In this document: piece after piece, positions 1 through 54,092 of the stretch | Layout: each line of letters begins with the position of its first letter | Numbering within the stretch: position 1 is the first letter of the stretch | Program-made: the position numbers and the translations under genes | Notes under the pieces: model-generated | Told to the model about the DNA's origin: nothing | Database searches by the model: none | What the model saw: the letters and a program-made list of their open reading frames with translations, nothing else | IMG/VR virus record: IMGVR_UViG_3300047557_001894 | Location: 1-54,092 of that record | Length of the DNA stretch: 54,092 nt | DNA from: a virus | Lineage: Duplodnaviria; Caudoviricetes | Reading direction: 5' to 3' (one strand)

Positions 1-723
1 CACATGGAGTGGGCGCCTCCGAGCGTCGGGCAGTGGACCGACTACATGCTGGCGCAGGGCGGCGGCGCGAGCTCCAACATGGTGACCATCGACATCGTGG
101 CCGAGGAGCAGCGCGTCGACGCGGCGTGGGCCGGTGCCTACGCGAAGGCGGCGGGGCTCGTGACCGCGTTCCTGCGCTCCCGCGCGCAGCATCTCCACGC
201 CATGCCCAAGGCGGGCGCCGCGTATCTCGACGCGATGCGCTGGCCTTCGCACCGCTCGTGGTCGAACGCGACCAACGCCTTCGCGAGCTCGATCGTGCAA
301 GGCACCGCGAGCATGTACCGCGACCGTCTGATCGCGGCCTACGTGGGCCAGGGCATCAGCGAAGAGTTCGCGAATTGGACCGCGACCGCTGACCTTCCTG
401 ATCCCGACGAAGTGATGGACGGCAAGATCACCTTCAAGCACGAGCCGCACCGTCTCGATCGCACCCTCGCTCTTTCGAGCTCCATGGCGGCGTCGCTCCT
501 CGGCGACGACAACGCGGGTCGCCGCCAGGTTCGCTCGGACGCCTTCTGGCGCTTCATCGGGCAGATGGCCGACCAGAGCGCGACCGACCTGGTGATCCCC
601 GGCGTCGGGGCGATCTTGCGGGCCGAGACCGCGAAGCCCGAGCTTCGCCTCTCGACTACCCGCGAGGGCAATGCGGCGATCTCGAAGATCGCTCCGCACA
701 TGAAGGCGGCTGGGCGCATCTAG
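1..723 (+). CDS. C-terminal part of MoxR-type AAA+ ATPase (5' truncated by window)
   Basis: Frame open from base 1 (HMEW). WPSHRSW, VGQGISEEF and DLPDPDEV motifs resemble the lid/C-terminal region of AAA ATPases paired with DUF2201-type vWA proteins. Walker motifs lie outside the window. Confidence 0.7.
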   Translation, partial: HMEWAPPSVGQWTDYMLAQGGGASSNMVTIDIVAEEQRVDAAWAGAYAKAAGLVTAFLRSRAQHLHAMPKAGAAYLDAMRWPSHRSWSNATNAFASSIVQGTASMYRDRLIAAYVGQGISEEFANWTATADLPDPDEVMDGKITFKHEPHRLDRTLALSSSMAASLLGDDNAGRRQVRSDAFWRFIGQMADQSATDLVIPGVGAILRAETAKPELRLSTTREGNAAISKIAPHMKAAGRI

Positions 724-784
724 CCCCTGTGCTCTCGGTAGGCCCACGCATGCGCATGCGTGGGCTCTCCGTGAGCACAGGGGC
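723..784 (+). repeat. Intergenic hairpin element, copy 1 (CGGTAG-stem-TCTCCGTGA)
   Basis: Outer arms GCCCCTGTGCTC (723-734) / GAGCACAGGGGC (773-784); CGGTAG 736-741; perfect 24-bp palindrome 742-765; TCTCCGTGAGC from 766. Confidence 0.85.
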
Positions 785-811
785 CACGGTCGGCTCGTGC
801 GGGAGAAAGTC

Positions 812-1726
812 ATGGATGAGGACGACGACTCGATGATTCCGAAGACGCTGAAGGACGCTGCGCGAATGCTCGACGCGAATGGCGGTCCGCGTCAGCGCTT
901 CTTCGAGCAGAAGATGAAGCCGCTGATCGAGCAGCTCGAAGCGTTGGCGAACGCCGAGGGCATCCCGTGGGTGAGCGTCATCGAGCTCGATCGAGTGGCC
1001 GCGAAGGAGGGTGAAGCCATCGCCTCGGTGTTCACCCTCGCCGGACAGCGAGACTCGCACGGCAGGATGATTCCGCCGTTGCACCCCGGCATGGTCCTGG
1101 CCGCGGAGGCGTGCTGCGGCACTCCAGACCCAGACCTCATGCACCTAGGTCGTGTGATGCGCATGAAGGCGAATGAGGGGCTGTGCCCCTGCCCTGCGTG
1201 CACGCAGCGGCGTGAGGAGCCCGACGCCAAGCCCGCAGAGGGCGCGAAGACTTCCTCACCGCTGGTGCAATTCAGCAGTCAGGACATCGCCAGTCTCTTT
1301 GCTGAAGTAGCGGCGGTGCGTGTCGAAGGTGAGGTCGTCACCGGGCGCCCCGCGAAGGGGCCGAAGGAAGAAGCCTTCGAGAAGGAGCTGGTGCCGCTTA
1401 TCGAGAATCTGCGAGCGGCGGCGAAGCAGCACGGTGTCCAAGGCATCTTTGCCTTCGACATCGGGAACGGGGAGCGCATCGAAGAAGGGGTCATCGGTGG
1501 CGGTGTCGTGATGGACATGCAGGACATCACGGAGCCGCGTCTGTTGGCGGCCTCGGGTGTGCTCTTCGGCAATCCAGAGAACTACCCGGTCGCGATGCGG
1601 CAGGTAGTGATCGAGTCAGCCAACTTCATCAAGAAGAAGCGCGACGAGCGCGAACGTGCGGGCAAGGGGGAAACGAAGTTCACGCAGCCGGTCGACCCGA
1701 AGGTCAACACGTTCGGCTCGAACTAG
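812..1726 (+). CDS. Hypothetical protein with two copies of a small alpha/beta repeat domain
   Basis: GGGAG RBS before ATG 812; internal repeats FEQKMKPLIEQLEALANAEGIPW and FEKELVPLIENLRAAAKQHGVQG, separated by a CPCPAC linker. Confidence 0.75.
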   Translation: MDEDDDSMIPKTLKDAARMLDANGGPRQRFFEQKMKPLIEQLEALANAEGIPWVSVIELDRVAAKEGEAIASVFTLAGQRDSHGRMIPPLHPGMVLAAEACCGTPDPDLMHLGRVMRMKANEGLCPCPACTQRREEPDAKPAEGAKTSSPLVQFSSQDIASLFAEVAAVRVEGEVVTGRPAKGPKEEAFEKELVPLIENLRAAAKQHGVQGIFAFDIGNGERIEEGVIGGGVVMDMQDITEPRLLAASGVLFGNPENYPVAMRQVVIESANFIKKKRDERERAGKGETKFTQPVDPKVNTFGSN

Positions 1727-1728
1727 GC

Positions 1729-1786
1729 GCGAGCTCCGACGGTAGAGCGCGCGGCACCAACCACGCGCTTCTCCGTGAGCGCTCGC
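1729..1786 (+). repeat. Intergenic hairpin element, copy 2
   Basis: CGGTAG 1740-1745; inner stem AGCGCG/CGCGCT; TCTCCGTGAGC from 1770; outer GCGAGC/GCTCGC. Confidence 0.85.
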
Positions 1787-1816
1787 GTTGTGCGAGGGCC
1801 TGATCGGGAGAGTGAC

Positions 1817-2305
1817 ATGGACGAGAAGCAGAAGGCAGAAGCACAGATGAAGGCGTGCGGAGCGAAGGTAGAGATGGTCGCCACGCACAAGCAGGCAGCC
1901 ATCGACCACCTGAAGGTGCAGGAGCTCCGTCGTCTGAACGCCGAGATGCTCAACTCGGCTTACGAAGGGCCGGAAGCCATCTTGAAGAAGGCGGCTCTCT
2001 TCAAGGAGAAGCTGGACGATCTGCTCGATCCTTCGCCGCACCAGCAGCCCAAGGTCGCGGGCGACCCGAACGACACCCGCGGGCCGAAGGAAGTCATCTA
2101 CGACACCGAGATCGGTCCGCTGATGGATCAGATCATCGCCTGCTGCGAGAAGAACAGCATCCCCATTCTCGCTCACTTCGAGTTCGACGGGGACATGAGA
2201 TGCACAACCAACCTCGGCCCGTTCGCACACATGGGCGCGAGGGTCGCGGAGGCTGCGCTCGTGGGTGGGCCGCGCGCCATTCTGGCGGTTATGGCGGGGG
2301 GCTAG
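1817..2305 (+). CDS. Hypothetical protein with one copy of the same repeat domain
   Basis: GGGAG RBS, ATG 1817; KEVIYDTEIGPLMDQIIACCEKNSIPILAHF aligns by eye with the repeats in the upstream gene. Confidence 0.75.
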   Translation: MDEKQKAEAQMKACGAKVEMVATHKQAAIDHLKVQELRRLNAEMLNSAYEGPEAILKKAALFKEKLDDLLDPSPHQQPKVAGDPNDTRGPKEVIYDTEIGPLMDQIIACCEKNSIPILAHFEFDGDMRCTTNLGPFAHMGARVAEAALVGGPRAILAVMAGG

Positions 2306-2312
2306 CCCCTCC

Positions 2313-3074
2313 GTGCTCCTAAAGATCACGAACTTTTGCAGCTTAGGCTGCAAGCACTGCATGGAGGACTCGACCATCGCGGGCGAGCACATGACGCGCG
2401 AGACCTTCGAGGCGGCGCTCGATCTCACCGAGCGTGTCGAGGCGAAAGCCTACGCGGCGGGTGCGCCGAGGCATCTGCTCCTCTCGGGTGGCGAGTGCTC
2501 CGAGCACCCTGACTTTCTCGCCTACTTCGAGCGCGCGTTGGAGCGGCGGTTCGTGGTCACGATCATCACCAACGGGATGTGGCTTGGCGACGAAGCGTTG
2601 CGAAACGCGATCGTGCCACGCGCCCTGATGGTGCAAGTGACGAACGATCCGCGCTTCTACCCGAAGGCTCCACCGCGGATCGAGATGCCTCGTCTCGGGT
2701 ACGTGGACTCGCTCACGGCGCTTGTTCCGCTCGGGCGACTGGCTCGCAAGTCGGGGCCACATCCCCTTCCAATCAAGGGCTCTCCGAGCTCGTTCAACGT
2801 CCGCAGCCTCACGCGCAGCCTCGGAGACATCGGCGAAGCCGTTGCCATGATCCGCGTGCGGGCGATGATGGGCAGGGGCGGGCACTGCGCGCCGAGCATC
2901 GGGTGGGACGGCGGCATGTACGCCGGAGAGACGATCAACTGCTTTCGCATCGGAGATGTGCGGAGCACGAACCTGGAGCTGTCGCGGGCCGTTTGCGAGA
3001 TGAAGTGCAACGCCTGCGGCTTGGTCGATGGGCTGCCCGACACGCACAAGGCAGCCATTGGTGAACTCGAATAG
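2313..3074 (+). CDS. Radical SAM enzyme with C-terminal Cys (SPASM/twitch-like) region
   Basis: CxxxCxxC (CSLGCKHC), SGGE motif, ITNG, C-terminal C...C...CNAC. GTG start at 2313 is inferred. Confidence 0.9.
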   Translation: MLLKITNFCSLGCKHCMEDSTIAGEHMTRETFEAALDLTERVEAKAYAAGAPRHLLLSGGECSEHPDFLAYFERALERRFVVTIITNGMWLGDEALRNAIVPRALMVQVTNDPRFYPKAPPRIEMPRLGYVDSLTALVPLGRLARKSGPHPLPIKGSPSSFNVRSLTRSLGDIGEAVAMIRVRAMMGRGGHCAPSIGWDGGMYAGETINCFRIGDVRSTNLELSRAVCEMKCNACGLVDGLPDTHKAAIGELE

Positions 3075-3086
3075 GGAGAAGCAACG

Positions 3087-4439
3087 ATGGGAATGAACCT
3101 GGCGCAAGCGACTAAGAGCCTGCCAGCACAGCAGAAGCTCTCGGTCGCGCGCATGATGATCGCGCACAAGAACCCGTACTTCACCAGCCTCGTGATCCGA
3201 ATGATCTTCCGCGAGGTCGACAAGGAGTCGCAGCCGATGGGCATCGGCGTCTCGCGTCGAGGCGTCGTGTACTGGCGTCGTGACTTCATCGACCATCTCA
3301 CCGCGGAGCAGCTCGCCGTGTTGCTCCTGAACAAGTCGCTGCACGTCCTCTTTCGGCACTCGGACAGGGCGCGAGCGGGGGCCTTCAACCCCGAGGTGTT
3401 CAACGAGGCGGCTGACTGCGAGATCAACGACGATCTCGAAGCCGCTGGATGGACGATGGAGTCCGTCGACGAGAACGGGCAGCCGTGCAGGCTGCTGACA
3501 CCGAGCCACTTCAAGCTGGAAAGCCACAAGTCAGCCGAGTGGTACTACAACGAGATCATGCAGCAGCGGGCGCAGAACCAGGCGCCCCCTGTGAACCACG
3601 GCACCGCCCGTGGCTGCGGTGGTTCGGGCGCTGGCGGGGCGCCTGGCCCTAACGAACCGAGCGGGCAGCCACAGCCGAACGGTGAGGGTGACGCTTCGGG
3701 CAGCGAGCAGGGCGATGGGGGCATGGACGGGCGCTCTGAGGGCGAGCTGGAGGGAATGCGCGATCAAGTCGCGCAGGGCATGAAGAAGCGGCAGGCGGGG
3801 AAGGGCCAGGGGTCCATGCCCCTCGGCTGGCAAGTCTGGAGCGACGAAGAGCTCAAGCCGCCGACGATCCGGTGGCAAGACGAGCTTCGGCAGACCGTGC
3901 GCAACGCTTTCCGAGCGGTCGCCGGGAACGTGGACCGCACGTTCAAGAAGTCGAACCGCAAGCAGGCTGGCCTTGGCTTCGGCTCGGGTCGCCCGGTCCT
4001 TGCGGGGTGGCACAAGCCCACCCCCAACGTGATGATCGCGATTGACACTTCGGGTTCTATGGGCGGGCTGATGCCCGAGATCATGGCCGAAGTGCAGTCC
4101 ATCCTCACGGAGGTGCGCGGCAGCGTGTCCTTCGTGTCCATCGACGCCGAAGTGCAGAGCTCGGGCCGCACGGCTGACTGGCGAGTGATTGCTCGCGAGT
4201 CGAAGGGCGGCGGCGGTACGGACTTCCGCCCACTGTTCGATCACATCGAGAAGATGCCGAAGAACGAGCAGCCCAACGTGGTGATCTTCGCCACCGACGG
4301 CTGCGGCCCCGCGCCGAAGGACGAGCCCGACCCGCACGTCATCTGGCTCCTGTGCGGGGACTACACGATGAAGCCTGCCTCGTGGGGCAAGTACATCAGC
4401 ACCGACAAGAAGACCACGCCCGAGGCGTACTCAGAGTGA
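3087..4439 (+). CDS. Metallopeptidase-like + vWA domain protein (DUF2201-type)
   Basis: N-terminal PYF...LH..RH..R, NEAADCEIND; Gly/Gln-rich linker; MIDAS DTSGS, GGGGTDF, TDG. Confidence 0.9.
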   Translation: MGMNLAQATKSLPAQQKLSVARMMIAHKNPYFTSLVIRMIFREVDKESQPMGIGVSRRGVVYWRRDFIDHLTAEQLAVLLLNKSLHVLFRHSDRARAGAFNPEVFNEAADCEINDDLEAAGWTMESVDENGQPCRLLTPSHFKLESHKSAEWYYNEIMQQRAQNQAPPVNHGTARGCGGSGAGGAPGPNEPSGQPQPNGEGDASGSEQGDGGMDGRSEGELEGMRDQVAQGMKKRQAGKGQGSMPLGWQVWSDEELKPPTIRWQDELRQTVRNAFRAVAGNVDRTFKKSNRKQAGLGFGSGRPVLAGWHKPTPNVMIAIDTSGSMGGLMPEIMAEVQSILTEVRGSVSFVSIDAEVQSSGRTADWRVIARESKGGGGTDFRPLFDHIEKMPKNEQPNVVIFATDGCGPAPKDEPDPHVIWLLCGDYTMKPASWGKYISTDKKTTPEAYSE

Positions 4440-4612
4440 GCGCCGAGACCACGAACAGCAGCGCATCCATGCGCGTGCAGGGGGAGGTCGAGGGCCAGAA
4501 GTACGAAGCCCAGCTCTCCATCAAGACGACGCGGCTCCTCTCGAAGGATGAGCTCGTCGCTCTGATGGCAGAAGTACATCGGGCCATTCGATCGTCGCTG
4601 TCTCAGCGATGA
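4436..4612 (+). CDS. Small hypothetical protein
   Basis: GTGA overlap with upstream stop; 58 codons. Confidence 0.55.
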   Translation: MSAETTNSSASMRVQGEVEGQKYEAQLSIKTTRLLSKDELVALMAEVHRAIRSSLSQR

Positions 4613-4658
4613 CGGTAGGGCACGGGGTTCGCTCCGTGCCTCTCCGTGATCTCTGGAG
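4601..4658 (+). repeat. Intergenic hairpin element, copy 3
   Basis: CGGTAG 4613-4618; inner stem GGCACGG/CCGTGCC; TCTCCGTGA from 4641; the outer stem reaches into the GGAGGA RBS of the next gene. Confidence 0.8.
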
Positions 4659-4663
4659 GAGCC

Positions 4664-5134
4664 ATGAACAAGGCTATTCGTCGCGAGCAGGAGCGCCGTG
4701 CCTACGACCGGCACCAGCGCTCGCGCAAGCCACTGCACTACAAGAGCAAGTACCCTGGCAAGACGCAGGGCAAGCTGTGCTCCTGCGTGATGTGCGGGAA
4801 CCCGCGCAGGCACTTCGGCAAGTCCAAGCGCAAGGAGCTCAACGCGACTCGCGAGAGCCCCGAGCTCTTGCACTTCGAGTCGCTGGACCCGGGGTTTCCC
4901 GACGAGTGCAACATCTGGGATTGCGACTGCGATGACTGCCTCTGGGCGCACCGGCACGACAACGAGCCGTACGTCCAGTCGCGGTTCGAGCACCGGCCCT
5001 TGTCCGCACTCGGAGCATGCGAGCCGTGGCGGTTCATCGAGGAGCTCCGCGTCGCAGAGATTCTGGCGAAGATGGCGCTTCGTCGGACGAAGGCGAAGAT
5101 GGCGCTTCGTCGGACGAAGGCGATGGTGTCGTGA
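4664..5134 (+). CDS. Cys-rich hypothetical protein
   Basis: GGAGGA RBS; CSCVMCGNPRR and CDCDDC motifs. Confidence 0.75.
   Translation: MNKAIRREQERRAYDRHQRSRKPLHYKSKYPGKTQGKLCSCVMCGNPRRHFGKSKRKELNATRESPELLHFESLDPGFPDECNIWDCDCDDCLWAHRHDNEPYVQSRFEHRPLSALGACEPWRFIEELRVAEILAKMALRRTKAKMALRRTKAMVS
5065..5123 (+). repeat. Exact in-frame 27-nt tandem duplication (AKMALRRTK x2)
   Basis: GGCGAAGATGGCGCTTCGTCGGACGAA twice, followed by GGCGA. Confidence 0.95.
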
Positions 5135-5643
5135 GTGTCAGCGACGAGCGCGTGCGCGAGTTGGTGGCTCGCGCTCTACGCACCATCGAGACGTACAACC
5201 GCGGCGAGATCATCCAAGAGCAGGACGCTGCCGTCTCGTTCGTTGGTGGCGTGATGGCTGCGACCCGTGCGTCTGCGAACGACTACCTCCAGCGCACGAC
5301 CTTCATGTCCTCGTCCGAGCAGATGTTGGACACCTACGAGTCCAGACAGCTTGTGTACCTAACCGCACGCGCATGGATCACGGCACCCGAGCAGTGGTTC
5401 GGCGTCCCGTGCATGTGGAACCCGGCCCTCGCAGTGCTCGGGGAGATGCTTCGAGAAGACCCGAGCTGGTCTCTAATGATCCTGTTGCCTGAAGCCGTCA
5501 TGCAGACCGGCTCTCGGATCGGTGGCCCGTTCGTTCCCGAAGAGGAGCGCGGCTACCTCGTACCCGTTGCCCATCGGTGGGCGGACTACCTGCGGCAGAC
5601 GAACCCACGACCCATCACACCCGAGGAAAGAGGAGCGACATGA
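5131..5643 (+). CDS. Hypothetical protein
   Basis: GTGA coupling upstream, ATGA coupling downstream. Confidence 0.7.
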   Translation: MSVSDERVRELVARALRTIETYNRGEIIQEQDAAVSFVGGVMAATRASANDYLQRTTFMSSSEQMLDTYESRQLVYLTARAWITAPEQWFGVPCMWNPALAVLGEMLREDPSWSLMILLPEAVMQTGSRIGGPFVPEEERGYLVPVAHRWADYLRQTNPRPITPEERGAT

Positions 5644-6227
5644 AGCTGATCGCATTGCTGGCAGAGCACAAGGAGGCCCGTCGTCGTGGAGCCGCGAAGG
5701 GTGCGCTCTGGCTCGCCAAGGAGGGAGCACCGGGAACGAAGTATTCGTGGGGGCTCGGTGAGCGTGATGCGTGGCACGTCCACAGCCCGACTTCGGGCAC
5801 AGCGAACTACGCGCTGACTATGGAGGATATGAGCATCGACACCTGGTACACGGTGCCGCCGAACCCGCGCGAGAGCTTCACGATCCCCGATCTCGACCCG
5901 TCGATCCCCTGGTCCGAGGGCGTGGTGGAGGATTTCCTTCGGGTAGTGCGCGGGCTTCCGTTCGCGCACAACGACGTGGTGGGTGGCGTCGAGTCGCTCG
6001 TCGCGCAGCGCAAGAAGCTCAACGAGAGCTATCAGCAGCAGCTCAGGCTCGCTGAGGAGATGGCCAATCGGGCCAACCAAGCGGGCGAGAAACTCGCGCA
6101 GGCCGAGCGGCAGAGGGACGAGTTCTCGCTGCTCCTTGCGAAGCACAGCAGGTGCAACGCGCGCTTGCGTCAGGCACTCAAGAGCTTCGGACTGTCGGAC
6201 ACCATCGTTGCGATGCTGGAGGAGTGA
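5640..6227 (+). CDS. Hypothetical protein with C-terminal coiled coil
   Basis: AGGAG RBS; heptad-rich C-terminal half. Confidence 0.7.
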   Translation: MKLIALLAEHKEARRRGAAKGALWLAKEGAPGTKYSWGLGERDAWHVHSPTSGTANYALTMEDMSIDTWYTVPPNPRESFTIPDLDPSIPWSEGVVEDFLRVVRGLPFAHNDVVGGVESLVAQRKKLNESYQQQLRLAEEMANRANQAGEKLAQAERQRDEFSLLLAKHSRCNARLRQALKSFGLSDTIVAMLEE

Positions 6228-6229
6228 AC

Positions 6230-6595
6230 ATGGGCGAGTCTCACATTCGTATGGTCGATCCTGCGGCGCTGTACGACAGGATCGGGGAGCTCGAACGCGA
6301 GCTCGAAGCTACGCAGCACGAGCTGGTCCGCGTGCAGGAAAGGCACGCGGACCCCCCGCACAGGTTGCAGCTCGCTGCGTGGGCGAGACCCCTGCCGCAG
6401 TGGGCCGCGGCCGCTTGGGTCGTCTGCATTGCAGGGTGCTTCGCGATCCAGGCGTGGCGTCTGACGGACGGCACGTCGCTCGTGACAGTGCTGATCGCGT
6501 GGGTCCAGTTTTCTGTGGTGGTGCTGGTCGTAGTGCTGATGGCGCTGCTCGCCATCTTCATCGCGGCGTTCGAGTGGGTGAAGGTGAAGCGATGA
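6230..6595 (+). CDS. Membrane protein (coiled coil plus two TM helices)
   Basis: GGAGG RBS; two hydrophobic stretches at the C-terminus. Confidence 0.7.
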   Translation: MGESHIRMVDPAALYDRIGELERELEATQHELVRVQERHADPPHRLQLAAWARPLPQWAAAAWVVCIAGCFAIQAWRLTDGTSLVTVLIAWVQFSVVVLVVVLMALLAIFIAAFEWVKVKR

Positions 6596-6637
6596 ACCAC
6601 CGCAGGAAACGCGGTGGAATGCGAGAGTGATTAGAGC

Positions 6638-6862
6638 ATGGGTATGAGCGAAGCCGAGTTCATGTGCATCGAGTGCGGTCATCGCACTTCGATGCGCCCA
6701 CGTCCCGACGTGATGTACCAGCTCACCCGAGAGCTGCTGGTGCCGTACCCCGACGACATACCCGTCGCTTCGTGCGATGGGTGCGGCGAGACGTACACGA
6801 ACCGAGCCGAGGACGAGGCGATCCGCGCCTCGTTGCTTGCGAAACACGGTGTGCCCGCGTGA
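6638..6862 (+). CDS. Stand-alone YgiT/MqsA-type zinc finger
   Basis: CIECG...IPVASCDGCGETY pattern; no HTH attached. Confidence 0.65.
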   Translation: MGMSEAEFMCIECGHRTSMRPRPDVMYQLTRELLVPYPDDIPVASCDGCGETYTNRAEDEAIRASLLAKHGVPA

Positions 6863-6884
6863 TCGAGAAAGGAATCCCCTGACC

Positions 6885-7157
6885 ATGAGCGACATTGCAG
6901 AGACGCTTTCGCCGCTGGAGCAGCGCGTCGCTGACTACATCGAGACCCACTACAACCTGTCGCTGACCCGCGGGGGCGTAATGAACGTCCTGGCTCTCGG
7001 TAGGTCGTACCGCATGGAGCGCGGAGACGACGTGTTCACCATGTCGATGCGCTTCGACGAGAACGACGAAGCGGCAGCGATCGAGTGGGTCGACAGCGCG
7101 CAGGCGAAGGAAGCGATGCGCGAGATGTTCGGAGCCGACAAGGGCGACGAAGAGTAG
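6885..7157 (+). CDS. Hypothetical protein
   Basis: AAGGA upstream, ATG 6885, high GC3. Confidence 0.7.
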   Translation: MSDIAETLSPLEQRVADYIETHYNLSLTRGGVMNVLALGRSYRMERGDDVFTMSMRFDENDEAAAIEWVDSAQAKEAMREMFGADKGDEE

Positions 7158-7218
7158 TCACCGGACGCGGGGGGCCGCGCACAGAGAACGTACGAAAGAG
7201 AAACTGGAGAAGCGAAGC

Positions 7219-8079
7219 ATGGACATCATCGCAACGGATAAGCAGGGCAGCACTGGCTCGATCACCTACTGGTCCCTCTCGGGGGCCGTGAACTACAGCA
7301 AGCTCGAAGCAGCGTGGGTCGCGCAGGGGTTGAACCCGCAGCTCCTCCCGCCGCGCACCAGTCCGAAGACTGCTCTGCGCCGCGCCATGGACGGTCTCGT
7401 GTCCGGGCAGAGCCAGATGGTGAAGGCCGGGTCCGCGCCGGGGTGGCTCGGGTTCTTCCAGCGCGAGACCACTGGCGGGCGTCCGAACTTCCCGATGGTG
7501 GTCGAGGCGTGCTTGAACGCGGACCCCACCAAAGACCCCGTGATCCGTACCCCTGACGGATCGCCAGTGCCCGAAGCCATCGAAGATTCGGTGACGATCT
7601 TGTACTCGAACGAGCTCAAGAACGTCCACCACGACGACCTGGGCACCTGGCTCGTGAGCACGGCGCGTCGCCTGATGGCAGTGCGCTTGCGCGAGTCGGG
7701 CGGCATCTACTTCATCCCCTCCGCGGGCGGGCTCGCGGAGTGGCAGCAGGTTGCCTCGGTCCTGCACAAGGCTACGGCGTGCACGATCCAAGAGGTGCCT
7801 GCGATGCACTCTCGGGAAGCGGCGAGGGCTGTCCTCGAAGGCATCACGAACGAGGTGAACGCCTACGTCGAGCAGATCGACGCGGAGCTCGGCAAGGTGG
7901 GCGTCCGAGCGCTGGAGAGCCGAGAGGCGTCCATCACTGCCTACGCTCGCAAGATCAGCATGTTCGAGGAGGTCATCGGGTCGAAGCTCGATGGTCTTCG
8001 GGGGGCCTTGAACGGGCTCGAAACCAAGGTCGCGCACGCGAAGCTGACCGCCATCGCGGTTGCTGAAGACGCGGCATGA
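7219..8079 (+). CDS. Conserved hypothetical protein (DUF6744/DUF3150-like)
   Basis: YWSL...LLP..SP..ALRRA N-terminus, LRESGGIYFIP motif, helical C-terminus. Family assignment is from memory. Confidence 0.5.
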   Translation: MDIIATDKQGSTGSITYWSLSGAVNYSKLEAAWVAQGLNPQLLPPRTSPKTALRRAMDGLVSGQSQMVKAGSAPGWLGFFQRETTGGRPNFPMVVEACLNADPTKDPVIRTPDGSPVPEAIEDSVTILYSNELKNVHHDDLGTWLVSTARRLMAVRLRESGGIYFIPSAGGLAEWQQVASVLHKATACTIQEVPAMHSREAARAVLEGITNEVNAYVEQIDAELGKVGVRALESREASITAYARKISMFEEVIGSKLDGLRGALNGLETKVAHAKLTAIAVAEDAA

Positions 8080-8753
8080 TGATCGACCCGCCGAATGAGT
8101 GGATCGAACTGCTTGGGGACGGCGACAGTAGATGCGGCGTCCTCAGCAGCGCCAGTAAATCCGGCGTCCTCAGCAGCGACTACGCGCTCCTCACGGAGTC
8201 GGGCCTCGATCCTTTCAAGATGGCTGGGATCGAGCTGCTTCGCGCAGCCAAACGAACTGAGCGCGCGTACGCGGTGGAGTACGCGCGCTTCGCGTCCGCG
8301 ATCTTCACAAGGTTGACGGGAGTGTGGCGGTGGCGGTTCGACAACTGCGCCTACGCTGGCGCCGATCGAGGTGACATACCGGGCATCCACGGAGCGCTCT
8401 ACGTCCCTCCGTTCGCAGCGGTCTGGTACCTGCGCGGCAGCGGACAGGCGTATTGGGGTCAGTGCTACATCGAGGGCAACATCAGCTCGGTGGACAAAGA
8501 TGGGTGCGACCTGATGATGGGCGCGTCCGAGGCAGTCCGCGTGCAGATGGCCAGCGCTATCAGCGATAAAGAGCCTTGGCCCACGGGAGCTTTGCCACTC
8601 GTCGGCCCAGGCTCAGTGTGTGCGGAGCTGAGCAGTATCGCGGACGTAGATCAGCCCGCTAATCTCGATCCGGCGACCCTGATCGAGTGGACTGTTCGCG
8701 TCGTCGACAAGCTGCACACCAGGGCGAGCATCGTCGCCGCCGTCACCGAGTGA
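8076..8753 (+). CDS. W-x10-R array member 1
   Basis: ATGA coupling; C-terminus WTVRVVDKLHTRASI. Confidence 0.75.
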   Translation: MMIDPPNEWIELLGDGDSRCGVLSSASKSGVLSSDYALLTESGLDPFKMAGIELLRAAKRTERAYAVEYARFASAIFTRLTGVWRWRFDNCAYAGADRGDIPGIHGALYVPPFAAVWYLRGSGQAYWGQCYIEGNISSVDKDGCDLMMGASEAVRVQMASAISDKEPWPTGALPLVGPGSVCAELSSIADVDQPANLDPATLIEWTVRVVDKLHTRASIVAAVTE

Positions 8754-9187
8754 CCGTGGCGAAGCGAAACCGCACCCCGGAGTGGTGGTCCGCGCCGCGG
8801 GATGGGCTCGACTTCATCACGGCAGCGTGTTGGACCGACGCCTATCAAGAGCTCCGATCGCCTTACCGCAACGGCGATGAGGCGATTCGGGTGCTTGCGA
8901 CGGCGAAGTTTACTATCCGCCTCAACCCCGGTATTCACTTGTACGCGGGCCTCAATCGAGATTTTCCAATCTCGCTCAATTTGGAGTTCGACGAGCACGG
9001 CGAGCGCGAATACGTCGTCCGCGTTGGGTCGTTCTCCAGTCAGCTACGGGGGCTCATCTTCGCGATTGGGGGATCAGGATTCCCCATCCCAAACAACCGA
9101 GCGCACCCACGCACGAAGAGAGCGTGGGTGCAGCAATGCCTTGAGTCCTTCGTCGTGCGCAAAGCCATCCGAGAGGTCACCGAATGA
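8750..9187 (+). CDS. W-x10-R array member 2
   Basis: GTGA coupling; C-terminus WVQQCLESFVVRKAI. Confidence 0.75.
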   Translation: MTVAKRNRTPEWWSAPRDGLDFITAACWTDAYQELRSPYRNGDEAIRVLATAKFTIRLNPGIHLYAGLNRDFPISLNLEFDEHGEREYVVRVGSFSSQLRGLIFAIGGSGFPIPNNRAHPRTKRAWVQQCLESFVVRKAIREVTE

Positions 9188-9615
9188 ACCGCAACGCCAA
9201 AGCCATGATCCGTCACATCCTCAAAACCACCGCGCGGAACGCCGAAGACACTTCGCAGTATCGAGAGCAGTCCATCACCCGTGTCTTGTGCAAGGGCGGC
9301 GAGATTAGGCTGCCCGGTGGGGATGACGCGACGTTCTTCAACACGCTGCCCTGTGGGCACCCGGATCAGAAGGACAAGGCCAAGCTCGACTTCTGGAAGG
9401 ACTCGGGGATGGTCGTTTACAACGGCTGTCAGCCGGATTCCTGCTGCCACAAGCTGATGCGGGTGACGGACTGCGAGAAGGCGCGCGCGTTCGTCTCGGG
9501 GCTCACCGGGATCGACATGCCCCCCATCAACGCCAACCCCCGGCGGCAGCTCCAGTGGGTGAAAGGGTTGCAGGAAAACCACGCAGTACGTTGCGTAGCG
9601 AAAGACCGTGGGTAG
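9184..9615 (+). CDS. W-x10-R array member 3
   Basis: ATGA coupling; C-terminus WVKGLQENHAVRCVA. Confidence 0.75.
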   Translation: MNRNAKAMIRHILKTTARNAEDTSQYREQSITRVLCKGGEIRLPGGDDATFFNTLPCGHPDQKDKAKLDFWKDSGMVVYNGCQPDSCCHKLMRVTDCEKARAFVSGLTGIDMPPINANPRRQLQWVKGLQENHAVRCVAKDRG

Positions 9616-10069
9616 TCGCGGACGTGGGCCGCGGCCCTGGACTCCCGTTTGGCACGCTGGCTTGAGCGCTCGGGCGATTGAGATGGTCAGCATCCGATCG
9701 AGAGACCTCATGCAGAACGCGAAGCGCCGAATCTCCGGCGTCCCTCTCGGGAGAATCACCACCTACTCGGTAGAGTCCGTGAGCATCGCCCTCATGGGGT
9801 ATCCGACATCGCGAGGGGCGGTGCAGAACGGGCTGATGTGCTTGGGGCGGCGCATCGATTCCCCGATCACCGCGCTCCTATGCACGGACATGGAGGCGAT
9901 GCTCGACGGCATTGCTAACGCGACGGGCATGCCGCGATTCGTCTTCCCCGTCGGGCAGCGGCCCGGTGTGAACTTGCATCGGTGGTTGGTGCGCGCGGAG
10001 GCAGAAGCCTGTCGCAGGCTCATGCTGCGTCGAGTTCTGGCTGCGCAGCCAACCGACTTCCCCTGGTGA
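9608..10069 (+). CDS. W-x10-R array member 4
   Basis: Overlapping GTG start; C-terminus WLVRAEAEACRRLML. Confidence 0.7.
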   Translation: MGSRGRGPRPWTPVWHAGLSARAIEMVSIRSRDLMQNAKRRISGVPLGRITTYSVESVSIALMGYPTSRGAVQNGLMCLGRRIDSPITALLCTDMEAMLDGIANATGMPRFVFPVGQRPGVNLHRWLVRAEAEACRRLMLRRVLAAQPTDFPW

Positions 10070-10073
10070 CGAG

Positions 10074-10448
10074 ATGACGCTCATCGACAAGTACGCGCTC
10101 CGGCAAGGTGCGCAGGTGAACACAGAGCTCTTGCACAAGGTTGTGCGGTACCTCGTGACGGGTGCTCCCGTGGGCAACGAGTACATGCTGAGCTTGTTCT
10201 CCATCTCGCACGACAAACAGGTTCCTGGCCTAGCTCGCGGGGCGGGGTGGGCCTGGCTGCCGGATCACAACGCCTTCTTTCGGTGGCTCTCCGAAGAGTA
10301 CGACCTGCCGAACCCTCCGCAGGGAGCCCGCGCCGCGATTCGCGTGGCGGACGCAGTGGCTTGGATGGAGAAGGTCACCGAAGCGGCAGCGACACGCAGG
10401 GCCATCGTAGCGATGGCACCGGAGGACGAAGCAGATGCCGTACGATGA
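10074..10448 (+). CDS. W-x10-R array member 5
   Basis: C-terminus WMEKVTEAAATRRAI. Confidence 0.75.
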   Translation: MTLIDKYALRQGAQVNTELLHKVVRYLVTGAPVGNEYMLSLFSISHDKQVPGLARGAGWAWLPDHNAFFRWLSEEYDLPNPPQGARAAIRVADAVAWMEKVTEAAATRRAIVAMAPEDEADAVR

Positions 10449-10881
10449 ATCGCAGACTCCTCTGCGGCTGATCCCATACGTGGAGACTAATGGCATGCCC
10501 CTACTGTGGAATGCTTGCGCGTCGGTGCGCGTGATCGGCGTACGGATGCAGGCGCACTACTCACTCAACCTGACCTGCTTCGACGTGGGGTGGAACAGGA
10601 AGCCCCGTATTGACGACGAGGAATACGTGGCGTCGCTCGGGCTGACGGTCGATGACAGCCACAGCGTGCCCGCGAGCAGCTTGGCGAAGTTCGCACCCGA
10701 AGCAGCGCGCGTGCTCGGAATCGAGTGGTGCGTCCCTGAGTGGAATCCCGAGTGGACTAAGTGGTCCGACGAGATGCAGTCCTGGTTCCTCGCTTACTTC
10801 GAGGCTAGGAACACGAACCTCGCTCTGATGGGGTTCGAGATCGAGCCAGACAGCTCTTCGTACGGCGGTCCTGGGCTATGA
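10435..10881 (+). CDS. W-x10-R array member 6 (R replaced by N)
   Basis: GGAGG RBS; C-terminus WFLAYFEARNTNLALMG. Confidence 0.75.
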   Translation: MPYDESQTPLRLIPYVETNGMPLLWNACASVRVIGVRMQAHYSLNLTCFDVGWNRKPRIDDEEYVASLGLTVDDSHSVPASSLAKFAPEAARVLGIEWCVPEWNPEWTKWSDEMQSWFLAYFEARNTNLALMGFEIEPDSSSYGGPGL

Positions 10882-11258
10882 AACCGAAGGATGAGCCTAA
10901 CTACGAGAAGCTGCTCCCGATGCCCTTCAGCTCCTTCTCATACTACACCCGCGAGTGGGACATCGAGTTCGGGGTGAAGTGCGTTCTCAGCGAACGCGCT
11001 CCAGCGCCGTCGTGGATGCACTGCATCGACAAGTCGCGCAGGAGCGTTCTCTACTATCGAGACGGCCGAGACCGCGTGGACTTCGCCAACGCTTGTGCGC
11101 GAGCACACGGTCTCGATATCCCGCTGCTCACCGAGGAAGACCTAGCGCCCTGCAACAGGCAGGTCTTCCTAGAGTGGATGGGCAGCTACTTCGATCAGGT
11201 GCGGGCTCGATACGTCATCATGGGTGCAGACACGTCCACCACGAACGGAGACGAGTGA
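10878..11258 (+). CDS. W-x10-R array member 7
   Basis: ATGA coupling; C-terminus WMGSYFDQVRARYVIMG. Confidence 0.78.
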   Translation: MKPKDEPNYEKLLPMPFSSFSYYTREWDIEFGVKCVLSERAPAPSWMHCIDKSRRSVLYYRDGRDRVDFANACARAHGLDIPLLTEEDLAPCNRQVFLEWMGSYFDQVRARYVIMGADTSTTNGDE

Positions 11259-11620
11259 TGCTCGTGCTACCGCTGCCTGCCGCCGACTACACGGCGTTCC
11301 CGCTGAGCACTGACCTGTCCTTCGCTATGAAGGCTTTGGGCAGGCACGCACGCATCCCGTTGGGATTGTTTCACTGCGTGCCCAATATTGCGATCCGCGT
11401 AACCTCGCGCGAAGATCAGGCAGCGGCACTCATGCAGTGCGCAAACGCGCACGGCGTAGTGTGCGAAGCCTTGGAGAGCGCCTGGCTGCCGCCGTTCCGC
11501 CTAAACGATCCGCACCCCTCGGTTGCGGAAGCGACGAAGCTGGAGCAGTGGCTCGTCAACTACTTCACGCAAGTACAAGTACGGTACGTGGTGCGGGGGG
11601 CGACAGACGACGCGCGTTGA
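11258..11620 (+). CDS. W-x10-R array member 8
   Basis: TGATG coupling; C-terminus WLVNYFTQVQVRYVVRG. Confidence 0.78.
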   Translation: MLVLPLPAADYTAFPLSTDLSFAMKALGRHARIPLGLFHCVPNIAIRVTSREDQAAALMQCANAHGVVCEALESAWLPPFRLNDPHPSVAEATKLEQWLVNYFTQVQVRYVVRGATDDAR

Positions 11621-11645
11621 CGTGTTGGGGGGTGCGTGGTACGAA
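11617..11645 (+). promoter_or_regulatory. Putative sigma70-type promoter for the phage sigma gene
   Basis: TTGACG (11617-22), 17-nt spacer, TG extended -10, TACGAA (11640-45); the final T of the -10 is missing. Confidence 0.4.
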
Positions 11646-11672
11646 AGGAAAGACTGCGAAAGAGGTAGGCCA

Positions 11673-12242
11673 GTGCGACAGAATGACAGGGAAAACTACG
11701 ATCCGGCTGAGCTAAAACAGATGGTAACGATCGCTGGTCAGGCCAGCAAAAAGGTCGTCTCGATGGTGCCCTGGCTGTGCAGCGACGATCTCGCTCAGGC
11801 AGCCATCCTGGCGATGTGGCTGGCGCAGGATGACTTCGACGGACGTGGTTCGTGGCAGGGGTTCATGCTCCGCGTCGCGATCCGTGCGTGCGCCCGAGAG
11901 GCTCGCCATCGCATGTCTCCGGTGTCGGGAGACGTTTCGCGAGTAGCGCCTCTCAAGGGTTTGCGCGGGGTGGAGTACGAAGACCACGGCTCGACCGAGC
12001 CCGCGCAGCACGAGCAAGTCTCGAAGACCCGCCTGTCGCGTGCGGTGCGGGGGCGTGTCGTTGGGTTGCTGTCCGACAGCGACGCGGTGTTCATCCTCGC
12101 ATACCAAGGGCACGAGCTCTCGACCGAGGACGCTGCCGAAGCGTTCGGCATGACGCAGGACGCGGTGAAGGCGCGCAGCTACCGGACGCGCAAGCGTCTG
12201 CGCGAAGACCCGGTTTTGAGGGCGCTGTGGACTCACAGCTAG
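11673..12242 (+). CDS. ECF-type sigma-70 family RNA polymerase sigma factor
   Basis: Region 2 DDLAQAAILAMW...FDGRGSWQGFMLRVA; region 4 LSTEDAAEAFGMTQDAVKARSYRTRKRLR; AGAGGT RBS before GTG 11673. Confidence 0.88.
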   Translation: MRQNDRENYDPAELKQMVTIAGQASKKVVSMVPWLCSDDLAQAAILAMWLAQDDFDGRGSWQGFMLRVAIRACAREARHRMSPVSGDVSRVAPLKGLRGVEYEDHGSTEPAQHEQVSKTRLSRAVRGRVVGLLSDSDAVFILAYQGHELSTEDAAEAFGMTQDAVKARSYRTRKRLREDPVLRALWTHS

Positions 12243-12286
12243 ACCCATTGGAGTTCGAGTCCTCGCTCCGTGATGGGAGCAGCCCC

Positions 12287-12718
12287 ATGTCCTACTTCGG
12301 CGCGTACTGCCCAGCCACCGCGACTCTCTCCAACGCGACGGTGGATCACGTAGAGCGAATCGTAGCGAGAATGTTCGACGGCCAGGACATCTTCATCCTC
12401 ACCGCGTGGCCGGTGTTCGAGCTCCAGCATCCCAGGTTCGAGCCTGGGACTGCCACCGAAGTGATGCGCGAGCGCTACGGGGTGAATCTCACGGTCGTGG
12501 GGTACGGATGGGCCGACTATCGCGGCGATGCGGGTACGGTCCGCTTCGACATCGACGCCATCCGTAAGATGGTCGACCGCTCTCGCGAAGAAAACCCGTG
12601 GTTTCATTACCGGCCTACGCCGAAGCGCCTCACCAAGAGGTTTGTCACGGCGTATTGCTGGGCTCTTTATGAGGCTGCGCGCATTCGGCGTGCCCTGATG
12701 GGGGTGTCCGATGAGTAG
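12287..12718 (+). CDS. W-x10-R array member 9 (W replaced by Y)
   Basis: GGGAG RBS; C-terminus YCWALYEAARIRRALMG. Confidence 0.72.
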   Translation: MSYFGAYCPATATLSNATVDHVERIVARMFDGQDIFILTAWPVFELQHPRFEPGTATEVMRERYGVNLTVVGYGWADYRGDAGTVRFDIDAIRKMVDRSREENPWFHYRPTPKRLTKRFVTAYCWALYEAARIRRALMGVSDE

Positions 12719-12965
12719 CTCGGAGGATCAAGCCTTCGAGGCAGCGACCGGAGACTTCATCGACGCGATCCGAGCAGAGATGACGGCCCAAGGGCTCACG
12801 TACACCGAGGTCGCGAAGCGCATGGGGACCGACCGGAGCATGGTGTCTCGCACCTTGGACAAGGACGCTGGCAGCAAGCAGGGCCCTACGCTCTTGACCT
12901 TGGTGAAGATGGCTCAGGCGGTCGGTGCGAAGCTGCGCGTCTCCGTGGTACGGGAGCACACATGA
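12711..12965 (+). CDS. XRE-family HTH transcriptional regulator
   Basis: GLTYTEVAKRMGTDRSMVSR...PTLLTLVKMAQAVG. Confidence 0.88.
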   Translation: MSSSEDQAFEAATGDFIDAIRAEMTAQGLTYTEVAKRMGTDRSMVSRTLDKDAGSKQGPTLLTLVKMAQAVGAKLRVSVVREHT

Positions 12966-13612
12966 AGATTCGCTACGAAGTCGTGCCCTGCGCGAAGATT
13001 CGCAGGCAGAGCCGCAACCCGAACCAGATGACCGCGGAGGAGTTCGCGCTCCTGCGGGCCTCGTTCAAGCAGTTCGGCTTCCTCGACCCGCTGCTGGTGT
13101 TCGAGCGGCCCGATGGGGAGTTCGAGCTGCTCGACGGGCATCACCGTTTGGACGCAGCAATCGCGGAGGGGTTTACGGAGCTTCCCTGCGTCATCACCGA
13201 CAAGCGGTCGAAGGATGCGGTGGACGCGATCCAGCTCGCGATGAACCGTAACCGGGGCCGCGTGCGCCTGGACATCGCGGAGCAGATTCTCCGAGAGCTG
13301 CGCGAGGAGGGCTGGGGCATCGAAGAGATGGCCGCCACCGGGTTCTCGGAGGCTGAGATCAACGACATGCTGCTGGAGGCCGACAAAGAGGCCGACAAGG
13401 CGGCGAAGTCCAAGCCCAAGAGCATCGGCGACGTGCTCGGGGAATCGGGCGCGGATAGGCCGTGGACCTTGGAGCTCAAGTTCACCACGCAAGCCGAGCT
13501 CACCGAGGTCAAGCGCGCGCTCAAGAAGGCGTCGGGCGGGGCCAAGGACGAGTCGCTGGGAGTGCTGCACCTGCTCAGGATGCAGAAGGAGGAAGAGGAA
13601 GATGCCGTTTAG
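12962..13612 (+). CDS. ParB/Srx N-terminal domain protein
   Basis: NPNQM...LRASFKQFGFLDPLLV...LLDGHHR. Confidence 0.85.
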   Translation: MKIRYEVVPCAKIRRQSRNPNQMTAEEFALLRASFKQFGFLDPLLVFERPDGEFELLDGHHRLDAAIAEGFTELPCVITDKRSKDAVDAIQLAMNRNRGRVRLDIAEQILRELREEGWGIEEMAATGFSEAEINDMLLEADKEADKAAKSKPKSIGDVLGESGADRPWTLELKFTTQAELTEVKRALKKASGGAKDESLGVLHLLRMQKEEEEDAV

Positions 13613-13925
13613 TCAAAAGCCCCCTGCGAACCCCAAGAAGGTTCGCAAGCACCTGGACGAGCTCGAAGTCCGCATGGCTAAGGAGGGCTTCGTCAACCCG
13701 TCGCGGGTCGCCGAGATTATGACCCTCGGCAAGCCCACCGTGTATCGGTGGATGCAGCAGGGCCACGTCGCGAAGATGGAGTGCCGCCAGCGAGTCTTCA
13801 TGGACTTGAAGACCCTGCGCACCTTCCTGCGAGACCCGCTGATGAGCGACCGTATCGAGAAGTTCGCTGCGGACCTGATCGCGGAGCACGAAGCGGAGGG
13901 CTCCGATGAGCCCTCCATGGAGTAG
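13602..13925 (+). CDS. Excisionase/MerR-like HTH DNA-binding protein
   Basis: FVNPSRVAEIMTLGKPTVYRWMQQG. Confidence 0.7.
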   Translation: MPFSQKPPANPKKVRKHLDELEVRMAKEGFVNPSRVAEIMTLGKPTVYRWMQQGHVAKMECRQRVFMDLKTLRTFLRDPLMSDRIEKFAADLIAEHEAEGSDEPSME

Positions 13926-13927
13926 CC

Positions 13928-14164
13928 ATGGATCAAGTGAACATGCGGCTTGTGCTCACCCTCGTGTTCGTGGGGTGGCCCGGCTTCTCGATCCTGTCTT
14001 CGCTCGCCAAGTCCCGGTACGACGGGCTCAGCGAAGGCGCACGACTGACCTTCTGGGGCGGGCTCTGGTATCGCACCAGGCAAGTGTGCAGCCTGCTCTC
14101 TTGGGGGTGCTTCGCCGCCCTGGTGCTCAGGGTGGTGTGGCTCGTGGCCCGGTGGTTCGCATGA
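13928..14164 (+). CDS. Small membrane protein
   Basis: GGAG RBS; two hydrophobic segments; ATGA coupling downstream. Confidence 0.6.
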   Translation: MDQVNMRLVLTLVFVGWPGFSILSSLAKSRYDGLSEGARLTFWGGLWYRTRQVCSLLSWGCFAALVLRVVWLVARWFA

Positions 14165-14775
14165 GTCGAGTACAGAAGGGCGAGCGCGTCGCCATCCAAG
14201 AGTTCCATCCGACCGACCGAAGGATCAGCGCGATTCACACAGGTGTCGTGAAGAAGGCTGGCGCCAACGGAGCTCAGGTGCAGTTCGATGATCGGGTGAA
14301 GTTCCCGAGAGAGGTGTGGGTGGTCGACTCACGGCTGCACTTCGTTGTTCGAGAGGGCGACACGGAGCACGCACCGATTCTCTCGAAGACACGCGCACCA
14401 CGCAGTTTTGCGTCGAGCATTGCCAAGCAACAGATCGAACCGAAGACAGAGGAACCGATGGCGAACAAGCCGAGCGCGATGAACGGGGATGCCTTGGACC
14501 GCTTGATGAACTCGGGGATCGACCCGCTCAAGCTCTGGGAAGACCTGGGCACGAGGATCGCGGGGTCGATGACGCAAGAGCTGGCGTCGGCGAAAGCCGA
14601 TGTCGCCAAGGCTACAGAAGAGAAAGTCATCGCAGACAAGCTCGTGAACGACGCCGTGGTCTCTCTCCGCAACGCGGAGACCATGGCAACCGCTGCGCGG
14701 CAGCAGCTCTACGACGCAGAGAACCGACTCGCTGACGTGGAGACGAAGATGGATCGCTTGCGAGCCGTAAGGTGA
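14161..14775 (+). CDS. Hypothetical protein (SH3-like N-terminus, coiled-coil C-terminus)
   Basis: KGERVAI...GVV...AQVQFD...WV beta pattern; heptad-rich C-terminus. Confidence 0.65.
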   Translation: MSRVQKGERVAIQEFHPTDRRISAIHTGVVKKAGANGAQVQFDDRVKFPREVWVVDSRLHFVVREGDTEHAPILSKTRAPRSFASSIAKQQIEPKTEEPMANKPSAMNGDALDRLMNSGIDPLKLWEDLGTRIAGSMTQELASAKADVAKATEEKVIADKLVNDAVVSLRNAETMATAARQQLYDAENRLADVETKMDRLRAVR

Positions 14776-15407
14776 CGTTCGACGAGCTGCCTGCCGATCA
14801 ACAGGAGCTAGTCAGCCGCTACCTTGCGGCCTGGCTGACGTACATCGACCCCGCAGTACCCATGAACCACGAGTCGGGAGTCAGGGCTGCTCAAGTCTTC
14901 GCACAGATGAGCGAGCAAGCGCAGCTCGTTGCGCGGAAGATCAAGTGGGAACGTCGAGCGATCCTCACACTCGCGAAGGGGGTCGATAGCCTGACGTACG
15001 AAGAGCTGCTGCCGGAGGAGCAGGACCGGCTAGACAGAGCGCTGAGTCTCGCGACCGAATATCACGCAGACGTGGGAGACCTCAGCAGCGTCTCTGCTGA
15101 GTGGCACGCCTGCTGGAGGCTAATGTCGGAAGAGGAGCGCACGATATACAGCCACCTGTGGCGAGCGCGGCTAATCGCTCAGGGGGGTGACATGACGTAC
15201 GAAGAGCTGCCCGACGATCGCAAGCAGATCGTCGACGAGTTCGTGGCCGAGCTCTGGGTCTACTGGAGCCTGCCGTTCGGTGATCCGAGAGAGCGGCTCG
15301 CATTTCGACGATGGGTCGCCGCTCACAGCCTGATGACCGAAGAAGAGCGTACGATCGGAGCGCACATACTCCAGACGCGCAGGGCCGCGCGCGATCCGTT
15401 GGAATGA
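14772..15407 (+). CDS. Protein with three tandem ~65-70 aa helical repeats (T[FY][DE]EL)
   Basis: TFDELP, TYEELL and TYEELP units, each followed by M[ST]E...R. Confidence 0.8.
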   Translation: MTFDELPADQQELVSRYLAAWLTYIDPAVPMNHESGVRAAQVFAQMSEQAQLVARKIKWERRAILTLAKGVDSLTYEELLPEEQDRLDRALSLATEYHADVGDLSSVSAEWHACWRLMSEEERTIYSHLWRARLIAQGGDMTYEELPDDRKQIVDEFVAELWVYWSLPFGDPRERLAFRRWVAAHSLMTEEERTIGAHILQTRRAARDPLE

Positions 15408-15628
15408 TGTTGACCTACGATGACCTGAGCGATGACGAGAAGGCTCAGGTAGACGACATCCTCGCTCGCAGGCAGGTGTGGGTGGGGATGCCGAGAGACA
15501 ACATCATACTGGCGGAGTACAGAAGGGACGCCTTCTGGAAGTGGATGGGCTTCAAGCAGAAGTCCCCTCCGCGCGTGCGTGAGGTGGTGAACGGCGTACT
15601 CGCTGTGAAGCGTTTGGCCGACGAGTAG
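15404..15628 (+). CDS. Single-unit paralog of the preceding repeat protein
   Basis: ATGA coupling; LTYDDLSDDEKAQVDD. Confidence 0.7.
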   Translation: MMLTYDDLSDDEKAQVDDILARRQVWVGMPRDNIILAEYRRDAFWKWMGFKQKSPPRVREVVNGVLAVKRLADE

Positions 15629-15639
15629 TCTACCCCCTC

Positions 15640-17085
15640 ATGTGGCTGGAGTACCGCAACGCGGACACGCGCGCCGTCCGCATGACCGACGAAGAGGCCG
15701 CCTGGCTGCACAACTTCCTTGTGCTGCCCGACAAGGCTGGACACTTCGGACCGCAAGCGCGGACGGTCACGCTCTACGACCTACGCACGCAGACCTTCCC
15801 GTCTGGGCTGCTCCCCCTGGTGGTCGAGCAAGGCCGCAAGGAAGGCTACGAGATCGAGGTCCGCGACCTACGTGGCGTGAAGCCGATTCACGACACGAAC
15901 GCAGACCTCGATTGGCTCTACGACCACCAGCAGGAAGCGGTGGAGCTGATCTTCGAGAAGGAGCGCGGGATCATCTGCGCGCCAACCGGATCAGGCAAAG
16001 GCGAGGTGATGTGCGCGCTCGCGCGCCTCTATCCGAAGGCGCACATCGTCTACCTCGTGGACCGCAAAGACCTGGTGGACAACATCGTCAAGCGCTTGAG
16101 GGAGCGTGTCAGCGAGAAGGTCGGGCAGGTTGGCGACAACGTGCGCGACATTCAACGCCTGACGGTCTGCAACGCACACAGCCTCCGCAAGCCGATCAAG
16201 ACCGGATCGCTCGGGTGGTTCTTCACCCGTACGACCATCTTGGTGATCGACGAAGTACACACCGCGGGCGGCGCCACGATGTACTTGGCTGCGCAAGCGT
16301 TCAAGAACGCGCGCATCCGAGTCGGGTTCTCCGCGACGCCGTTCGATCGTGCAGACGACCGCTCGCTGATGGTGGCCGGATGCACCGGGGAGATCATCCA
16401 CCACGTCCAGTTCGAGCAAATGGTGGACACGGGCGTGATCGCGAAGCCCGTTGTCCGCGCGCACAGGGTGCCCATCAAGCCTGAACGCATCCGGTACACG
16501 AGCAGTCGTGTGGGACTCGGAAAGGCGTGGGCCGAAGGCTACGCGGCGCAGATGCTCTCGCCAGAGCGCATGGCCGCAGTACGCAAGATGGTGCAGCACG
16601 CATCGAAGCCGTGTCTCGTCCTACTCGAATCTATCGACCACGGTGAGGCAGTCGCCAAGGCGCTGACTCTGCACGGGATGCCGTGCGAGTTTGCGAGCGG
16701 GGAGTCTTCCTCGAAGGACCGACGCCGAATGATCGACGAGATCGAGTCTGGCGCACGCGATGTGCTCGTCGCCAACCGCATCTTCAAGACGGGCGTGGAC
16801 ATGCCAGCCATCCGTTCGGTGGTGTCCGTCGGGGCGGGCAAGAGCGTCATCTCCAACATTCAGTCCGTGGGTCGCGGCACGCGGCGCAGGGACAAGGACG
16901 GTAACGTGGTCAAGGACAGCTTCGACTTCCACGACCTAGCCGACCGCGATTGCGGGTGCCGTCACTTGGTCGCGGGTGTTGCGCACTATGACCACACGGC
17001 GTGCAAGTGGTTCGACCAGCACAGTCGTAAGCGCCTCGCGGCTTACCGCCGTGCGGGCTTCGAGATCGTGGAGCATCTGGAATGA
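15640..17085 (+). CDS. Superfamily 2 DNA helicase (UvsW/ResIII-like)
   Basis: APTGSGKG, IDEVH, SAT, GVDMP, QSVGRGTR. Confidence 0.93.
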   Translation: MWLEYRNADTRAVRMTDEEAAWLHNFLVLPDKAGHFGPQARTVTLYDLRTQTFPSGLLPLVVEQGRKEGYEIEVRDLRGVKPIHDTNADLDWLYDHQQEAVELIFEKERGIICAPTGSGKGEVMCALARLYPKAHIVYLVDRKDLVDNIVKRLRERVSEKVGQVGDNVRDIQRLTVCNAHSLRKPIKTGSLGWFFTRTTILVIDEVHTAGGATMYLAAQAFKNARIRVGFSATPFDRADDRSLMVAGCTGEIIHHVQFEQMVDTGVIAKPVVRAHRVPIKPERIRYTSSRVGLGKAWAEGYAAQMLSPERMAAVRKMVQHASKPCLVLLESIDHGEAVAKALTLHGMPCEFASGESSSKDRRRMIDEIESGARDVLVANRIFKTGVDMPAIRSVVSVGAGKSVISNIQSVGRGTRRRDKDGNVVKDSFDFHDLADRDCGCRHLVAGVAHYDHTACKWFDQHSRKRLAAYRRAGFEIVEHLE

Positions 17086-17786
17086 TCGCGGAGGATGAAG
17101 AGGATTTAGACATCCACGGGGGGTCCAGTGGGTACCCCCGAACGTGGGCGGCGGTGGTGCGCGAGCACTCGGACCTACTCCCGCGCTCTCCGGGCCCCTG
17201 GCTCGGAGTGACGACGCCTGGGTGCCCCAACATCACCGAGGCGATGCTCGACGACCTAGAAGGGACTGCGGAGGGGGTGATCCGCACGTTCCAAGGAGCG
17301 TGGATCGCGTTCTACGACGAGAAGCCGCCGCAAGTCGCGATGCGCGTAGCGGCGGCTGCGGTGCCGGTGTTCCACGAGAAGTCCATCTTCCCCGCTGAGT
17401 GGTTCTGGTGGAACTTCCCGATGTTCGAGGAGAAGGTCAAAGCCTGGAACGTGGAGCACGGGCGCGGTGAGCTGCCCAGCCCACGGTGGCTACTCGATCC
17501 GCAGAGGATGCGCCGCCATTACGGTTGGTATGCGCACACTCCGGGTCGGAGACTCGGCGGGCTGACGACCTTCTCGAAGGATGCTGTCGAGTACGAACGA
17601 GCGTACCGACGGCTGCAAGACGAGCTTCGGTCGGGCACGAACATGCCGACCGCGGCGAGGGTTCAGGGAGCGGTTCGGATGCACTTCGGAGGGATGAACG
17701 TCGAGGCGCTCGCTGAAGAGGCGAAGCGCAAAACGGAGGCCCTGCGCGAGAAGGCAGCCGACTGGTGGTTCATCTGGGGCGAATGA
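17082..17786 (+). CDS. Hypothetical protein in the replication block
   Basis: ATGA coupling between the two helicase genes. Confidence 0.7.
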   Translation: MIAEDEEDLDIHGGSSGYPRTWAAVVREHSDLLPRSPGPWLGVTTPGCPNITEAMLDDLEGTAEGVIRTFQGAWIAFYDEKPPQVAMRVAAAAVPVFHEKSIFPAEWFWWNFPMFEEKVKAWNVEHGRGELPSPRWLLDPQRMRRHYGWYAHTPGRRLGGLTTFSKDAVEYERAYRRLQDELRSGTNMPTAARVQGAVRMHFGGMNVEALAEEAKRKTEALREKAADWWFIWGE

Positions 17787-17793
17787 GGAGTTC

Positions 17794-19125
17794 ATGGCTA
17801 AAAAGCCGCTCTCGGTTGATGCGTATGGGCTGACGACGGACTTCGAGAAGCTGATCGCCCTAGCAGGCTCCCAGCGTCCGGGGTTCCTCGGCTCCCTCGG
17901 AAACTTCGACACGGACAGGATCGACCACCCGGCCGCGAAGCTCGTCCTGCGGGCCTGCCTCGCGATCCAGCACGAACACGGCAAGGGCCCCGGCAGTCCG
18001 ATGACTGTCATTCAGCGCTTGCGTAGGTGGGTAGAGGAGGGCGCTGTCTCCGACGCTGAGTTCGAGATGGCGACGGATTTCTTCTACGACATGGCTGGCG
18101 TCCCGATCGACGACGCCGAGATCATGCGTGAGCTCGCCCCGGTGCTGCGGCGGTCGATCCAATCCGAAGCTGTCACGACGGCGATGGATGCCTTCCGCAA
18201 GCGCGAAGACTTCGAGAAGGTCAAGAAGAAGATCGCCGAAGCCGAGCGCGTGGGCATCGTGGACGTGTCCGTAGGGTCGGTGCTCGGCCTGCACAGCTTC
18301 GACGAGATCGAAGCTGTGGGCGCGATGGAGCGCCTGCCCACGGGGATCACCGAGCTCGATATCCTGACCGAGGGAGGGGTGCCCAAGGGGTGCATGCTGG
18401 TCTGGGTGGCCAGCACCTCGGGTGGCAAGAGCCAGTGCCTCAACCACGCGACGGCCACGGCCATGCGAATGCGCAAGCGGTGTGCGGTCGCGACGTTGGA
18501 GCTGCCGCCGCCCAAGTGGCAGGCCCGCGTGATGGCAAACCTAACGGGGGTGCCCTCGAACATGATCCTCTCGGGTGAGGGCAGGAAGCGCGCGGAGCAA
18601 ATCCTCGCGCAGATGCTCCCCGATCTGGGTGGCTTCACGATCAAGCCTTTCCCGCCGCACCAGACCACCTCGCAAGATATCGAGGACTGGCTCGACAACA
18701 TCGAGCAGAAGACGGGAGAGAAGGTCGAGTTCGTAGCCGTCGACTACGGCGACAAGCTCGCGAGCCACAACCAGGCCGAGAATCTGGTGAGCTCCACCTA
18801 CCACGCGATGAACACGGTCTACGAGTCGCTCCGCGTGAACGTCGCGGAGAAGCATGGTCGGTACCTGCACACCGCGAGTCAGAGCAAGCGGCGCGTCTCG
18901 AACGAACGGACCAAGCGGATCGAGAGCGAGGACGTGTCCGACTCGATGAACAAGTCTCGCGTCACGGACATGATGATCTCGGTCGTCATCCAGAAGGACT
19001 GCGAGCCGAAGATGGCGACCTACCACGTCGCCAAGCACCGCACAGGCGAAGACGGCAAGACGACGAGCCCGATCCCGGTGGACCTGGAGTGCTCGCGAAT
19101 GTCCCCCATCATCATCTTGGAGTAG
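17794..19125 (+). CDS. DnaB-like (SF4) replicative helicase
   Basis: LPTGITELD...GG, Walker A ASTSGGKS, TLE, VDYGD, TASQ, KHR. Confidence 0.92.
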   Translation: MAKKPLSVDAYGLTTDFEKLIALAGSQRPGFLGSLGNFDTDRIDHPAAKLVLRACLAIQHEHGKGPGSPMTVIQRLRRWVEEGAVSDAEFEMATDFFYDMAGVPIDDAEIMRELAPVLRRSIQSEAVTTAMDAFRKREDFEKVKKKIAEAERVGIVDVSVGSVLGLHSFDEIEAVGAMERLPTGITELDILTEGGVPKGCMLVWVASTSGGKSQCLNHATATAMRMRKRCAVATLELPPPKWQARVMANLTGVPSNMILSGEGRKRAEQILAQMLPDLGGFTIKPFPPHQTTSQDIEDWLDNIEQKTGEKVEFVAVDYGDKLASHNQAENLVSSTYHAMNTVYESLRVNVAEKHGRYLHTASQSKRRVSNERTKRIESEDVSDSMNKSRVTDMMISVVIQKDCEPKMATYHVAKHRTGEDGKTTSPIPVDLECSRMSPIIILE

Positions 19126-19129
19126 GGCG

Positions 19130-20107
19130 ATGACGCTTCCGACCACAGGCTACAAAAGCGAAACGAAGGGATCGAAGAACCGTCGCTTGGTGCAGGCCGC
19201 ACTCGATGACTCTCGCACCCGTACGCACGGGACAGCAGCTCGTGCTCCGTGCCCTGTGTGCGAGGGGGAGCGCGGCAAGCGTGACGGCAAGCTCGCGCTC
19301 TCGATCAACCTGACGACGACCGCGTACCACTGCCACCGCTGCAAGCTCTCGGGCTACTTGGACCGGGAAGCCGCCGAGCTCGCTGGTAAGGCGAGAGCGG
19401 TCCTGGCGGGTGAGCAGGTCTTGGAGTCAGACATCAACGAATCGCTCAATCACTGGTTCACTGCGACGACCAGCGTTCGTCGGCGGTCCCTCGTGAATGA
19501 CTCTCTACGCGGTTTGTTCCCAGACATCGAGCAGATCGAGTCCAGTCGGCATCTGTCCTTGTCGCACCCCGAGGTAGTGGCTTTCGTGGGGGAAAAGCTG
19601 CACGCGATTGCCTTCCTGATCTGCGGCCCCGAGGAGACGACGATCCCGGCGGTAGCTGGCTTGATCAGAGATCGCCACCAACACACCACGGGCAAGCTCA
19701 AAGGGTGGGTGCTGCGGTCCTTTCAGAACCGCGGTCCCAAGTATCAGAACTGCCCGCTGATGCTGCGGGCAGCATGCTTCTTCAACGAGCAGGCGGTCTA
19801 CAAGCCCACCTCTGAACCGCTGGTTGTGGTGGAGGGGTGCTTCGACGCGCTGTCCCGCTTCCCGAACGGCGTCGCTGTGCTCGGGAGTCTCTCTCAGTGG
19901 CAGCGAGAGCGGCTGCTGCTCGCACCGAGGCCGGTGCTGATCGTTCCTGATGGTGACGCCTGGGAGGCTGGGCGCATGGACGCGATGGAGCTCGCCCACT
20001 ACGGGCAGACCGCGGGCTTTCTGCGGTTGCCCGCTGGGAAAGACCCCGACGAGTTCAGCAACAAGGAATGGTCGGCCATGGTGCGAGAGAAAGCCGAGTG
20101 GTTCTAA
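19130..20107 (+). CDS. DNA primase (Zn finger + TOPRIM)
   Basis: CPVC...HCHRC; VVEGCFDAL; DGD; KDPDE. Confidence 0.9.
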   Translation: MTLPTTGYKSETKGSKNRRLVQAALDDSRTRTHGTAARAPCPVCEGERGKRDGKLALSINLTTTAYHCHRCKLSGYLDREAAELAGKARAVLAGEQVLESDINESLNHWFTATTSVRRRSLVNDSLRGLFPDIEQIESSRHLSLSHPEVVAFVGEKLHAIAFLICGPEETTIPAVAGLIRDRHQHTTGKLKGWVLRSFQNRGPKYQNCPLMLRAACFFNEQAVYKPTSEPLVVVEGCFDALSRFPNGVAVLGSLSQWQRERLLLAPRPVLIVPDGDAWEAGRMDAMELAHYGQTAGFLRLPAGKDPDEFSNKEWSAMVREKAEWF

Positions 20108-20139
20108 GACCCGAAGACGTGGTGCCCGAGGGGCATCCG

Positions 20140-20835
20140 ATGCGCGAGACCTTGAGAGACCGGGAGTGGGTGGACCCGGCAACCTACGGCTACGCGATGC
20201 GCGACCTACGGGGGAAGTGGGGGCGCCTGAGCGCCCTGATCCCCTTCAAGCCCCCGGTCGGCATGAAGCGCACGCAGATGCACTGGCTTTGCCGGTGTGA
20301 GTGCGGCGAGTTCATCATCGTCCAAGGCGACAAGCTGATCGACGGGTACAGGCTCGCCTGTACTGCGCAGTGCTTCGAGCGAGCCGTCACAGAGTTCGCA
20401 GAGCTCACGAGCACGACCTACGAGTACGCGCGCACGGCTCTCATCACGCGGACTCTCTCGCCCGTCGTCGCCCCAGCAAGCTCACGCATTCGCGTGAACA
20501 AGGGCAAGATGTGGCAGCTCCCTCCGGGGCACAGGGAGCCGAACCCTGCGGGGACTGGTAGGCGCATGGGCGAGACCATTCCCGCGCTCATGCGAGCGGT
20601 GGAGATCGCCTGGTCGCTGACCGGGGTACCGGGCGAATGCACCGTGGGAATGCGCGGGAAGGCGTGGAAGCAGCGCCGCAAGACTCGCGACGGGTACGCG
20701 GTGCATTGGCAGTGGCGCGCGCGAGTCACGCGCCTGTCCGACGGTTCCTCGCTGGAGGGCAAGCCCGCGAACACGATCCACGCGGCAATGATCCTGCTGC
20801 TCAAGCAGCTCTCGGAAGACAGGGAGACACGATGA
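20140..20835 (+). CDS. Hypothetical protein with a homing-endonuclease-type GRL...WxCxCxCG module
   Basis: DLRGKWGRL...HWLCRCECG resembles the N-terminus of the 51105 HNH; no HNH core seen. Confidence 0.65.
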   Translation: MRETLRDREWVDPATYGYAMRDLRGKWGRLSALIPFKPPVGMKRTQMHWLCRCECGEFIIVQGDKLIDGYRLACTAQCFERAVTEFAELTSTTYEYARTALITRTLSPVVAPASSRIRVNKGKMWQLPPGHREPNPAGTGRRMGETIPALMRAVEIAWSLTGVPGECTVGMRGKAWKQRRKTRDGYAVHWQWRARVTRLSDGSSLEGKPANTIHAAMILLLKQLSEDRETR

Positions 20836-21167
20836 AACGGCGAGAACCGATGGACGGATGGCACGAGTGGCTCGGAACCTACGTGGCGGGTGCTGCGCAC
20901 GGTGATTTCGCCAACGACCTTCACTTGCTAGAGCACGGCCTCATCCTGACCCTGGTGCGTGAGCCGCAGAACCCGCACGACCCGCAAGCCGTACGCATCG
21001 AGCTGAATGGCAAGAAGGTCGGGTACATCCCGTCCACGCAGGCGCCTGGGATCAACAAGCTGATTCGCTTGGGCTACCCGGTGATCGCGTCGGTGGACGT
21101 GGTGGAGAAGCCCAAGAAGCTCGTGCTCATCGAGCTCGCGATTCGCGCATGGGGAGACGCGCCGTGA
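20832..21167 (+). CDS. HIRAN domain protein
   Basis: YVAG...LTLVREPQNPHDPQAV...KVGYIP. Confidence 0.9.
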   Translation: MKRREPMDGWHEWLGTYVAGAAHGDFANDLHLLEHGLILTLVREPQNPHDPQAVRIELNGKKVGYIPSTQAPGINKLIRLGYPVIASVDVVEKPKKLVLIELAIRAWGDAP

Positions 21168-21616
21168 ACGGGGTTTGGGATGACGACAGCCTGATCTACA
21201 AGCTGAACGATCGAACGTACCGAGTCAGAGACGGGAACGACAGCATTTGGCTGCACAGAACGCACATCGCGATGTCCCTCATGGACAAGTCGAATCCCTC
21301 GGACGACCCCAACATCGAACACATCTGGGGAGCGTTCGATAGGGAGGACGTGCCGATCCCGCAGGCACAGGCATTCGTTGTCGCCAGCCGAGAGAACAAC
21401 TTACAGGACAGAGATGGCATCGGATGGCAAGTCGTCGGTGAGGGTGCGACTGCCGAGGAGGCACGCGAGCTGCTCTCACACACCGGGCCCACTTGCGGTG
21501 TTGATCAGCGTTTGCTGGCCACAGGCAACATCGAGGCTGAAGCCTGGGAAGCGGCCGAGGCGCAAGTCGCCCGTAAGGTGCTCTCGGGAGAGTGGTTCCC
21601 ACAACCCGTCACCTAG
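21164..21616 (+). CDS. Hypothetical protein
   Basis: GGGGAG RBS, GTGA coupling. Confidence 0.7.
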   Translation: MNGVWDDDSLIYKLNDRTYRVRDGNDSIWLHRTHIAMSLMDKSNPSDDPNIEHIWGAFDREDVPIPQAQAFVVASRENNLQDRDGIGWQVVGEGATAEEARELLSHTGPTCGVDQRLLATGNIEAEAWEAAEAQVARKVLSGEWFPQPVT

Positions 21617-21701
21617 TGACGCGGGTTGCGCACAAGTACACGGGGGCGAGGGGGCAACCCACCGTCCCGTGGTTCAGAGAAACGAAAGAGGAGTAGACCC
21701 A

Positions 21702-22325
21702 ATGTTCAAGATCGAAAGCCTGTCCCTGATCGAAAGCGCGCAGCAAGGCGGTTGCCTCAGTCTGGCCATCACCAGCAACAGCAACGAGGGCCTGGAGAAC
21801 CTGCGCACCGTTGTCGCCAACCTGATGCTCTCGAAGCCCGAAGAGCTCATCGACTCGCTGATGGGCCTGCGCGCGGCGGCTAGAGAGAAGTCGGAGAGCA
21901 AGCCCGCTCCCGTGGTCGAGCCGAGGGCTGACCAGGCGGACGAAGAGAAGCCCGCGGTGGCGGCGAAGCGTGGTCCCGGCAGGCCGCCGAAGGCATCGAC
22001 GGCAGCCGAGACGCCGAAGGTCGAACCCAAGGTCGAGCCCAAGGTCGAGCCCAAGGTCGAGCCGCAGGCCGAGCCGCGGGCTGACCCGATGGACGAAGAC
22101 CCGATGGAGCAGGCGGCGGGCAGCGCCTTGCCCGAAGAGATCATGAAGTCGGAGAAGATGCGGCCCATCGTGAACTACCTCGCGGAGACGCTGGGCATGA
22201 CCGACGCCGAGCAGGCCGGGGCGTGGGCGATCAAGCACAAGGACGACGTGCCCTTCTTGAAGGGGCTGCCGAACCCGGTCGAGCGGGTGAAGGTGGCCTT
22301 CAAGATGAAGCTCCAGGGCGGCTGA
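21702..22325 (+). CDS. Hypothetical protein with AT-hook-like motif and PKVE repeats
   Basis: GAGGAG RBS; KRGPGRPPK; (PKVE)x4. Confidence 0.8.
   Translation: MFKIESLSLIESAQQGGCLSLAITSNSNEGLENLRTVVANLMLSKPEELIDSLMGLRAAAREKSESKPAPVVEPRADQADEEKPAVAAKRGPGRPPKASTAAETPKVEPKVEPKVEPKVEPQAEPRADPMDEDPMEQAAGSALPEEIMKSEKMRPIVNYLAETLGMTDAEQAGAWAIKHKDDVPFLKGLPNPVERVKVAFKMKLQGG
22014..22064 (+). repeat. 12-nt coding tandem repeat x4 (CCCAAGGTCGAG)
   Basis: Read directly from the sequence. Confidence 0.9.
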
Positions 22326-22470
22326 GAGCTATGACCCAGCCGCAGGTGGTCTAACGCCCACGCATCCCATGTTGGCTTCGCAGCGTGTGCGGGATGGAGT
22401 AACGGCGGCAGTGCGGGCCTTCGCTCCTTTCCGAAGGTGACTGCATCGTCTGGCCCACGTCACGGGCTTT

Positions 22471-22546
22471 GGGACCGTAGCTCAATTGGTTAGAGCCCCC
22501 GGCTGTGGACCGGGGAGTCAGGGTTCGAGCCCCTGCGGCCCCACCA
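22471..22546 (+). tRNA. tRNA-His (GUG)
   Basis: Acceptor GGGACCG/CGGCCCC (one A-C mismatch); D arm GCTC/GAGC; anticodon stem CCCGG/CCGGG with loop CTGTGGA; T arm CAGGG-TTCGAGC-CCCTG; ends ACCA. Confidence 0.93.
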
Positions 22547-22746
22547 GCACAGGCCCCCTCGCGTCTCCCGCATGGTGCAGGAGCGCCCGTCGTTGACCCT
22601 CTTTCGGGGAGGGCGGGCGCCAGAAGGGCCTCGTCAGCGAGTCGATGCGCTCGCACCTCAACAAGACCAAGTAGCAGGGCGCGGTACAGCCTACGAAACC
22701 GTAGGGCTGCAAGGCAGCCCTACCCTCCATCACAAAGGCCAGGGCA

Positions 22747-23181
22747 ATGAAGAAGTGGAGCGAGATTCGCGAGGGTACTTACGGCATCGAGACTGTCCTG
22801 CTCCGGCGGCTAGCAGACGCAGCCGCCGCCGCTGGCGAGGATGCGTTGGAGCAGAGCATCAAGGTCGACGACCAGACCCAGGTGGCGAAGGAAGTCGCGT
22901 CGGCTCTGCTCGGCGCGCACGGTGAGATGGGCGCCCTCATGGTTGTCGGCGCGATCCTCGCGACGATTCAAGAGTCGTCAGACACCAAGCTCGGTGAGCT
23001 GCTCGGCACCAAGCCGGACGGGACAGTGAACGAGCTGAGCCCCGCGCGGGACTTCGACGCGGCCCACCACGCGACGATGGAAGCCTTGAGCGGCCCCGCG
23101 TTCCACCTCGTGCAGAACATCTGGTCCGTGCTGCTCGTGCATCACCAGGCCAAGGCTGTCGCGGCGATCAGCGAGGAGTGA
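22747..23181 (+). CDS. Hypothetical protein
   Basis: 144 codons, high GC3, coupled to the polymerase gene. Confidence 0.7.
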   Translation: MKKWSEIREGTYGIETVLLRRLADAAAAAGEDALEQSIKVDDQTQVAKEVASALLGAHGEMGALMVVGAILATIQESSDTKLGELLGTKPDGTVNELSPARDFDAAHHATMEALSGPAFHLVQNIWSVLLVHHQAKAVAAISEE

Positions 23182-25862
23182 TGCACACCGCGAAGATGTA
23201 CCGGCATCTGCCGATCTCTCCGCTGTCCGACATGGACATGGAGCGGCTGGCGACAGACTCCAACTGTGCGCGGTGCTCGCTCGCGCTGGGAGCCAGCACG
23301 ATCTGTATGGACGCAGAGCTCTCCAACACGACTGGCAAACCCGTCGAGGGTGATCCGGTCATGGCTCTGGTCTTGGACTACCCCAGCCGCAACGAGGACG
23401 CGACGGGGCGGCCGATGGTGGGCCAATCAGGGCAGCTCCTCCGCGATCTGGTGAAGAAGCACTGGAAGGGGAACGTCCTGATCGACAACGCCGTTCGGTG
23501 CTCTCCTGGCCGCACGGAGGTTGACGAGTCGAACGTGGATGCCTGCCGCCCGTATGGCGCGGATCGGCTTTCCGGGTTCAACGGGAGCATCGACCGCATC
23601 CTCACGATGGGGACGTGGGCAAGCTACTCAGTCCTGGGGTTCAAGGTACCCACGCTATCCGCGAGGGGCGGATACGGCTGGTACTTGGACGAGTCCAAGA
23701 TCGAGCAGGGTATGCGAGCGGCGCTCGTGCCCGTGTACATCTTGCCGAACCCCACGGCAGCCTTGCGCAATCACTTCCTGCGCAAGGACTTCGTATCGGA
23801 CTTCGAGTACGCGGCTACGCGCCCGACTCCAGCGTTCGACGTGATCGACGCTCAGATCAAGCTGGTCGAGGATTGCAACGACGCAGTGGATTTCGTTGCG
23901 TGGGCGCACCAGCAGTCGGCGGTCGCGTTCGACACCGAGACCGCCGGGAAGATGCACAACCGCAACTTCCGGGTGCACGCGGTCAGCTTCGCTTCGCCAG
24001 ACGACCCCTCCGTCGTGTGGGTGTTCGGTCGCAAAGCCCTGAGCGATCCGAAGGTCGTCGCGTGGCTCAAGCACATCTTGGAGAACGAAGACATCTCCAA
24101 GATCGGGCACAACATCAAGTACGACATGCTGGCGATGTGGTGCGCGTTCCGCATCCAGACCCAAGCAGTCGACCTGCACGACACCCGCCTGATCCGCAAG
24201 CTCTTGGAGGCGACCATCGACGGTGGCCTCGACGTAGCTGCAACGCTCGTCGGGATGGGCGGCCACAAGCGCGAAGCGAACGACGCGATCAAGGCCATCC
24301 GAAAAGACCTGGCAGCGCTCGCAGGGGAGGCGAATCGTAAGCCGCTCGCCTCGGGCAAACCGAGAGCCCCGGTGAAGACCGCGTACCTCGATCGTGCGGA
24401 GGTGGAGAACAGCCACCTCGAAGAGATCAGGGCCGGGGAGGATACCTGGACGTTCGCCTACGGGTATCTGCCGGACGACATCCTGCACCGATACAACGCG
24501 ATGGACGCCATGGCGACGGCGATGCTCTTCTCGCGCGTCCTACCCAGGATCACCGCACTGCCTGGGCGGCTCGCCGTCTACAACGAAGTCTCGATGACTG
24601 CCGTACGGGCGTTGTTCGAGATGGAGAAGTGGGGGCTCAAGCTCGACACGATGGCCGTACAGCAGTTCAGCATGTACCTGAACATGAAGCTGGACGCGAT
24701 CGACGCGCGCTTGAAGGTCTACGGCGAGGTCAACTTCGACTCGCCGAAGCAGCTCGCAGAGCTGCTGTACGACAAGCTCGGACTGACCGAGCCGAAGAAC
24801 TCCCGCACCGCGAGTGGGCAGCGCGGCACGGGCGAAGAGGTGCTGCTCCAGCTCGCCTCCCAGCACAAGATCGTCCGAGACATCCTCGAACGTCGCACGC
24901 TGGTGAAGCTCAAGGGGACGTACGCGGACCCGCTGATCCGGTACCGCCGAGACGACGGGCGCGTTCACTCGACGACGCTCACGGACGGCGCGGAGTCGGG
25001 TCGCTTGTCGAGCCAAGACCCGAACATGCAGAACGCACCCTCTCCCGACCGGGATGAGGAGGGTGGCGAGCAGTACGGGCACATGAGCCGCGACTGCTAC
25101 GTGGCCGAGGATGGCTTCATCTTCTTGGAGGTAGACACCAAGCAGCAGGAGGCTCGCGTTGCAGCGAAGCTCTCTGGCGATGATGTCCTTCTAGGCTGCT
25201 TTTCCTCTGGCGAAGACATCCACCGCACCACCGCTTCGGTGGTCTATGGGATCGCGCCAGGGAATGTCACGAAGAAGCAGCGGTCGGATTGTAAGACCGT
25301 GTTCTTCGGCCTACTGTACGGCAAGACGGACTACGGGCTGGCCAAGCAGCTCGGGATCACCGACAAAGAGGCGGCCCGTATCCGTGGGGTCATCCTCGGG
25401 CGCTTCAAGAAGCTCGCCCGATGGTGCTTGAAACAGGTTGAGTTCGGCCGCGAGCACGGCGGCGTCTTCACTTGGTGGAACGGGCACGCAGAAGCGCGTT
25501 GGCGCCCGCTCTACGGCATCGCTGCCCAAGGCGACGAAGGCAAGGGGCAGCGGTTCAACGCGGAGAACAGCACAGTCAACACGCCCATTCAGGGTCTCGC
25601 CGGGGACATCGTAACGGCGAGTCTGTGGAAGCTGGTGTGCGCGCTCCGCGAGGAGCGGATCGAGGCCCGGCTCGTGAACACGGTGCACGACTCAATGATG
25701 GTCGAGGTTCGCATCGGCCAGGAGCTCGCAGCGGCTCGCGTGATGAAGGCGGCCATCCTCTCGCAAAACTGCGAGGGTGTAGACCTAGACGTGGACTTCA
25801 AGAAAGGCGCGTCGTGGGGCTCGATGGCTGAGTGGAAGCCGAACTTTTCGGAGGCAGCGTGA
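23178..25862 (+). CDS. polA: Family A DNA polymerase with N-terminal family-4 UDG-like domain and 3'-5' exonuclease
   Basis: UDG-like: CARC, EDATGRPMVGQSGQLL, NAVRC, CRPY. Exonuclease: FDTET, GHNIKYD, YNAMD. Polymerase: NFDSPKQL, GRLSSQDPNMQN, motif A DTKQQEAR, motif B KTVFFGLLYG, motif C VHDS. Confidence 0.96.
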   Translation: MMHTAKMYRHLPISPLSDMDMERLATDSNCARCSLALGASTICMDAELSNTTGKPVEGDPVMALVLDYPSRNEDATGRPMVGQSGQLLRDLVKKHWKGNVLIDNAVRCSPGRTEVDESNVDACRPYGADRLSGFNGSIDRILTMGTWASYSVLGFKVPTLSARGGYGWYLDESKIEQGMRAALVPVYILPNPTAALRNHFLRKDFVSDFEYAATRPTPAFDVIDAQIKLVEDCNDAVDFVAWAHQQSAVAFDTETAGKMHNRNFRVHAVSFASPDDPSVVWVFGRKALSDPKVVAWLKHILENEDISKIGHNIKYDMLAMWCAFRIQTQAVDLHDTRLIRKLLEATIDGGLDVAATLVGMGGHKREANDAIKAIRKDLAALAGEANRKPLASGKPRAPVKTAYLDRAEVENSHLEEIRAGEDTWTFAYGYLPDDILHRYNAMDAMATAMLFSRVLPRITALPGRLAVYNEVSMTAVRALFEMEKWGLKLDTMAVQQFSMYLNMKLDAIDARLKVYGEVNFDSPKQLAELLYDKLGLTEPKNSRTASGQRGTGEEVLLQLASQHKIVRDILERRTLVKLKGTYADPLIRYRRDDGRVHSTTLTDGAESGRLSSQDPNMQNAPSPDRDEEGGEQYGHMSRDCYVAEDGFIFLEVDTKQQEARVAAKLSGDDVLLGCFSSGEDIHRTTASVVYGIAPGNVTKKQRSDCKTVFFGLLYGKTDYGLAKQLGITDKEAARIRGVILGRFKKLARWCLKQVEFGREHGGVFTWWNGHAEARWRPLYGIAAQGDEGKGQRFNAENSTVNTPIQGLAGDIVTASLWKLVCALREERIEARLVNTVHDSMMVEVRIGQELAAARVMKAAILSQNCEGVDLDVDFKKGASWGSMAEWKPNFSEAA

Positions 25863-25878
25863 CCAAGGAGCCTAGCCG

Positions 25879-26172
25879 ATGAAGGTTCCCGAGGGCGTCG
25901 AGTACGACTACAGGGCTGGGCAAGTTCCCGGCGCAGAACTCATCGCAGCGTACATGAGCCTGCACCCCGGATGGACGTGCAGGGGTGTGGACGACGACGC
26001 GAACGCCATCGGCGCTACGTGGATCGAGACCTGGGAAGGTAAGGTCGTGGCGAGCGCCTCTTACACGAAGGACCAGAGCAAGGCTCTCGGTCTTCGGGGG
26101 CTCATGTACGCCCGGACCTTCGTAGCCGTCTCGGTTGCAGAAGGGTTCGCGATGCTCGCGGGTACGGCGTGA
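25879..26172 (+). CDS. Hypothetical protein
   Basis: AAGGAG RBS. Confidence 0.7.
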   Translation: MKVPEGVEYDYRAGQVPGAELIAAYMSLHPGWTCRGVDDDANAIGATWIETWEGKVVASASYTKDQSKALGLRGLMYARTFVAVSVAEGFAMLAGTA

Positions 26173-26672
26173 GCCGTAGGGTCTGGAACATCGACTCCAC
26201 TCAAATCGAGGAGGAGTTCATTCGGCTGCCGGGAGACCTAGCAAGTCTCTCGGAGCTGCACGTCGAAGCGGCAGAGTCCGCTGAGTATGCAGACCTGGCC
26301 CTAGAGATTCTGGAGGCCAGAGCCACCGCCGAGATTCGAGAGCACGCGAAGCTGATGGGCGACAACGCCACGGTCAACTTCCTGTCCTCGAAGCTCAAGC
26401 TGCGCCCCGATTGGCAGAGCGCAAAGAGGGAATCCATCGCAAGGCGTGCCGAAGAGGCCAGAGCGAAAGCAATGGTCAACGCGGTCATCGCGAAGCGTGA
26501 GATGCTCATTTCGTTGGGCGCCCACATCCGAGCTCAACTCATGGGCGACCCAACCACCCGAGCGAAGGGGTCGATCAGTCGATCCAGCCGCAAGGGATCG
26601 TTCGAGGATCACGATTGGTCCTCGGACACGAACCATCACGACGGAAGTAGAGACGACGATGAACCGACCTAA
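26169..26672 (+). CDS. Helical protein, possibly UvsY-like recombination mediator
   Basis: Long amphipathic helices ending KREMLISLGAHIRA; directly upstream of SSB. Assignment from memory. Confidence 0.45.
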   Translation: MSRRVWNIDSTQIEEEFIRLPGDLASLSELHVEAAESAEYADLALEILEARATAEIREHAKLMGDNATVNFLSSKLKLRPDWQSAKRESIARRAEEARAKAMVNAVIAKREMLISLGAHIRAQLMGDPTTRAKGSISRSSRKGSFEDHDWSSDTNHHDGSRDDDEPT

Positions 26673-27519
26673 GAGCACGGACCCGATGGACGATCCCATG
26701 GACAACCCGATCGACGACGGGGACGATTCCCGCTACGACGATCCGGGGGCGGGGGAGAACCACAAGGGCAGCCGTACGGGCGTGGCGCTGTGGGGAGACT
26801 TCGACGACGAGTCGGCGCGCGAGCAGGCCGACCGCGACGAGAAGGACCGCGGCGTCGGCAAGTTCCTCAAGCTCAAGGAGGGCAAGACCATCCTGCGCGT
26901 GCTGCCCCCGGCACGCGGAGAGAAGGTTCCCTTCAAGACGGTGTGGGAGCACAACCTGAAGCTGCCGGGTGGCAACGTCGCGTTCGCCTGCCCGCGCAAC
27001 AACTTCAAGCTGCCCTGCCCTGCTTGCCAGCAGGAGTCCAAGCTCAAGCAGGAGGGCATGGACGAGCGCGCCAAGGGCTTCCGAGCCAAGAAGCGCTACT
27101 ACGCGAACGTCATCGTTCGCGGTGAAGAAGAGCTCGGCCCCCGCATCTGGGGCTTCGGCGCGATGATCGAGGAAGACCTCATGTCGATCCGCAACGACGG
27201 CGGCGTGAACTTCTCGCACCCCATCTCGGGCGTCGATCTGATCGTGACCCGCAAGGGCACGGGTGAGAACGACACCGAATACAAGGTGATCGCGAACCCC
27301 AAGGGCCCCACGCCGCTTGCCTCCGACGAGGTGATGCAAGAGCTCGCGGAGTCGATGCACGATCTGGGGTCGATCGTCCGCACGAAGACCGCTTCGGAGA
27401 TCATCGACGCCATCGCGGGTCGCGTGAGCAACGACCGCGGCGGCAACCGGCTGGGCAGCGGTGAGCAGCCCAGGGGCGGCGGGGCCGCCGCGCAGCTCCG
27501 TAACAGCAACCGCCGGTAG
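26659..27519 (+). CDS. gp32-like single-stranded DNA-binding protein
   Basis: LRVLPP, H...C...CPAC Zn ligands, KKRYYANV, HP..G.DL..TRKGTG..TEY. Confidence 0.85.
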   Translation: MNRPKSTDPMDDPMDNPIDDGDDSRYDDPGAGENHKGSRTGVALWGDFDDESAREQADRDEKDRGVGKFLKLKEGKTILRVLPPARGEKVPFKTVWEHNLKLPGGNVAFACPRNNFKLPCPACQQESKLKQEGMDERAKGFRAKKRYYANVIVRGEEELGPRIWGFGAMIEEDLMSIRNDGGVNFSHPISGVDLIVTRKGTGENDTEYKVIANPKGPTPLASDEVMQELAESMHDLGSIVRTKTASEIIDAIAGRVSNDRGGNRLGSGEQPRGGGAAAQLRNSNRR

Positions 27520-27530
27520 TCCGGCTGGTT

Positions 27531-27581
27531 TCCGCGGCCTGGCGGTGGCCGAGTTCGGGTTCGATTCCCGACCGCGGAGCA
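27531..27581 (+). ncRNA. tRNA-like mini-element (acceptor stem + T arm only)
   Basis: TCCGCGG (27531-37) pairs with CCGCGGA (27572-78); TCGGG-TTCGATT-CCCGA T arm; only 17 nt where the D and anticodon arms would be. Confidence 0.6.
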
Positions 27582-27593
27582 AGGAGTAACAGG

Positions 27594-28904
27594 ATGAGCG
27601 CGACTTTGGATGCGTTCGCGTTCTGCGCGGACGTGCATCTGGGCAACATGCGGTCGTACGCGAAGCCCTGGTTGGGCTCTCTCAACTCTCGGGCGAAGCA
27701 CTCCCTCGATAGCCTCACTTGGTTTCTAGGGAGCTGTGTTCACAGCAAGACGCCCGTAATCTGCGGAGACCTGTTCGACTACCCGAACCCAGAAGCGATG
27801 CTGCTGGCGAAGGTCGCGGGCATTCGGGGGATGAATAACTCCATCCAGCTCCTCGGGAACCACGACCAGCACAGCAAGGAAGTGGGGGACAACGCTCTAT
27901 CGGCTCTCCGCGTCGGTCGCGCCATTACGGAGCCGAAAGTCGTAGGCGCACGCCTAGCACTGGTGCCGTTCGAGCCGGGAGTAGCGCCCGCAGAGCTCAT
28001 CGAGCGGGCGCTGAAAGGTAATCCGATCCCCACGACGACCTACTCGCCGAGGTTCATGGCGATCCACGCTGGCATTGCCGACGCTGGGACGCCTGAGTTC
28101 ATGCTCCACAAGAAGGACGAGTACATCCAAGTCAGCGACTTGGTGGACTTGATGGAGCAGTACGACATCGACACCTGCTTCGCGGGCAACTGGCATGAGC
28201 CGCGGTCGTGGAAGATGAACCCGAGTGGCAAGCCGCGGCGGGTGATCCAGTGCGGCGCGTTGTGCCCGACGGGGTTCGACAACGAGGGCCTGCTCTACGG
28301 ACTCTCGTACACCACGCAAAGGACCGACAAGTGGACTCGCACGGCGGACGCGCCGACGATGATCCTGACGCGCGGGCCGCGATTCCTCACTCTCCGACAG
28401 GATGAGCCGATCCTGCTGCGCGTGATCGAGGCGTACTCCCGCATCCTCACGCTCGACGAGCACTGCCGTGGTCTGTCCGCGCTGAGCGGGCCGCACGACT
28501 GGCCGAGGCAGTCAGTGTTGGCTCTTGGGCCCAAGACCATGTACTCGGGGCTGTGCCTCTCGGACTTCGCATCGGCCCTGTATGTCAACGTGAAGGTCGA
28601 CCCTCGGTCGAGCATCGCCAAGATTCGCTCGGATGCTGAGGACACCATCAACACAGCGCTCTCGCTGCACCCTGCATCCCGCCGCAGATACAACCCAGAC
28701 GGGGTGCTGGAGTATTTGAGCGTCACGCCCGACGCAAAGGCGCAGGAGCGGACGCACGAAGACGCAACGCGCAAAGCGCTGCACGACTCCCGCGGGTTTC
28801 GCGAGCGCGTCGAGACCTACTTGGACTCGATGGAAGTCCCCGAGGGCGTGGACCGCGGCGTAGTGCTCGGCAAGGTGATGCACTTTCTCAACAGAGGTAC
28901 CTGA
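27594..28904 (+). CDS. Mre11/SbcD/gp47-like nuclease
   Basis: Metallophosphoesterase motifs DVHLG, GDLFD, GNHD, IHAG, GNWH. Confidence 0.9.
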   Translation: MSATLDAFAFCADVHLGNMRSYAKPWLGSLNSRAKHSLDSLTWFLGSCVHSKTPVICGDLFDYPNPEAMLLAKVAGIRGMNNSIQLLGNHDQHSKEVGDNALSALRVGRAITEPKVVGARLALVPFEPGVAPAELIERALKGNPIPTTTYSPRFMAIHAGIADAGTPEFMLHKKDEYIQVSDLVDLMEQYDIDTCFAGNWHEPRSWKMNPSGKPRRVIQCGALCPTGFDNEGLLYGLSYTTQRTDKWTRTADAPTMILTRGPRFLTLRQDEPILLRVIEAYSRILTLDEHCRGLSALSGPHDWPRQSVLALGPKTMYSGLCLSDFASALYVNVKVDPRSSIAKIRSDAEDTINTALSLHPASRRRYNPDGVLEYLSVTPDAKAQERTHEDATRKALHDSRGFRERVETYLDSMEVPEGVDRGVVLGKVMHFLNRGT

Positions 28905-29314
28905 TGCCCTTCATCGTTGCGCCGACCACGCTCTTGAACTCGACCAGCACAGTTTACTCGTACCGTGGTGTCGACATGAACACGCAGAAAGCCAAGCGGG
29001 AGACCGTGTACGAAGAGACTTTCCAGTACGGGGAGCGCAACTGGCGCGACCCTGATTGGATGTTCGAGACTGTGACGCACGCCCAGGCGTTGAACTGGCT
29101 GGAGACCATCGAATCTGCGGGGGCCGAAGTCATCGGACGGTGGGGAGCGAACTTCGCCGTCAACGCACGAGCCTGGGTCGCCAAGGCGGAAGCCATGGGA
29201 CAGACCGAGAGCATCTTCACGGGCAAGCACCTCGTCGTCATGCACATCCTGATGAACAAGATCAGCAAGAAGGTCAGCGCAGAAGTGCTCCAGATGATGA
29301 AGGACGTGACGTGA
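28904..29314 (+). CDS. Hypothetical protein between the nuclease and ATPase subunits
   Basis: TGATG and GTGA coupling on both sides. Confidence 0.7.
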   Translation: MPFIVAPTTLLNSTSTVYSYRGVDMNTQKAKRETVYEETFQYGERNWRDPDWMFETVTHAQALNWLETIESAGAEVIGRWGANFAVNARAWVAKAEAMGQTESIFTGKHLVVMHILMNKISKKVSAEVLQMMKDVT

Positions 29315-30966
29315 AGGGGCTGTCGATCCAGTCGATTCAGATGACCGGGTTCTCCAAGCACAACGAGTCCTGCATCGACCTTCCCAAGAACGGCGTGGTG
29401 CTCGTCACGGGGCCAAACGGCTCTGGCAAGAGCTCGATGATCGACGCAGTGGGCGTCGCCTTCTGGAACGAGCACGTTCGAGGAGTGCCTCTGTGGCGTG
29501 CGAAAGCTGCGGGGGCGGTGACGGTTCTCGCAGATGGGATCGTCGTCGAGCGGGAACGGACCCCTTCGGGTTCGGGGAAGCTCTCGTGGTCGCAGGGCAA
29601 CGACCCCCCGACGCAATTCGAGTCGATGACGAAAGCGCAAACGCAGCTCGGCGTCCTTGTGGGGCCCTACGAGCAGTGGCGCCGTACTCACGTCTTGTGC
29701 GCGGAGGATGGGGAATCGTTCACCCGCGCGTCCGACTCTGCTCGCAAGGAGCTCTTGGAGCAGATGCTCGGTGTCCACGGCTTCGAGGACGCGATCGAGC
29801 GGACGACAGAGGCCCGCAGGCAGGCCGACAAACAGGCCGCGGCTGCGCTTGTGCTGATCGACGCCTCCGAGAAGGGCATGGACTCTACCCAGACCCTCAT
29901 CGACAAGATTCCGAAGCCAACCGGGAGCGCGTCAGAAAGCCTGGTAGCTGTGGATGCTCGGCGGGAGGAGCTGCACAAGGTTCAGAAGCTCGTCGAGTTT
30001 CGCCGGGAGCTCGTAGTCGAGTACCGAGGGCGTCTACGGGATGCGGAGAGCGCTCTCTCGAAGGCGACCGGGCTCAAGCTCGCGCACGAGGAAGCTAAGC
30101 CTGTCCGTCAGGATGCCTGTCGGGAGTGCGGACAGGCGATTCCGCCGGGGGACTTCGCTCAACAGATCGAGGGGTGGGAGTCCAAGCACCGTTTGCTCAG
30201 TGCGGCAGAGCTCAAGGCCGAAGCCAGGGCAGAAGGCGCTGGCAAGGAGCTCGAAACAGCCGTTGCGAACGAGCGACTGGCGCGTGCCGAGGCCGATAAC
30301 GTCACGACGGCCTTCTCGAAGGCTCAAGCGGCCTATCAGTCAGAGCTGGACAACGAGCGGCACGCGAAAGCGTGGAAGGGACTGGTCGATGCGTGGTGGG
30401 CGCATAGCGAATCCCGCGACAAGGCCACTCTCGACGCGCAGAAAGCGGAGCAAGAGCTCGCGGTTCTGCACGCCGTGCGTCAGGTACTCGGGCCGAACGG
30501 CATTCGGTCCGTGATGCTCTCCGATGCGCTGGCCTGGCTGACAGACCTGTCGAACGGATGGCTCCAGAAGATCAGCCAGCGCAACCCGCTGCGGGTTTCC
30601 ATCGAGCCCTACGCCGAGCGCGCGGGGGGCGGGGTTCGCAACGCGGTCACGATCAAGGTCTCGACTCCGGGGGGCGTCTACAAGGGCTGCTCCAAGGGGG
30701 AGCAGAAGCGTCTGGACGTTGCGATCCTGCTCGGCATCGCCGAGATGTCGCAGTCCATGCTCGGCATCGAGCCGGGGACGATGTTCGTGGACGAGATCGT
30801 CGACGGTCTGGACGACGAGGGCGTCGAAGCCGTCTGCAAAGCGCTGAATGAGATGGCGCGTACCCGGTGCGTCGTGGTGATCTCCCACAATGAGCGGGTG
30901 TACCGGGCGCTGAAAGCGTCCCGGCACCTTCACGTTGAGGATGGTGAGGTGACCGAGTGCAGATGA
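29311..30966 (+). CDS. Rad50/SbcC/gp46-like ABC ATPase
   Basis: GPNGSGKS, coiled coil with CRECG zinc hook, CSKGE signature, FVDE..DGLD, ISH. Confidence 0.93.
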   Translation: MKGLSIQSIQMTGFSKHNESCIDLPKNGVVLVTGPNGSGKSSMIDAVGVAFWNEHVRGVPLWRAKAAGAVTVLADGIVVERERTPSGSGKLSWSQGNDPPTQFESMTKAQTQLGVLVGPYEQWRRTHVLCAEDGESFTRASDSARKELLEQMLGVHGFEDAIERTTEARRQADKQAAAALVLIDASEKGMDSTQTLIDKIPKPTGSASESLVAVDARREELHKVQKLVEFRRELVVEYRGRLRDAESALSKATGLKLAHEEAKPVRQDACRECGQAIPPGDFAQQIEGWESKHRLLSAAELKAEARAEGAGKELETAVANERLARAEADNVTTAFSKAQAAYQSELDNERHAKAWKGLVDAWWAHSESRDKATLDAQKAEQELAVLHAVRQVLGPNGIRSVMLSDALAWLTDLSNGWLQKISQRNPLRVSIEPYAERAGGGVRNAVTIKVSTPGGVYKGCSKGEQKRLDVAILLGIAEMSQSMLGIEPGTMFVDEIVDGLDDEGVEAVCKALNEMARTRCVVVISHNERVYRALKASRHLHVEDGEVTECR

Positions 30967-31640
30967 TGACGTTCGCCGGGATGAAGCTGGCGATGATCCC
31001 CATGGACCTGATCGTCCAGACGCGCGCCAACTACAAGAAGATGAGCCCGGAGCAGTTTGCTGCACTCCGGGCGAGCATCCAGACCTTCGGGTGGCGTTCG
31101 TTCGTGGTGGTCCGGTCGCTCGACGACGGCACGTTCGAGATCATCGACGGCCACCACCGCTACGAGTTTGCCAAGGGGCGCGGGATGGTGGAGCTGCCCT
31201 GCGTGATCTTGGACGAGAACACCGAGCTGTCAGAGCTCGCGCGGTTCTCGTTCAACGTCGCGGGCGAGGTACTCCCCGACGTGATGCTCTCCGCGATCAA
31301 GGAGCTCGACTCCAAGTACGGCACCACGGACGCGGCGCTGTACACGGGCATGTCGGAGACCTTCGTGGCGGGCTTGATGGCTCAAGCCGAGAGCATCGCG
31401 AACGATGCCATGGTCGATCTGCCTTCGACGAAGGCAGAGAAGCCCAGCAAGGCGGCCGAGGTCGAGGCGCCGAAGCTCACGACCGAGGCGCTCCTGCTGT
31501 CGGAGGCCATCGCGCACAGGGTGGACGGGCTGATCCGCACGAAGTTCCCGAACATGACGAGAGAGCAGCTCATCCTGCGGGCTCTTGTCGCGCTGGAGAC
31601 TCGTGGTGGCACGGAAGAAGAAGAAGCCAGCCTCAACTGA
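30963..31640 (+). CDS. Second ParB/Srx N-terminal domain protein
   Basis: LRASIQTFGW...FEIIDGHHR...ELPCVI; paralog of 12962-13612. Confidence 0.85.
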   Translation: MMTFAGMKLAMIPMDLIVQTRANYKKMSPEQFAALRASIQTFGWRSFVVVRSLDDGTFEIIDGHHRYEFAKGRGMVELPCVILDENTELSELARFSFNVAGEVLPDVMLSAIKELDSKYGTTDAALYTGMSETFVAGLMAQAESIANDAMVDLPSTKAEKPSKAAEVEAPKLTTEALLLSEAIAHRVDGLIRTKFPNMTREQLILRALVALETRGGTEEEEASLN

Positions 31641-32073
31641 TCCCCCGGCGAAGGTGAAACCCACCCGCGCGAACGGCTCTCGCTCCCGAGAGAAGGGGGC
31701 CGAGTTCGAGCGCGAGGTGGCGATCATCTTGCGGGAGTTCTATGCGGAGGCGCGGCGGGGGCTGACGCAATCGCGGAACGGAGCGGAAGTCTCCGACGTA
31801 ACCAACGTGCCGTGGTGGGTGGAGTGCAAGTGGCACAAGGTGCCGCCCAACATCCGAGCGGCGGTAGCCCAGGCGATCACCGCGAGCGGCGGGGCAATGC
31901 CCATCCTGATCGTGACCAAGGCAGGCCGCGATCCTGACCCGCTCGTGACCGTGCCGATGAGCCAGTGGTTGAAGGAGCACCGCGAGCTGTTGTCCTTGCG
32001 GGCTGAGAACAAGGCGTTGATGGAGGAGTTCATCGCGTGGCGAAAAGAGGTCGAAGCCGGGAGAACCGCGTAA
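31606..32073 (+). CDS. PD-(D/E)xK Holliday junction resolvase-like nuclease
   Basis: SREKGAEFEREVA...SDV...VECK; GGAG RBS before GTG. Confidence 0.8.
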   Translation: MARKKKKPASTDPPAKVKPTRANGSRSREKGAEFEREVAIILREFYAEARRGLTQSRNGAEVSDVTNVPWWVECKWHKVPPNIRAAVAQAITASGGAMPILIVTKAGRDPDPLVTVPMSQWLKEHRELLSLRAENKALMEEFIAWRKEVEAGRTA

Positions 32074-32975
32074 ACAGGGCGCGGTGGACACCTGAGCTGG
32101 TCGCAATCCTAACGGCCCGCTGGCCAGACCCAGGCCAGCGGGCCGATTGTTTGAAGCTCTTTACAGAAAAGGGGTTCCCGTACCAAGCGGTGACGCGGAA
32201 GGCTGTTGCCCTCGGGCTCTACGCGCCCTTCACGATGGGTGACGAGGAGCTGATCGACAAGTTCTACAAGTCCGACCGAGCCAAGCTCTTCAAGCTGCTC
32301 GCGGACCGTCACAGCTACACCAGTGTCCAGCTTCACTGGCGCAAGATGTTCTTGGCGGGGAGGAGCCGTCACACGCGCCGCAAGGCGCACTGGTCGCGCG
32401 AAGAGGATGCGACGCTCCGGCGCATGGTGCAGGAGCTCTACGGCTACCGAGCGATCCGTACCGCGCTGAATAGGCGCACCCACAAGCAGATCAGGGCCCG
32501 CATTCGCAAGCTCGGGCTCACGTCCGAGAGGCCGCAGGGCATGGCGACGATCACAGAGATCGCCAATAAAGCGGGTTTCTCGTGGAAGATGGTCAAGCGC
32601 GAGCTGGAGGCCGCGGGGGTCATCATCCACGTCACGAACCGTATGACGACGGAGCGGGGTCGCAAGCGCACGCACATGCTCGTGGACGAGTGCGACGCCA
32701 TGGAGGCCATGGAGGCGTTCGTCGCGAAGCTGAACCGCTGTGTCGGGTGGAAAGACCTCGCGCAGGAGTTCAAGACCAGCATCCAGACGCTCCAGACAGC
32801 CTGCCGAATCTACAAGGTGGCCTTCCCTGCTGCGCCTGCACCAGGGGTGAAGGTCCAATTCGAGCCTGAGAAGGCCGACGAGATTCGCGAGGCGATGCGC
32901 AAGCACCGCGCGAACCCCATTCCAGACGGACCGAAGACCAGCAAGGCGCGCAAAGCATGGGAAGCCAGTGTGTGA
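32037..32975 (+). CDS. Multi-HTH (Myb/SANT-like repeat) DNA-binding protein
   Basis: WTPE..L, FT.GDEELI and WSREEDATL...RT..QIRARIRKLGL repeats, then ITEIANKAG HTH; GGAGG RBS. Confidence 0.65.
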   Translation: MAKRGRSRENRVNRARWTPELVAILTARWPDPGQRADCLKLFTEKGFPYQAVTRKAVALGLYAPFTMGDEELIDKFYKSDRAKLFKLLADRHSYTSVQLHWRKMFLAGRSRHTRRKAHWSREEDATLRRMVQELYGYRAIRTALNRRTHKQIRARIRKLGLTSERPQGMATITEIANKAGFSWKMVKRELEAAGVIIHVTNRMTTERGRKRTHMLVDECDAMEAMEAFVAKLNRCVGWKDLAQEFKTSIQTLQTACRIYKVAFPAAPAPGVKVQFEPEKADEIREAMRKHRANPIPDGPKTSKARKAWEASV

Positions 32976-33261
32976 CTGCCTCTTCTGCAAAGAGCCAGGC
33001 CCCGCGCGGTGCGCCTTCTGCAAGGCGTACTGCCCCTTCTCCGAAAACCGATTCGAGGATCGCTGGCTCGCGGTCTTGCGGTGGAAAGCCCACCGCTACT
33101 ACGCCTTCGTTGAAGAGGAAGGCGGCGTCCCAGAGCTCTACGCAGCCGAAGCCCGCCACGGGAGGCTCCGCGAGGCGGTCGATCTGCTCGAAGAAGCTCG
33201 CCTGCTCGATGCGAGGTTCCGCTCGATGTTCCCGTACCCCTACAAAAGAGAAGACTCGTAG
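32968..33261 (+). CDS. Small Cys-rich hypothetical protein
   Basis: CLFC...CAFC N-terminus; overlaps upstream stop. Confidence 0.6.
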   Translation: MCDCLFCKEPGPARCAFCKAYCPFSENRFEDRWLAVLRWKAHRYYAFVEEEGGVPELYAAEARHGRLREAVDLLEEARLLDARFRSMFPYPYKREDS

Positions 33262-33553
33262 GCGGAAGCGTCAGTGGGACCATTACCAGCGACGTAGGGC
33301 ACGGATTTTCGCCTACCTCGGGGGGTGCTGCGACGAGTGTGGGAAGACCCCAGAAGAGGCTTTCCTCGAAGTCGATCACGTTCGGCCTTCGATGAAAGCC
33401 TACGACCCGCTGCGAAGGTGGTCCCAGCGGTGGGAGGTACTGGTCGAAGAACTCGACAAGTGTGTTCTTCGCTGCCACGCGCCTTGTCACCGGGACAAAA
33501 CCACCGCGCACAGACGGGGAGAAGGCCCCCGCGAGGACGAGGTACCGTTCTAA
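33209..33553 (+). CDS. Small HNH endonuclease (start uncertain)
   Basis: LGGCCDECG...LEVDHV...ELDKCVLRC..CH..KT. Confidence 0.8.
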   Translation: MRGSARCSRTPTKEKTRRRKRQWDHYQRRRARIFAYLGGCCDECGKTPEEAFLEVDHVRPSMKAYDPLRRWSQRWEVLVEELDKCVLRCHAPCHRDKTTAHRRGEGPREDEVPF

Positions 33554-33560
33554 GAGGCAT

Positions 33561-34565
33561 ATGGACGCGCGATCAAAGGTGCTGAACGAGTTTCGAGCTG
33601 GTGCCAAGCGGATTGCCAAAAAGCACGGGGTCTCGCTTCAGCAAGCGATTGACGCAGTGCTTGATCCGCCTAGCTACTCAGGCGGTACCTGGCAGGCCAC
33701 CCAGCGAGAAGATCGGATTGAAGACCTCACAACGAATTGCTTGGTGTCGGCAGCCGCCGCCACAAGGGCCGAGGATACCGCTATTGAGCGGTGGATAGTG
33801 AATGCGGCAAAGGTCAGGCCGCCGGGTACATACGCCGTGGCTGAATCTAAGGAGAAGCCAGTGGGAGAAAACACCCCCAAGTTCGTGAAGGTCCGTACCC
33901 GTATTCGGAGCGAGAAAGCTGTGTGCGGGGATGACTCAAACCTGCACGCTAATCACATCGACGGGCTCGATATGTCTCGTGCGATCAACGTAACAAAAGA
34001 GAAAGAAGCTGCCATGAAGACGCCAAACCGAAGCCTCGTGTCTACCGCCGCCGGAACCTTCGTAGCCAAGCTGCGGAAGGGCAGCGGGCTGTCGGCAACC
34101 ACCGCTGCCGAAGGCGCCAAGCTCGCTGCCAAGCTGACGGGTGCGAAGATGGCGATGACGATTGCCCACAGGGGGGTGGTCAAGCTCGTCGAGAAGAGCC
34201 CCCTCCCCTTGGTCTACAAGGGGCCCGCCCTGTGGGCGCTCAACACCAAACCCGGCTTCGCTGCGGTGGGCGCTACCGCGGGCGCGATCCTGCCCTTCGC
34301 GCAGCCGTTCCTGCCGACGAAGTACCAGAGCGTCTGCGCCGAGGCGAGCTTCGTGCTCTCCACGCGCTCGCAGCAGTTTGTGTACGAGACCTGGGGCGAT
34401 GCCGCGGTGCAGTGGCTCTCGTCCATGCTCGACGAGATGGCTCCGGCGCTGGGCGTCTCCGTCCTGCCCGCAGAAGACGCCCCTCGCGAGCTCGATTCGC
34501 CCGCCGTCTCGGGTGAGGTGATGCCCAAGGTCCAGAGGAAGGTTCACGCGAAGAGCCCGCGATGA
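33561..34565 (+). CDS. Hypothetical protein (true start may be 34014)
   Basis: Open frame; the 3' half has typical codon usage, while the 5' half is lower in GC. Confidence 0.55.
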   Translation: MDARSKVLNEFRAGAKRIAKKHGVSLQQAIDAVLDPPSYSGGTWQATQREDRIEDLTTNCLVSAAAATRAEDTAIERWIVNAAKVRPPGTYAVAESKEKPVGENTPKFVKVRTRIRSEKAVCGDDSNLHANHIDGLDMSRAINVTKEKEAAMKTPNRSLVSTAAGTFVAKLRKGSGLSATTAAEGAKLAAKLTGAKMAMTIAHRGVVKLVEKSPLPLVYKGPALWALNTKPGFAAVGATAGAILPFAQPFLPTKYQSVCAEASFVLSTRSQQFVYETWGDAAVQWLSSMLDEMAPALGVSVLPAEDAPRELDSPAVSGEVMPKVQRKVHAKSPR

Positions 34566-34897
34566 GCCTGGACGTGTACCTCTACCGCCGCGACGAGGCG
34601 GGCGAAGAGCACGATCTGTACACGGCCAACATCACGCACAACCTCAACACGATGGCTGACAAGGCGGGCATCTACGAGCTGGTGTGGCGACCCGAGGAGG
34701 TCGGCATCGTCGTAGCCTCGCAGCTCATCGAGCCGCTGCGTAAGGGTATCGAGGTGCTCGAATCCGACCCCGAGTTCTTCGAGGCGTTCGAGCCCCCGAA
34801 CAAGTGGGGGTACCTACGCGCGATTCCTGCCGTGGCTGCGCGATTACCTTGCCGCGTGCGAGCATACCCCGACGCTCTGGTTCAGGTGTCCAGATGA
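34562..34897 (+). CDS. Conserved phage hypothetical protein (MSLDV...NITHNL...WRPEE), with probable paired frameshifts
   Basis: Recognisable motif set; see findings. Confidence 0.75.
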   Translation: MSLDVYLYRRDEAGEEHDLYTANITHNLNTMADKAGIYELVWRPEEVGIVVASQLIEPLRKGIEVLESDPEFFEAFEPPNKWGYLRAIPAVAARLPCRVRAYPDALVQVSR

Positions 34898-35058
34898 CCT
34901 GGCAGGCAGAGCTGATGTTGTTCCTCGGGTTCCTCCGAGAGAACTGGCCCCTGGTGTTGCTGTTCTGCGTTGTGATCCTGCTGTGCCTGCTCGGGCGCTG
35001 GGACATCGCCGCAGACATCGTGGACTCGATCCACCCGGACGACGACGAATCGAACTAA
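34894..35058 (+). CDS. Small membrane protein
   Basis: ATGA coupling; one TM segment; acidic tail. Confidence 0.6.
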   Translation: MTWQAELMLFLGFLRENWPLVLLFCVVILLCLLGRWDIAADIVDSIHPDDDESN

Positions 35059-35071
35059 GAAGGAGAGCATC

Positions 35072-35479
35072 ATGGAGACGACGACTGACCGAGTTCTGAA
35101 CGCCTTGGACAAGCTCAAGGAGGAGGCAAAAGCCGCGGGGATCGAGGAGGGCAGCGAAGCGTTCGGCAAGTTTCTCTCAGAGCGGCACGGTCCGGTGGTG
35201 GACGAAGAGATGGAGGGCATCCGTGACCAGGCAGATCGCATCCTCGAACAGCACGGGGGTGTCGGTGTTGCGATGCTGCTGGGTACCTTGATGACCCAGA
35301 TGAACAAGGACGTACTTTCCCGAGCTGAAACTGCGGGTTGCCCGGTCGGGGCTTTGATGGCGAAGATCGTCGACCACGAAGTCACGCAGATGATCTCGTC
35401 GACGATGACGCTCACGCGAGTAGTCATCGGGTTCGAGTCGCACGACCGCTCCTGTGACGCGAAGAAAGCGCCGGTCTAA
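35072..35479 (+). CDS. Hypothetical protein
   Basis: AAGGAG RBS. Confidence 0.75.
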   Translation: METTTDRVLNALDKLKEEAKAAGIEEGSEAFGKFLSERHGPVVDEEMEGIRDQADRILEQHGGVGVAMLLGTLMTQMNKDVLSRAETAGCPVGALMAKIVDHEVTQMISSTMTLTRVVIGFESHDRSCDAKKAPV

Positions 35480-35559
35480 GACCTAAGAGGGGGTTCCCTG
35501 TTTGCCCAGAGAGCCCCCGCGTGCGTCCTTGGCCCGGAATGCGCAGAATGGAGCCCGCC

Positions 35560-35841
35560 ATGTCCAACACAGAGCTTCAGACCTACCCCCCGATCTTGCC
35601 GCGAGACGCGCTCGACTACTCCGCAGACCTCCAGCGCGCTCTAGCCCACGTTCGTCATGCCCGCCGGTTGGCGAGCGAGATGCTCGTGCCGGATGACGAC
35701 CTGCACGAACTGGAGTCAAAGCTCCTTTCGCACGCAGAGCGGGCGCGCAGGTTCGCAACCGCCACAACCGCAGCCGCGTTCTGGTCGGGTGGCGACCCGA
35801 GCGTGCCTGTCTCGCGCGAGACGATCCTGCGCGCGCACTAG
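35560..35841 (+). CDS. Hypothetical protein
   Basis: GGAG RBS before ATG 35560. Confidence 0.65.
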   Translation: MSNTELQTYPPILPRDALDYSADLQRALAHVRHARRLASEMLVPDDDLHELESKLLSHAERARRFATATTAAAFWSGGDPSVPVSRETILRAH

Positions 35842-35853
35842 GATCGAAAGACG

Positions 35854-35896
35854 AAGGGCCGGGGAGAGGTGGTGCTCTCCCCGGCCCTTTGCTTTT
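35854..35896. terminator. Intrinsic terminator at the convergence of the two arms, possibly bidirectional
   Basis: 15-bp stem AAGGGCCGGGGAGAG / CTCTCCCCGGCCCTT, 6-nt loop, then TGCTTTT; A-rich on the other side. Confidence 0.85.
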
Positions 35897-35918
35897 GGCC
35901 TGTCCAACCAGAAGTTTC

Positions 35919-36917
35919 TTACGGTCCTGACCCAGGAGCGGGCAAGCCTTTCTTCTGGGCCGCCGACTCGATCGCAGCCTTGGTCACGGGGCCCGCGATC
36001 CCATCGACGGAGAGCCCGTGCGCCTTCTGAAAGTCCCGCACCGCCGTGGGGCCAGTGAAGCCCAAGTGGTGCATCCGGCAGGCGCACGCGAAGGCAGCCG
36101 CGCCTTCCCTGTCTGCCCGAGTGGGGAGCGCCCACCCGAAGGTCAGGGGGAGAGCGAGCAGCGCGGGAAGGGTGTCTGCGAAGGCGACGTGGTGGAGCTG
36201 GTAGTACGGCATCCAGTCTACGTCGATCGCATCGAGCTCCGTTCCTTCGGGATCGTCGGCCTTGATCCACCCTGCGCGCACAGCAGCGGCCCACGAGTCG
36301 AGCGCGCGCCTCTCTCTGTCCGGCAGCGCACCGCGTTTCGCAGTGACGACGCCTTCGCCCGCTGCGTAGACCTGCGGCAGGCTCGCGAGGATGGGCGATC
36401 CGGGCCCCAGCCACGCCTTCCACGGGTAGGTGGAATGCAGGCTGGGGTGGTCGTAGGCAGTGTGCCACTGCCACAGCGCCGGGAATCGCTCCTTGACCGC
36501 TGCGAGGCCGCCCTGGACGACGCCGTAGATGCGCTTCGCCTCTTCACTGGTCGGCGGACGCTTCCACGAGGCTTCTGCGTTCCAAACAACGGCGAAGGCA
36601 CCGACATCGCGAGCGATCTGCGCGAGCTCGACGAAGGTGTTGATGCCCTTGGCTTCGGTGTTTCGAGCCTTCGCCACTTCGCGGGCGATGGAGTCCACCC
36701 CGAAACCGCAGATGACCCCCGCGCCGGGGAGAATCTTGCGGAGCTCGGCCGCCGTTTGGCGGGGAGACCAGGAGTGAATCTGGACCGCTTCGGGCTTCGT
36801 CATGCTCAGAAGGGTTGCCGAGGCACGCAGGGCGGCGAGAGGTCCACCGTTGCCGTCGTACAGGGTCGGTACGGGACCGCGGAACCACGCCCCGCCGCAT
36901 GCGGCGTCGGTGGTCAC
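35919..36917 (-). CDS. Probable endolysin (uncharacterised N-terminal domain + C-terminal peptidoglycan-binding domain)
   Basis: AVRDFQKAHGLSVDGIAGPVT is a PG_binding_1 motif; the N-terminal part has an alternating beta/alpha pattern with WNAE; GTGA coupling. Confidence 0.75.
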   Translation of the reverse strand: MTTDAACGGAWFRGPVPTLYDGNGGPLAALRASATLLSMTKPEAVQIHSWSPRQTAAELRKILPGAGVICGFGVDSIAREVAKARNTEAKGINTFVELAQIARDVGAFAVVWNAEASWKRPPTSEEAKRIYGVVQGGLAAVKERFPALWQWHTAYDHPSLHSTYPWKAWLGPGSPILASLPQVYAAGEGVVTAKRGALPDRERRALDSWAAAVRAGWIKADDPEGTELDAIDVDWMPYYQLHHVAFADTLPALLALPLTFGWALPTRADREGAAAFACACRMHHLGFTGPTAVRDFQKAHGLSVDGIAGPVTKAAIESAAQKKGLPAPGSGP

Positions 36918-37639
36918 AACGACACCCGGCCCTTGAGGCCTTGCCCGTGGACTTCGCAGACCGCGAGGGCCACGCGGGCGGCCCAGATGTTCGGCGTACC
37001 GCCGCTTTCCAGCGTCCGGTAGTGCGTGCGCAGCGCCGCTTCCGCAGCCTGCGGGCCGAACCCGCCCAGGTTGTAGTGCGCCTTGAGCTGTTCGATGCGC
37101 GCGTCGCGACTCGTGACCGTTCCGGTGAGGAACAGCTCCATCGCAGCGCTCACGCCGTAGCCGTCGCCTTCGACTTTGCCGACGTAGATCGACCCATCCT
37201 CGGTCTGGGCCAGCACGCCCGCGAGGTACAGCACGCTGTGCGAGGTGAAGTCGGGCCACCCCGAGCCCTTCACCTGATCAGCGTGCTGCTTGACGTGCTG
37301 CCGCTCGTGCGGCTTCACCAAGAGGCGCTCGACCACAGCCTCTCGTGCGTGCATCCATCGCGGAGCCGAGATGCGGCGACCGTACGTGGTGACGTACGAG
37401 TCCGTAAAGGTCTTACCGTCGACCGCGGAGATCGCTGCGAGGGGGTCTTTCACCCCGATAAGCGACGAGATCATGCGGGCGACGGCCTTCACGTCCTTCA
37501 CCCGGTCCAGCCCCCACGCAGCAGCCTGCATGAAGGGGTCGTCCTCTTTGACGATCCAGTCCGCGGGGAACTCTTCGTCCATCCTCGCGTCGATCCGCTG
37601 CTCCAGTGCGATCAGATCGTCGATCATCGCCTGCGACAT
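36914..37639 (-). CDS. HEXXH zinc metallopeptidase-like protein
   Basis: VTTYGRRI...HERQHVKQ...E.DGY. Confidence 0.7.
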   Translation of the reverse strand: MSQAMIDDLIALEQRIDARMDEEFPADWIVKEDDPFMQAAAWGLDRVKDVKAVARMISSLIGVKDPLAAISAVDGKTFTDSYVTTYGRRISAPRWMHAREAVVERLLVKPHERQHVKQHADQVKGSGWPDFTSHSVLYLAGVLAQTEDGSIYVGKVEGDGYGVSAAMELFLTGTVTSRDARIEQLKAHYNLGGFGPQAAEAALRTHYRTLESGGTPNIWAARVALAVCEVHGQGLKGRVSL

Positions 37640-37644
37640 CGTGC

Positions 37645-38680
<1,036 letters not shown>

Positions 38681-38690
38681 GCCCTCGATG

Positions 38691-38891
38691 CTACCGCGTA
38701 GCGGTGAGCCTGGTGCCGCTCTCGCGTCGCCAACGGCTCACATCGGCGCCGAGGCGAGCCGCTTCGGTTTTCGTCTTCGCCGCCTTCTCGCAGACTTCCA
38801 TCGCAGCACGGCAAAGGTGCTGAACGGGGTCCATCGACCCGAACTTGGCGGTGATGACGTGATCGCGGGGTGCCTTAGCTACCGTGTTCAT
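38691..38891 (-). CDS. Small hypothetical protein
   Basis: GGGAG RBS, ATG 38891. Confidence 0.5.
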   Translation of the reverse strand: MNTVAKAPRDHVITAKFGSMDPVQHLCRAAMEVCEKAAKTKTEAARLGADVSRWRRESGTRLTATR

Positions 38892-39441
38892 CGCTGTGGT
38901 CTCCCTTGTGCGCTGCGATCCATCGGACGCGAGCCGCGCGGGTTTCCTCAGACAGGTCGCGAATGCCCTCTCGGAGTTCCGCAAGCGCCTGCGCTGAAGT
39001 TTCCAGCGAGGAGCTGTTCGCCGTCAACGCACTGGTGCAGGATTGGACAATCTGTACCATTTGTTGATTGCTAAGGTTCACGTCCGCTACCCGAGCTGCG
39101 TGCAGCTCATTCGTAGCTCGGAGGTGAGCCTCTTTGGCAGCCGCGAGTTCGGCATTCGCGCGCGTCGTAGTCTCGGCCAACAGCCGATTGTGGCGATCAT
39201 TCGCCTCGATGATCGCCAGCGCTTTCGCAGAGTCCGCTGTCGCGACGCGAGCCGTCAACTCCTTGATCTCCTTCGCAGCCTCCTTCCGTTCGGTGCGTGC
39301 GTCGATCCACAGGTACACGACGGCTAGCACGAGCAACACGCAGACCGCCCCGATGGGACCACTGGCCGCGAGCTTGCTCATCGCGTCGCTACCGGATGCG
39401 ACAACGGGGGGCACTTGATCCGCCTGTAGGAGCAGGTTCAT
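38875..39441 (-). CDS. Membrane-anchored coiled-coil protein (i-spanin or holin-like)
   Basis: One TM helix followed by a long coiled coil; located in the lysis region. Confidence 0.55.
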   Translation of the reverse strand: MNLLLQADQVPPVVASGSDAMSKLAASGPIGAVCVLLVLAVVYLWIDARTERKEAAKEIKELTARVATADSAKALAIIEANDRHNRLLAETTTRANAELAAAKEAHLRATNELHAARVADVNLSNQQMVQIVQSCTSALTANSSSLETSAQALAELREGIRDLSEETRAARVRWIAAHKGDHSDEHGS

Positions 39442-39468
39442 GGCCCGAGTGTATCCGCTGTTTGGTGG

Positions 39469-39867
39469 CTACGTTGGCCGACCCGACGTGGGGAGAATCA
39501 CGAAGGGCGAGACGGGGACCAAGCAGGTCCGGTCGTCGTCTGAAAGTCGCCAAACGTCGAAGATGTACCGCCGCGGAGGCATCCCGGCCGTGTCTGCGGG
39601 CGTGATCGTGAACTCCACGATGTTCCCCGTTGCGCTGGCAGTCTTGATGAACCCGACGGGGACAGAAAGCGCCATGGGAGATCGCTTCACCGTCAGCGAG
39701 TAACTCCCGTCGAGCGCCGCGGGTGTGCCGTCTGGGTAGACCATCTCGACACGGATGAGGGCAGATACGCCCAGCGGCAAATCGACCTGCTGTGCGCCGT
39801 ACTGCGGCACCCGTGGGTTGAAGGTGCGACCGTCGTTCACGACGCCGAGAAGAGTGACAACCAGCAC
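39469..39867 (-). CDS. BppU-N-like beta-sandwich virion protein
   Basis: LTVK...VEFTITPADT...YIFDV pattern; GGAGG RBS. Confidence 0.55.
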   Translation of the reverse strand: MLVVTLLGVVNDGRTFNPRVPQYGAQQVDLPLGVSALIRVEMVYPDGTPAALDGSYSLTVKRSPMALSVPVGFIKTASATGNIVEFTITPADTAGMPPRRYIFDVWRLSDDDRTCLVPVSPFVILPTSGRPT

Positions 39868-39876
39868 GCGAGCCTC

Positions 39877-40779
39877 CTATCGAGTGGAGATTCTACGGCC
39901 CGCGGCGGCTCCGAGTAACTTCTTCTCTGTAGCGCTCATTGCCTTCGGGGCGGGCGCGCGGATCGCGGAGAGTTTCGCCGGGTCGTAGCTCGTCCACAGT
40001 GCTTCCGTGCGCGTTACGCCTTTGCGAGCTTCCGCAGGCGCCACCCGGAGGGCGACCTCGAACGTGGTTCGGTACCACCCCGCGAACAGCTCATCGTCGT
40101 AGAGCGGGTTCGGGTAGCCCGAGATGGCGACCATTGCTCCGACCTCGCGGGCGCGGTTGCACGCGGCTGCAAATCGGCGGTGGTGGTTGTCGTCCATCTC
40201 GTGCGCGTACACGTCCTCGTCTACGCGAGAGGACAGCACGTACGGAGGATCGCAATAAACGAAGGCATCCGGCTTCGCGTACGAGTCAATCACCTGGATG
40301 GCGTCTCGGTTCTCGATCTCGATGACGCGGGAGAGCCGGTAGGCGTACTCCTCCAGGCGCTCGATCACACTCGCACTACGTTCGGGGACGGGAGAACCCG
40401 GCGTAGATCGCGCCCACCCGTTGCCTTGCTTTGCGATCCCTCCGAAGCTCTGCCGCGTCTTCATCCAGAAGCGGCGGGCCACGTCCAGATCGTCTACAGG
40501 CGGGTTGTACGCGGTTGCGTACTCGTCCGCGGAGTGGGGCGTGAGCCGCAGCACTCGTTCGAGCTCTTTGGGCCTGTCGCGCAGCACGCGGAAGAACGTC
40601 ACAACCTCCCGGTTGATGTCGTTGACCACCATTGTGCGGTAGCGACCTGGGGGGATGGCGAAGAAGACCGACCCACCCCCGAAGAACGGCTCGACGTACA
40701 TGGCTGCGGGAGGGAACAGCGGTAGGAGCTGGTTCATCATGCCGCCCTTTCCTCCGAACCAGCGTAGCGGGCCGCTCAC
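39877..40779 (-). CDS. dam: DNA adenine methyltransferase (Dam/D12 class)
   Basis: PLRWFGGK, YVEPFFGGGSV, NDIN, YCDPPY. Target specificity unknown. Confidence 0.92.
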   Translation of the reverse strand: MSGPLRWFGGKGGMMNQLLPLFPPAAMYVEPFFGGGSVFFAIPPGRYRTMVVNDINREVVTFFRVLRDRPKELERVLRLTPHSADEYATAYNPPVDDLDVARRFWMKTRQSFGGIAKQGNGWARSTPGSPVPERSASVIERLEEYAYRLSRVIEIENRDAIQVIDSYAKPDAFVYCDPPYVLSSRVDEDVYAHEMDDNHHRRFAAACNRAREVGAMVAISGYPNPLYDDELFAGWYRTTFEVALRVAPAEARKGVTRTEALWTSYDPAKLSAIRAPAPKAMSATEKKLLGAAAGRRISTR

Positions 40780-41066
40780 TTGGGTTCCGCCATCGACCAC
40801 GGGTAGGGACCGCTGCCAGCCTTGCGCGTCCAGCAGTGTTCGACCTTGGCGGTGCGGTACTGCATCCAAACTGCGACGAGCTGAAGGCAGGGCTGCCCTT
40901 CGCGGCACGCGGAGCACCCTGGGTGAGAGGACCACCCGTAGTCCTCGAAGACCATCGCTTCGCCGACGCGCACGGCTCTGTCGGGAATCTCGACTTCGAG
41001 GTCCGTGTTCGTGCCGACTTTTTCCCCGCCGATGAGCTCTTCGAGCTGCTTGATCTGAAACTTCAT
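40776..41066 (-). CDS. Hypothetical protein coupled to the methylase
   Basis: GGAGG RBS; HPGCSAC...C...HC. Confidence 0.7.
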   Translation of the reverse strand: MKFQIKQLEELIGGEKVGTNTDLEVEIPDRAVRVGEAMVFEDYGWSSHPGCSACREGQPCLQLVAVWMQYRTAKVEHCWTRKAGSGPYPWSMAEPK

Positions 41067-41104
41067 AGGCTACTCCTCCGAGCCGAACCCGGAGGAGTAG
41101 CCTA
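41066..41104 (-). promoter_or_regulatory. 15-bp perfect hairpin occluding an RBS
   Basis: TAGGCTACTCCTCCG / CGGAGGAGTAGCCTA with a 9-nt loop. Confidence 0.75.
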
Positions 41105-41117
41105 GCGCGTAACGCGG

Positions 41118-41693
41118 TTACTGAAACGTCCGCACGAAGCGGAGAGTGATCTCGTTGAGCTCGAACGAGCGCGGACCCAGGGGGTTGCCTTCGGGGTCGA
41201 ACTCCGATCCGAGCCAGGGGTTGAGTACCGACTCCCCGTACTCGCCCGTCCAGCAATCAGACTCGTCTCGCGGCGCGAGGCAGATGTGGTGCGGCCGGGC
41301 GTGCGTGTGCTTCCACTCGTACCAGTGGAGCACCTCGTGCCCGCAGACCGTCAGGAGCTGCGGGTCGCCGTGTGCGCAGGCGTAGTCGATGAACACCTCG
41401 TTGGTGCCGACCTCGTAGTAGCCGCCGCCATGCTCGCACCGAGCGCCCGAATCGAACGTGCGCAGGATGAGGTGTGCTTCGCTCGTAGTGCCGAAGCGGA
41501 AGGTAGCCCCCGTCGGCGCGAGGATGGTGGTCAGCGCCGAGAGTGCCCGACGATGCTCCGGGCGCCAAGCGGTCGGCGCTCCCGGCACGTCGTCCTCGAA
41601 AGCGATCACGTAGCGCTCGCCCGTTGCAGGCAGGGCGGGGGGCTCGCACGCGGCGAGCAGGAGCGCGAACAGGACGAGGATCAGACGGCCCAT
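41118..41693 (-). CDS. Lipoprotein with HEXXH zinc metallopeptidase motif
   Basis: MGRLILVLFALLLAAC lipobox; GHEVLH...PHH. Confidence 0.75.
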   Translation of the reverse strand: MGRLILVLFALLLAACEPPALPATGERYVIAFEDDVPGAPTAWRPEHRRALSALTTILAPTGATFRFGTTSEAHLILRTFDSGARCEHGGGYYEVGTNEVFIDYACAHGDPQLLTVCGHEVLHWYEWKHTHARPHHICLAPRDESDCWTGEYGESVLNPWLGSEFDPEGNPLGPRSFELNEITLRFVRTFQ

Positions 41694-42895
41694 ACAGGTT
41701 GCCTCCGGGGCTGGGCGAAGTTCAGGTCGTACAGCCATCCGTAGACGTGCCCGTTCGCGTTGTCGGACAGGACGTTCGTGTTGGCTGCGCTCACCGTACC
41801 AAGCGCCGACCCCGTGATGGAGCACTTCGTGACGGTGAGCCGGTTGCGGCCCATCGCTACGATGGTGGGTAGCCCGCCGCCGAACTGGACGAAAAACCGC
41901 AGCTCGTCCAGCGCATCCCATGTGAGCGGCGAGGTGGTGTTGTTGACGCCCCCCACTCGCACCGTCAGTACGCCCGTCGCGGTGTTGAGCGCGACGTAGT
42001 TACTAGCGTTCTGCCACCAGAGGTACGCGGTGCCTGTGTACCCGACGCTGCCGCGGGGGGAGTAGGTGAGCTCCAGCCCAAGCTGCCCACCTACGATGAA
42101 CGGCGCGATGTACGCCGCGCCCATCGTCAGGTAGCGCGCGGGGCGCGTGCCTGACGGGAACCACTCCGTTGCGAACGGGAGCGCCTCCCGCTGCGCGAAG
42201 TCCACGTAGGCTGATCGCGCGCCGGGGGCGAGCCCCCCAAACGCAGTCTGGTCTCGCCCGTCTACTGGCACGATCGCAGACGAGGAAGTGGCAGTCCCCG
42301 TGGCAGCGAGGCGGGCCCACGAAGCAGCCGCGCCTCCGTTGTTCGGCACGCGCGGCGTTGGGGTCAGAAACAGGTTGAACCCGGGCGGCCCGCCGTTCGC
42401 TGAGAGCACGTAAGAGCTGACGGTGACGACTCCCGCCGACCCGCTGGCGGCGTTCTCTCCGACGCCGAACACCCCGCTGGGGGCGTCTACGCGCCATGCG
42501 TTCGTGCCCCCCAGCGGCGTAGTCTGCGCGGGCACCTGCGCGCGCGAAGCGCCCCCGCCCAACGCCCAGTTGGCCGTGCCGAAGTTCCGGGGGTCGAGCA
42601 CGAGCTGCGTCGATGGGCCGTCTACGATCACCCCGCCGTTGCGCGTGTCGTCCGGGCGTCCCCACAGGATCGTGTTGGGGACTCCCGCAAGGAAGCTCAC
42701 ATCGAACACGAGGCCCGCGCCCCACTGAATCGTCTCCGAGCTGGCCGCCTTCGTGACGGTGAACTGAGGCATCCCCGTGAACGACGAGGCGAAGCCGAAC
42801 GAGCTCACGCGGAAGGTGAAGCGTGCGGCGAAGATCAGGTCCGGGGGCGCGAGCCGCCCGCCCCCACTCATCAGGGCGCCGAGAAACTGCGGCAC
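41681..42895 (-). CDS. Beta-rich virion/fibre protein (carbohydrate-binding-like domains)
   Basis: Gly/Ala/Thr-rich; sugar-binding-module-like pattern; late-gene context. Confidence 0.6.
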   Translation of the reverse strand: MPQFLGALMSGGGRLAPPDLIFAARFTFRVSSFGFASSFTGMPQFTVTKAASSETIQWGAGLVFDVSFLAGVPNTILWGRPDDTRNGGVIVDGPSTQLVLDPRNFGTANWALGGGASRAQVPAQTTPLGGTNAWRVDAPSGVFGVGENAASGSAGVVTVSSYVLSANGGPPGFNLFLTPTPRVPNNGGAAASWARLAATGTATSSSAIVPVDGRDQTAFGGLAPGARSAYVDFAQREALPFATEWFPSGTRPARYLTMGAAYIAPFIVGGQLGLELTYSPRGSVGYTGTAYLWWQNASNYVALNTATGVLTVRVGGVNNTTSPLTWDALDELRFFVQFGGGLPTIVAMGRNRLTVTKCSITGSALGTVSAANTNVLSDNANGHVYGWLYDLNFAQPRRQPVWAV

Positions 42896-42896
42896 G

Positions 42897-43178
42897 TCAG
42901 CCCTCCGCGACGATCTGCACGACGATACCCGAGGCGGCGGCCCCTCGCTTCAGCCACACGCGCGTAGTCCTCTGGCTGAACACCATCCCGGCGCTCGGAG
43001 TGCCAGGAGTGAGCTGTGCGTCGTCGCTCTGACCATCGAAGCTCACGAGGGCGTTCGCTCCCGTCGGTCCTTCGTTGACGACCGCGATGGACTTCGGAAC
43101 GAATGGAATCACTACCTGTGGGGTGCCGGGGTAGCTGCTCACCGCATCGAGCGTGATGACCTGTCGGTAGATTGCCAT
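42897..43178 (-). CDS. Small beta-rich virion-associated protein
   Basis: ATG 43178; SIAVVNEG...VSFDG...VWLK. Confidence 0.6.
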   Translation of the reverse strand: MAIYRQVITLDAVSSYPGTPQVVIPFVPKSIAVVNEGPTGANALVSFDGQSDDAQLTPGTPSAGMVFSQRTTRVWLKRGAAASGIVVQIVAEG

Positions 43179-43185
43179 GCGACGA

Positions 43186-43515
43186 CTATAGCCTTGGAAG
43201 GACAAGCATCGGAAGCGTCCCCGTGTTTGGGAACGACAGCTTGGCGGCGCCGATCGTGACCTCGTAGCGGTAGTCGTACTCGCCCGCCTGAAGGTCGCTG
43301 GCGGCGAACGAGGTATCCACGTACCCCAACGCTGCGTCGGAAAGCGTTGGGGTTTTCTCGATGCGGACACGGTAGACCCGGTGGACCGCCACGAACTTGA
43401 TCGTGGCGCCATCGAGCCCTTCGGGGACCACACCGTCCTGCGCAAGCGTGTCCTTGAGCACCGGGAGCGTGTCCCCTTCGACGATGGTGAAAGCCGCGCA
43501 GCCGCAGTTACTCAT
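43186..43515 (-). CDS. BppU-N-like protein
   Basis: FTI.EGDT.P...LDGATIKF...GEY...EVT...SFPN. Confidence 0.7.
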   Translation of the reverse strand: MSNCGCAAFTIVEGDTLPVLKDTLAQDGVVPEGLDGATIKFVAVHRVYRVRIEKTPTLSDAALGYVDTSFAASDLQAGEYDYRYEVTIGAAKLSFPNTGTLPMLVLPRL

Positions 43516-43674
43516 CTTCTCTCCGTACCACGGTTGTTTCGCCCCTCGACCGACCGCTCGCGCTCGTCGTCGAGAGGTTTCGGCTGCTGACGCTCGTTAC
43601 CGCACGACGATTCACGCGAAACACGACGAGCGCTGCCGTTGCGCTCGAAGACCCGGTGCATGTCGCGCTGAACG

Positions 43675-46600
43675 TCAGGGGCCAATGACCAGCTCCGCGC
43701 TCACGATGTTGGCTTTGAACACCGTGCTGTTGGCGTCCACGAGGTACGCGATCAGGTTCTTGTCGCTGCCGAAGGAGCTGGAGAGGTCTGCGGAGATCAC
43801 CTCCGTGGGCGCCACGCCGCTCGACGTGTTGAGCGTCGCGATGAGCGTCGCGGTGTCGTCGTACAGCGTGAGTTGGGCGTCCGCGGACAAGTCCTCCACC
43901 CACATCTGCGCGCGGAGCTTGATCGTGCGGCCACCCGTCAGGTCGTGCTCGGCCGTCTTGAACGACCCACCTCCGACGAAGATGGAACTGATGCCCACCG
44001 TGAAGAAGCCGCCCTTCACCAACGGCACGTAGGTGTACGTCGGGCTCCCGCCACCACCGCCGCTCGGGTTCGCGTTGTACTGCCCGAGGATCAGCCACAC
44101 GGAGCTCCGCGGAGCGAAGTCGTAGGCGTCGTTCCACTTGAGCGTGATGGTGTTCTTGGCCGCGTCGTAGTCCGTGCCGCCGGACGTGTGCGCAGCGAGC
44201 GAGAGGTTCTGCTTGTTGGTCGGCCCGGTGTACTTCACGCGCAGCCGTCGATCGGGCTGGAACCCCGTCGGGTTCGGCATCGTGACGGTGAACGTGGAGC
44301 CCGACCCTGGGATCACGATGGCAAGCGTGGTGTCCTTCGCGATGGTCGCCGTCGTCGTGATGAGCTGCACCCGCTCCGGCTGCGTCGTCGTCTCACCGTT
44401 GTAGGTGATCCCGGTGTCGATCTGGAGCGCGGCGCTGGTCGTGTCCGCGTAGATGACCGGGCCCTGCACGTTCACCGTGCCCGTCCCTGCGCCGGTCTTC
44501 TCGATGTGCTTCGTGGTGTTCGCCCCCGCCTTCACGCGCACATTGGCCCCGAGGTTCACCGTCTGGGCGCCGTCGATGGTCACGGGCGGGTTGGAGCCCG
44601 AGAGAGCTGCTGTCTCGTGCCGCGTGTTTGCTCCGAGGGTGACTACGGAGCCCGTCCCCGTGAGGTACACGCGCCCGCCGAGATGCTTGTCCGCGTCGAG
44701 CCCGTCCAGCACCGGGTTGAACACAACAGTGGCAGAGCTGGCGTAGATGGCGTCCGCTTGGGCCGAGCCCGAAGCGCCCGTAATGATGTGCCCGTCGTAG
44801 TAGACCCCGGCGCTCACCACGCGCAGAGCCTTCGCGGACGATCCGCCGGGGGTGGTGAGCGCACAGCGAGTGGCACGCACGACGACCAGCCCGCCGAGCG
44901 AGCCGTCCACATGGAGGCTTGCGTAGGACGCGGAGGTGGCGGCGCAGTCCGACTCCACATCATCCAGCCACAGCTCTGCGTCTGCCGCGGGCCGCACGTA
45001 GATGGCGTCCACCGCAGCGCTCGCTTGAACGACGCGGCAGTGGGCGAGGCCCGCAATCGGCGTGTTGGGGCTAGACAACGGCTGGTAGTCCACTCGCCCC
45101 ACGATGGTGTTGGCGCGGCGCGAGGCCCCGAGGCCCACGATGAACGTGCCCGCGCGCAGCGTAGGGTTTTCCGTGATCGTGCCGGTGAAGAACCCGACGC
45201 GGGGGGCGAGCGCAGTGGCGCCGTCCGCTACCATGGCGTTCATCATCGCGGTCAGGGTGGCGTATTGCGGGTTCGACCCACCGGGCCCCGAGCCCGCGGG
45301 ACCGGCGAAGTAGAAGGGCTCGCCCCCGAGCCAGCTTCCCCACGGCAGCCACGCGCTGCCCGAGTACCACTCGAAGCGCGCGTTGGTCGTGTTGAAGATC
45401 ACGAGGGACGTGGCGGGAGAGCTGATCGCGTCGCGCTGCGTCGTCGTGAGGCGCGGCCCGAGCCACCCGGTCGTGGTGCTCTGCATCTCGAAGGACGCCG
45501 AGGCGTTCGCTGCTCCCGTGCCGACGATGAATCGCGTTTGCGCGCTCACCTCGCCGCTGACTCGGGAGATGTTCGAGATGCCGATGTGAACGCCAGACGT
45601 GAGCGTGAACTTCCGGGTGGACCCCGTGAGGATGTCTACGCCAGTGGACGTGAGCTCCAGGCGGTTGTTCGTGGCGTTGCGCAGGGCGAGCGTCGCACCG
45701 CCCGAGAGCCGAAGGGGTACTCCGGTGGTCCCAAGCTCGTGCTGGCCGCTCAGGTATTCGTAGACGGTGACGAGCCCGGAGCCGGTGTCTTCGATGATCC
45801 GCGCGCCCGTCCCGAGGGTCACGTCTGCGGCGAACGTCTTGGCCCCCGTCACGGTCTGCGCCCCCGCGAGCTTCACGTAAAGCGCGTCGTTCGACCCCTC
45901 CAGCACCTCGCCTGCGGACGTGCCGAAGTCCGCTGCGAAGGTGTTGCCCGTGAGGGTTAGCCCCGCGCCCGCGCTGTAGATCGTTCCCGAGGGAGCGCTG
46001 TACCCGACCACACCCGCGGTCACGCCCAGGTACGTGCCGTTCGCACCCTTCGCCAACCGCGTCCACGCGCCCGCCTTGCGGACGATGACGTCCTCGTCCT
46101 GCTCCCCCGAGATGGCGAGCGAGATTACGCGGTTGGCCGACAAGTCCACCGCCGCGTATCCGCCTGCGATGGCGATGGGGCTCGTCCCCTGGAGCGTGCG
46201 AGTGGTGGGCACGAACGTCCCCACGGCTACGGCGTCGTCGTACAGACCCGCGCCGTCGAAGGCGATATCCCACGGGCCAGACCCGCCCACGATGCGGCCA
46301 ATCAAACGGCGGTTTGTGCCCGCAGACGTGCTGGACGTGCCCGCCGTGTCCGCGAGGAAAACCTGTGCTCCCGACGACGGCGACCCACCGATCGTCGCTC
46401 CCTGGAACAGACCGCGCAGACGCACGTTGATGAGCGACCCACTCGTGATCGAGCCGCCGTCAACCGCACCCTCCACGATGCCCAGCAGGCCGCGGGTGTT
46501 CCCCGTGGTGTCTGCCGCAGCCTTGACCCAAGTAGGGACGACCTCTTGGCCCGGAAGACCGCTCTTGATCGTCGCCACACCGGAGAGTCGGACTACATCC

Positions 46601-47034
46601 CCTCGGGCCAGCGAAGCTCCAGCCTGGCCGACGACCATTCCAGGGTCGGCCTTGGTTGCGTCGATGAGCCCGAGCGTGATGTTCGCCGAGGTAGCCCACC
46701 CTCGCGGGGCCGAGGCTGCCTCGTTGGTCTCCGACCCTGCCGGGATTCGGATGCGCGTCTTGAGGTGCCGGACAGCAGCAACGACCTGGTTGCTCAGGGT
46801 CGAGTTGACCACGAGCCGGAGCAGGTAGGTGCCTTCCTTCTTGGGCGTGAAGGTGACCGACGGCCCGCTCGAACCCGAAAGCACATCGGCAGTCCCGTCA
46901 GGCTGGTCGACGATGCTCCAGGCGTAGGTGATCTCACCCCCTGCATCCTGATTGGTCAGGACGACGGAAGTGTCGATCGGTAGGTCGGTGTTGCTACCGG
47001 CTACCCCGTTGATCTTGATGATCGCAGCGGGCAC
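43675..47034 (-). CDS. Long tail fibre / receptor-binding protein (1119 aa)
   Basis: PKD-like N-terminus (YAWSIV...TFTP..EGTY.LRL); fibre modules (YSAGAGLTLTG, GAQTVTGAKTF, PRLTTTQRDAI); beta-helix-like middle; AGGAGG RBS. Confidence 0.8.
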   Translation of the reverse strand: MPAAIIKINGVAGSNTDLPIDTSVVLTNQDAGGEITYAWSIVDQPDGTADVLSGSSGPSVTFTPKKEGTYLLRLVVNSTLSNQVVAAVRHLKTRIRIPAGSETNEAASAPRGWATSANITLGLIDATKADPGMVVGQAGASLARGDVVRLSGVATIKSGLPGQEVVPTWVKAAADTTGNTRGLLGIVEGAVDGGSITSGSLINVRLRGLFQGATIGGSPSSGAQVFLADTAGTSSTSAGTNRRLIGRIVGGSGPWDIAFDGAGLYDDAVAVGTFVPTTRTLQGTSPIAIAGGYAAVDLSANRVISLAISGEQDEDVIVRKAGAWTRLAKGANGTYLGVTAGVVGYSAPSGTIYSAGAGLTLTGNTFAADFGTSAGEVLEGSNDALYVKLAGAQTVTGAKTFAADVTLGTGARIIEDTGSGLVTVYEYLSGQHELGTTGVPLRLSGGATLALRNATNNRLELTSTGVDILTGSTRKFTLTSGVHIGISNISRVSGEVSAQTRFIVGTGAANASASFEMQSTTTGWLGPRLTTTQRDAISSPATSLVIFNTTNARFEWYSGSAWLPWGSWLGGEPFYFAGPAGSGPGGSNPQYATLTAMMNAMVADGATALAPRVGFFTGTITENPTLRAGTFIVGLGASRRANTIVGRVDYQPLSSPNTPIAGLAHCRVVQASAAVDAIYVRPAADAELWLDDVESDCAATSASYASLHVDGSLGGLVVVRATRCALTTPGGSSAKALRVVSAGVYYDGHIITGASGSAQADAIYASSATVVFNPVLDGLDADKHLGGRVYLTGTGSVVTLGANTRHETAALSGSNPPVTIDGAQTVNLGANVRVKAGANTTKHIEKTGAGTGTVNVQGPVIYADTTSAALQIDTGITYNGETTTQPERVQLITTTATIAKDTTLAIVIPGSGSTFTVTMPNPTGFQPDRRLRVKYTGPTNKQNLSLAAHTSGGTDYDAAKNTITLKWNDAYDFAPRSSVWLILGQYNANPSGGGGGSPTYTYVPLVKGGFFTVGISSIFVGGGSFKTAEHDLTGGRTIKLRAQMWVEDLSADAQLTLYDDTATLIATLNTSSGVAPTEVISADLSSSFGSDKNLIAYLVDANSTVFKANIVSAELVIGP

Positions 47035-47067
47035 AGAGCCTCCTGGCCGTCAGGGTAGCGCAGGCGG

Positions 47068-48219
47068 CTACGTGGTCTGGAAGTCGATCGCGAAGTCGAT
47101 GGTCATGGTCCCAGACGTGGGCTGGGCCACGGTCGTGCCGTCGAACTTCTTGGGGTAGAAGCTGGCGATGGCCGCCTTCTGGCCAATGGCCGCCGCAACA
47201 GCAGCGGGAACAGTGGCCGCCGCGAGCGCTGTCTGGCTGCCGGAGTCGATGGTGAAGACCGACGAGTTGACCTCGCAGCTCCGCAGCTCGGTGTTGAGCG
47301 CGTAGGCAGCGCCCGCCTCTTCGGTTGCCTGTGCGACCGCCGAAACCCTGGTGATGTTGCCGCCGATCACGTACGCGGTGGCGAAGCGAGCGAACCCGGC
47401 GCCTGCGTACCCCGTGGTAAAGGCCACGCTCACACCGGGCGGGGCGTTCAAGTAGTCGAGCGTGACTGCGGGCGGGCTGCCCGTCATCGCGAGGCGGATA
47501 CGCCCGGTGACACGTCCGAACCCGCCGTTGGGGAACAGCAAGCTGCGGGTGTCCTTGATCTTGTTCTCGGCGATCGACGTAGCCGCAGCATCGACGAGAA
47601 TCTCCGCGATCTTGACGTACCCAGCGCTGGTCGACGGTGCGGCCGGTACTCCGGCTGGAGTGCCCGTCTTGTAGTTGATGCTGGCCGAGCCGTTCAGCGA
47701 CGTGCGCCCGTCCTGAATCCAGGCGAGCGTCTTGTTCACGAGCGTGGGATCGAAGGCGCCAGTCCCGGTGTTCAACACGTCGCGCGACGTGTTGTCCGTG
47801 AGCCGACGGTCGTACTTCACCTCCACGATGTCGATGCGCGGGTTCGACGGGTCGGCGGCCGGGACAGTCAACGACTGACTCGTGCCCAGGAACATCGGCT
47901 TGTACGCGGACAGGTCGTTCAAGTTCAGGCAGCCCCCGATGTCCGCAGCCACATCGGAGAGGTTGTCCATGAACCCGTACCCGGCGCGAACGACGACCCC
48001 CATGGCAGCCGGAGACTCGGGGCCGACGCGGAAGCTGTCGCCCAGGAATCCCGTCGCCGGAGCGTTGGTCAGGACCGAGTTGCTGGCCCTCCCCGCGAGC
48101 AGATAGCGAAGCAGCTCCCGCAGGGTGCGGTTGATCTGCGACGCCTCGCCGTTCACATCGCTGCTCAACGGCCGCTCTCGGACGTTGATCGAGGTCTGAT
48201 CCCAGGCGTTGTTTCCCAC
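47068..48219 (-). CDS. Baseplate/tail-fibre attachment protein
   Basis: ADPSNPRIDIV motif; positioned between wedge genes and the fibre. Confidence 0.65.
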   Translation of the reverse strand: MGNNAWDQTSINVRERPLSSDVNGEASQINRTLRELLRYLLAGRASNSVLTNAPATGFLGDSFRVGPESPAAMGVVVRAGYGFMDNLSDVAADIGGCLNLNDLSAYKPMFLGTSQSLTVPAADPSNPRIDIVEVKYDRRLTDNTSRDVLNTGTGAFDPTLVNKTLAWIQDGRTSLNGSASINYKTGTPAGVPAAPSTSAGYVKIAEILVDAAATSIAENKIKDTRSLLFPNGGFGRVTGRIRLAMTGSPPAVTLDYLNAPPGVSVAFTTGYAGAGFARFATAYVIGGNITRVSAVAQATEEAGAAYALNTELRSCEVNSSVFTIDSGSQTALAAATVPAAVAAAIGQKAAIASFYPKKFDGTTVAQPTSGTMTIDFAIDFQTT

Positions 48220-48221
48220 GT

Positions 48222-49856
48222 CTATTCTCCGCGGAGTTCCAGCAGCACGGTGACACCGGCCGCCTTGATGGCGTTGAGGTTTTCCAGAAGCGTCAGGTAG
48301 AACTGCCGCTTGGGCAGGTCGAACCCATCGTAGCCGCCCTGGAGTCCGAGCGTGCTGTCCAACGTACTTGGCACGTCGTACGCGGAGATGGACCGCCGCC
48401 CTGTGATCTGCCCGGTCGTCACCGACCGATCAGTTTCGTCCATGGCCGTGTCGTCGTAAGCCATCCCCACGTCAGACTGCGCCGGGAGGTTGGGCACGCC
48501 GATGATGACCGTGCCCCGCATCTCCACGTCGTCCAGCCAGCGGTTCGAGATCGGGACCGCGGGGGTCGTCGGCCAGTCGAACACGAAAAGGTCTTTCCAG
48601 AGCGCGAGTCGGGACGAGAGCGGGTCCGACAGGTACGTCGGGGTTCCGACGTTCGGGCTCGGGTAGTCGTAGGCCGTCTGGTAGTCCTTCTCGAAGGTCT
48701 CCACGAAGTCGTACGTCAGCCCGTACAGGTCGAACACCGAGTCGAGAAACCGGCGAAAGGCTCCTGGGCTCACCGTGTCGGGCAGGGTTCGCACGCGGTA
48801 GCGGTACTTCTCGTCAGGCTCCCCGACGCCGCGCTCGATCCCACGGTCGGCGCCAATCTGGTCGAGTACGGGGGGCCGACCGCCTGTCGTCGGGTTGATG
48901 TTCTCGACGACGAATCCGGGCTCGATGAAGGTTCGGTTTCCAGTCGTCGGGTCACGCTGAATGGCGCTGCGGATCGTGTCGATCTCCCCTGGCAGTTCGA
49001 TGTTCGAGACAGGCGTGATGAGCTTGCCGGGCACGTTGTACTGGAAGCTCTTGAACAACGATCGGATGGCAACCCCGACGGGGCCCAAGTCCGTCGAGCC
49101 GAACTCAGCGTCCTCCGTGGTGATGAATCCACGACCGGACTTCGAGCACTGCACGATGGTCCCCGCAGCGAGGGTCACCGCGCCAGCGTCGGCGTTCGGC
49201 CGAGTGAACTCGACAGTACCCGTGGCGTAGCTACCACCCGCGGAAAACATCGAGAGGTTCAGCGTCTCGAAGTTGCAGATGGCCTGAGACATTCGCGCAC
49301 CGACTTGAGCAGCAGCGCGGAACAGCTCGTACCCGCTATTCGGGGTGTTCTTGAGCGGGTACAGGTACCACTCGGGCAGCATGTGATCGAAGACACGCAG
49401 GTAGTACGCCGCGTCGTTCACAGGAGCGTCTGATCCACCGGGCCCCGGTCCGGGGACGGAGGGGAACACAGGGATGACCGCAGGCTCCGGGGGAGTCACC
49501 GGGTCGGTCAGGCTCCACGTTGCAGTCGTGGTCTGCGATTGCCCAACCGTGTTGAACGCCCTGACCAGCAGGCGCGGGCCGTCGGGCCAGAAGGGCTCCC
49601 GCAAGAGCGTGTACCCATAGCCGTTCCCGTACGTCATGTCGGTCACGGGAACGCGGAAGGAATGCGCTTGGTACGGCTCGGTGAAATCCGTGCCGTCGAA
49701 CGCAACCTCCTCGATGCCCATGCCCGCGAAGTGGACGGACAGCGCGGTGTGCAGCAGCGTCCCTCCGTTCTCGTACACCTCGACGTAGACGACCTGGGCA
49801 CGGTTGATCGCCGTGCTGGGCGTAGGGCTCGGAGTCGTGATGTGCGGGGCGGCCAT
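48222..49856 (-). CDS. Baseplate wedge protein
   Basis: ATGTVEFTR...AGTIV beta domain and LDQIG..RGIER..GE.DE.YR.RV; C-terminus IKAAGV. Confidence 0.7.
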   Translation of the reverse strand: MAAPHITTPSPTPSTAINRAQVVYVEVYENGGTLLHTALSVHFAGMGIEEVAFDGTDFTEPYQAHSFRVPVTDMTYGNGYGYTLLREPFWPDGPRLLVRAFNTVGQSQTTTATWSLTDPVTPPEPAVIPVFPSVPGPGPGGSDAPVNDAAYYLRVFDHMLPEWYLYPLKNTPNSGYELFRAAAQVGARMSQAICNFETLNLSMFSAGGSYATGTVEFTRPNADAGAVTLAAGTIVQCSKSGRGFITTEDAEFGSTDLGPVGVAIRSLFKSFQYNVPGKLITPVSNIELPGEIDTIRSAIQRDPTTGNRTFIEPGFVVENINPTTGGRPPVLDQIGADRGIERGVGEPDEKYRYRVRTLPDTVSPGAFRRFLDSVFDLYGLTYDFVETFEKDYQTAYDYPSPNVGTPTYLSDPLSSRLALWKDLFVFDWPTTPAVPISNRWLDDVEMRGTVIIGVPNLPAQSDVGMAYDDTAMDETDRSVTTGQITGRRSISAYDVPSTLDSTLGLQGGYDGFDLPKRQFYLTLLENLNAIKAAGVTVLLELRGE

Positions 49857-51064
49857 TAGTACCCCAGCCCGTCAGGGTTGGCGCTTCCCTGGAGTGCGCG
49901 GTCGGGCTGCACGCTGGTGGCGACGATGAGGTTGATGCCGGAGCGAAGGACCGAGAGCGGCGGCACCACTACGTCGCCAGCCGGAGAAAGAATCTCCGCA
50001 CCCGTCACTTCCAGCCCATTCACTGTCCGCAGGCGGGCGATCAGCTCAGAGACGAGCATGTCGTCTCCGGGGTTCAGCGAGTTGATGTAGGCCGCGAGCA
50101 CGGCGCGAGCGTTCAGCGCTACGAGGTCCGCACTCACGCCAGCCAAGAACCGCAGACCCAGCGTGACCGGCTGCAGAACGACCACCGCGACCTGAATCTG
50201 GACGTAGATGCCCCCGGCCCGAACGTCGTCCAGCGCGAGCGCAACGGAGTCTGCGAGCACCTGGCTCTGCGTCTGGTAGGTCGCCGGGGTGGGGTCGATA
50301 TCAACCAAGTCGTCGGTGTAAGCGTCCGTGACGACCAAGTTTACGAACCGCGCGGGGCGTCCGAGTGCGTCCAGCCCCTCGAAGACGTTGGCCGTACGAA
50401 CACCAGGGACGCTCAGTGCCGCGGCTTCGATCGCCTTGAGCGTTCCTCGGCGGGCAGTAGTGAAGAAGAGCCGGGCCCGTGCACGGAGCTGATCGTCCTC
50501 TTCCTCGTCGTCGGCACCGGCCGTCGCGAGCGGGTTCGTGACGCGAAGGTCGTCTGTCTGGTTGGTGATCTGCGACTGGATGCTCGTGATGGTGTTGGCG
50601 CGGGCTTGCTGGTCGGAGCCAGGGAGCGTCGAGCGGACTTCGACCACGATCGGACCGACGGACCCCATCGGGAACGTCGCGTCAGCCCACGTCACGAACT
50701 GCCGCCCGTCGCTCGTCGCAACCACAGTCCCTCGCGGGATGGGCATGGTCGCGGGGGCGGGCGTCGTAGTCGTGAAGTTGACCGAACCGAGCGCCTGGGA
50801 AGCGGGCTTGCGGCTCAAGCCGTAGCGGTCGAACACCAGCCGGTCGAGCGTGGTGCCGCGCGCGGAGTCGAGGAACAGGCCCGCCTGAGCCCGGACCATC
50901 TGCGTCGTCAGGTCGTCGCCAACCGCCGCCATGCCAGCGGTGATGGCATTGGCATCCGACCCCTCACGCTCGATCACTTCGAGCGTGAGAGTGCTGTTCT
51001 TCGACAGCATCTCGTCTCGCGCGAGGCGCTGCTGGTCCGCGAACGTGGGGAAGTCCGGTGGCAC
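49856..51064 (-). CDS. Baseplate J-like (gpJ/gp47) wedge protein
   Basis: FLDSARG..LD...YGLSRKPA..A.G.V.F, IPRGT.V, GAD.E.DD.LRAR, A.SVPGV. Confidence 0.92.
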   Translation of the reverse strand: MPPDFPTFADQQRLARDEMLSKNSTLTLEVIEREGSDANAITAGMAAVGDDLTTQMVRAQAGLFLDSARGTTLDRLVFDRYGLSRKPASQALGSVNFTTTTPAPATMPIPRGTVVATSDGRQFVTWADATFPMGSVGPIVVEVRSTLPGSDQQARANTITSIQSQITNQTDDLRVTNPLATAGADDEEEDDQLRARARLFFTTARRGTLKAIEAAALSVPGVRTANVFEGLDALGRPARFVNLVVTDAYTDDLVDIDPTPATYQTQSQVLADSVALALDDVRAGGIYVQIQVAVVVLQPVTLGLRFLAGVSADLVALNARAVLAAYINSLNPGDDMLVSELIARLRTVNGLEVTGAEILSPAGDVVVPPLSVLRSGINLIVATSVQPDRALQGSANPDGLGY

Positions 51065-51068
51065 TAGG

Positions 51069-51098
51069 TTGTCCCTTTCAATGAGTCTGTGGTAGTCT
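51069..51098 (+). promoter_or_regulatory. Putative sigma70 promoter giving a leaderless HNH transcript
   Basis: TTGTCC, 18-nt spacer, TG extended -10, TAGTCT, then 6 nt to GTG 51105; no SD. Confidence 0.5.
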
Positions 51099-51104
51099 CA
51101 CGTT

Positions 51105-51740
51105 GTGGACATCACAGGCGTACGATTCGGACGGCTGACTGTAGAAGGTCGAAGCACAAGCGAACAGCCCAAGAACGGATCGAAGTGGGTGTGCCGATGC
51201 GACTGTGGCGCGACTCGCGAGGTTGCTAGGGCGGCCCTGGTGTGCGGGAGAACGAGGAGCTGTGGGTGTTTGCGTAGGGAAGCCGCACGGCAAAACATCA
51301 AAGCGGCGACAGCAGGTGGCCCGACGTACGGGAACCTTCGCCACGGCGGGTCGAAAACTGCGGAGTGGCGTACGTGGTGCGACATTCGGAAGCGATGCGG
51401 AAACCCCAAGTCGCGGGCTTACGCCTATTACGGGGGTCGCGGGATCGCCGTTGATCCTCGATGGGAGTCCTTCGAGAACTTTTTGGCCGACGTTGGGCCT
51501 AGACCAGCAGGTGGATACACGCTGGATCGCATCGACAACAACGGGCCCTACTCGCGCGAGAACTGCCGATGGGCTAACCGACTGGATCAGGCGAACAACC
51601 GTCGGTCCAACGTACGCCTTGTTATCGACGGCGTTTCTCACACCATCACAGAGTGGTCGCGCATCTGTGGAGTAGGACGAACCACGATCCAGGCCCGACT
51701 CAAGCGAGGGCTGAGTCCAAAAGCAGCGATGGAGCTTTAG
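51105..51740 (+). CDS. Free-standing HNH homing endonuclease
   Basis: [44 protein letters not shown]...QANNRR. Confidence 0.92.
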
Positions 51741-51758
51741 GCCAGCCATTGGTGCCCT

Positions 51759-52592
51759 CTACAGTTGGACTACGGTACCGGACAGGGGGACGGCGACCTT
51801 GAGCTGGCCGCCCGTCGAGGCGCGCTTGGCGTCGATCTGGATGAACACCAGGCCGTCGTCGTCGATCATCACGGCGGCGCGCACGTCCGCAACATCCGGC
51901 TCACGCGAGACCTGACGTTCGACTTCCGCGCGGAGCGCTGGAACGTCGTTCAGCAGCAGAATCTCCTTGGGGCGAAGCCCCAATCCGAAGTTCTCGGGCG
52001 GGATGTACGCGAAGTCGCCAGGGACCGCCGAAGCTCGGCGGTAGATCATCTTCTCCAGCAGCACGTCCCCGGACTGCTTCGCGTAGTCCCCGCCTGCCAG
52101 CGTCGGGATGATTCCCGAAGCCATCTGACTGTCCACGACCACGTTGGCGATGTCCGCGGGCTCGGCTCGGTTCACGAGTACCTGACGCGGAGGGTGCTTG
52201 GCCCCGGCGCAGTCTCCCGAGGTTGCGCCCACGATCGGGTCGCCGTTCGCGTCGAGAATGCTCGGGAAGCTGACTTCGATCGTGCCGAAGCGGTCGGGAA
52301 ACTTCTGGAGCGTGTACAGCTCGAACTGCCGCCCGTCGGTGTCCACCTGACGCACCGCGAGCAGGGTCAGCGGCGTTCCGTCGGCAGAGATGCTCCACGT
52401 CGAGACGTTCAGAGCAGCTCCGGCGAGCAGAGCAGTCCCCACGAGTGCGGAGTCCGTGAACGTCACGCGGACAGTCCGCTCGCTGTTGGCGAAGATGCTC
52501 TCCAGCGAGAAGGTGCCCGTTGCAGTGCCGATGCCCCACGGACCTACGCCGTAGTAGTCGAGGCCGAAGCCCTGGTAGTTCGTCGGCATCAC
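51759..52592 (-). CDS. Baseplate protein (Ig-like N-terminus + gp25/gpW-like C-terminus)
   Basis: PG.F...PENFGLGL...EVERQVSREPDV; lies between spike and gpJ-like genes. Confidence 0.65.
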   Translation of the reverse strand: MMPTNYQGFGLDYYGVGPWGIGTATGTFSLESIFANSERTVRVTFTDSALVGTALLAGAALNVSTWSISADGTPLTLLAVRQVDTDGRQFELYTLQKFPDRFGTIEVSFPSILDANGDPIVGATSGDCAGAKHPPRQVLVNRAEPADIANVVVDSQMASGIIPTLAGGDYAKQSGDVLLEKMIYRRASAVPGDFAYIPPENFGLGLRPKEILLLNDVPALRAEVERQVSREPDVADVRAAVMIDDDGLVFIQIDAKRASTGGQLKVAVPLSGTVVQL

Positions 52593-53359
52593 TTCACCTC
52601 CGTGTCCGTTGCTCGGGTCTCGGGGGCAGTCTGCGGTACAGGCGCGGGGGGTGAAAAGGCCGCAGGCACCGCAGCAACACCGCCCGCCGACGCCACTCCA
52701 ACGGTGACGCCCGAGACGGTAACAACGTGGGTGTGGGTGCTGAACGCTGTTACGAACTGCCCGATGGCCGTTTCCAGCGTTTTGATGCGGGTCTCGTGGT
52801 CGTCGAGCACGCTCTGGTTGGCGTTGCCCAGCACCGCAGGCTGAAGGTTCGTGTCCCCCAGCTTCACCTTGCCGGAGCCGCGAGCTTGCAGCCGAATGTC
52901 TCCGGCGCCGTCTACATCGACGAGAACAGCCCCGCCGCCATCGACGAAGAGCTTGTGGCTGTCCCCCGACTTCACGCGGGTCACCACGTCGTCGGTGATG
53001 TCCTCACCGTTGATCGCTTCCGGCGGGGGCGGCATCTGCCCGTTCCACAGCCGAGCGATGATGATGGGGCCCGCGTCTTGAATGCCCTCGGGCACGGCGA
53101 TGACCACAACGTCGCCGACCTTCGGCTTCACCACGGAGCCGTACCCAGCGCCCGCGTAGTCGGACCCGACGAAGACGGTTTGCTCCTCCCCCGAGGGGAT
53201 GAACTCCACATCGGCGAAGAGCCCCTGCTCTGCGTCGGAACCCGTCTCCGTGACGACCGCGAGAGTGATCCAAACGCGCGGGTCCACTCCCGGCCGCGAG
53301 ACTGCGGACGCGAGCTTGCCCAGGTCGATCGTGCGCCGCGTGCGGCCCATTCGCCTCAT
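52589..53359 (-). CDS. Baseplate central spike (gpV-like)
   Basis: OB-fold G.G....PKVGD.VVI..PEG; C-terminal HTH (His-x-His) metal-binding motif. Confidence 0.85.
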   Translation of the reverse strand: MRRMGRTRRTIDLGKLASAVSRPGVDPRVWITLAVVTETGSDAEQGLFADVEFIPSGEEQTVFVGSDYAGAGYGSVVKPKVGDVVVIAVPEGIQDAGPIIIARLWNGQMPPPPEAINGEDITDDVVTRVKSGDSHKLFVDGGGAVLVDVDGAGDIRLQARGSGKVKLGDTNLQPAVLGNANQSVLDDHETRIKTLETAIGQFVTAFSTHTHVVTVSGVTVGVASAGGVAAVPAAFSPPAPVPQTAPETRATDTEVK

Positions 53360-54092
53360 CGGCGCCCCCGAGCGCGCAAGAGCGCTTCCATCACGCCCTG
53401 CTCCTCCGTCGGGCGATCCGACATATCGCGTCGGCGCGGCACTGGCGTTGACGTTGGCCGCGGTCGGCGGTCGGGAACCGACGTGCGCTTGCCAGGACTC
53501 GACGCCTGCTCGCCGCGAAGGAGCTGGTTCGTCTCCGCGCCCAGCAGGTCGTTGCGCACCACGAAGTAGTTTTGGAACTCGAAGCTCACGTTGAGCCCTT
53601 CGAGCGCCCAGGTGTAGTTGACGCTGGAGACGCGAAAGAAGTTCTGGATGCGCTGGATGCTCCCTCGCGAAGTCGCGAGGATCGCACGGGCCATTCGTTC
53701 GCTGCCGATGCGCTCGGTGATCTCTCGCAGCTCTTGCGCGAAGGGCTGCCGAAAGTGGTCGGCCGCATCGTTCGGGTTTGCCGCGCCGCGCAGGTTGCCG
53801 TCGAAGTAGAACTCCACCGCGTCACCAGGGCGCAAGCGGAGCAAGTCGGGGTCTTCGTTGCCAGCGCCGAAGCTGGACAAGTCCTTCGACTCGCACGTTC
53901 CGCCCATCTCGTTGCGCCCGATCTCGTTGAAGAGAGCCTGCGCAATGGTCAGCAGACGCTCGCGGTCGCGCACACCGTAGACGGGCACGTTCAACAAGTC
54001 GGTCTGTGACTGGCCCCCCGAAGGGGCCACACGGTTACGTGCCGCCGCCTCGACTTGGCGCGACAGGGGAGCAGAGGGCGGCGGCACGTAAC
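53356..54092 (-). CDS. Probable baseplate hub protein, C-terminal part (truncated by window)
   Basis: Directly upstream of the spike; LRPGDAV...FRVSSVNYTW..G..VSFEF. Confidence 0.6.
   Translation of the reverse strand, partial: YVPPPSAPLSRQVEAAARNRVAPSGGQSQTDLLNVPVYGVRDRERLLTIAQALFNEIGRNEMGGTCESKDLSSFGAGNEDPDLLRLRPGDAVEFYFDGNLRGAANPNDAADHFRQPFAQELREITERIGSERMARAILATSRGSIQRIQNFFRVSSVNYTWALEGLNVSFEFQNYFVVRNDLLGAETNQLLRGEQASSPGKRTSVPDRRPRPTSTPVPRRRDMSDRPTEEQGVMEALLRARGRR

Follow-up and report, generated by a model that had tools for sequence, protein, structure and literature searches.

The window, that is, the whole stretch of DNA analysed, is a 54 kb contig of an uncultured phage with a GC content of 64%. 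The genes near its left end that flank or lie close to the element described here are these:

ORF1, 1–723, + strand: C-terminal part of a MoxR-like AAA ATPase (phrog_1297, E 6e-10)
ORF2, 812–1726, + strand: 304 aa, between copies 1 and 2 of the element; no function assigned
ORF3, 1817–2305, + strand: 162 aa, phrog_20111, directly 3′ of copy 2; no function assigned
ORF5, 3087–4439, + strand: DUF2201 metallopeptidase/VWA-like protein, the usual neighbor of the ATPase in relatives
ORF6, 4436–4612, + strand: 58 aa; its stop lies within the 5′ arm of copy 3
ORF7, 4664–5134, + strand: 156 aa, phrog_4499, directly 3′ of copy 3

Homologs of ORF1 adjoin DUF2201 genes in relatives; in the window, an ATPase/DUF2201/DUF6744 trio is split by ORF2–4 and by ORF6–8, and the copies of the element sit at these interruptions. 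The ATPase–DUF2201 gap was measured in seven relatives and is 48–140 nt in three and 780–1190 nt in four. One segment of ORF2 occurs twice within that gene and once more in ORF3; the leaders between hairpin and ATG are also alike for the two genes when aligned (CGGGAGA-4 nt-CATGGA-1 nt-GAG).

An exact search for CGGTAG-N{15,35}-TCTCCGTGA returned three matches in the window, on the + strand only (736–774, 1740–1778, and 4613–4649), with core spacers of 24, 24, and 22 nt in copies 1, 2, and 3; the pattern was found in 0 of 100 dinucleotide-preserving shuffles, which bears out the original observation of a hairpin repeated three times around CGGTAG. Each core is the center of an interrupted hairpin of 58–61 nt:

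Copy 1, 724–783, + strand: perfect outer stem of 11 bp, 724–734/773–783; U·U at 735/772
Copy 1 core, + strand: CGG 736–738 with CCG 769–771; fixed interior TAG 739–741/TCT 766–768
Copy 1 inner stem, + strand: 742–751/756–765, loop 752–755
Copy 2, 1728–1787, + strand: imperfect outer stem, 1728–1738/1777–1787; A-U at 1739/1776
Copy 2 core, + strand: CGG 1740–1742/CCG 1773–1775; TAG 1743–1745/TCT 1770–1772; inner stem-loop 1746–1769
Copy 3, 4601–4658, + strand: imperfect outer stem, 4601–4611/4648–4658; A-U at 4612/4647
Copy 3 core, + strand: CGG 4613–4615/CCG 4644–4646; TAG 4616–4618/TCT 4641–4643
Copy 3 inner stem, + strand: 4619–4627/4632–4640, UUCG loop 4628–4631

The inner stems are unrelated in sequence and are paired in all three copies, as had been claimed; the outer stems likewise keep pairing, but perfectly in copy 1 only. 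The minimum free energies (MFE) of copies 1, 2, and 3 are −57.1, −41.1, and −43.4 kcal/mol (z versus shuffles −7.5, −2.3, and −4.5), with estimates ranging from −55 to −57 kcal/mol for copy 1 and from −39 to −41 kcal/mol for copy 2. A covariance model of the three copies finds those copies alone in the window, at 76–81 bits (80.8 for copy 1 and 80.1 for copy 2 in model R1), and the best other match, their own reverse strands aside, reaches 15.7 bits (E 0.13). A fourth exact TCTCCGTGA, at 53245, is without a CGGTAG partner and without a hairpin. An identical duplicate of copy 3 is present on L129, a metagenome contig of 1.85 kb that comes from the same phage. In an Rfam 15 scan of the window, tRNA alone reaches the gathering threshold; with E values up to 10 admitted, microRNA-hairpin and sX7 models are all that the element sites bring up, and these score far under it. 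No Rfam family matches the element.

Copy 1 lies directly 3′ of ORF1, its hairpin beginning 1 nt past the TAG stop (721–723); copy 2 begins 2 nt past the TAG stop at 1724–1726; and copy 3 takes in the TGA stop of ORF6 (4610–4612) as part of its 5′ arm. The distance from the core to the next start codon is 37, 38, and 14 nt, respectively, and the Shine-Dalgarno sequence of ORF7 (GGAGGAG) overlaps the 3′ arm of copy 3.

Further carriers were sought by pattern scans followed by a covariance-model filter. The core is present in four other phage lineages: G001, a provirus rated 100% complete; contig C22 of G002; G003; and a lineage represented by L393, L379, and L385. The family thus comprises seven independent sites and nine sequences, with one to three copies per record; three carrier records fall short of completeness (56%, 27%, and fragments). 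Under model R2, the members used for training score 52–69 bits and the untrained L393 lineage 37 bits, and no chance match to the core exceeds 30.4 bits. A scan of 185,579 species genomes yielded the full core a single time, on one prophage contig; 1 of 89 pattern matches was real.

At blastp E<1e-4, the window, G001/G002, and G003 share no protein apart from one Zn-ribbon/HNH-like ORF, which is common to the window and G003 only, and the L393 lineage has no match to the others at tblastx E<1e-8. G001 and G002 are syntenic relatives that carry the element at the same position, among the late head genes of one operon in a temperate-type genome of 45 kb. The capsid and small ORFs beside it are no longer alignable by blastp between the two, but the element keeps its core and a TCGTAWTTCCC tail while its inner-stem pairs are exchanged compensatorily; this retention at one site despite deep divergence points to vertical inheritance.

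Across the family, CGGTAG and TCTCCGTG (14 bases in all) are invariant, and both flanking stems are variable yet paired. The fold runs from an outer stem through CGG/CCG and a fixed UAG/UCU interior to a variable inner stem-loop, as had been proposed for the window copies; the clamped strands, CGGUAG and UCUCCGUG, are joined by three G-C pairs and by an unvarying non-Watson-Crick stretch that can be drawn either as U·U, A·C, and G·U or as two single bulged U residues. In eight sequences, 88.2% of the cells are paired, compared with 63.7% in shuffles (0 of 500 reach 88.2%) and 39–48% for slid partners. Both sides are altered in 12 of the 18 pairs in these eight sequences; members outside the window were chosen partly by their inner hairpin, so covariation of the inner stem is partly circular, but the outer stem was no criterion. 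The three invariant G-C pairs do not covary (8/8 sequences). Each hairpin has 19–26 predicted pairs with an interior interruption, and the inner stem is 6–10 bp long. The structure is under selection, and the four further lineages, the covariation, and the variable spacing of the core support the proposed structure-specific recognition site.

The two halves of the core are 17–24 nt apart across sites; folding must therefore join them, and a site of two blocks at fixed distance in duplex DNA is incompatible with this variation. Every site (7/7) is intergenic and sense to its flanking genes, and six of the hairpins overlap the upstream stop or begin at most 2 nt from it; in the L393 lineage, that stop is about 85 nt away. 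The sense fold is the more stable one at six of the seven sites, by 2.6–13 kcal/mol, and the MFE structures of those six contain one to five G·U pairs on the sense strand and none on the antisense strand. Copy 2 is the exception (antisense −43.4 versus sense −39.0 kcal/mol). Sense orientation, variable spacing, and G·U pairs of the sense strand together indicate a folded RNA, and we infer that RNA, not DNA, is the active form.

A hairpin acting on single-stranded DNA could be a recombination site at the borders of accessory-gene cassettes, which was among the original candidates, or a REP-like element that a Y1/HUH enzyme of the host handles. The GTAG of the element stands directly 5′ of a GC-rich stem of 6–10 bp at all seven sites, like the tag of GTAG-tagged REPs, which are described as having stems mostly of 6–9 bp, lying downstream of coding regions and including sub-families with alternative complementary stems (PMC3733652); the first G of the tag is here predicted to be paired with the 3′ strand. 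Gene content does differ at elements, as a cassette boundary would have it: the window copies lie where the ATPase/DUF2201/DUF6744 trio is interrupted, and in G003 the segment that contains the element varies among relatives with portals 75–87% identical. Neither a shared recombinase nor a joined form was found, however, and in the contigs of four DNA runs the elements show neither joints nor alternative arrangements. One to three copies per genome, each with a different stem, are unlike a high-copy REP family with a family-specific stem, as is the single prophage contig found among the species genomes, and apart from the copies the window has no excess of GTAG-tagged palindromes (10 versus 3–10 for control tetramers). 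A Y1 (RAYT) transposase (PF01797) was found in none of the three virus records, and its sole match in G002 is on a contig of 46% GC, unlike the 61% GC prophage contig. Since the pairing that depends on G·U on the transcript strand also favors RNA, and the element has stayed in place in G001 and G002, a DNA-level role is quite improbable. An intrinsic terminator, which would be a GC-rich hairpin with a U-tract behind it, was rejected: a consensus scan found no terminator-like site at the three copies and otherwise a single weak match on the + strand (1433–1447), and UCUCCGUG, which follows the inner stem, is itself paired. A hairpin promoter had been suggested too, and one of the N4 type, used by a phage or virion RNA polymerase, would be in keeping with three co-oriented hairpins upstream of genes near one contig end; the hairpins of N4 are short, the 19–26 pairs and variable loops are unlike these, two carriers (G001 and G002) hold the element inside the head-gene operon, and no phage RNA polymerase gene was noticed when 20 window ORFs were compared with PHROGs, leaving this idea scarcely credible. 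The other candidate, a site for a phage-encoded RNA-binding protein (an antiterminator or translational repressor, comparable to N/boxB or to what binds coat-protein operators), draws on the invariant asymmetric interior, a feature typical of protein operators, and the gene could be off-contig in the three incomplete records. It is nevertheless disfavored and very unlikely, as the four compared carrier records, the complete provirus among them, have no protein in common at blastp E<1e-4 except the HNH-like ORF restricted to two lineages, and the L393 lineage matches none of the others at tblastx E<1e-8.

Two further explanations act on the transcript through the ribosome or the polymerase. The hairpin may serve translation of the downstream gene, as an operator or a coupling device: ribosomes that terminate there would open the outer stem, and the invariant UCUCC, which is anti-Shine-Dalgarno-like and held by an interrupted GG(U)AG, could switch to the downstream Shine-Dalgarno. 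This accords with the position of the hairpin at or within 2 nt of the upstream stop (6/7 sites), with a Shine-Dalgarno that falls in the outer stem's 3′ arm in copy 3 and G003, and with GGAGA or GGAG complementary to UCUCC upstream of five of the seven downstream starts. A coupling hairpin requires no invariant core, however; in copies 1 and 2 the Shine-Dalgarno is 13–20 nt outside the hairpin, in G001 there is none complementary to UCUCC, and in the L393 lineage the stop lies about 85 nt upstream. We regard coupling as unlikely. Transcription elongation offers a reading that is also unlikely: a pause, attenuator, or antitermination module read by RNA polymerase (RNAP) or a NusG-family factor, or a nascent hairpin that binds the polymerase directly, like HK022 put RNA. 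The consensus pause has G at −10, a pyrimidine at −1, and G at +1, and an invariant G of the element lies 10 nt upstream of a U-G step, which fits that consensus; G37 and CGTG are invariant in all eight sequences. CGGTAG equals positions 3–8 of ops, part of the non-template-strand hairpin bound by RfaH, and lies on the non-template (sense) strand at 7/7 sites; ops, too, ends in the CGTG that closes the 3′ half. In the published complexes, ops12 is GGCGGTAGCGTG, and the hairpin bound by RfaH has a C3:G8 pair with loop G4–A7, T6 being turned outward and G5 recognized base-specifically (PMC5995543, PMC11880322). If the reader were universal, as RNAP is, the identity of the core in phages without a shared protein would be accounted for, and a nascent phage put RNA of about 70 nt is reported to modify RNAP by itself (PMC9378689). 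Against this, the ops-like parts are 21–28 nt apart, too far for one transcription bubble of 10–11 nt (PMC5995543), and the leading GG of ops (positions 1–2) is replaced by GA, CT, CC, or TT, where nearly all ops bases are described as required (PMC7593976); the contiguous 12-nt GGCGGTAGnnTG is absent, with only positions 3–8 contiguous and CGTG following 21–28 nt later, and an ops/RfaH site proper was rejected. Six of the seven sites are intercistronic rather than in an operon leader, no terminator-like site accompanies the window copies (the weak match at 1433–1447 lies elsewhere), and none of the 3 virus records was found to carry a NusG-family gene (PF02357). The likeness to ops was also noticed post hoc, out of many short motifs. 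A new class of phage elongation signal, a "split ops" that is factor-independent or NusG-family-dependent, is distinctly unlikely. In such a signal the nascent hairpin would place the RfaH-type hexamer CGGUAG beside the CGUG pause step or would bind RNAP; if real, it would mean that the polymerase is reprogrammed as it enters accessory or late genes, and it would explain why the same 14 bases recur in unrelated phages without a common protein.

The element is thus probably an RNA-level cis element read by machinery that is not the phage's own. As no protein is common to all carriers, the reader is more likely to be universal or to belong to the host than to be a phage product, and we infer a host factor; this is an argument from absence, in a set where three carrier records are incomplete. 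Among the four original candidates, an RNA-level site resembling the RNase III sites of T7 fits best, with 7/7 sites sense to their genes and G·U pairs almost confined to the sense strand. The early-gene RNase III hairpins of T7 are long and intercistronic, their lower and upper stems being set apart by an interior interruption, and the element has this geometry: an interrupted hairpin of about two turns, between cistrons, on the transcript strand. A predicted T7-type processing and stability hairpin in phage mRNA is accordingly the favored reading, though only a possible and tentative one, with cleavage as the putative act. On this proposal, the element would be a cis-acting structured RNA module of polycistronic phage messengers, its core recognized base-specifically by a host or universal factor that is not phage-encoded; an RNase III-type double-strand-specific endonuclease would bind the interrupted helix (about 19–26 bp) and cut at the fixed interior. 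The upstream cistron would keep a protective 3′ hairpin after the cut and the downstream cistron would gain a new 5′ end 14–38 nt ahead of its start codon, so that the fates of the neighboring genes, often accessory ones, would be uncoupled. Several features count against processing: a strict core with three non-covarying G-C pairs suggests a more sequence-specific reader than RNase III, which is not known to require the strictness of 14 invariant bases; with inner stems of 6–10 bp a loop-based ruler would place the cuts differently; and in copy 2 the antisense fold is the more stable one. None of the listed public runs holding the phage is an RNA run.

Several known systems resemble the element in part. 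Like the T7 hairpins, it is present in multiple copies per operon, on the transcript strand, with a core common to the copies; unlike them, it keeps that core across unrelated phages and not in one genome only, its 14 invariant bases exceed the known needs of RNase III, and its core sequence is unrelated to those that can be cited. Integron attC sites are imperfect hairpins with conserved, partly unpaired bases and a variable terminal structure, strand-specific and located at the 3′ ends of accessory genes; the element shares the interrupted hairpin, conserved core, variable apex, and position 3′ of accessory genes, but attC core sequences are absent and the G·U pattern favors RNA, and we know of no integron integrase for these phages. 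With GTAG-tagged REPs (Di Nocera et al. 2013, PMC3733652), it has in common a tag at the foot of a GC-rich stem-loop between co-directional genes, and REPs are thought there to act as RNA hairpins; as described, they are high-copy, chromosomal, often inverted dimers and linked to RAYTs, and the element adds to the tagged stem an outer one and, on its 3′ side, the invariant strand TCTCCGTG. It resembles ops (Zuber et al. 2018, PMC5995543) in the hexamer CGGTAG on the non-template strand and a 3′ strand ending in CGTG, but compared with the ops site of that account it is split by 21–28 nt, is without the leading GG, is mostly intercistronic, and has its hexamer predicted to be half-paired within a long RNA hairpin; an RfaH-type gene is not known from these phages or their hosts. 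The put RNAs of HK022 are described as about 70 nt long, with two stem-loops, just 3′ of early promoters (PMC9378689), and the element, a single interrupted hairpin between cistrons with no promoter-like site upstream of it in the window, was not assigned to them; what it would share with put (Hwang et al. 2022, PMC9378689) is the character of a cis-acting nascent RNA structure that a phage encodes and that needs no phage protein.

One interrupted hairpin recurs three times in the window. The pattern CGGTAG-N{15,35}-TCTCCGTGA has three matches there, all on the + strand (736–774, 1740–1778, and 4613–4649), with spacers of 24, 24, and 22 nt between the two core halves; there were no matches in 100 dinucleotide-preserving shuffles of the window. 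Each match is the centre of a hairpin of 58–61 nt, composed, from the outside in, of an outer stem, the CGG/CCG pairs, a fixed interior with UAG opposite UCU, and a GC-rich inner stem-loop. RNA folding energies for copies 1, 2, and 3 are -57.1, -41.1, and -43.4 kcal/mol (z-scores of -7.5, -2.3, and -4.5). The original prediction had reported three copies, and its coordinates, spacings, stems, and placement relative to stop codons and ribosome-binding sites were all correct. The covariance-model scan that it proposed, run with a model built from the window copies (R1), recovered precisely these three sites at 76–81 bits (reverse strands 52, 29, and 19 bits); no further site was found in the window, where the next-best match scored 15.7 bits (E 0.13).

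The window (54,092 bases, 64% GC, and rated 56% complete in its IMG/VR virus record) has its replication genes on the + strand, extending to about 35.8 kb; on the - strand are structural genes, among them those for head proteins and a baseplate wedge subunit. The phage is therefore tailed, with contractile-tail-type genes. The three copies lie between early or middle genes, where inserted genes meet their neighbours.

Features of the window at and around the three copies
1–723: ORF1, C-terminus of a MoxR-like ATPase
724–783, + strand: copy 1, directly after the ATPase stop codon
1728–1787, + strand: copy 2, between ORF2 and ORF3
3087–4439: ORF5, DUF2201 metallopeptidase/VWA protein
4601–4658, + strand: copy 3, between ORF6 and ORF7
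7219–8079: ORF9, DUF6744 protein

In many uncultured phages, the genes for the MoxR-like ATPase, the DUF2201 protein, and the DUF6744 protein make up a conserved trio (window 1–8079 compared with the relatives' loci L117–L144). By tblastn, six of 14 relatives' loci contain all three, and 12 contain the ATPase gene. The distance from the ATPase stop to the DUF2201 gene is 48–140 nt in three of the seven loci measured and 780–1190 nt in the remaining four; in the window, ORF2, ORF3, and ORF4 (the last with a weak radical-SAM match, 2361–3074) occupy this interval, and ORF6–8 lie between the DUF2201 and DUF6744 genes. ORF2 contains two repeats of a segment found once in ORF3, and the leaders from hairpin to ATG are similar for the two ORFs, so copies 1 and 2 may be descendants of a single duplication of hairpin plus gene; if so, their stems have diverged fully since then, with the core unchanged.

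Several other features of this region and of the window were recorded. ORF7 contains a perfect 27-nt tandem repeat (2.2 copies, window 5065–5123), one unit of which is missing in a contig from a public DNA run, indicating that the copy number varies in nature. In a distant relative (L119, 5861–6001), a strong hairpin with a T-run comes after the ATPase gene, and a TTGACA-N17-TACTGT promoter then precedes the DUF2201 gene; the arms of this hairpin, which start GCCCCTG and end CAGGGGGC, resemble the outer stem of copy 1 at the same position, a likeness that may be due to chance. A perfect palindrome, GTAG-GGCTGC-aag-GCAGCC-CTAC (22699–22723), lies about 150 nt past the sole tRNA gene of the window (tRNA-His, 22471–22546) and is not considered a member of the family because it is symmetric.

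The collections contain no close relative of the window phage beyond a 1.85-kb metagenome contig of that phage itself (L129), and they were therefore scanned for the core, using exact IUPAC patterns followed by folding and covariance-model scoring. The bare core pattern matches at least 113 stretches in viral contigs; among the matches listed, only the window's own copies folded as hairpins, and the others are attributed to chance. With the first three inner pairs added (R-S-C...G-S-Y), six loci were found in viral contigs, two of them convincing (L214 and L209), and 89 in a collection of one genome per species (185,579 species), one of them convincing (L219). Omission of the final GA gave 66 loci in viral contigs (60 new), with one convincing lineage represented by three contigs (L393, L379, and L385), in which the core ends TGC, not TGA. 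Under a second model (R2), L214, L219, and L209 score 52–62 bits, and all other matches of the first two inner-pair scans, mostly inside long high-GC3 ORFs, score at most 30.4 bits; the L393 lineage, whose sequences were not used in building R2, scores 37 bits. A GA-prefixed pattern (26 loci) produced no new member, and a loop-variant pattern (A14 to R, C45 to Y; 74 loci, 41 new) no convincing variant. As recognized by sequence and predicted fold, the family comprises at least seven independent sites and nine sequences in five lineages; this count is a lower bound, and members with an inner stem not starting R-S-C could be missed. The one strong hairpin among the loop-variant matches, on the - strand of G104 (20285–20327; L413/L451), has GA-CGGTGG and TTTCCGTGA around a perfect 12-bp GC stem, between two co-directional genes, and its core is that of the family with A changed to G and C to T. 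It was rejected because GC3 places it antisense to the flanking genes; the hairpin is unexplained, being either chance or an inverted relative.

Outside the window phage, the element occurs in a 45.8-kb provirus rated complete (G001, locus L214), a 45-kb contig (C22) of a metagenome bin (G002, L219), a 23.9-kb viral contig (G003, L209), and the L393 lineage. G001 and C22 are syntenic relatives with 40–93% amino acid identity. Blastp (E < 1e-4) detected no similarity among the window, G001/G002, and G003, apart from one HNH-like ORF common to the window and G003, and the L393 lineage matches none of these by tblastx (E < 1e-8). The G002 bin cannot name a host because it mixes contigs of 61% GC (the prophage-like C22) and 46% GC (C3, which carries a Y1 transposase). 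Of the relatives identified by the DUF2201 gene (12 viral and 80 metagenome loci), only L129 has the element, and it comes from the window phage itself (98% amino acid identity). A search of viral contigs for relatives of the G001 capsid returned G001 alone, and scoring of 101 genomes (G002 and 100 relatives) gave nothing above 21 bits except in G002. Among cultured phages, neither DNA nor protein comparison gave a match that informs on context; Achromobacter siphophages have a capsid 44% identical to that of G001, and the window polymerase is at most 30% identical to anything found. Freshwater and wastewater are the habitats in which DNA of the window phage occurs. None of the public runs listed as containing the window phage is RNA; contigs from four public DNA runs represent the same phage (about 99% identity) and contain no variant of the elements and no joint at them.

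The ORF common to the window and G003 (window 51105–51740, + strand) sits in a gap among structural genes encoded on the other strand. A Cys-rich motif in it resembles a zinc ribbon, it includes an LDRIDNNG stretch that we take to be HNH-like, and it is 39% identical over 76 amino acids to the ORF at the start of G003 (L336:43–891), which carries the zinc-ribbon-like motif twice. It has no Pfam match and no blastp counterpart in G001 or G002, and is probably a free-standing homing endonuclease.

The settings of the members differ. In G001 and G002 the element is part of the late operon: the major head protein gene and a small ORF precede it, and another ORF and then the head-tail adaptor follow. 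In G003 the portal gene lies 1.9 kb upstream of it; contigs with 75–87% identical portals differ in gene content over the segment in question and do not carry the element. In the L393 lineage an HTH gene ends about 85 nt before the element, and a 54-aa ORF, identified in L379 from codon-position statistics, begins 33 nt after it. On the 3′ side of this ORF, a canonical terminator (L379:2455–2498; a GC-rich hairpin, then TTCGTC) faces the end of a convergent gene whose product, by eye, resembles a cell-wall hydrolase. The hairpin overlaps the upstream stop codon or starts within 2 nt of it in six of the seven sites; the next start codon lies 14–38 nt past the core, and the Shine-Dalgarno sequence falls inside the outer stem in two sites.

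The original prediction that the stems vary in sequence and keep their pairing extends to the family. In an alignment of eight sequences, standard pairs fill 88.2% of cells versus 63.7% in shuffles (none of 500 reached the observed value), and pairing falls to 39–48% when partners are slid by one to three columns. Both sides have changed in 12 of 18 pairs, the inner-stem covariation being partly built in because the non-window members were chosen partly for possessing an inner hairpin; the outer stem was no criterion, and double changes occur in seven of its 12 pairs. Invariant are CGGTAG, TCTCCGTG, and one inner pair (C18–G37), and the three CGG/CCG pairs never vary. The cleanest evidence for a conserved structure, on comparison of sequences, is the orthologous pair in G001 and G002: blastp no longer aligns the capsid genes or the small ORFs on either side, the core and an 11-nt tail persist beside these diverged neighbours, and G-C is exchanged for C-G at three positions of the inner stem. 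The fixed interior can be read either as three stacked non-canonical pairs (U.U, A.C, and G.U) or as two single bulged U residues on opposite strands, flanking A-U and G-C pairs. The fifth inner pair (columns 20/35 of alignment A4) is a U.G wobble in all five non-window sequences, representing four lineages, and Watson-Crick in all three window copies; this pair could also contribute to recognition.

The core halves are 17–24 nt apart, depending on the member, so only folding gives them a constant arrangement. The element has the orientation of the flanking genes in seven of seven sites; the more stable fold is that of the sense strand in six (the exception is copy 2), and predicted sense structures contain one to five G.U pairs, versus none in the antisense of those six sites. 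Together, spacing, orientation, strand stability, and G.U pairs favour a folded RNA as the active form, and all four are also compatible with a single-stranded DNA form of the sense strand. A REP-like or recombination hairpin in such DNA is nonetheless improbable. GTAG-tagged REPs are defined by GTAG plus a palindrome (PMC3733652), a look that the element shares, but it differs from them in copy number, in stem diversity, and in having no RAYT. A hairpin promoter is scarcely credible. No protein is common to the carriers, one of which is a complete provirus, so the core is more likely to be read by a host or universal component than by a phage protein, an argument from absence made at blastp sensitivity with three incomplete records; an operator for a phage protein is accordingly given very little weight.

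Our preferred, still tentative, assignment is an RNA processing and stability hairpin between cistrons, which would separate the fates of neighbouring messages. The RNase III sites of T7 likewise have a long interrupted helix between cistrons. Placement after the capsid gene and at accessory-gene borders fits a processing hairpin, although RNase III is not known to require so strict a core. The main rival, a transcription elongation signal, is unlikely overall, and its specific form as a split-ops or put-like signal is less likely still. CGGTAG exactly matches ops positions 3–8, which form the non-template mini-hairpin bound by RfaH (PMC5995543); a second likeness to ops is the CGTG that ends the 3′ strand of the element, where an invariant G stands ten bases before the U-G step. 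Against this rival, a single transcription bubble cannot contain both core halves, the element lacks the leading GG of ops, the majority of sites lie outside leaders, and the virus records contain no NusG-family gene. A translational coupling or operator device is likewise unlikely. Two further candidates were rejected: translational bypass or readthrough (CGG-TAG shares the frame of the upstream stop at only three of six intercistronic sites, and the type of stop codon varies) and a K-turn (the 5′ GA required for tandem G.A pairs is present in only four of seven sites).

A processing hairpin or not, the 14-base core is identical in five lineages without protein similarity in the comparisons run, and it shows all the features of a structure under selection. 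Should it be read by a host enzyme or by the transcription machinery, the element would be a widely usable "punctuation" signal for high-GC hosts and a ready-made part for controlling polycistronic expression; its placement at accessory-gene borders suggests that it may also bear on the insulation of accessory genes entering phage genomes. Because the element is only about 60 nt long, its function could be tested with synthetic RNA and two-cistron reporters, with no phage culture.

The Rfam comparison suggested in the original prediction was carried out and gave no Rfam 15 family at gathering score; relaxing E up to 10 produced only meaningless matches to microRNA hairpins. A text search of the literature for the 9-mer, with supplements outside its scope, returned primers and unrelated matches only. 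To our knowledge, phage operons offer few examples of conserved cis-acting RNA signals, mostly from model coliphages (the T7 RNase III sites, nut/boxB, and put). Conserved intercistronic regulatory hairpins in phage operons are of a known kind; by the Rfam and 9-mer searches this motif is not a known one, and an identical core across unrelated phages is unusual.

Follow-up and report, generated by a model that had tools for sequence, protein, structure and literature searches.

A freshwater phage was found to carry nine small neighbouring genes (g1 to g9) whose products have one short C-terminal helix in common and are almost wholly different in the remainder. The helix is described by the motif W-(hydrophobic)-x2-(hydrophobic)2-[DE]-x4-R-x2-[ILV] and is preceded by a proline-rich linker; the motif family is private to this lineage, and the array occupies a variable slot bounded by a conserved DUF6744 gene on one side and a phage sigma gene on the other. 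We see an even chance that the nine genes encode tandemly amplified, lineage-private early accessory proteins with a host-directed role, in which the C-terminal helix is constrained and the rest diversifies rapidly.

Layout of the array and its neighbours

A nine-ORF array had been reported in a preliminary description of the window (the whole stretch of DNA analysed, 54,092 nt), and all nine ORFs and the C-terminal strings quoted for them were located where it had placed them. The array and its immediate neighbours lie on the plus strand, among early and replication genes and not among structural genes. The conserved upstream flank is the gene for a 286 aa DUF6744 protein (7219–8079; Pfam PF20529, 35.5 bits against a cut-off of 27), the stop of which overlaps the start of g1 (8076–8753, helix core 8685–8735). 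The g1 protein is the longest (225 aa, exceeding the other members by 80–100 aa), while the other eight of the nine are 121–153 aa long; g1 also includes a 27-nt tandem duplication at 8122–8180, and its Pfam match to DUF987 is sub-threshold only (16.7 bits against a cut-off of 25). It is followed by g2 (8750–9187, about 143–145 aa, helix core 9122–9172), which starts at GTG 8750 or 8756 in an ORF that opens at 8687, the database protein P0011 beginning two codons later, and by g3 (9184–9615, 143 aa, helix core 9553–9603), which has a Cys/His cluster in its N-terminal part that is retained in the orthologue P0018 and absent from the other members. For g4 (9608–10069, 153 aa from GTG 9608, helix core 9980–10030) the database gene call P0009 gives an alternative start 34 codons later and a protein of 119 aa. 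The run of eight is completed by g5 (10074–10448, 124 aa, helix core 10359–10409), g6 (10435–10881, 148 aa, helix core 10780–10830), g7 (10878–11258, 126 aa, helix core 11172–11222) and g8 (11255–11620, 121 aa, helix core 11546–11596). There are 4-nt overlaps at four junctions (g1/g2, g2/g3, g6/g7 and g7/g8), overlaps of 8 nt at g3/g4 and 14 nt at g5/g6, and a gap of 4 nt at g4/g5.

The embedded ECF-type sigma factor gene (11673–12242) is supported by Pfam (Sigma70_r2 at 25.4 bits, above the cut-off, with region 4 just below it) and by PHROG (sigma factor, 5.7e-10); its ORF opens at 11523, and the likely start is GTG 11673, 8 nt after AGAGG. The ninth gene, g9 (12287–12718, 143 aa, helix core 12650–12700), begins 45 nt past the sigma stop at an ATG with GGGAG 8 nt upstream, and its stop is overlapped by 8 nt by a small HTH_3 (Xre-type) regulator gene (12711–12965; Pfam HTH_3, 27.3 bits; PHROG transcriptional regulator, 8.7e-15). 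Relative to the gene order of related phages, g9 and the HTH_3 gene form an insertion between sigma and a ParB-like gene. A MoxR-type AAA gene had also been proposed, but the three ORFs in question (4–723, 797–1726 and 1775–2305), which lie upstream of a radical SAM gene and a vWA gene, have no Pfam match at E ≤ 0.01. A contig of 7495 nt from another study spans 6761–13672 with eight differences, and the array is therefore not an assembly artefact.

The C-terminal helix and the parts before it

The residue counts first given for the helix hold exactly, with W at position 0 in eight of nine proteins, D or E at +6 in seven, R at +11 in eight, I, L or V at +14 in eight, and G at +16 in g6 to g9. 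The g6 protein has N in place of R at +11, and in g9 position 0 is Y and the W stands at +2. A coordinate-ascent search of the final 45 aa of the nine proteins for the ungapped 17-residue block with the highest sum-of-pairs score found the same register unaided with a score of 544, against a mean of -71 in 200 shuffles (sd 34, maximum 31). The motif also stood out from other C-termini of this phage, a comparison on which its reality had been said to depend: 300 random sets of nine C-termini, taken from 62 other ORFs, had a mean of -29 (sd 51) and a maximum of 124, and none reached 544. When whole proteins were scanned with a leave-group-out PSSM, the set comprising the nine array proteins, two orthologues (P0014 and P0015) and 1613 decoys, this register was the top position in all 11 array and orthologue sequences. 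No decoy equalled the score of g1, g2, g5, P0014, g7 or g8, while 6 did so for g6, 9 for g3, 17 for g9, 48 for g4 (the weakest match among the run of eight) and 86 for P0015; g4 and the g9 type are thus the weakest motif members. Modelling the C-termini as an HMM, as had been suggested, gave a divided result, as the PSSM recovered every register but a leave-one-out HMMER profile built on the 20-aa core, which is much less sensitive, failed for most members: in the window it detected only g7, g8 and g5, and in competition with 5.7k decoys it placed no members in the top 8 but g5/P0014, g7/g8 and g2.

Conservation of the helix is at the protein and not the DNA level, because in the 17-codon core the first and second codon positions have pairwise nucleotide identities of 0.38 and 0.42 (expected 0.27 and 0.25), whereas third positions, at 0.33, do not depart from expectation. 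A repeat search found no DNA repeat at the motif, and there was no Rfam match there. The AF2 models of g7 and g9 have low overall confidence (pLDDT 66.6 and 58.1, respectively) and long predicted helices of 21–27 residues. In g7 helices are predicted at 25–37, 63–76 and 94–120, and residues 61–110, which span the helix at 63–76, the linker and most of the last helix, are the best predicted (10-residue-block pLDDT means of 79–87).

The proline-rich linker described earlier is borne out, since prolines occupy 25 of 225 positions in the linker and 55 of 1103 outside it (Fisher p 0.001). The shared upstream helix ending in G/D-[ILVM] is not, as 36–43 of 150 control sets of real proteins scored at least as high as the best block from the 47 residues upstream of the W helix; over the entire upstream part, no shared block stood out from shuffles (z 0.5–1.4). 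The N-termini had been called unrelated, and this holds for most of them: in leave-group-out HMMs of the N-terminal parts the left-out member never ranked above the decoys, its rank varying from 47 to 5241 out of about 5714. It does not hold for g7 and g8, which are full-length paralogues (26% identity over 117 aa, E 3e-9), nor for g6 and g9, which have the mid-protein stretch MxxxYxxNLTxxxxGW in common. Faint collinear similarity was also seen in pairs other than g7/g8, and pairwise scores of the N-terminal parts were above controls (mean z 0.80 versus 0.01, Mann-Whitney p 1.3e-4, the pairs not being independent).

Distribution and strain polymorphism

None of the array proteins matched Pfam, PHROG, NCBIfam or PDB, in agreement with the earlier remark that no named family was recognised. 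A profile search of 1.84 billion representatives returned nine matches at E ≤ 1e-3, of which seven were the window's own proteins or variants with one or two substitutions and two were orthologues: P0014 of g5 (51% over 103 aa) and P0015 of g9 (45% over 142 aa). The g3 orthologue P0018 is 64% identical, with W0, E6 and R11 kept. These three orthologues, only 45–64% identical overall, retain W0, E6, R11 and the aliphatic residue at +14. Homologues of the DUF6744 protein range from 92% to 27% identity, and the 92% copy contrasts with the g3, g5 and g9 orthologues at only 64, 51 and 45%; from the matching size of 19,585 b alone, that copy and the three orthologues would appear to lie on one contig.

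With DUF6744 as an anchor, 27 related loci were fetched. BLASTP and HMM searches for the array proteins in 28 related loci gave no match, and the motif was matched in none of five related phage records, three of them complete. The distance from DUF6744 to sigma is 3594 nt in the window, compared with 26–57 nt in five related loci, 724 nt in one, about 1.6 kb in five, 2.1 kb in one and 5.2–6.3 kb in two; a sigma match, which these values require, was present in 14 of the 28 loci, among which L017 duplicates L007 and L025 duplicates L010. In none of these slots, from 26 nt to 6.3 kb, was the motif found. As related phages retain the DUF6744, sigma and ParB-like genes without any such array, this block does not require the array as a partner.

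Contigs of near-identical strains from four runs differ at 21 sites, none within any helix core. All seven differences in DUF6744 are synonymous, while 12 of 13 in the array genes are nonsynonymous (Fisher p 5e-4), including four in codons 29–47 of g6. These counts are small, with several sites taken from single contigs at depth 2–4 and six lying within 68 nt of a contig end; without that six-site cluster the contrast is 6:1 versus 1:7 (p 0.01). The proportion of 12 in 13 does not significantly exceed the 75% expected under neutrality (p 0.13), and therefore indicates relaxed constraint and not proven positive selection. The polymorphism contrast points the same way as the motif tests, which support the constant C-terminal element and highly diversified remainders of the preliminary description.

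Origin and possible role

In that description, simple divergence of paralogues was the outcome that would count against modular adaptors. Diverged paralogues are nonetheless the origin we prefer, because the genes are in tandem, eight of nine proteins have similar lengths, g7 and g8 align over their full length and N-part scores exceed controls. Repeated tandem duplication in the DUF6744–sigma slot would have produced all nine genes by common descent; against this for the N-terminal parts stand the failure of the leave-out HMMs, the lack of an upstream block above shuffles or controls, and the confinement of the Cys/His cluster to g3. The amphipathic C-terminal helix may serve as structural keystone in a small scaffold made mainly of helices, packing back on the preceding helix, and its conserved W, E and R may also form a common contact surface. 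The N-terminal two thirds would then be a specificity surface that is quick to diversify. Judging from gene context, the array proteins are probably early host-interaction proteins: they may be expressed early in the same transcription unit as the sigma factor, each paralogue stoichiometrically binding or inhibiting a host target of its own, in anti-defence or host takeover.

Possible, though we think it unlikely, is a set of modular adaptors or effectors in which unrelated N-terminal domains are joined to a constant C-terminal docking helix that brings them to a common hub, such as the phage sigma or host RNA polymerase, the upstream vWA/AAA system, a host protease or the capsid. The N-terminal parts are indeed not recognisably one family, g3 alone has the Cys/His cluster, g1 is much longer than the rest, and the polar E6 and R11 on an otherwise hydrophobic helix are kept in orthologues while adjacent positions change. 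Against such docking, relatives keep the DUF6744, sigma and ParB-like genes with no motif protein, and the junctions lack the DNA-level similarity that recent recombination would leave; the full-length kinship of g7 and g8 and the faint collinear similarity of other pairs speak for divergence rather than domain shuffling. For genes that sit with early and replication genes and not structural genes, a packaging signal is improbable. We give a rather low probability to the helix being a self-association element, conserved so that subunits fit, through which the proteins form homo- or hetero-oligomers by a helical hairpin or bundle. Conserved hydrophobic positions 0, 1, 4, 5, 8, 12, 14 and 15, read from the alignment, account for roughly half of the helix surface, long helices are predicted, and the genes show the translational coupling often seen among genes whose products form a single complex; however, packing within a monomer predicts the same hydrophobic stripe, and the g3, g5 and g9 orthologues in a relative do not show the whole set kept together.

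The position of g9 raises the question of anti-sigma or sigma-modulating factors, with g9 as the cognate anti-sigma of the ECF-type sigma and the others as variants of it. Anti-sigma genes usually lie immediately downstream of the sigma gene, as this small and, by prediction, largely helical protein's gene does. We nevertheless regard this as improbable: no anti-sigma match in Pfam or NCBIfam was obtained for any of the nine, an HxxxCxxC motif was not seen by eye in the nine sequences, and comparison of the family profile with the sigma alignment (the sigma and eight relatives) was null. Moreover, eight members lie upstream of sigma, and the sigma genes of relatives have no such neighbour, DUF6744 being followed directly by sigma and then the ParB-like gene in five related loci. 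Least credible is a chance likeness of amphipathic C-terminal helices, or a translated nucleic-acid element such as a coupling or recombination signal. The scores of g4, g9 and g3 (71–86) do fall below an outsider maximum of 97 in one test, and leave-one-out HMMER misses most members, but this reading is close to refuted by the control sets, the 11 leave-out registers and third codon positions at random expectation, with neither repeats nor an Rfam family at the motif.

Families with a constant and a variable module include polymorphic toxins and the phage T4 internal proteins with their capsid-targeting sequence. The array resembles these in having a short constant segment, diversified remainders and several copies per genome, but what stays constant in it is a helix of about 17–25 aa at the C-terminus and not a trafficking domain or N-terminal signal, toxin, immunity and secretion genes were not found, and it does not lie among structural genes; tandem duplicates that diverged are no less probable a source of the array than an exchange of modules. 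A further comparison is with acr-aca-type anti-defence islands of phages, in which small, fast-evolving orphan genes lie beside an HTH regulator gene. Like these, the array comprises small orphan genes without family matches, its slot varies in content between related phages, there is little constraint at the population level, and an Xre-type HTH gene directly follows and overlaps g9. Known anti-defence islands usually hold unrelated genes, whereas the nine paralogues have one helix in common, and none has homology to named anti-defence proteins. The array is also like the lineage-specific tandem paralogue families of large phages in its tandem, coupled genes of similar size, its g7/g8 pair and its restriction to one lineage, but differs from them in that divergence has erased all but one helix and in that changes within the population are almost all amino-acid changing.

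The shared C-terminal helix

The array consists of nine small plus-strand genes, here g1 to g9, of which the first eight (8076–11620) overlap or almost touch one another at their stop and start codons, while g9 lies at 12287–12718. Between g8 and g9 is a gene for an ECF-type sigma factor, whose ORF opens at 11523 and whose likely start is a GTG at 11673, following an AGAGG box. The preliminary description aligned the C-termini of the nine proteins without gaps, with tryptophan at position 0 (W0) in 8 of 9, aspartate or glutamate at +6 (E6) in 7, arginine at +11 (R11) in 8 and an aliphatic residue at +14 in 8; the helix core so defined spans 17 residues. Its residue counts are exact, and a register-free search for the best ungapped 17-residue block, run on the C-terminal 45 residues of each protein, returned the same alignment (sum-of-pairs score 544). 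Shuffled controls (n = 200) had a mean score of -71 and a maximum of 31, and 300 random sets of nine real C-termini, sampled among 62 further ORFs of this phage, had a mean of -29 (sd 51) and a maximum of 124.

A leave-group-out PSSM scan of whole proteins placed the top position in this register in 11 of 11 sequences, these being the nine array proteins and two database relatives, P0014 (g5-like) and P0015 (g9-like). None of 1613 decoys scored as high as g1, g2, g5, g7, g8 or P0014, while the number scoring at least as high was 6 for g6, 9 for g3, 17 for g9, 48 for g4 and 86 for P0015. Leave-one-out HMMER searches with a 20-residue core were much weaker, detecting g7, g8, g5 and, marginally, g2; the signal is thus carried by the set and not by single pairs. 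No further member was found in the window, where the next best segment after the nine training sequences scored 7.1 bits. The motif is conserved as protein and not as DNA: likeness at the first and second codon positions of the core exceeds the composition-based expectation and at the third is exactly at expectation, and no DNA repeat or Rfam family was found to coincide with it.

Of the two features said to precede the helix, only one stood. The proline-rich linker is real (25 prolines in 225 linker positions compared to 55 in 1103 positions outside it, p = 0.001). As a shared motif, the upstream helix with its G/D-[ILVM] end did not hold up, the best block before the W0 helix being matched by 36–43 of 150 control sets, and the upstream part as a whole, taken as a shared block, gave z of 0.5–1.4.

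An AlphaFold2 model of g7, built on the nine-sequence alignment (mean pLDDT 66.6, pTM 0.62), has predicted helices at residues 25–37, 63–76 and 94–120 and its best confidence (79–87 in 10-residue blocks) across residues 61–110. The model of g9 is poorer (58.1) and ends in a helix (89–102), a linker and a long helix (117–137). The g7 model had no Foldseek match in the PDB at E ≤ 1e-3; VIA-align against 48,161 chains returned only generic helical arrangements (best Z 4.9), and in the ESM Atlas the best score for g7 was 0.86, under the lead threshold, with no usable match for g3. The hydrophobic positions of the aligned helix (0, 1, 4, 5, 8, 12, 14 and 15) span about half of its circumference, with R11 in the middle of that face. 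From this pattern, the helix would be expected to pack on the rest of the protein, which may leave E6 and R11 free for a specific contact.

Possible common descent and distribution of the array proteins

The N-terminal parts had been described as unrelated, and for the family as a whole this stands: leave-out HMMs of these parts failed in all 8 groups, the left-out member ranking between 47 and 5241 of approximately 5714. It does not stand for every pair, as g7 and g8 are paralogous along their whole length and g6 and g9 have a 16-residue mid-protein stretch in common (7 identities). Pairwise scores of the N-terminal parts lie above those of controls (mean z 0.80 compared to 0.01, Mann-Whitney p = 1.3e-4, the pairs not being independent), and hhalign between two-sequence profiles was uninformative (probabilities 1–6%). 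Individual members have features of their own. The N-terminal part of g3 (9184–9615) carries a Cys/His cluster (CGH ... C ... CCH ... C) that is absent from the other array proteins, is fully retained in P0018, an orthologue with 64% identity, and may be a zinc site. A 27-nt tandem duplication in g1 (8122–8180, 2.2 copies, 87% matches) encodes a repeated GVLSS-type nonapeptide, and one of the strain differences described below, 8122 G>A, falls on its first base.

No array protein scored above the Pfam cut-off (0/9), the sole match being g1 to DUF987 at 16.7 bits compared to a cut-off of 25; none matched PHROGs v4 at E ≤ 0.01 (g7 had one match at 0.079), NCBIfam had no useful match among 11 sequences, and a profile search of PDB sequences gave a best E of 9.6. 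Against 1.84 billion representative proteins, the nine-protein profile had 9 matches at E ≤ 1e-3, seven of which belong to the window itself or differ from its proteins by 1–2 substitutions. The two new ones are P0014 (51% identical to g5) and P0015 (45% identical to g9), while the g3-like P0018 was found by word-index search; W0, E6, R11 and the aliphatic residue at +14 are kept in all three, with other helix positions varying. A DUF6744 protein 92% identical to that of the window, P0002, has a longest contig of 19,585 b, as do P0014, P0015 and P0018. If these four proteins come from one contig, the array proteins would be far more diverged than their DUF6744 neighbour.

Wider searches added nothing further. 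A DNA search of 8076–12718 against 50,697 phage records found no match; a word-index search with g7 returned its own cluster only; searches for related loci with g7, P0015 and P0014 found none, and with the DUF6744 protein one weak locus; and no genome contig was found with the protein P0006. Alignment of the family to the DUF6744 and sigma alignments by hhalign gave probabilities of 0.1–0.2%. Our literature search found no paper on DUF6744 and none on phage tandem paralogs together with anti-defense, and in the parts of the literature seen there was nothing about such an array under phage-encoded ECF sigma and anti-sigma factors, and nothing relevant under paralogous, hypervariable early genes.

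The DUF6744-sigma slot in related phages and strains

The window, a linear virus record from IMG/VR, is 54,092 b long, is rated 56% complete by CheckV and has a G+C content of approximately 63%. Upstream of the array are the DUF6744 gene (7219–8079), a radical SAM gene and a gene for a DUF2201 metallopeptidase/vWA protein; downstream are an Xre-type HTH gene, a ParB-like gene, an excisionase-like HTH gene, helicases and a family A DNA polymerase. The DUF2201 protein (3087–4439) matches the DUF2201 putative metallopeptidase and vWA-like domains of Pfam (94 and 53 bits), but its best PHROG, phrog_1314 (6.9e-50), is named 'HNH endonuclease', so that the two names conflict. The MoxR-type AAA gene that had been assumed to accompany it was not confirmed: the three ORFs upstream of the radical SAM and vWA genes (4–723, 797–1726 and 1775–2305) have no Pfam match at E ≤ 0.01, and 797–1726 has no PHROG match. 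A scan of 6500–14500 for promoters and terminators gave counts no higher than the shuffle level.

Using DUF6744 as an anchor we collected 14 viral and 13 metagenomic related loci with 24–42% identity. Where enough DNA was available, the gene order was DUF6744, sigma, ParB-like, small HTH and helicase, and a conserved block of DUF6744, ECF-type sigma, ParB-like, excisionase-like HTH and helicase genes extends across loci L003–L017 and 7219–15000 of the window. The distance from DUF6744 to sigma is 26–57 nt in five loci, 724 nt in one, approximately 1.6 kb in five, 2.1 kb in one and 5.2–6.3 kb in two (with two pairs among these loci each being a single record present twice), compared to 3594 nt in the window. 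At this junction lies an accessory slot that varies in size from 0 to approximately 6 kb, and g9 with the HTH_3 gene (12287–12965) forms a second insertion relative to these loci, between the sigma and ParB-like genes.

The slot genes of the relatives are other orphans and lack the motif. Neither BLASTP nor HMM searches with the nine proteins and the helix found a match at E ≤ 0.01 in 28 related loci (best HMM E 0.38–0.82), and the family profile matched none of five related records, three of which are complete genomes of 85–100 kb that have the conserved block and direct terminal repeats. Pfam had no match for seven of the relatives' slot genes and two orthologues. In a PSSM scan of seven such slot genes the best two scores lay at non-equivalent positions and were reached by decoys in 11 and 26 of 1423 cases; a look-alike C-terminus in L004 (8404–8910) was rejected as a motif, since 201 of the 1423 decoys scored as high. 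The slots of L013 and L015 contain larger genes without internal paralogy. A low-complexity region of overlapping ORFs rich in W/S or V/G repeats ends the related locus L005 (15884–16442).

The stretch is present in sequencing runs of 10 studies, on metagenomes labelled as freshwater, riverine, wastewater or activated sludge. A 7495-nt contig from another study covers 6761–13672 with 8 differences, and the array is therefore real and not an assembly artefact. Near-identical strains in four runs (X4, X6, X7 and X11) yielded 21 single-base differences, several of them based on single low-depth contigs: 7 in DUF6744, 13 in array genes and 1 in an upstream ORF. All 7 in DUF6744 are synonymous, compared to 1 of 13 in the array, where the sole g7 difference is synonymous and the remaining 12 (7 in g1, 4 in g6, 1 in g9) are nonsynonymous (Fisher p = 5e-4, or 0.01 when six g1 sites near a contig end are omitted). 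The X11 contig alone has nonsynonymous to synonymous ratios of 0:7 in the flank and 6:0 in the array. None of the 21 differences falls in a helix core. Since 12 of 13 does not depart significantly from the 75% expected under neutrality (p = 0.13), the array polymorphism indicates lack of constraint and does not prove positive selection. The X11 contig (7347–8152) has 7 synonymous differences in DUF6744; directly past the gene boundary come 6 that are nonsynonymous, all within the first 16 codons of g1, after which the contig stops. The DUF6744/g1 junction resembles either an abrupt change in conservation or the breakpoint of a recombination event.

Origin and possible roles of the array

The most economical account is that the array arose in the accessory slot by tandem duplication, as a gene family private to this lineage in which a single helix would have been held constant while all else was free to change. 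We further propose that these are host-interaction genes, with roles in anti-defence or takeover, because they are small, coupled and probably early orphans located in a variable slot, their polymorphism is of the amino-acid-changing kind, and one of them has an HTH gene attached. This role is inferred from context, and most of the uncertainty in our reading lies here. With g9 overlapping the downstream HTH_3 gene by 8 nt, these two form a cassette whose layout recalls toxin-antitoxin pairs or acr-aca loci, in which small orphan genes lie directly upstream of a conserved HTH regulator gene; the other eight array genes are separated from the HTH gene by sigma.

It has been suggested that the helix is a docking signal, a constant C-terminal module. 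The array would then be a private and quickly diversifying arsenal of this phage lineage, with the helix connecting diverse N-terminal 'warheads' to one hub in the host or the phage; the interface in common would be made of the W, E and R positions, and arms-race selection would act on the N-terminal parts. We found no positive evidence for such a module, and the conserved neighbours occur in relatives that lack the array; we think this improbable, although it retains some plausibility. It is also possible that the paralogues self-associate through the helix. The position of g9 directly downstream of the sigma gene could indicate that the array proteins are anti-sigma factors, but this applies to one gene of the nine, no anti-sigma domain was matched in Pfam or NCBIfam, inspection by eye found no HxxxCxxC zinc motif in the nine sequences, and relatives with the same sigma have no g9-like gene, making this role unlikely. 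When a complex of the phage sigma with g9 was predicted from alignments of 9 and 11 rows, respectively, the score was 0.01, which speaks neither for nor against binding.

If tandem duplication around a constant helix is the correct account, the locus is a compact natural experiment, with nine paralogues that differ everywhere but in one helix and population data in which amino-acid-changing variation is confined to the variable parts, and would therefore be a good place to seek new host-acting phage proteins. It would allow one to ask what form a minimal conserved scaffold or docking element takes, and mutation of the W, E and R positions offers a clean way to probe it. The locus further identifies the junction of DUF6744 and sigma as a hotspot for accessory genes in a group of phages of 85–100 kb from freshwater and wastewater. 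A docking role, if true, would give phage counter-defence or host takeover a modular architecture of a new kind. Against this, many phages have private families of orphan genes, and the function proposed for the array is a prediction from context.

Two features of the replication genes may be recorded here. The family A DNA polymerase (23178–25862) carries a uracil-DNA-glycosylase-superfamily domain (residues 69–203) N-terminal to its 3'-5' exonuclease and polymerase domains, and a single tRNA gene, tRNA-His (GTG), lies amid the replication genes at 22471–22546.
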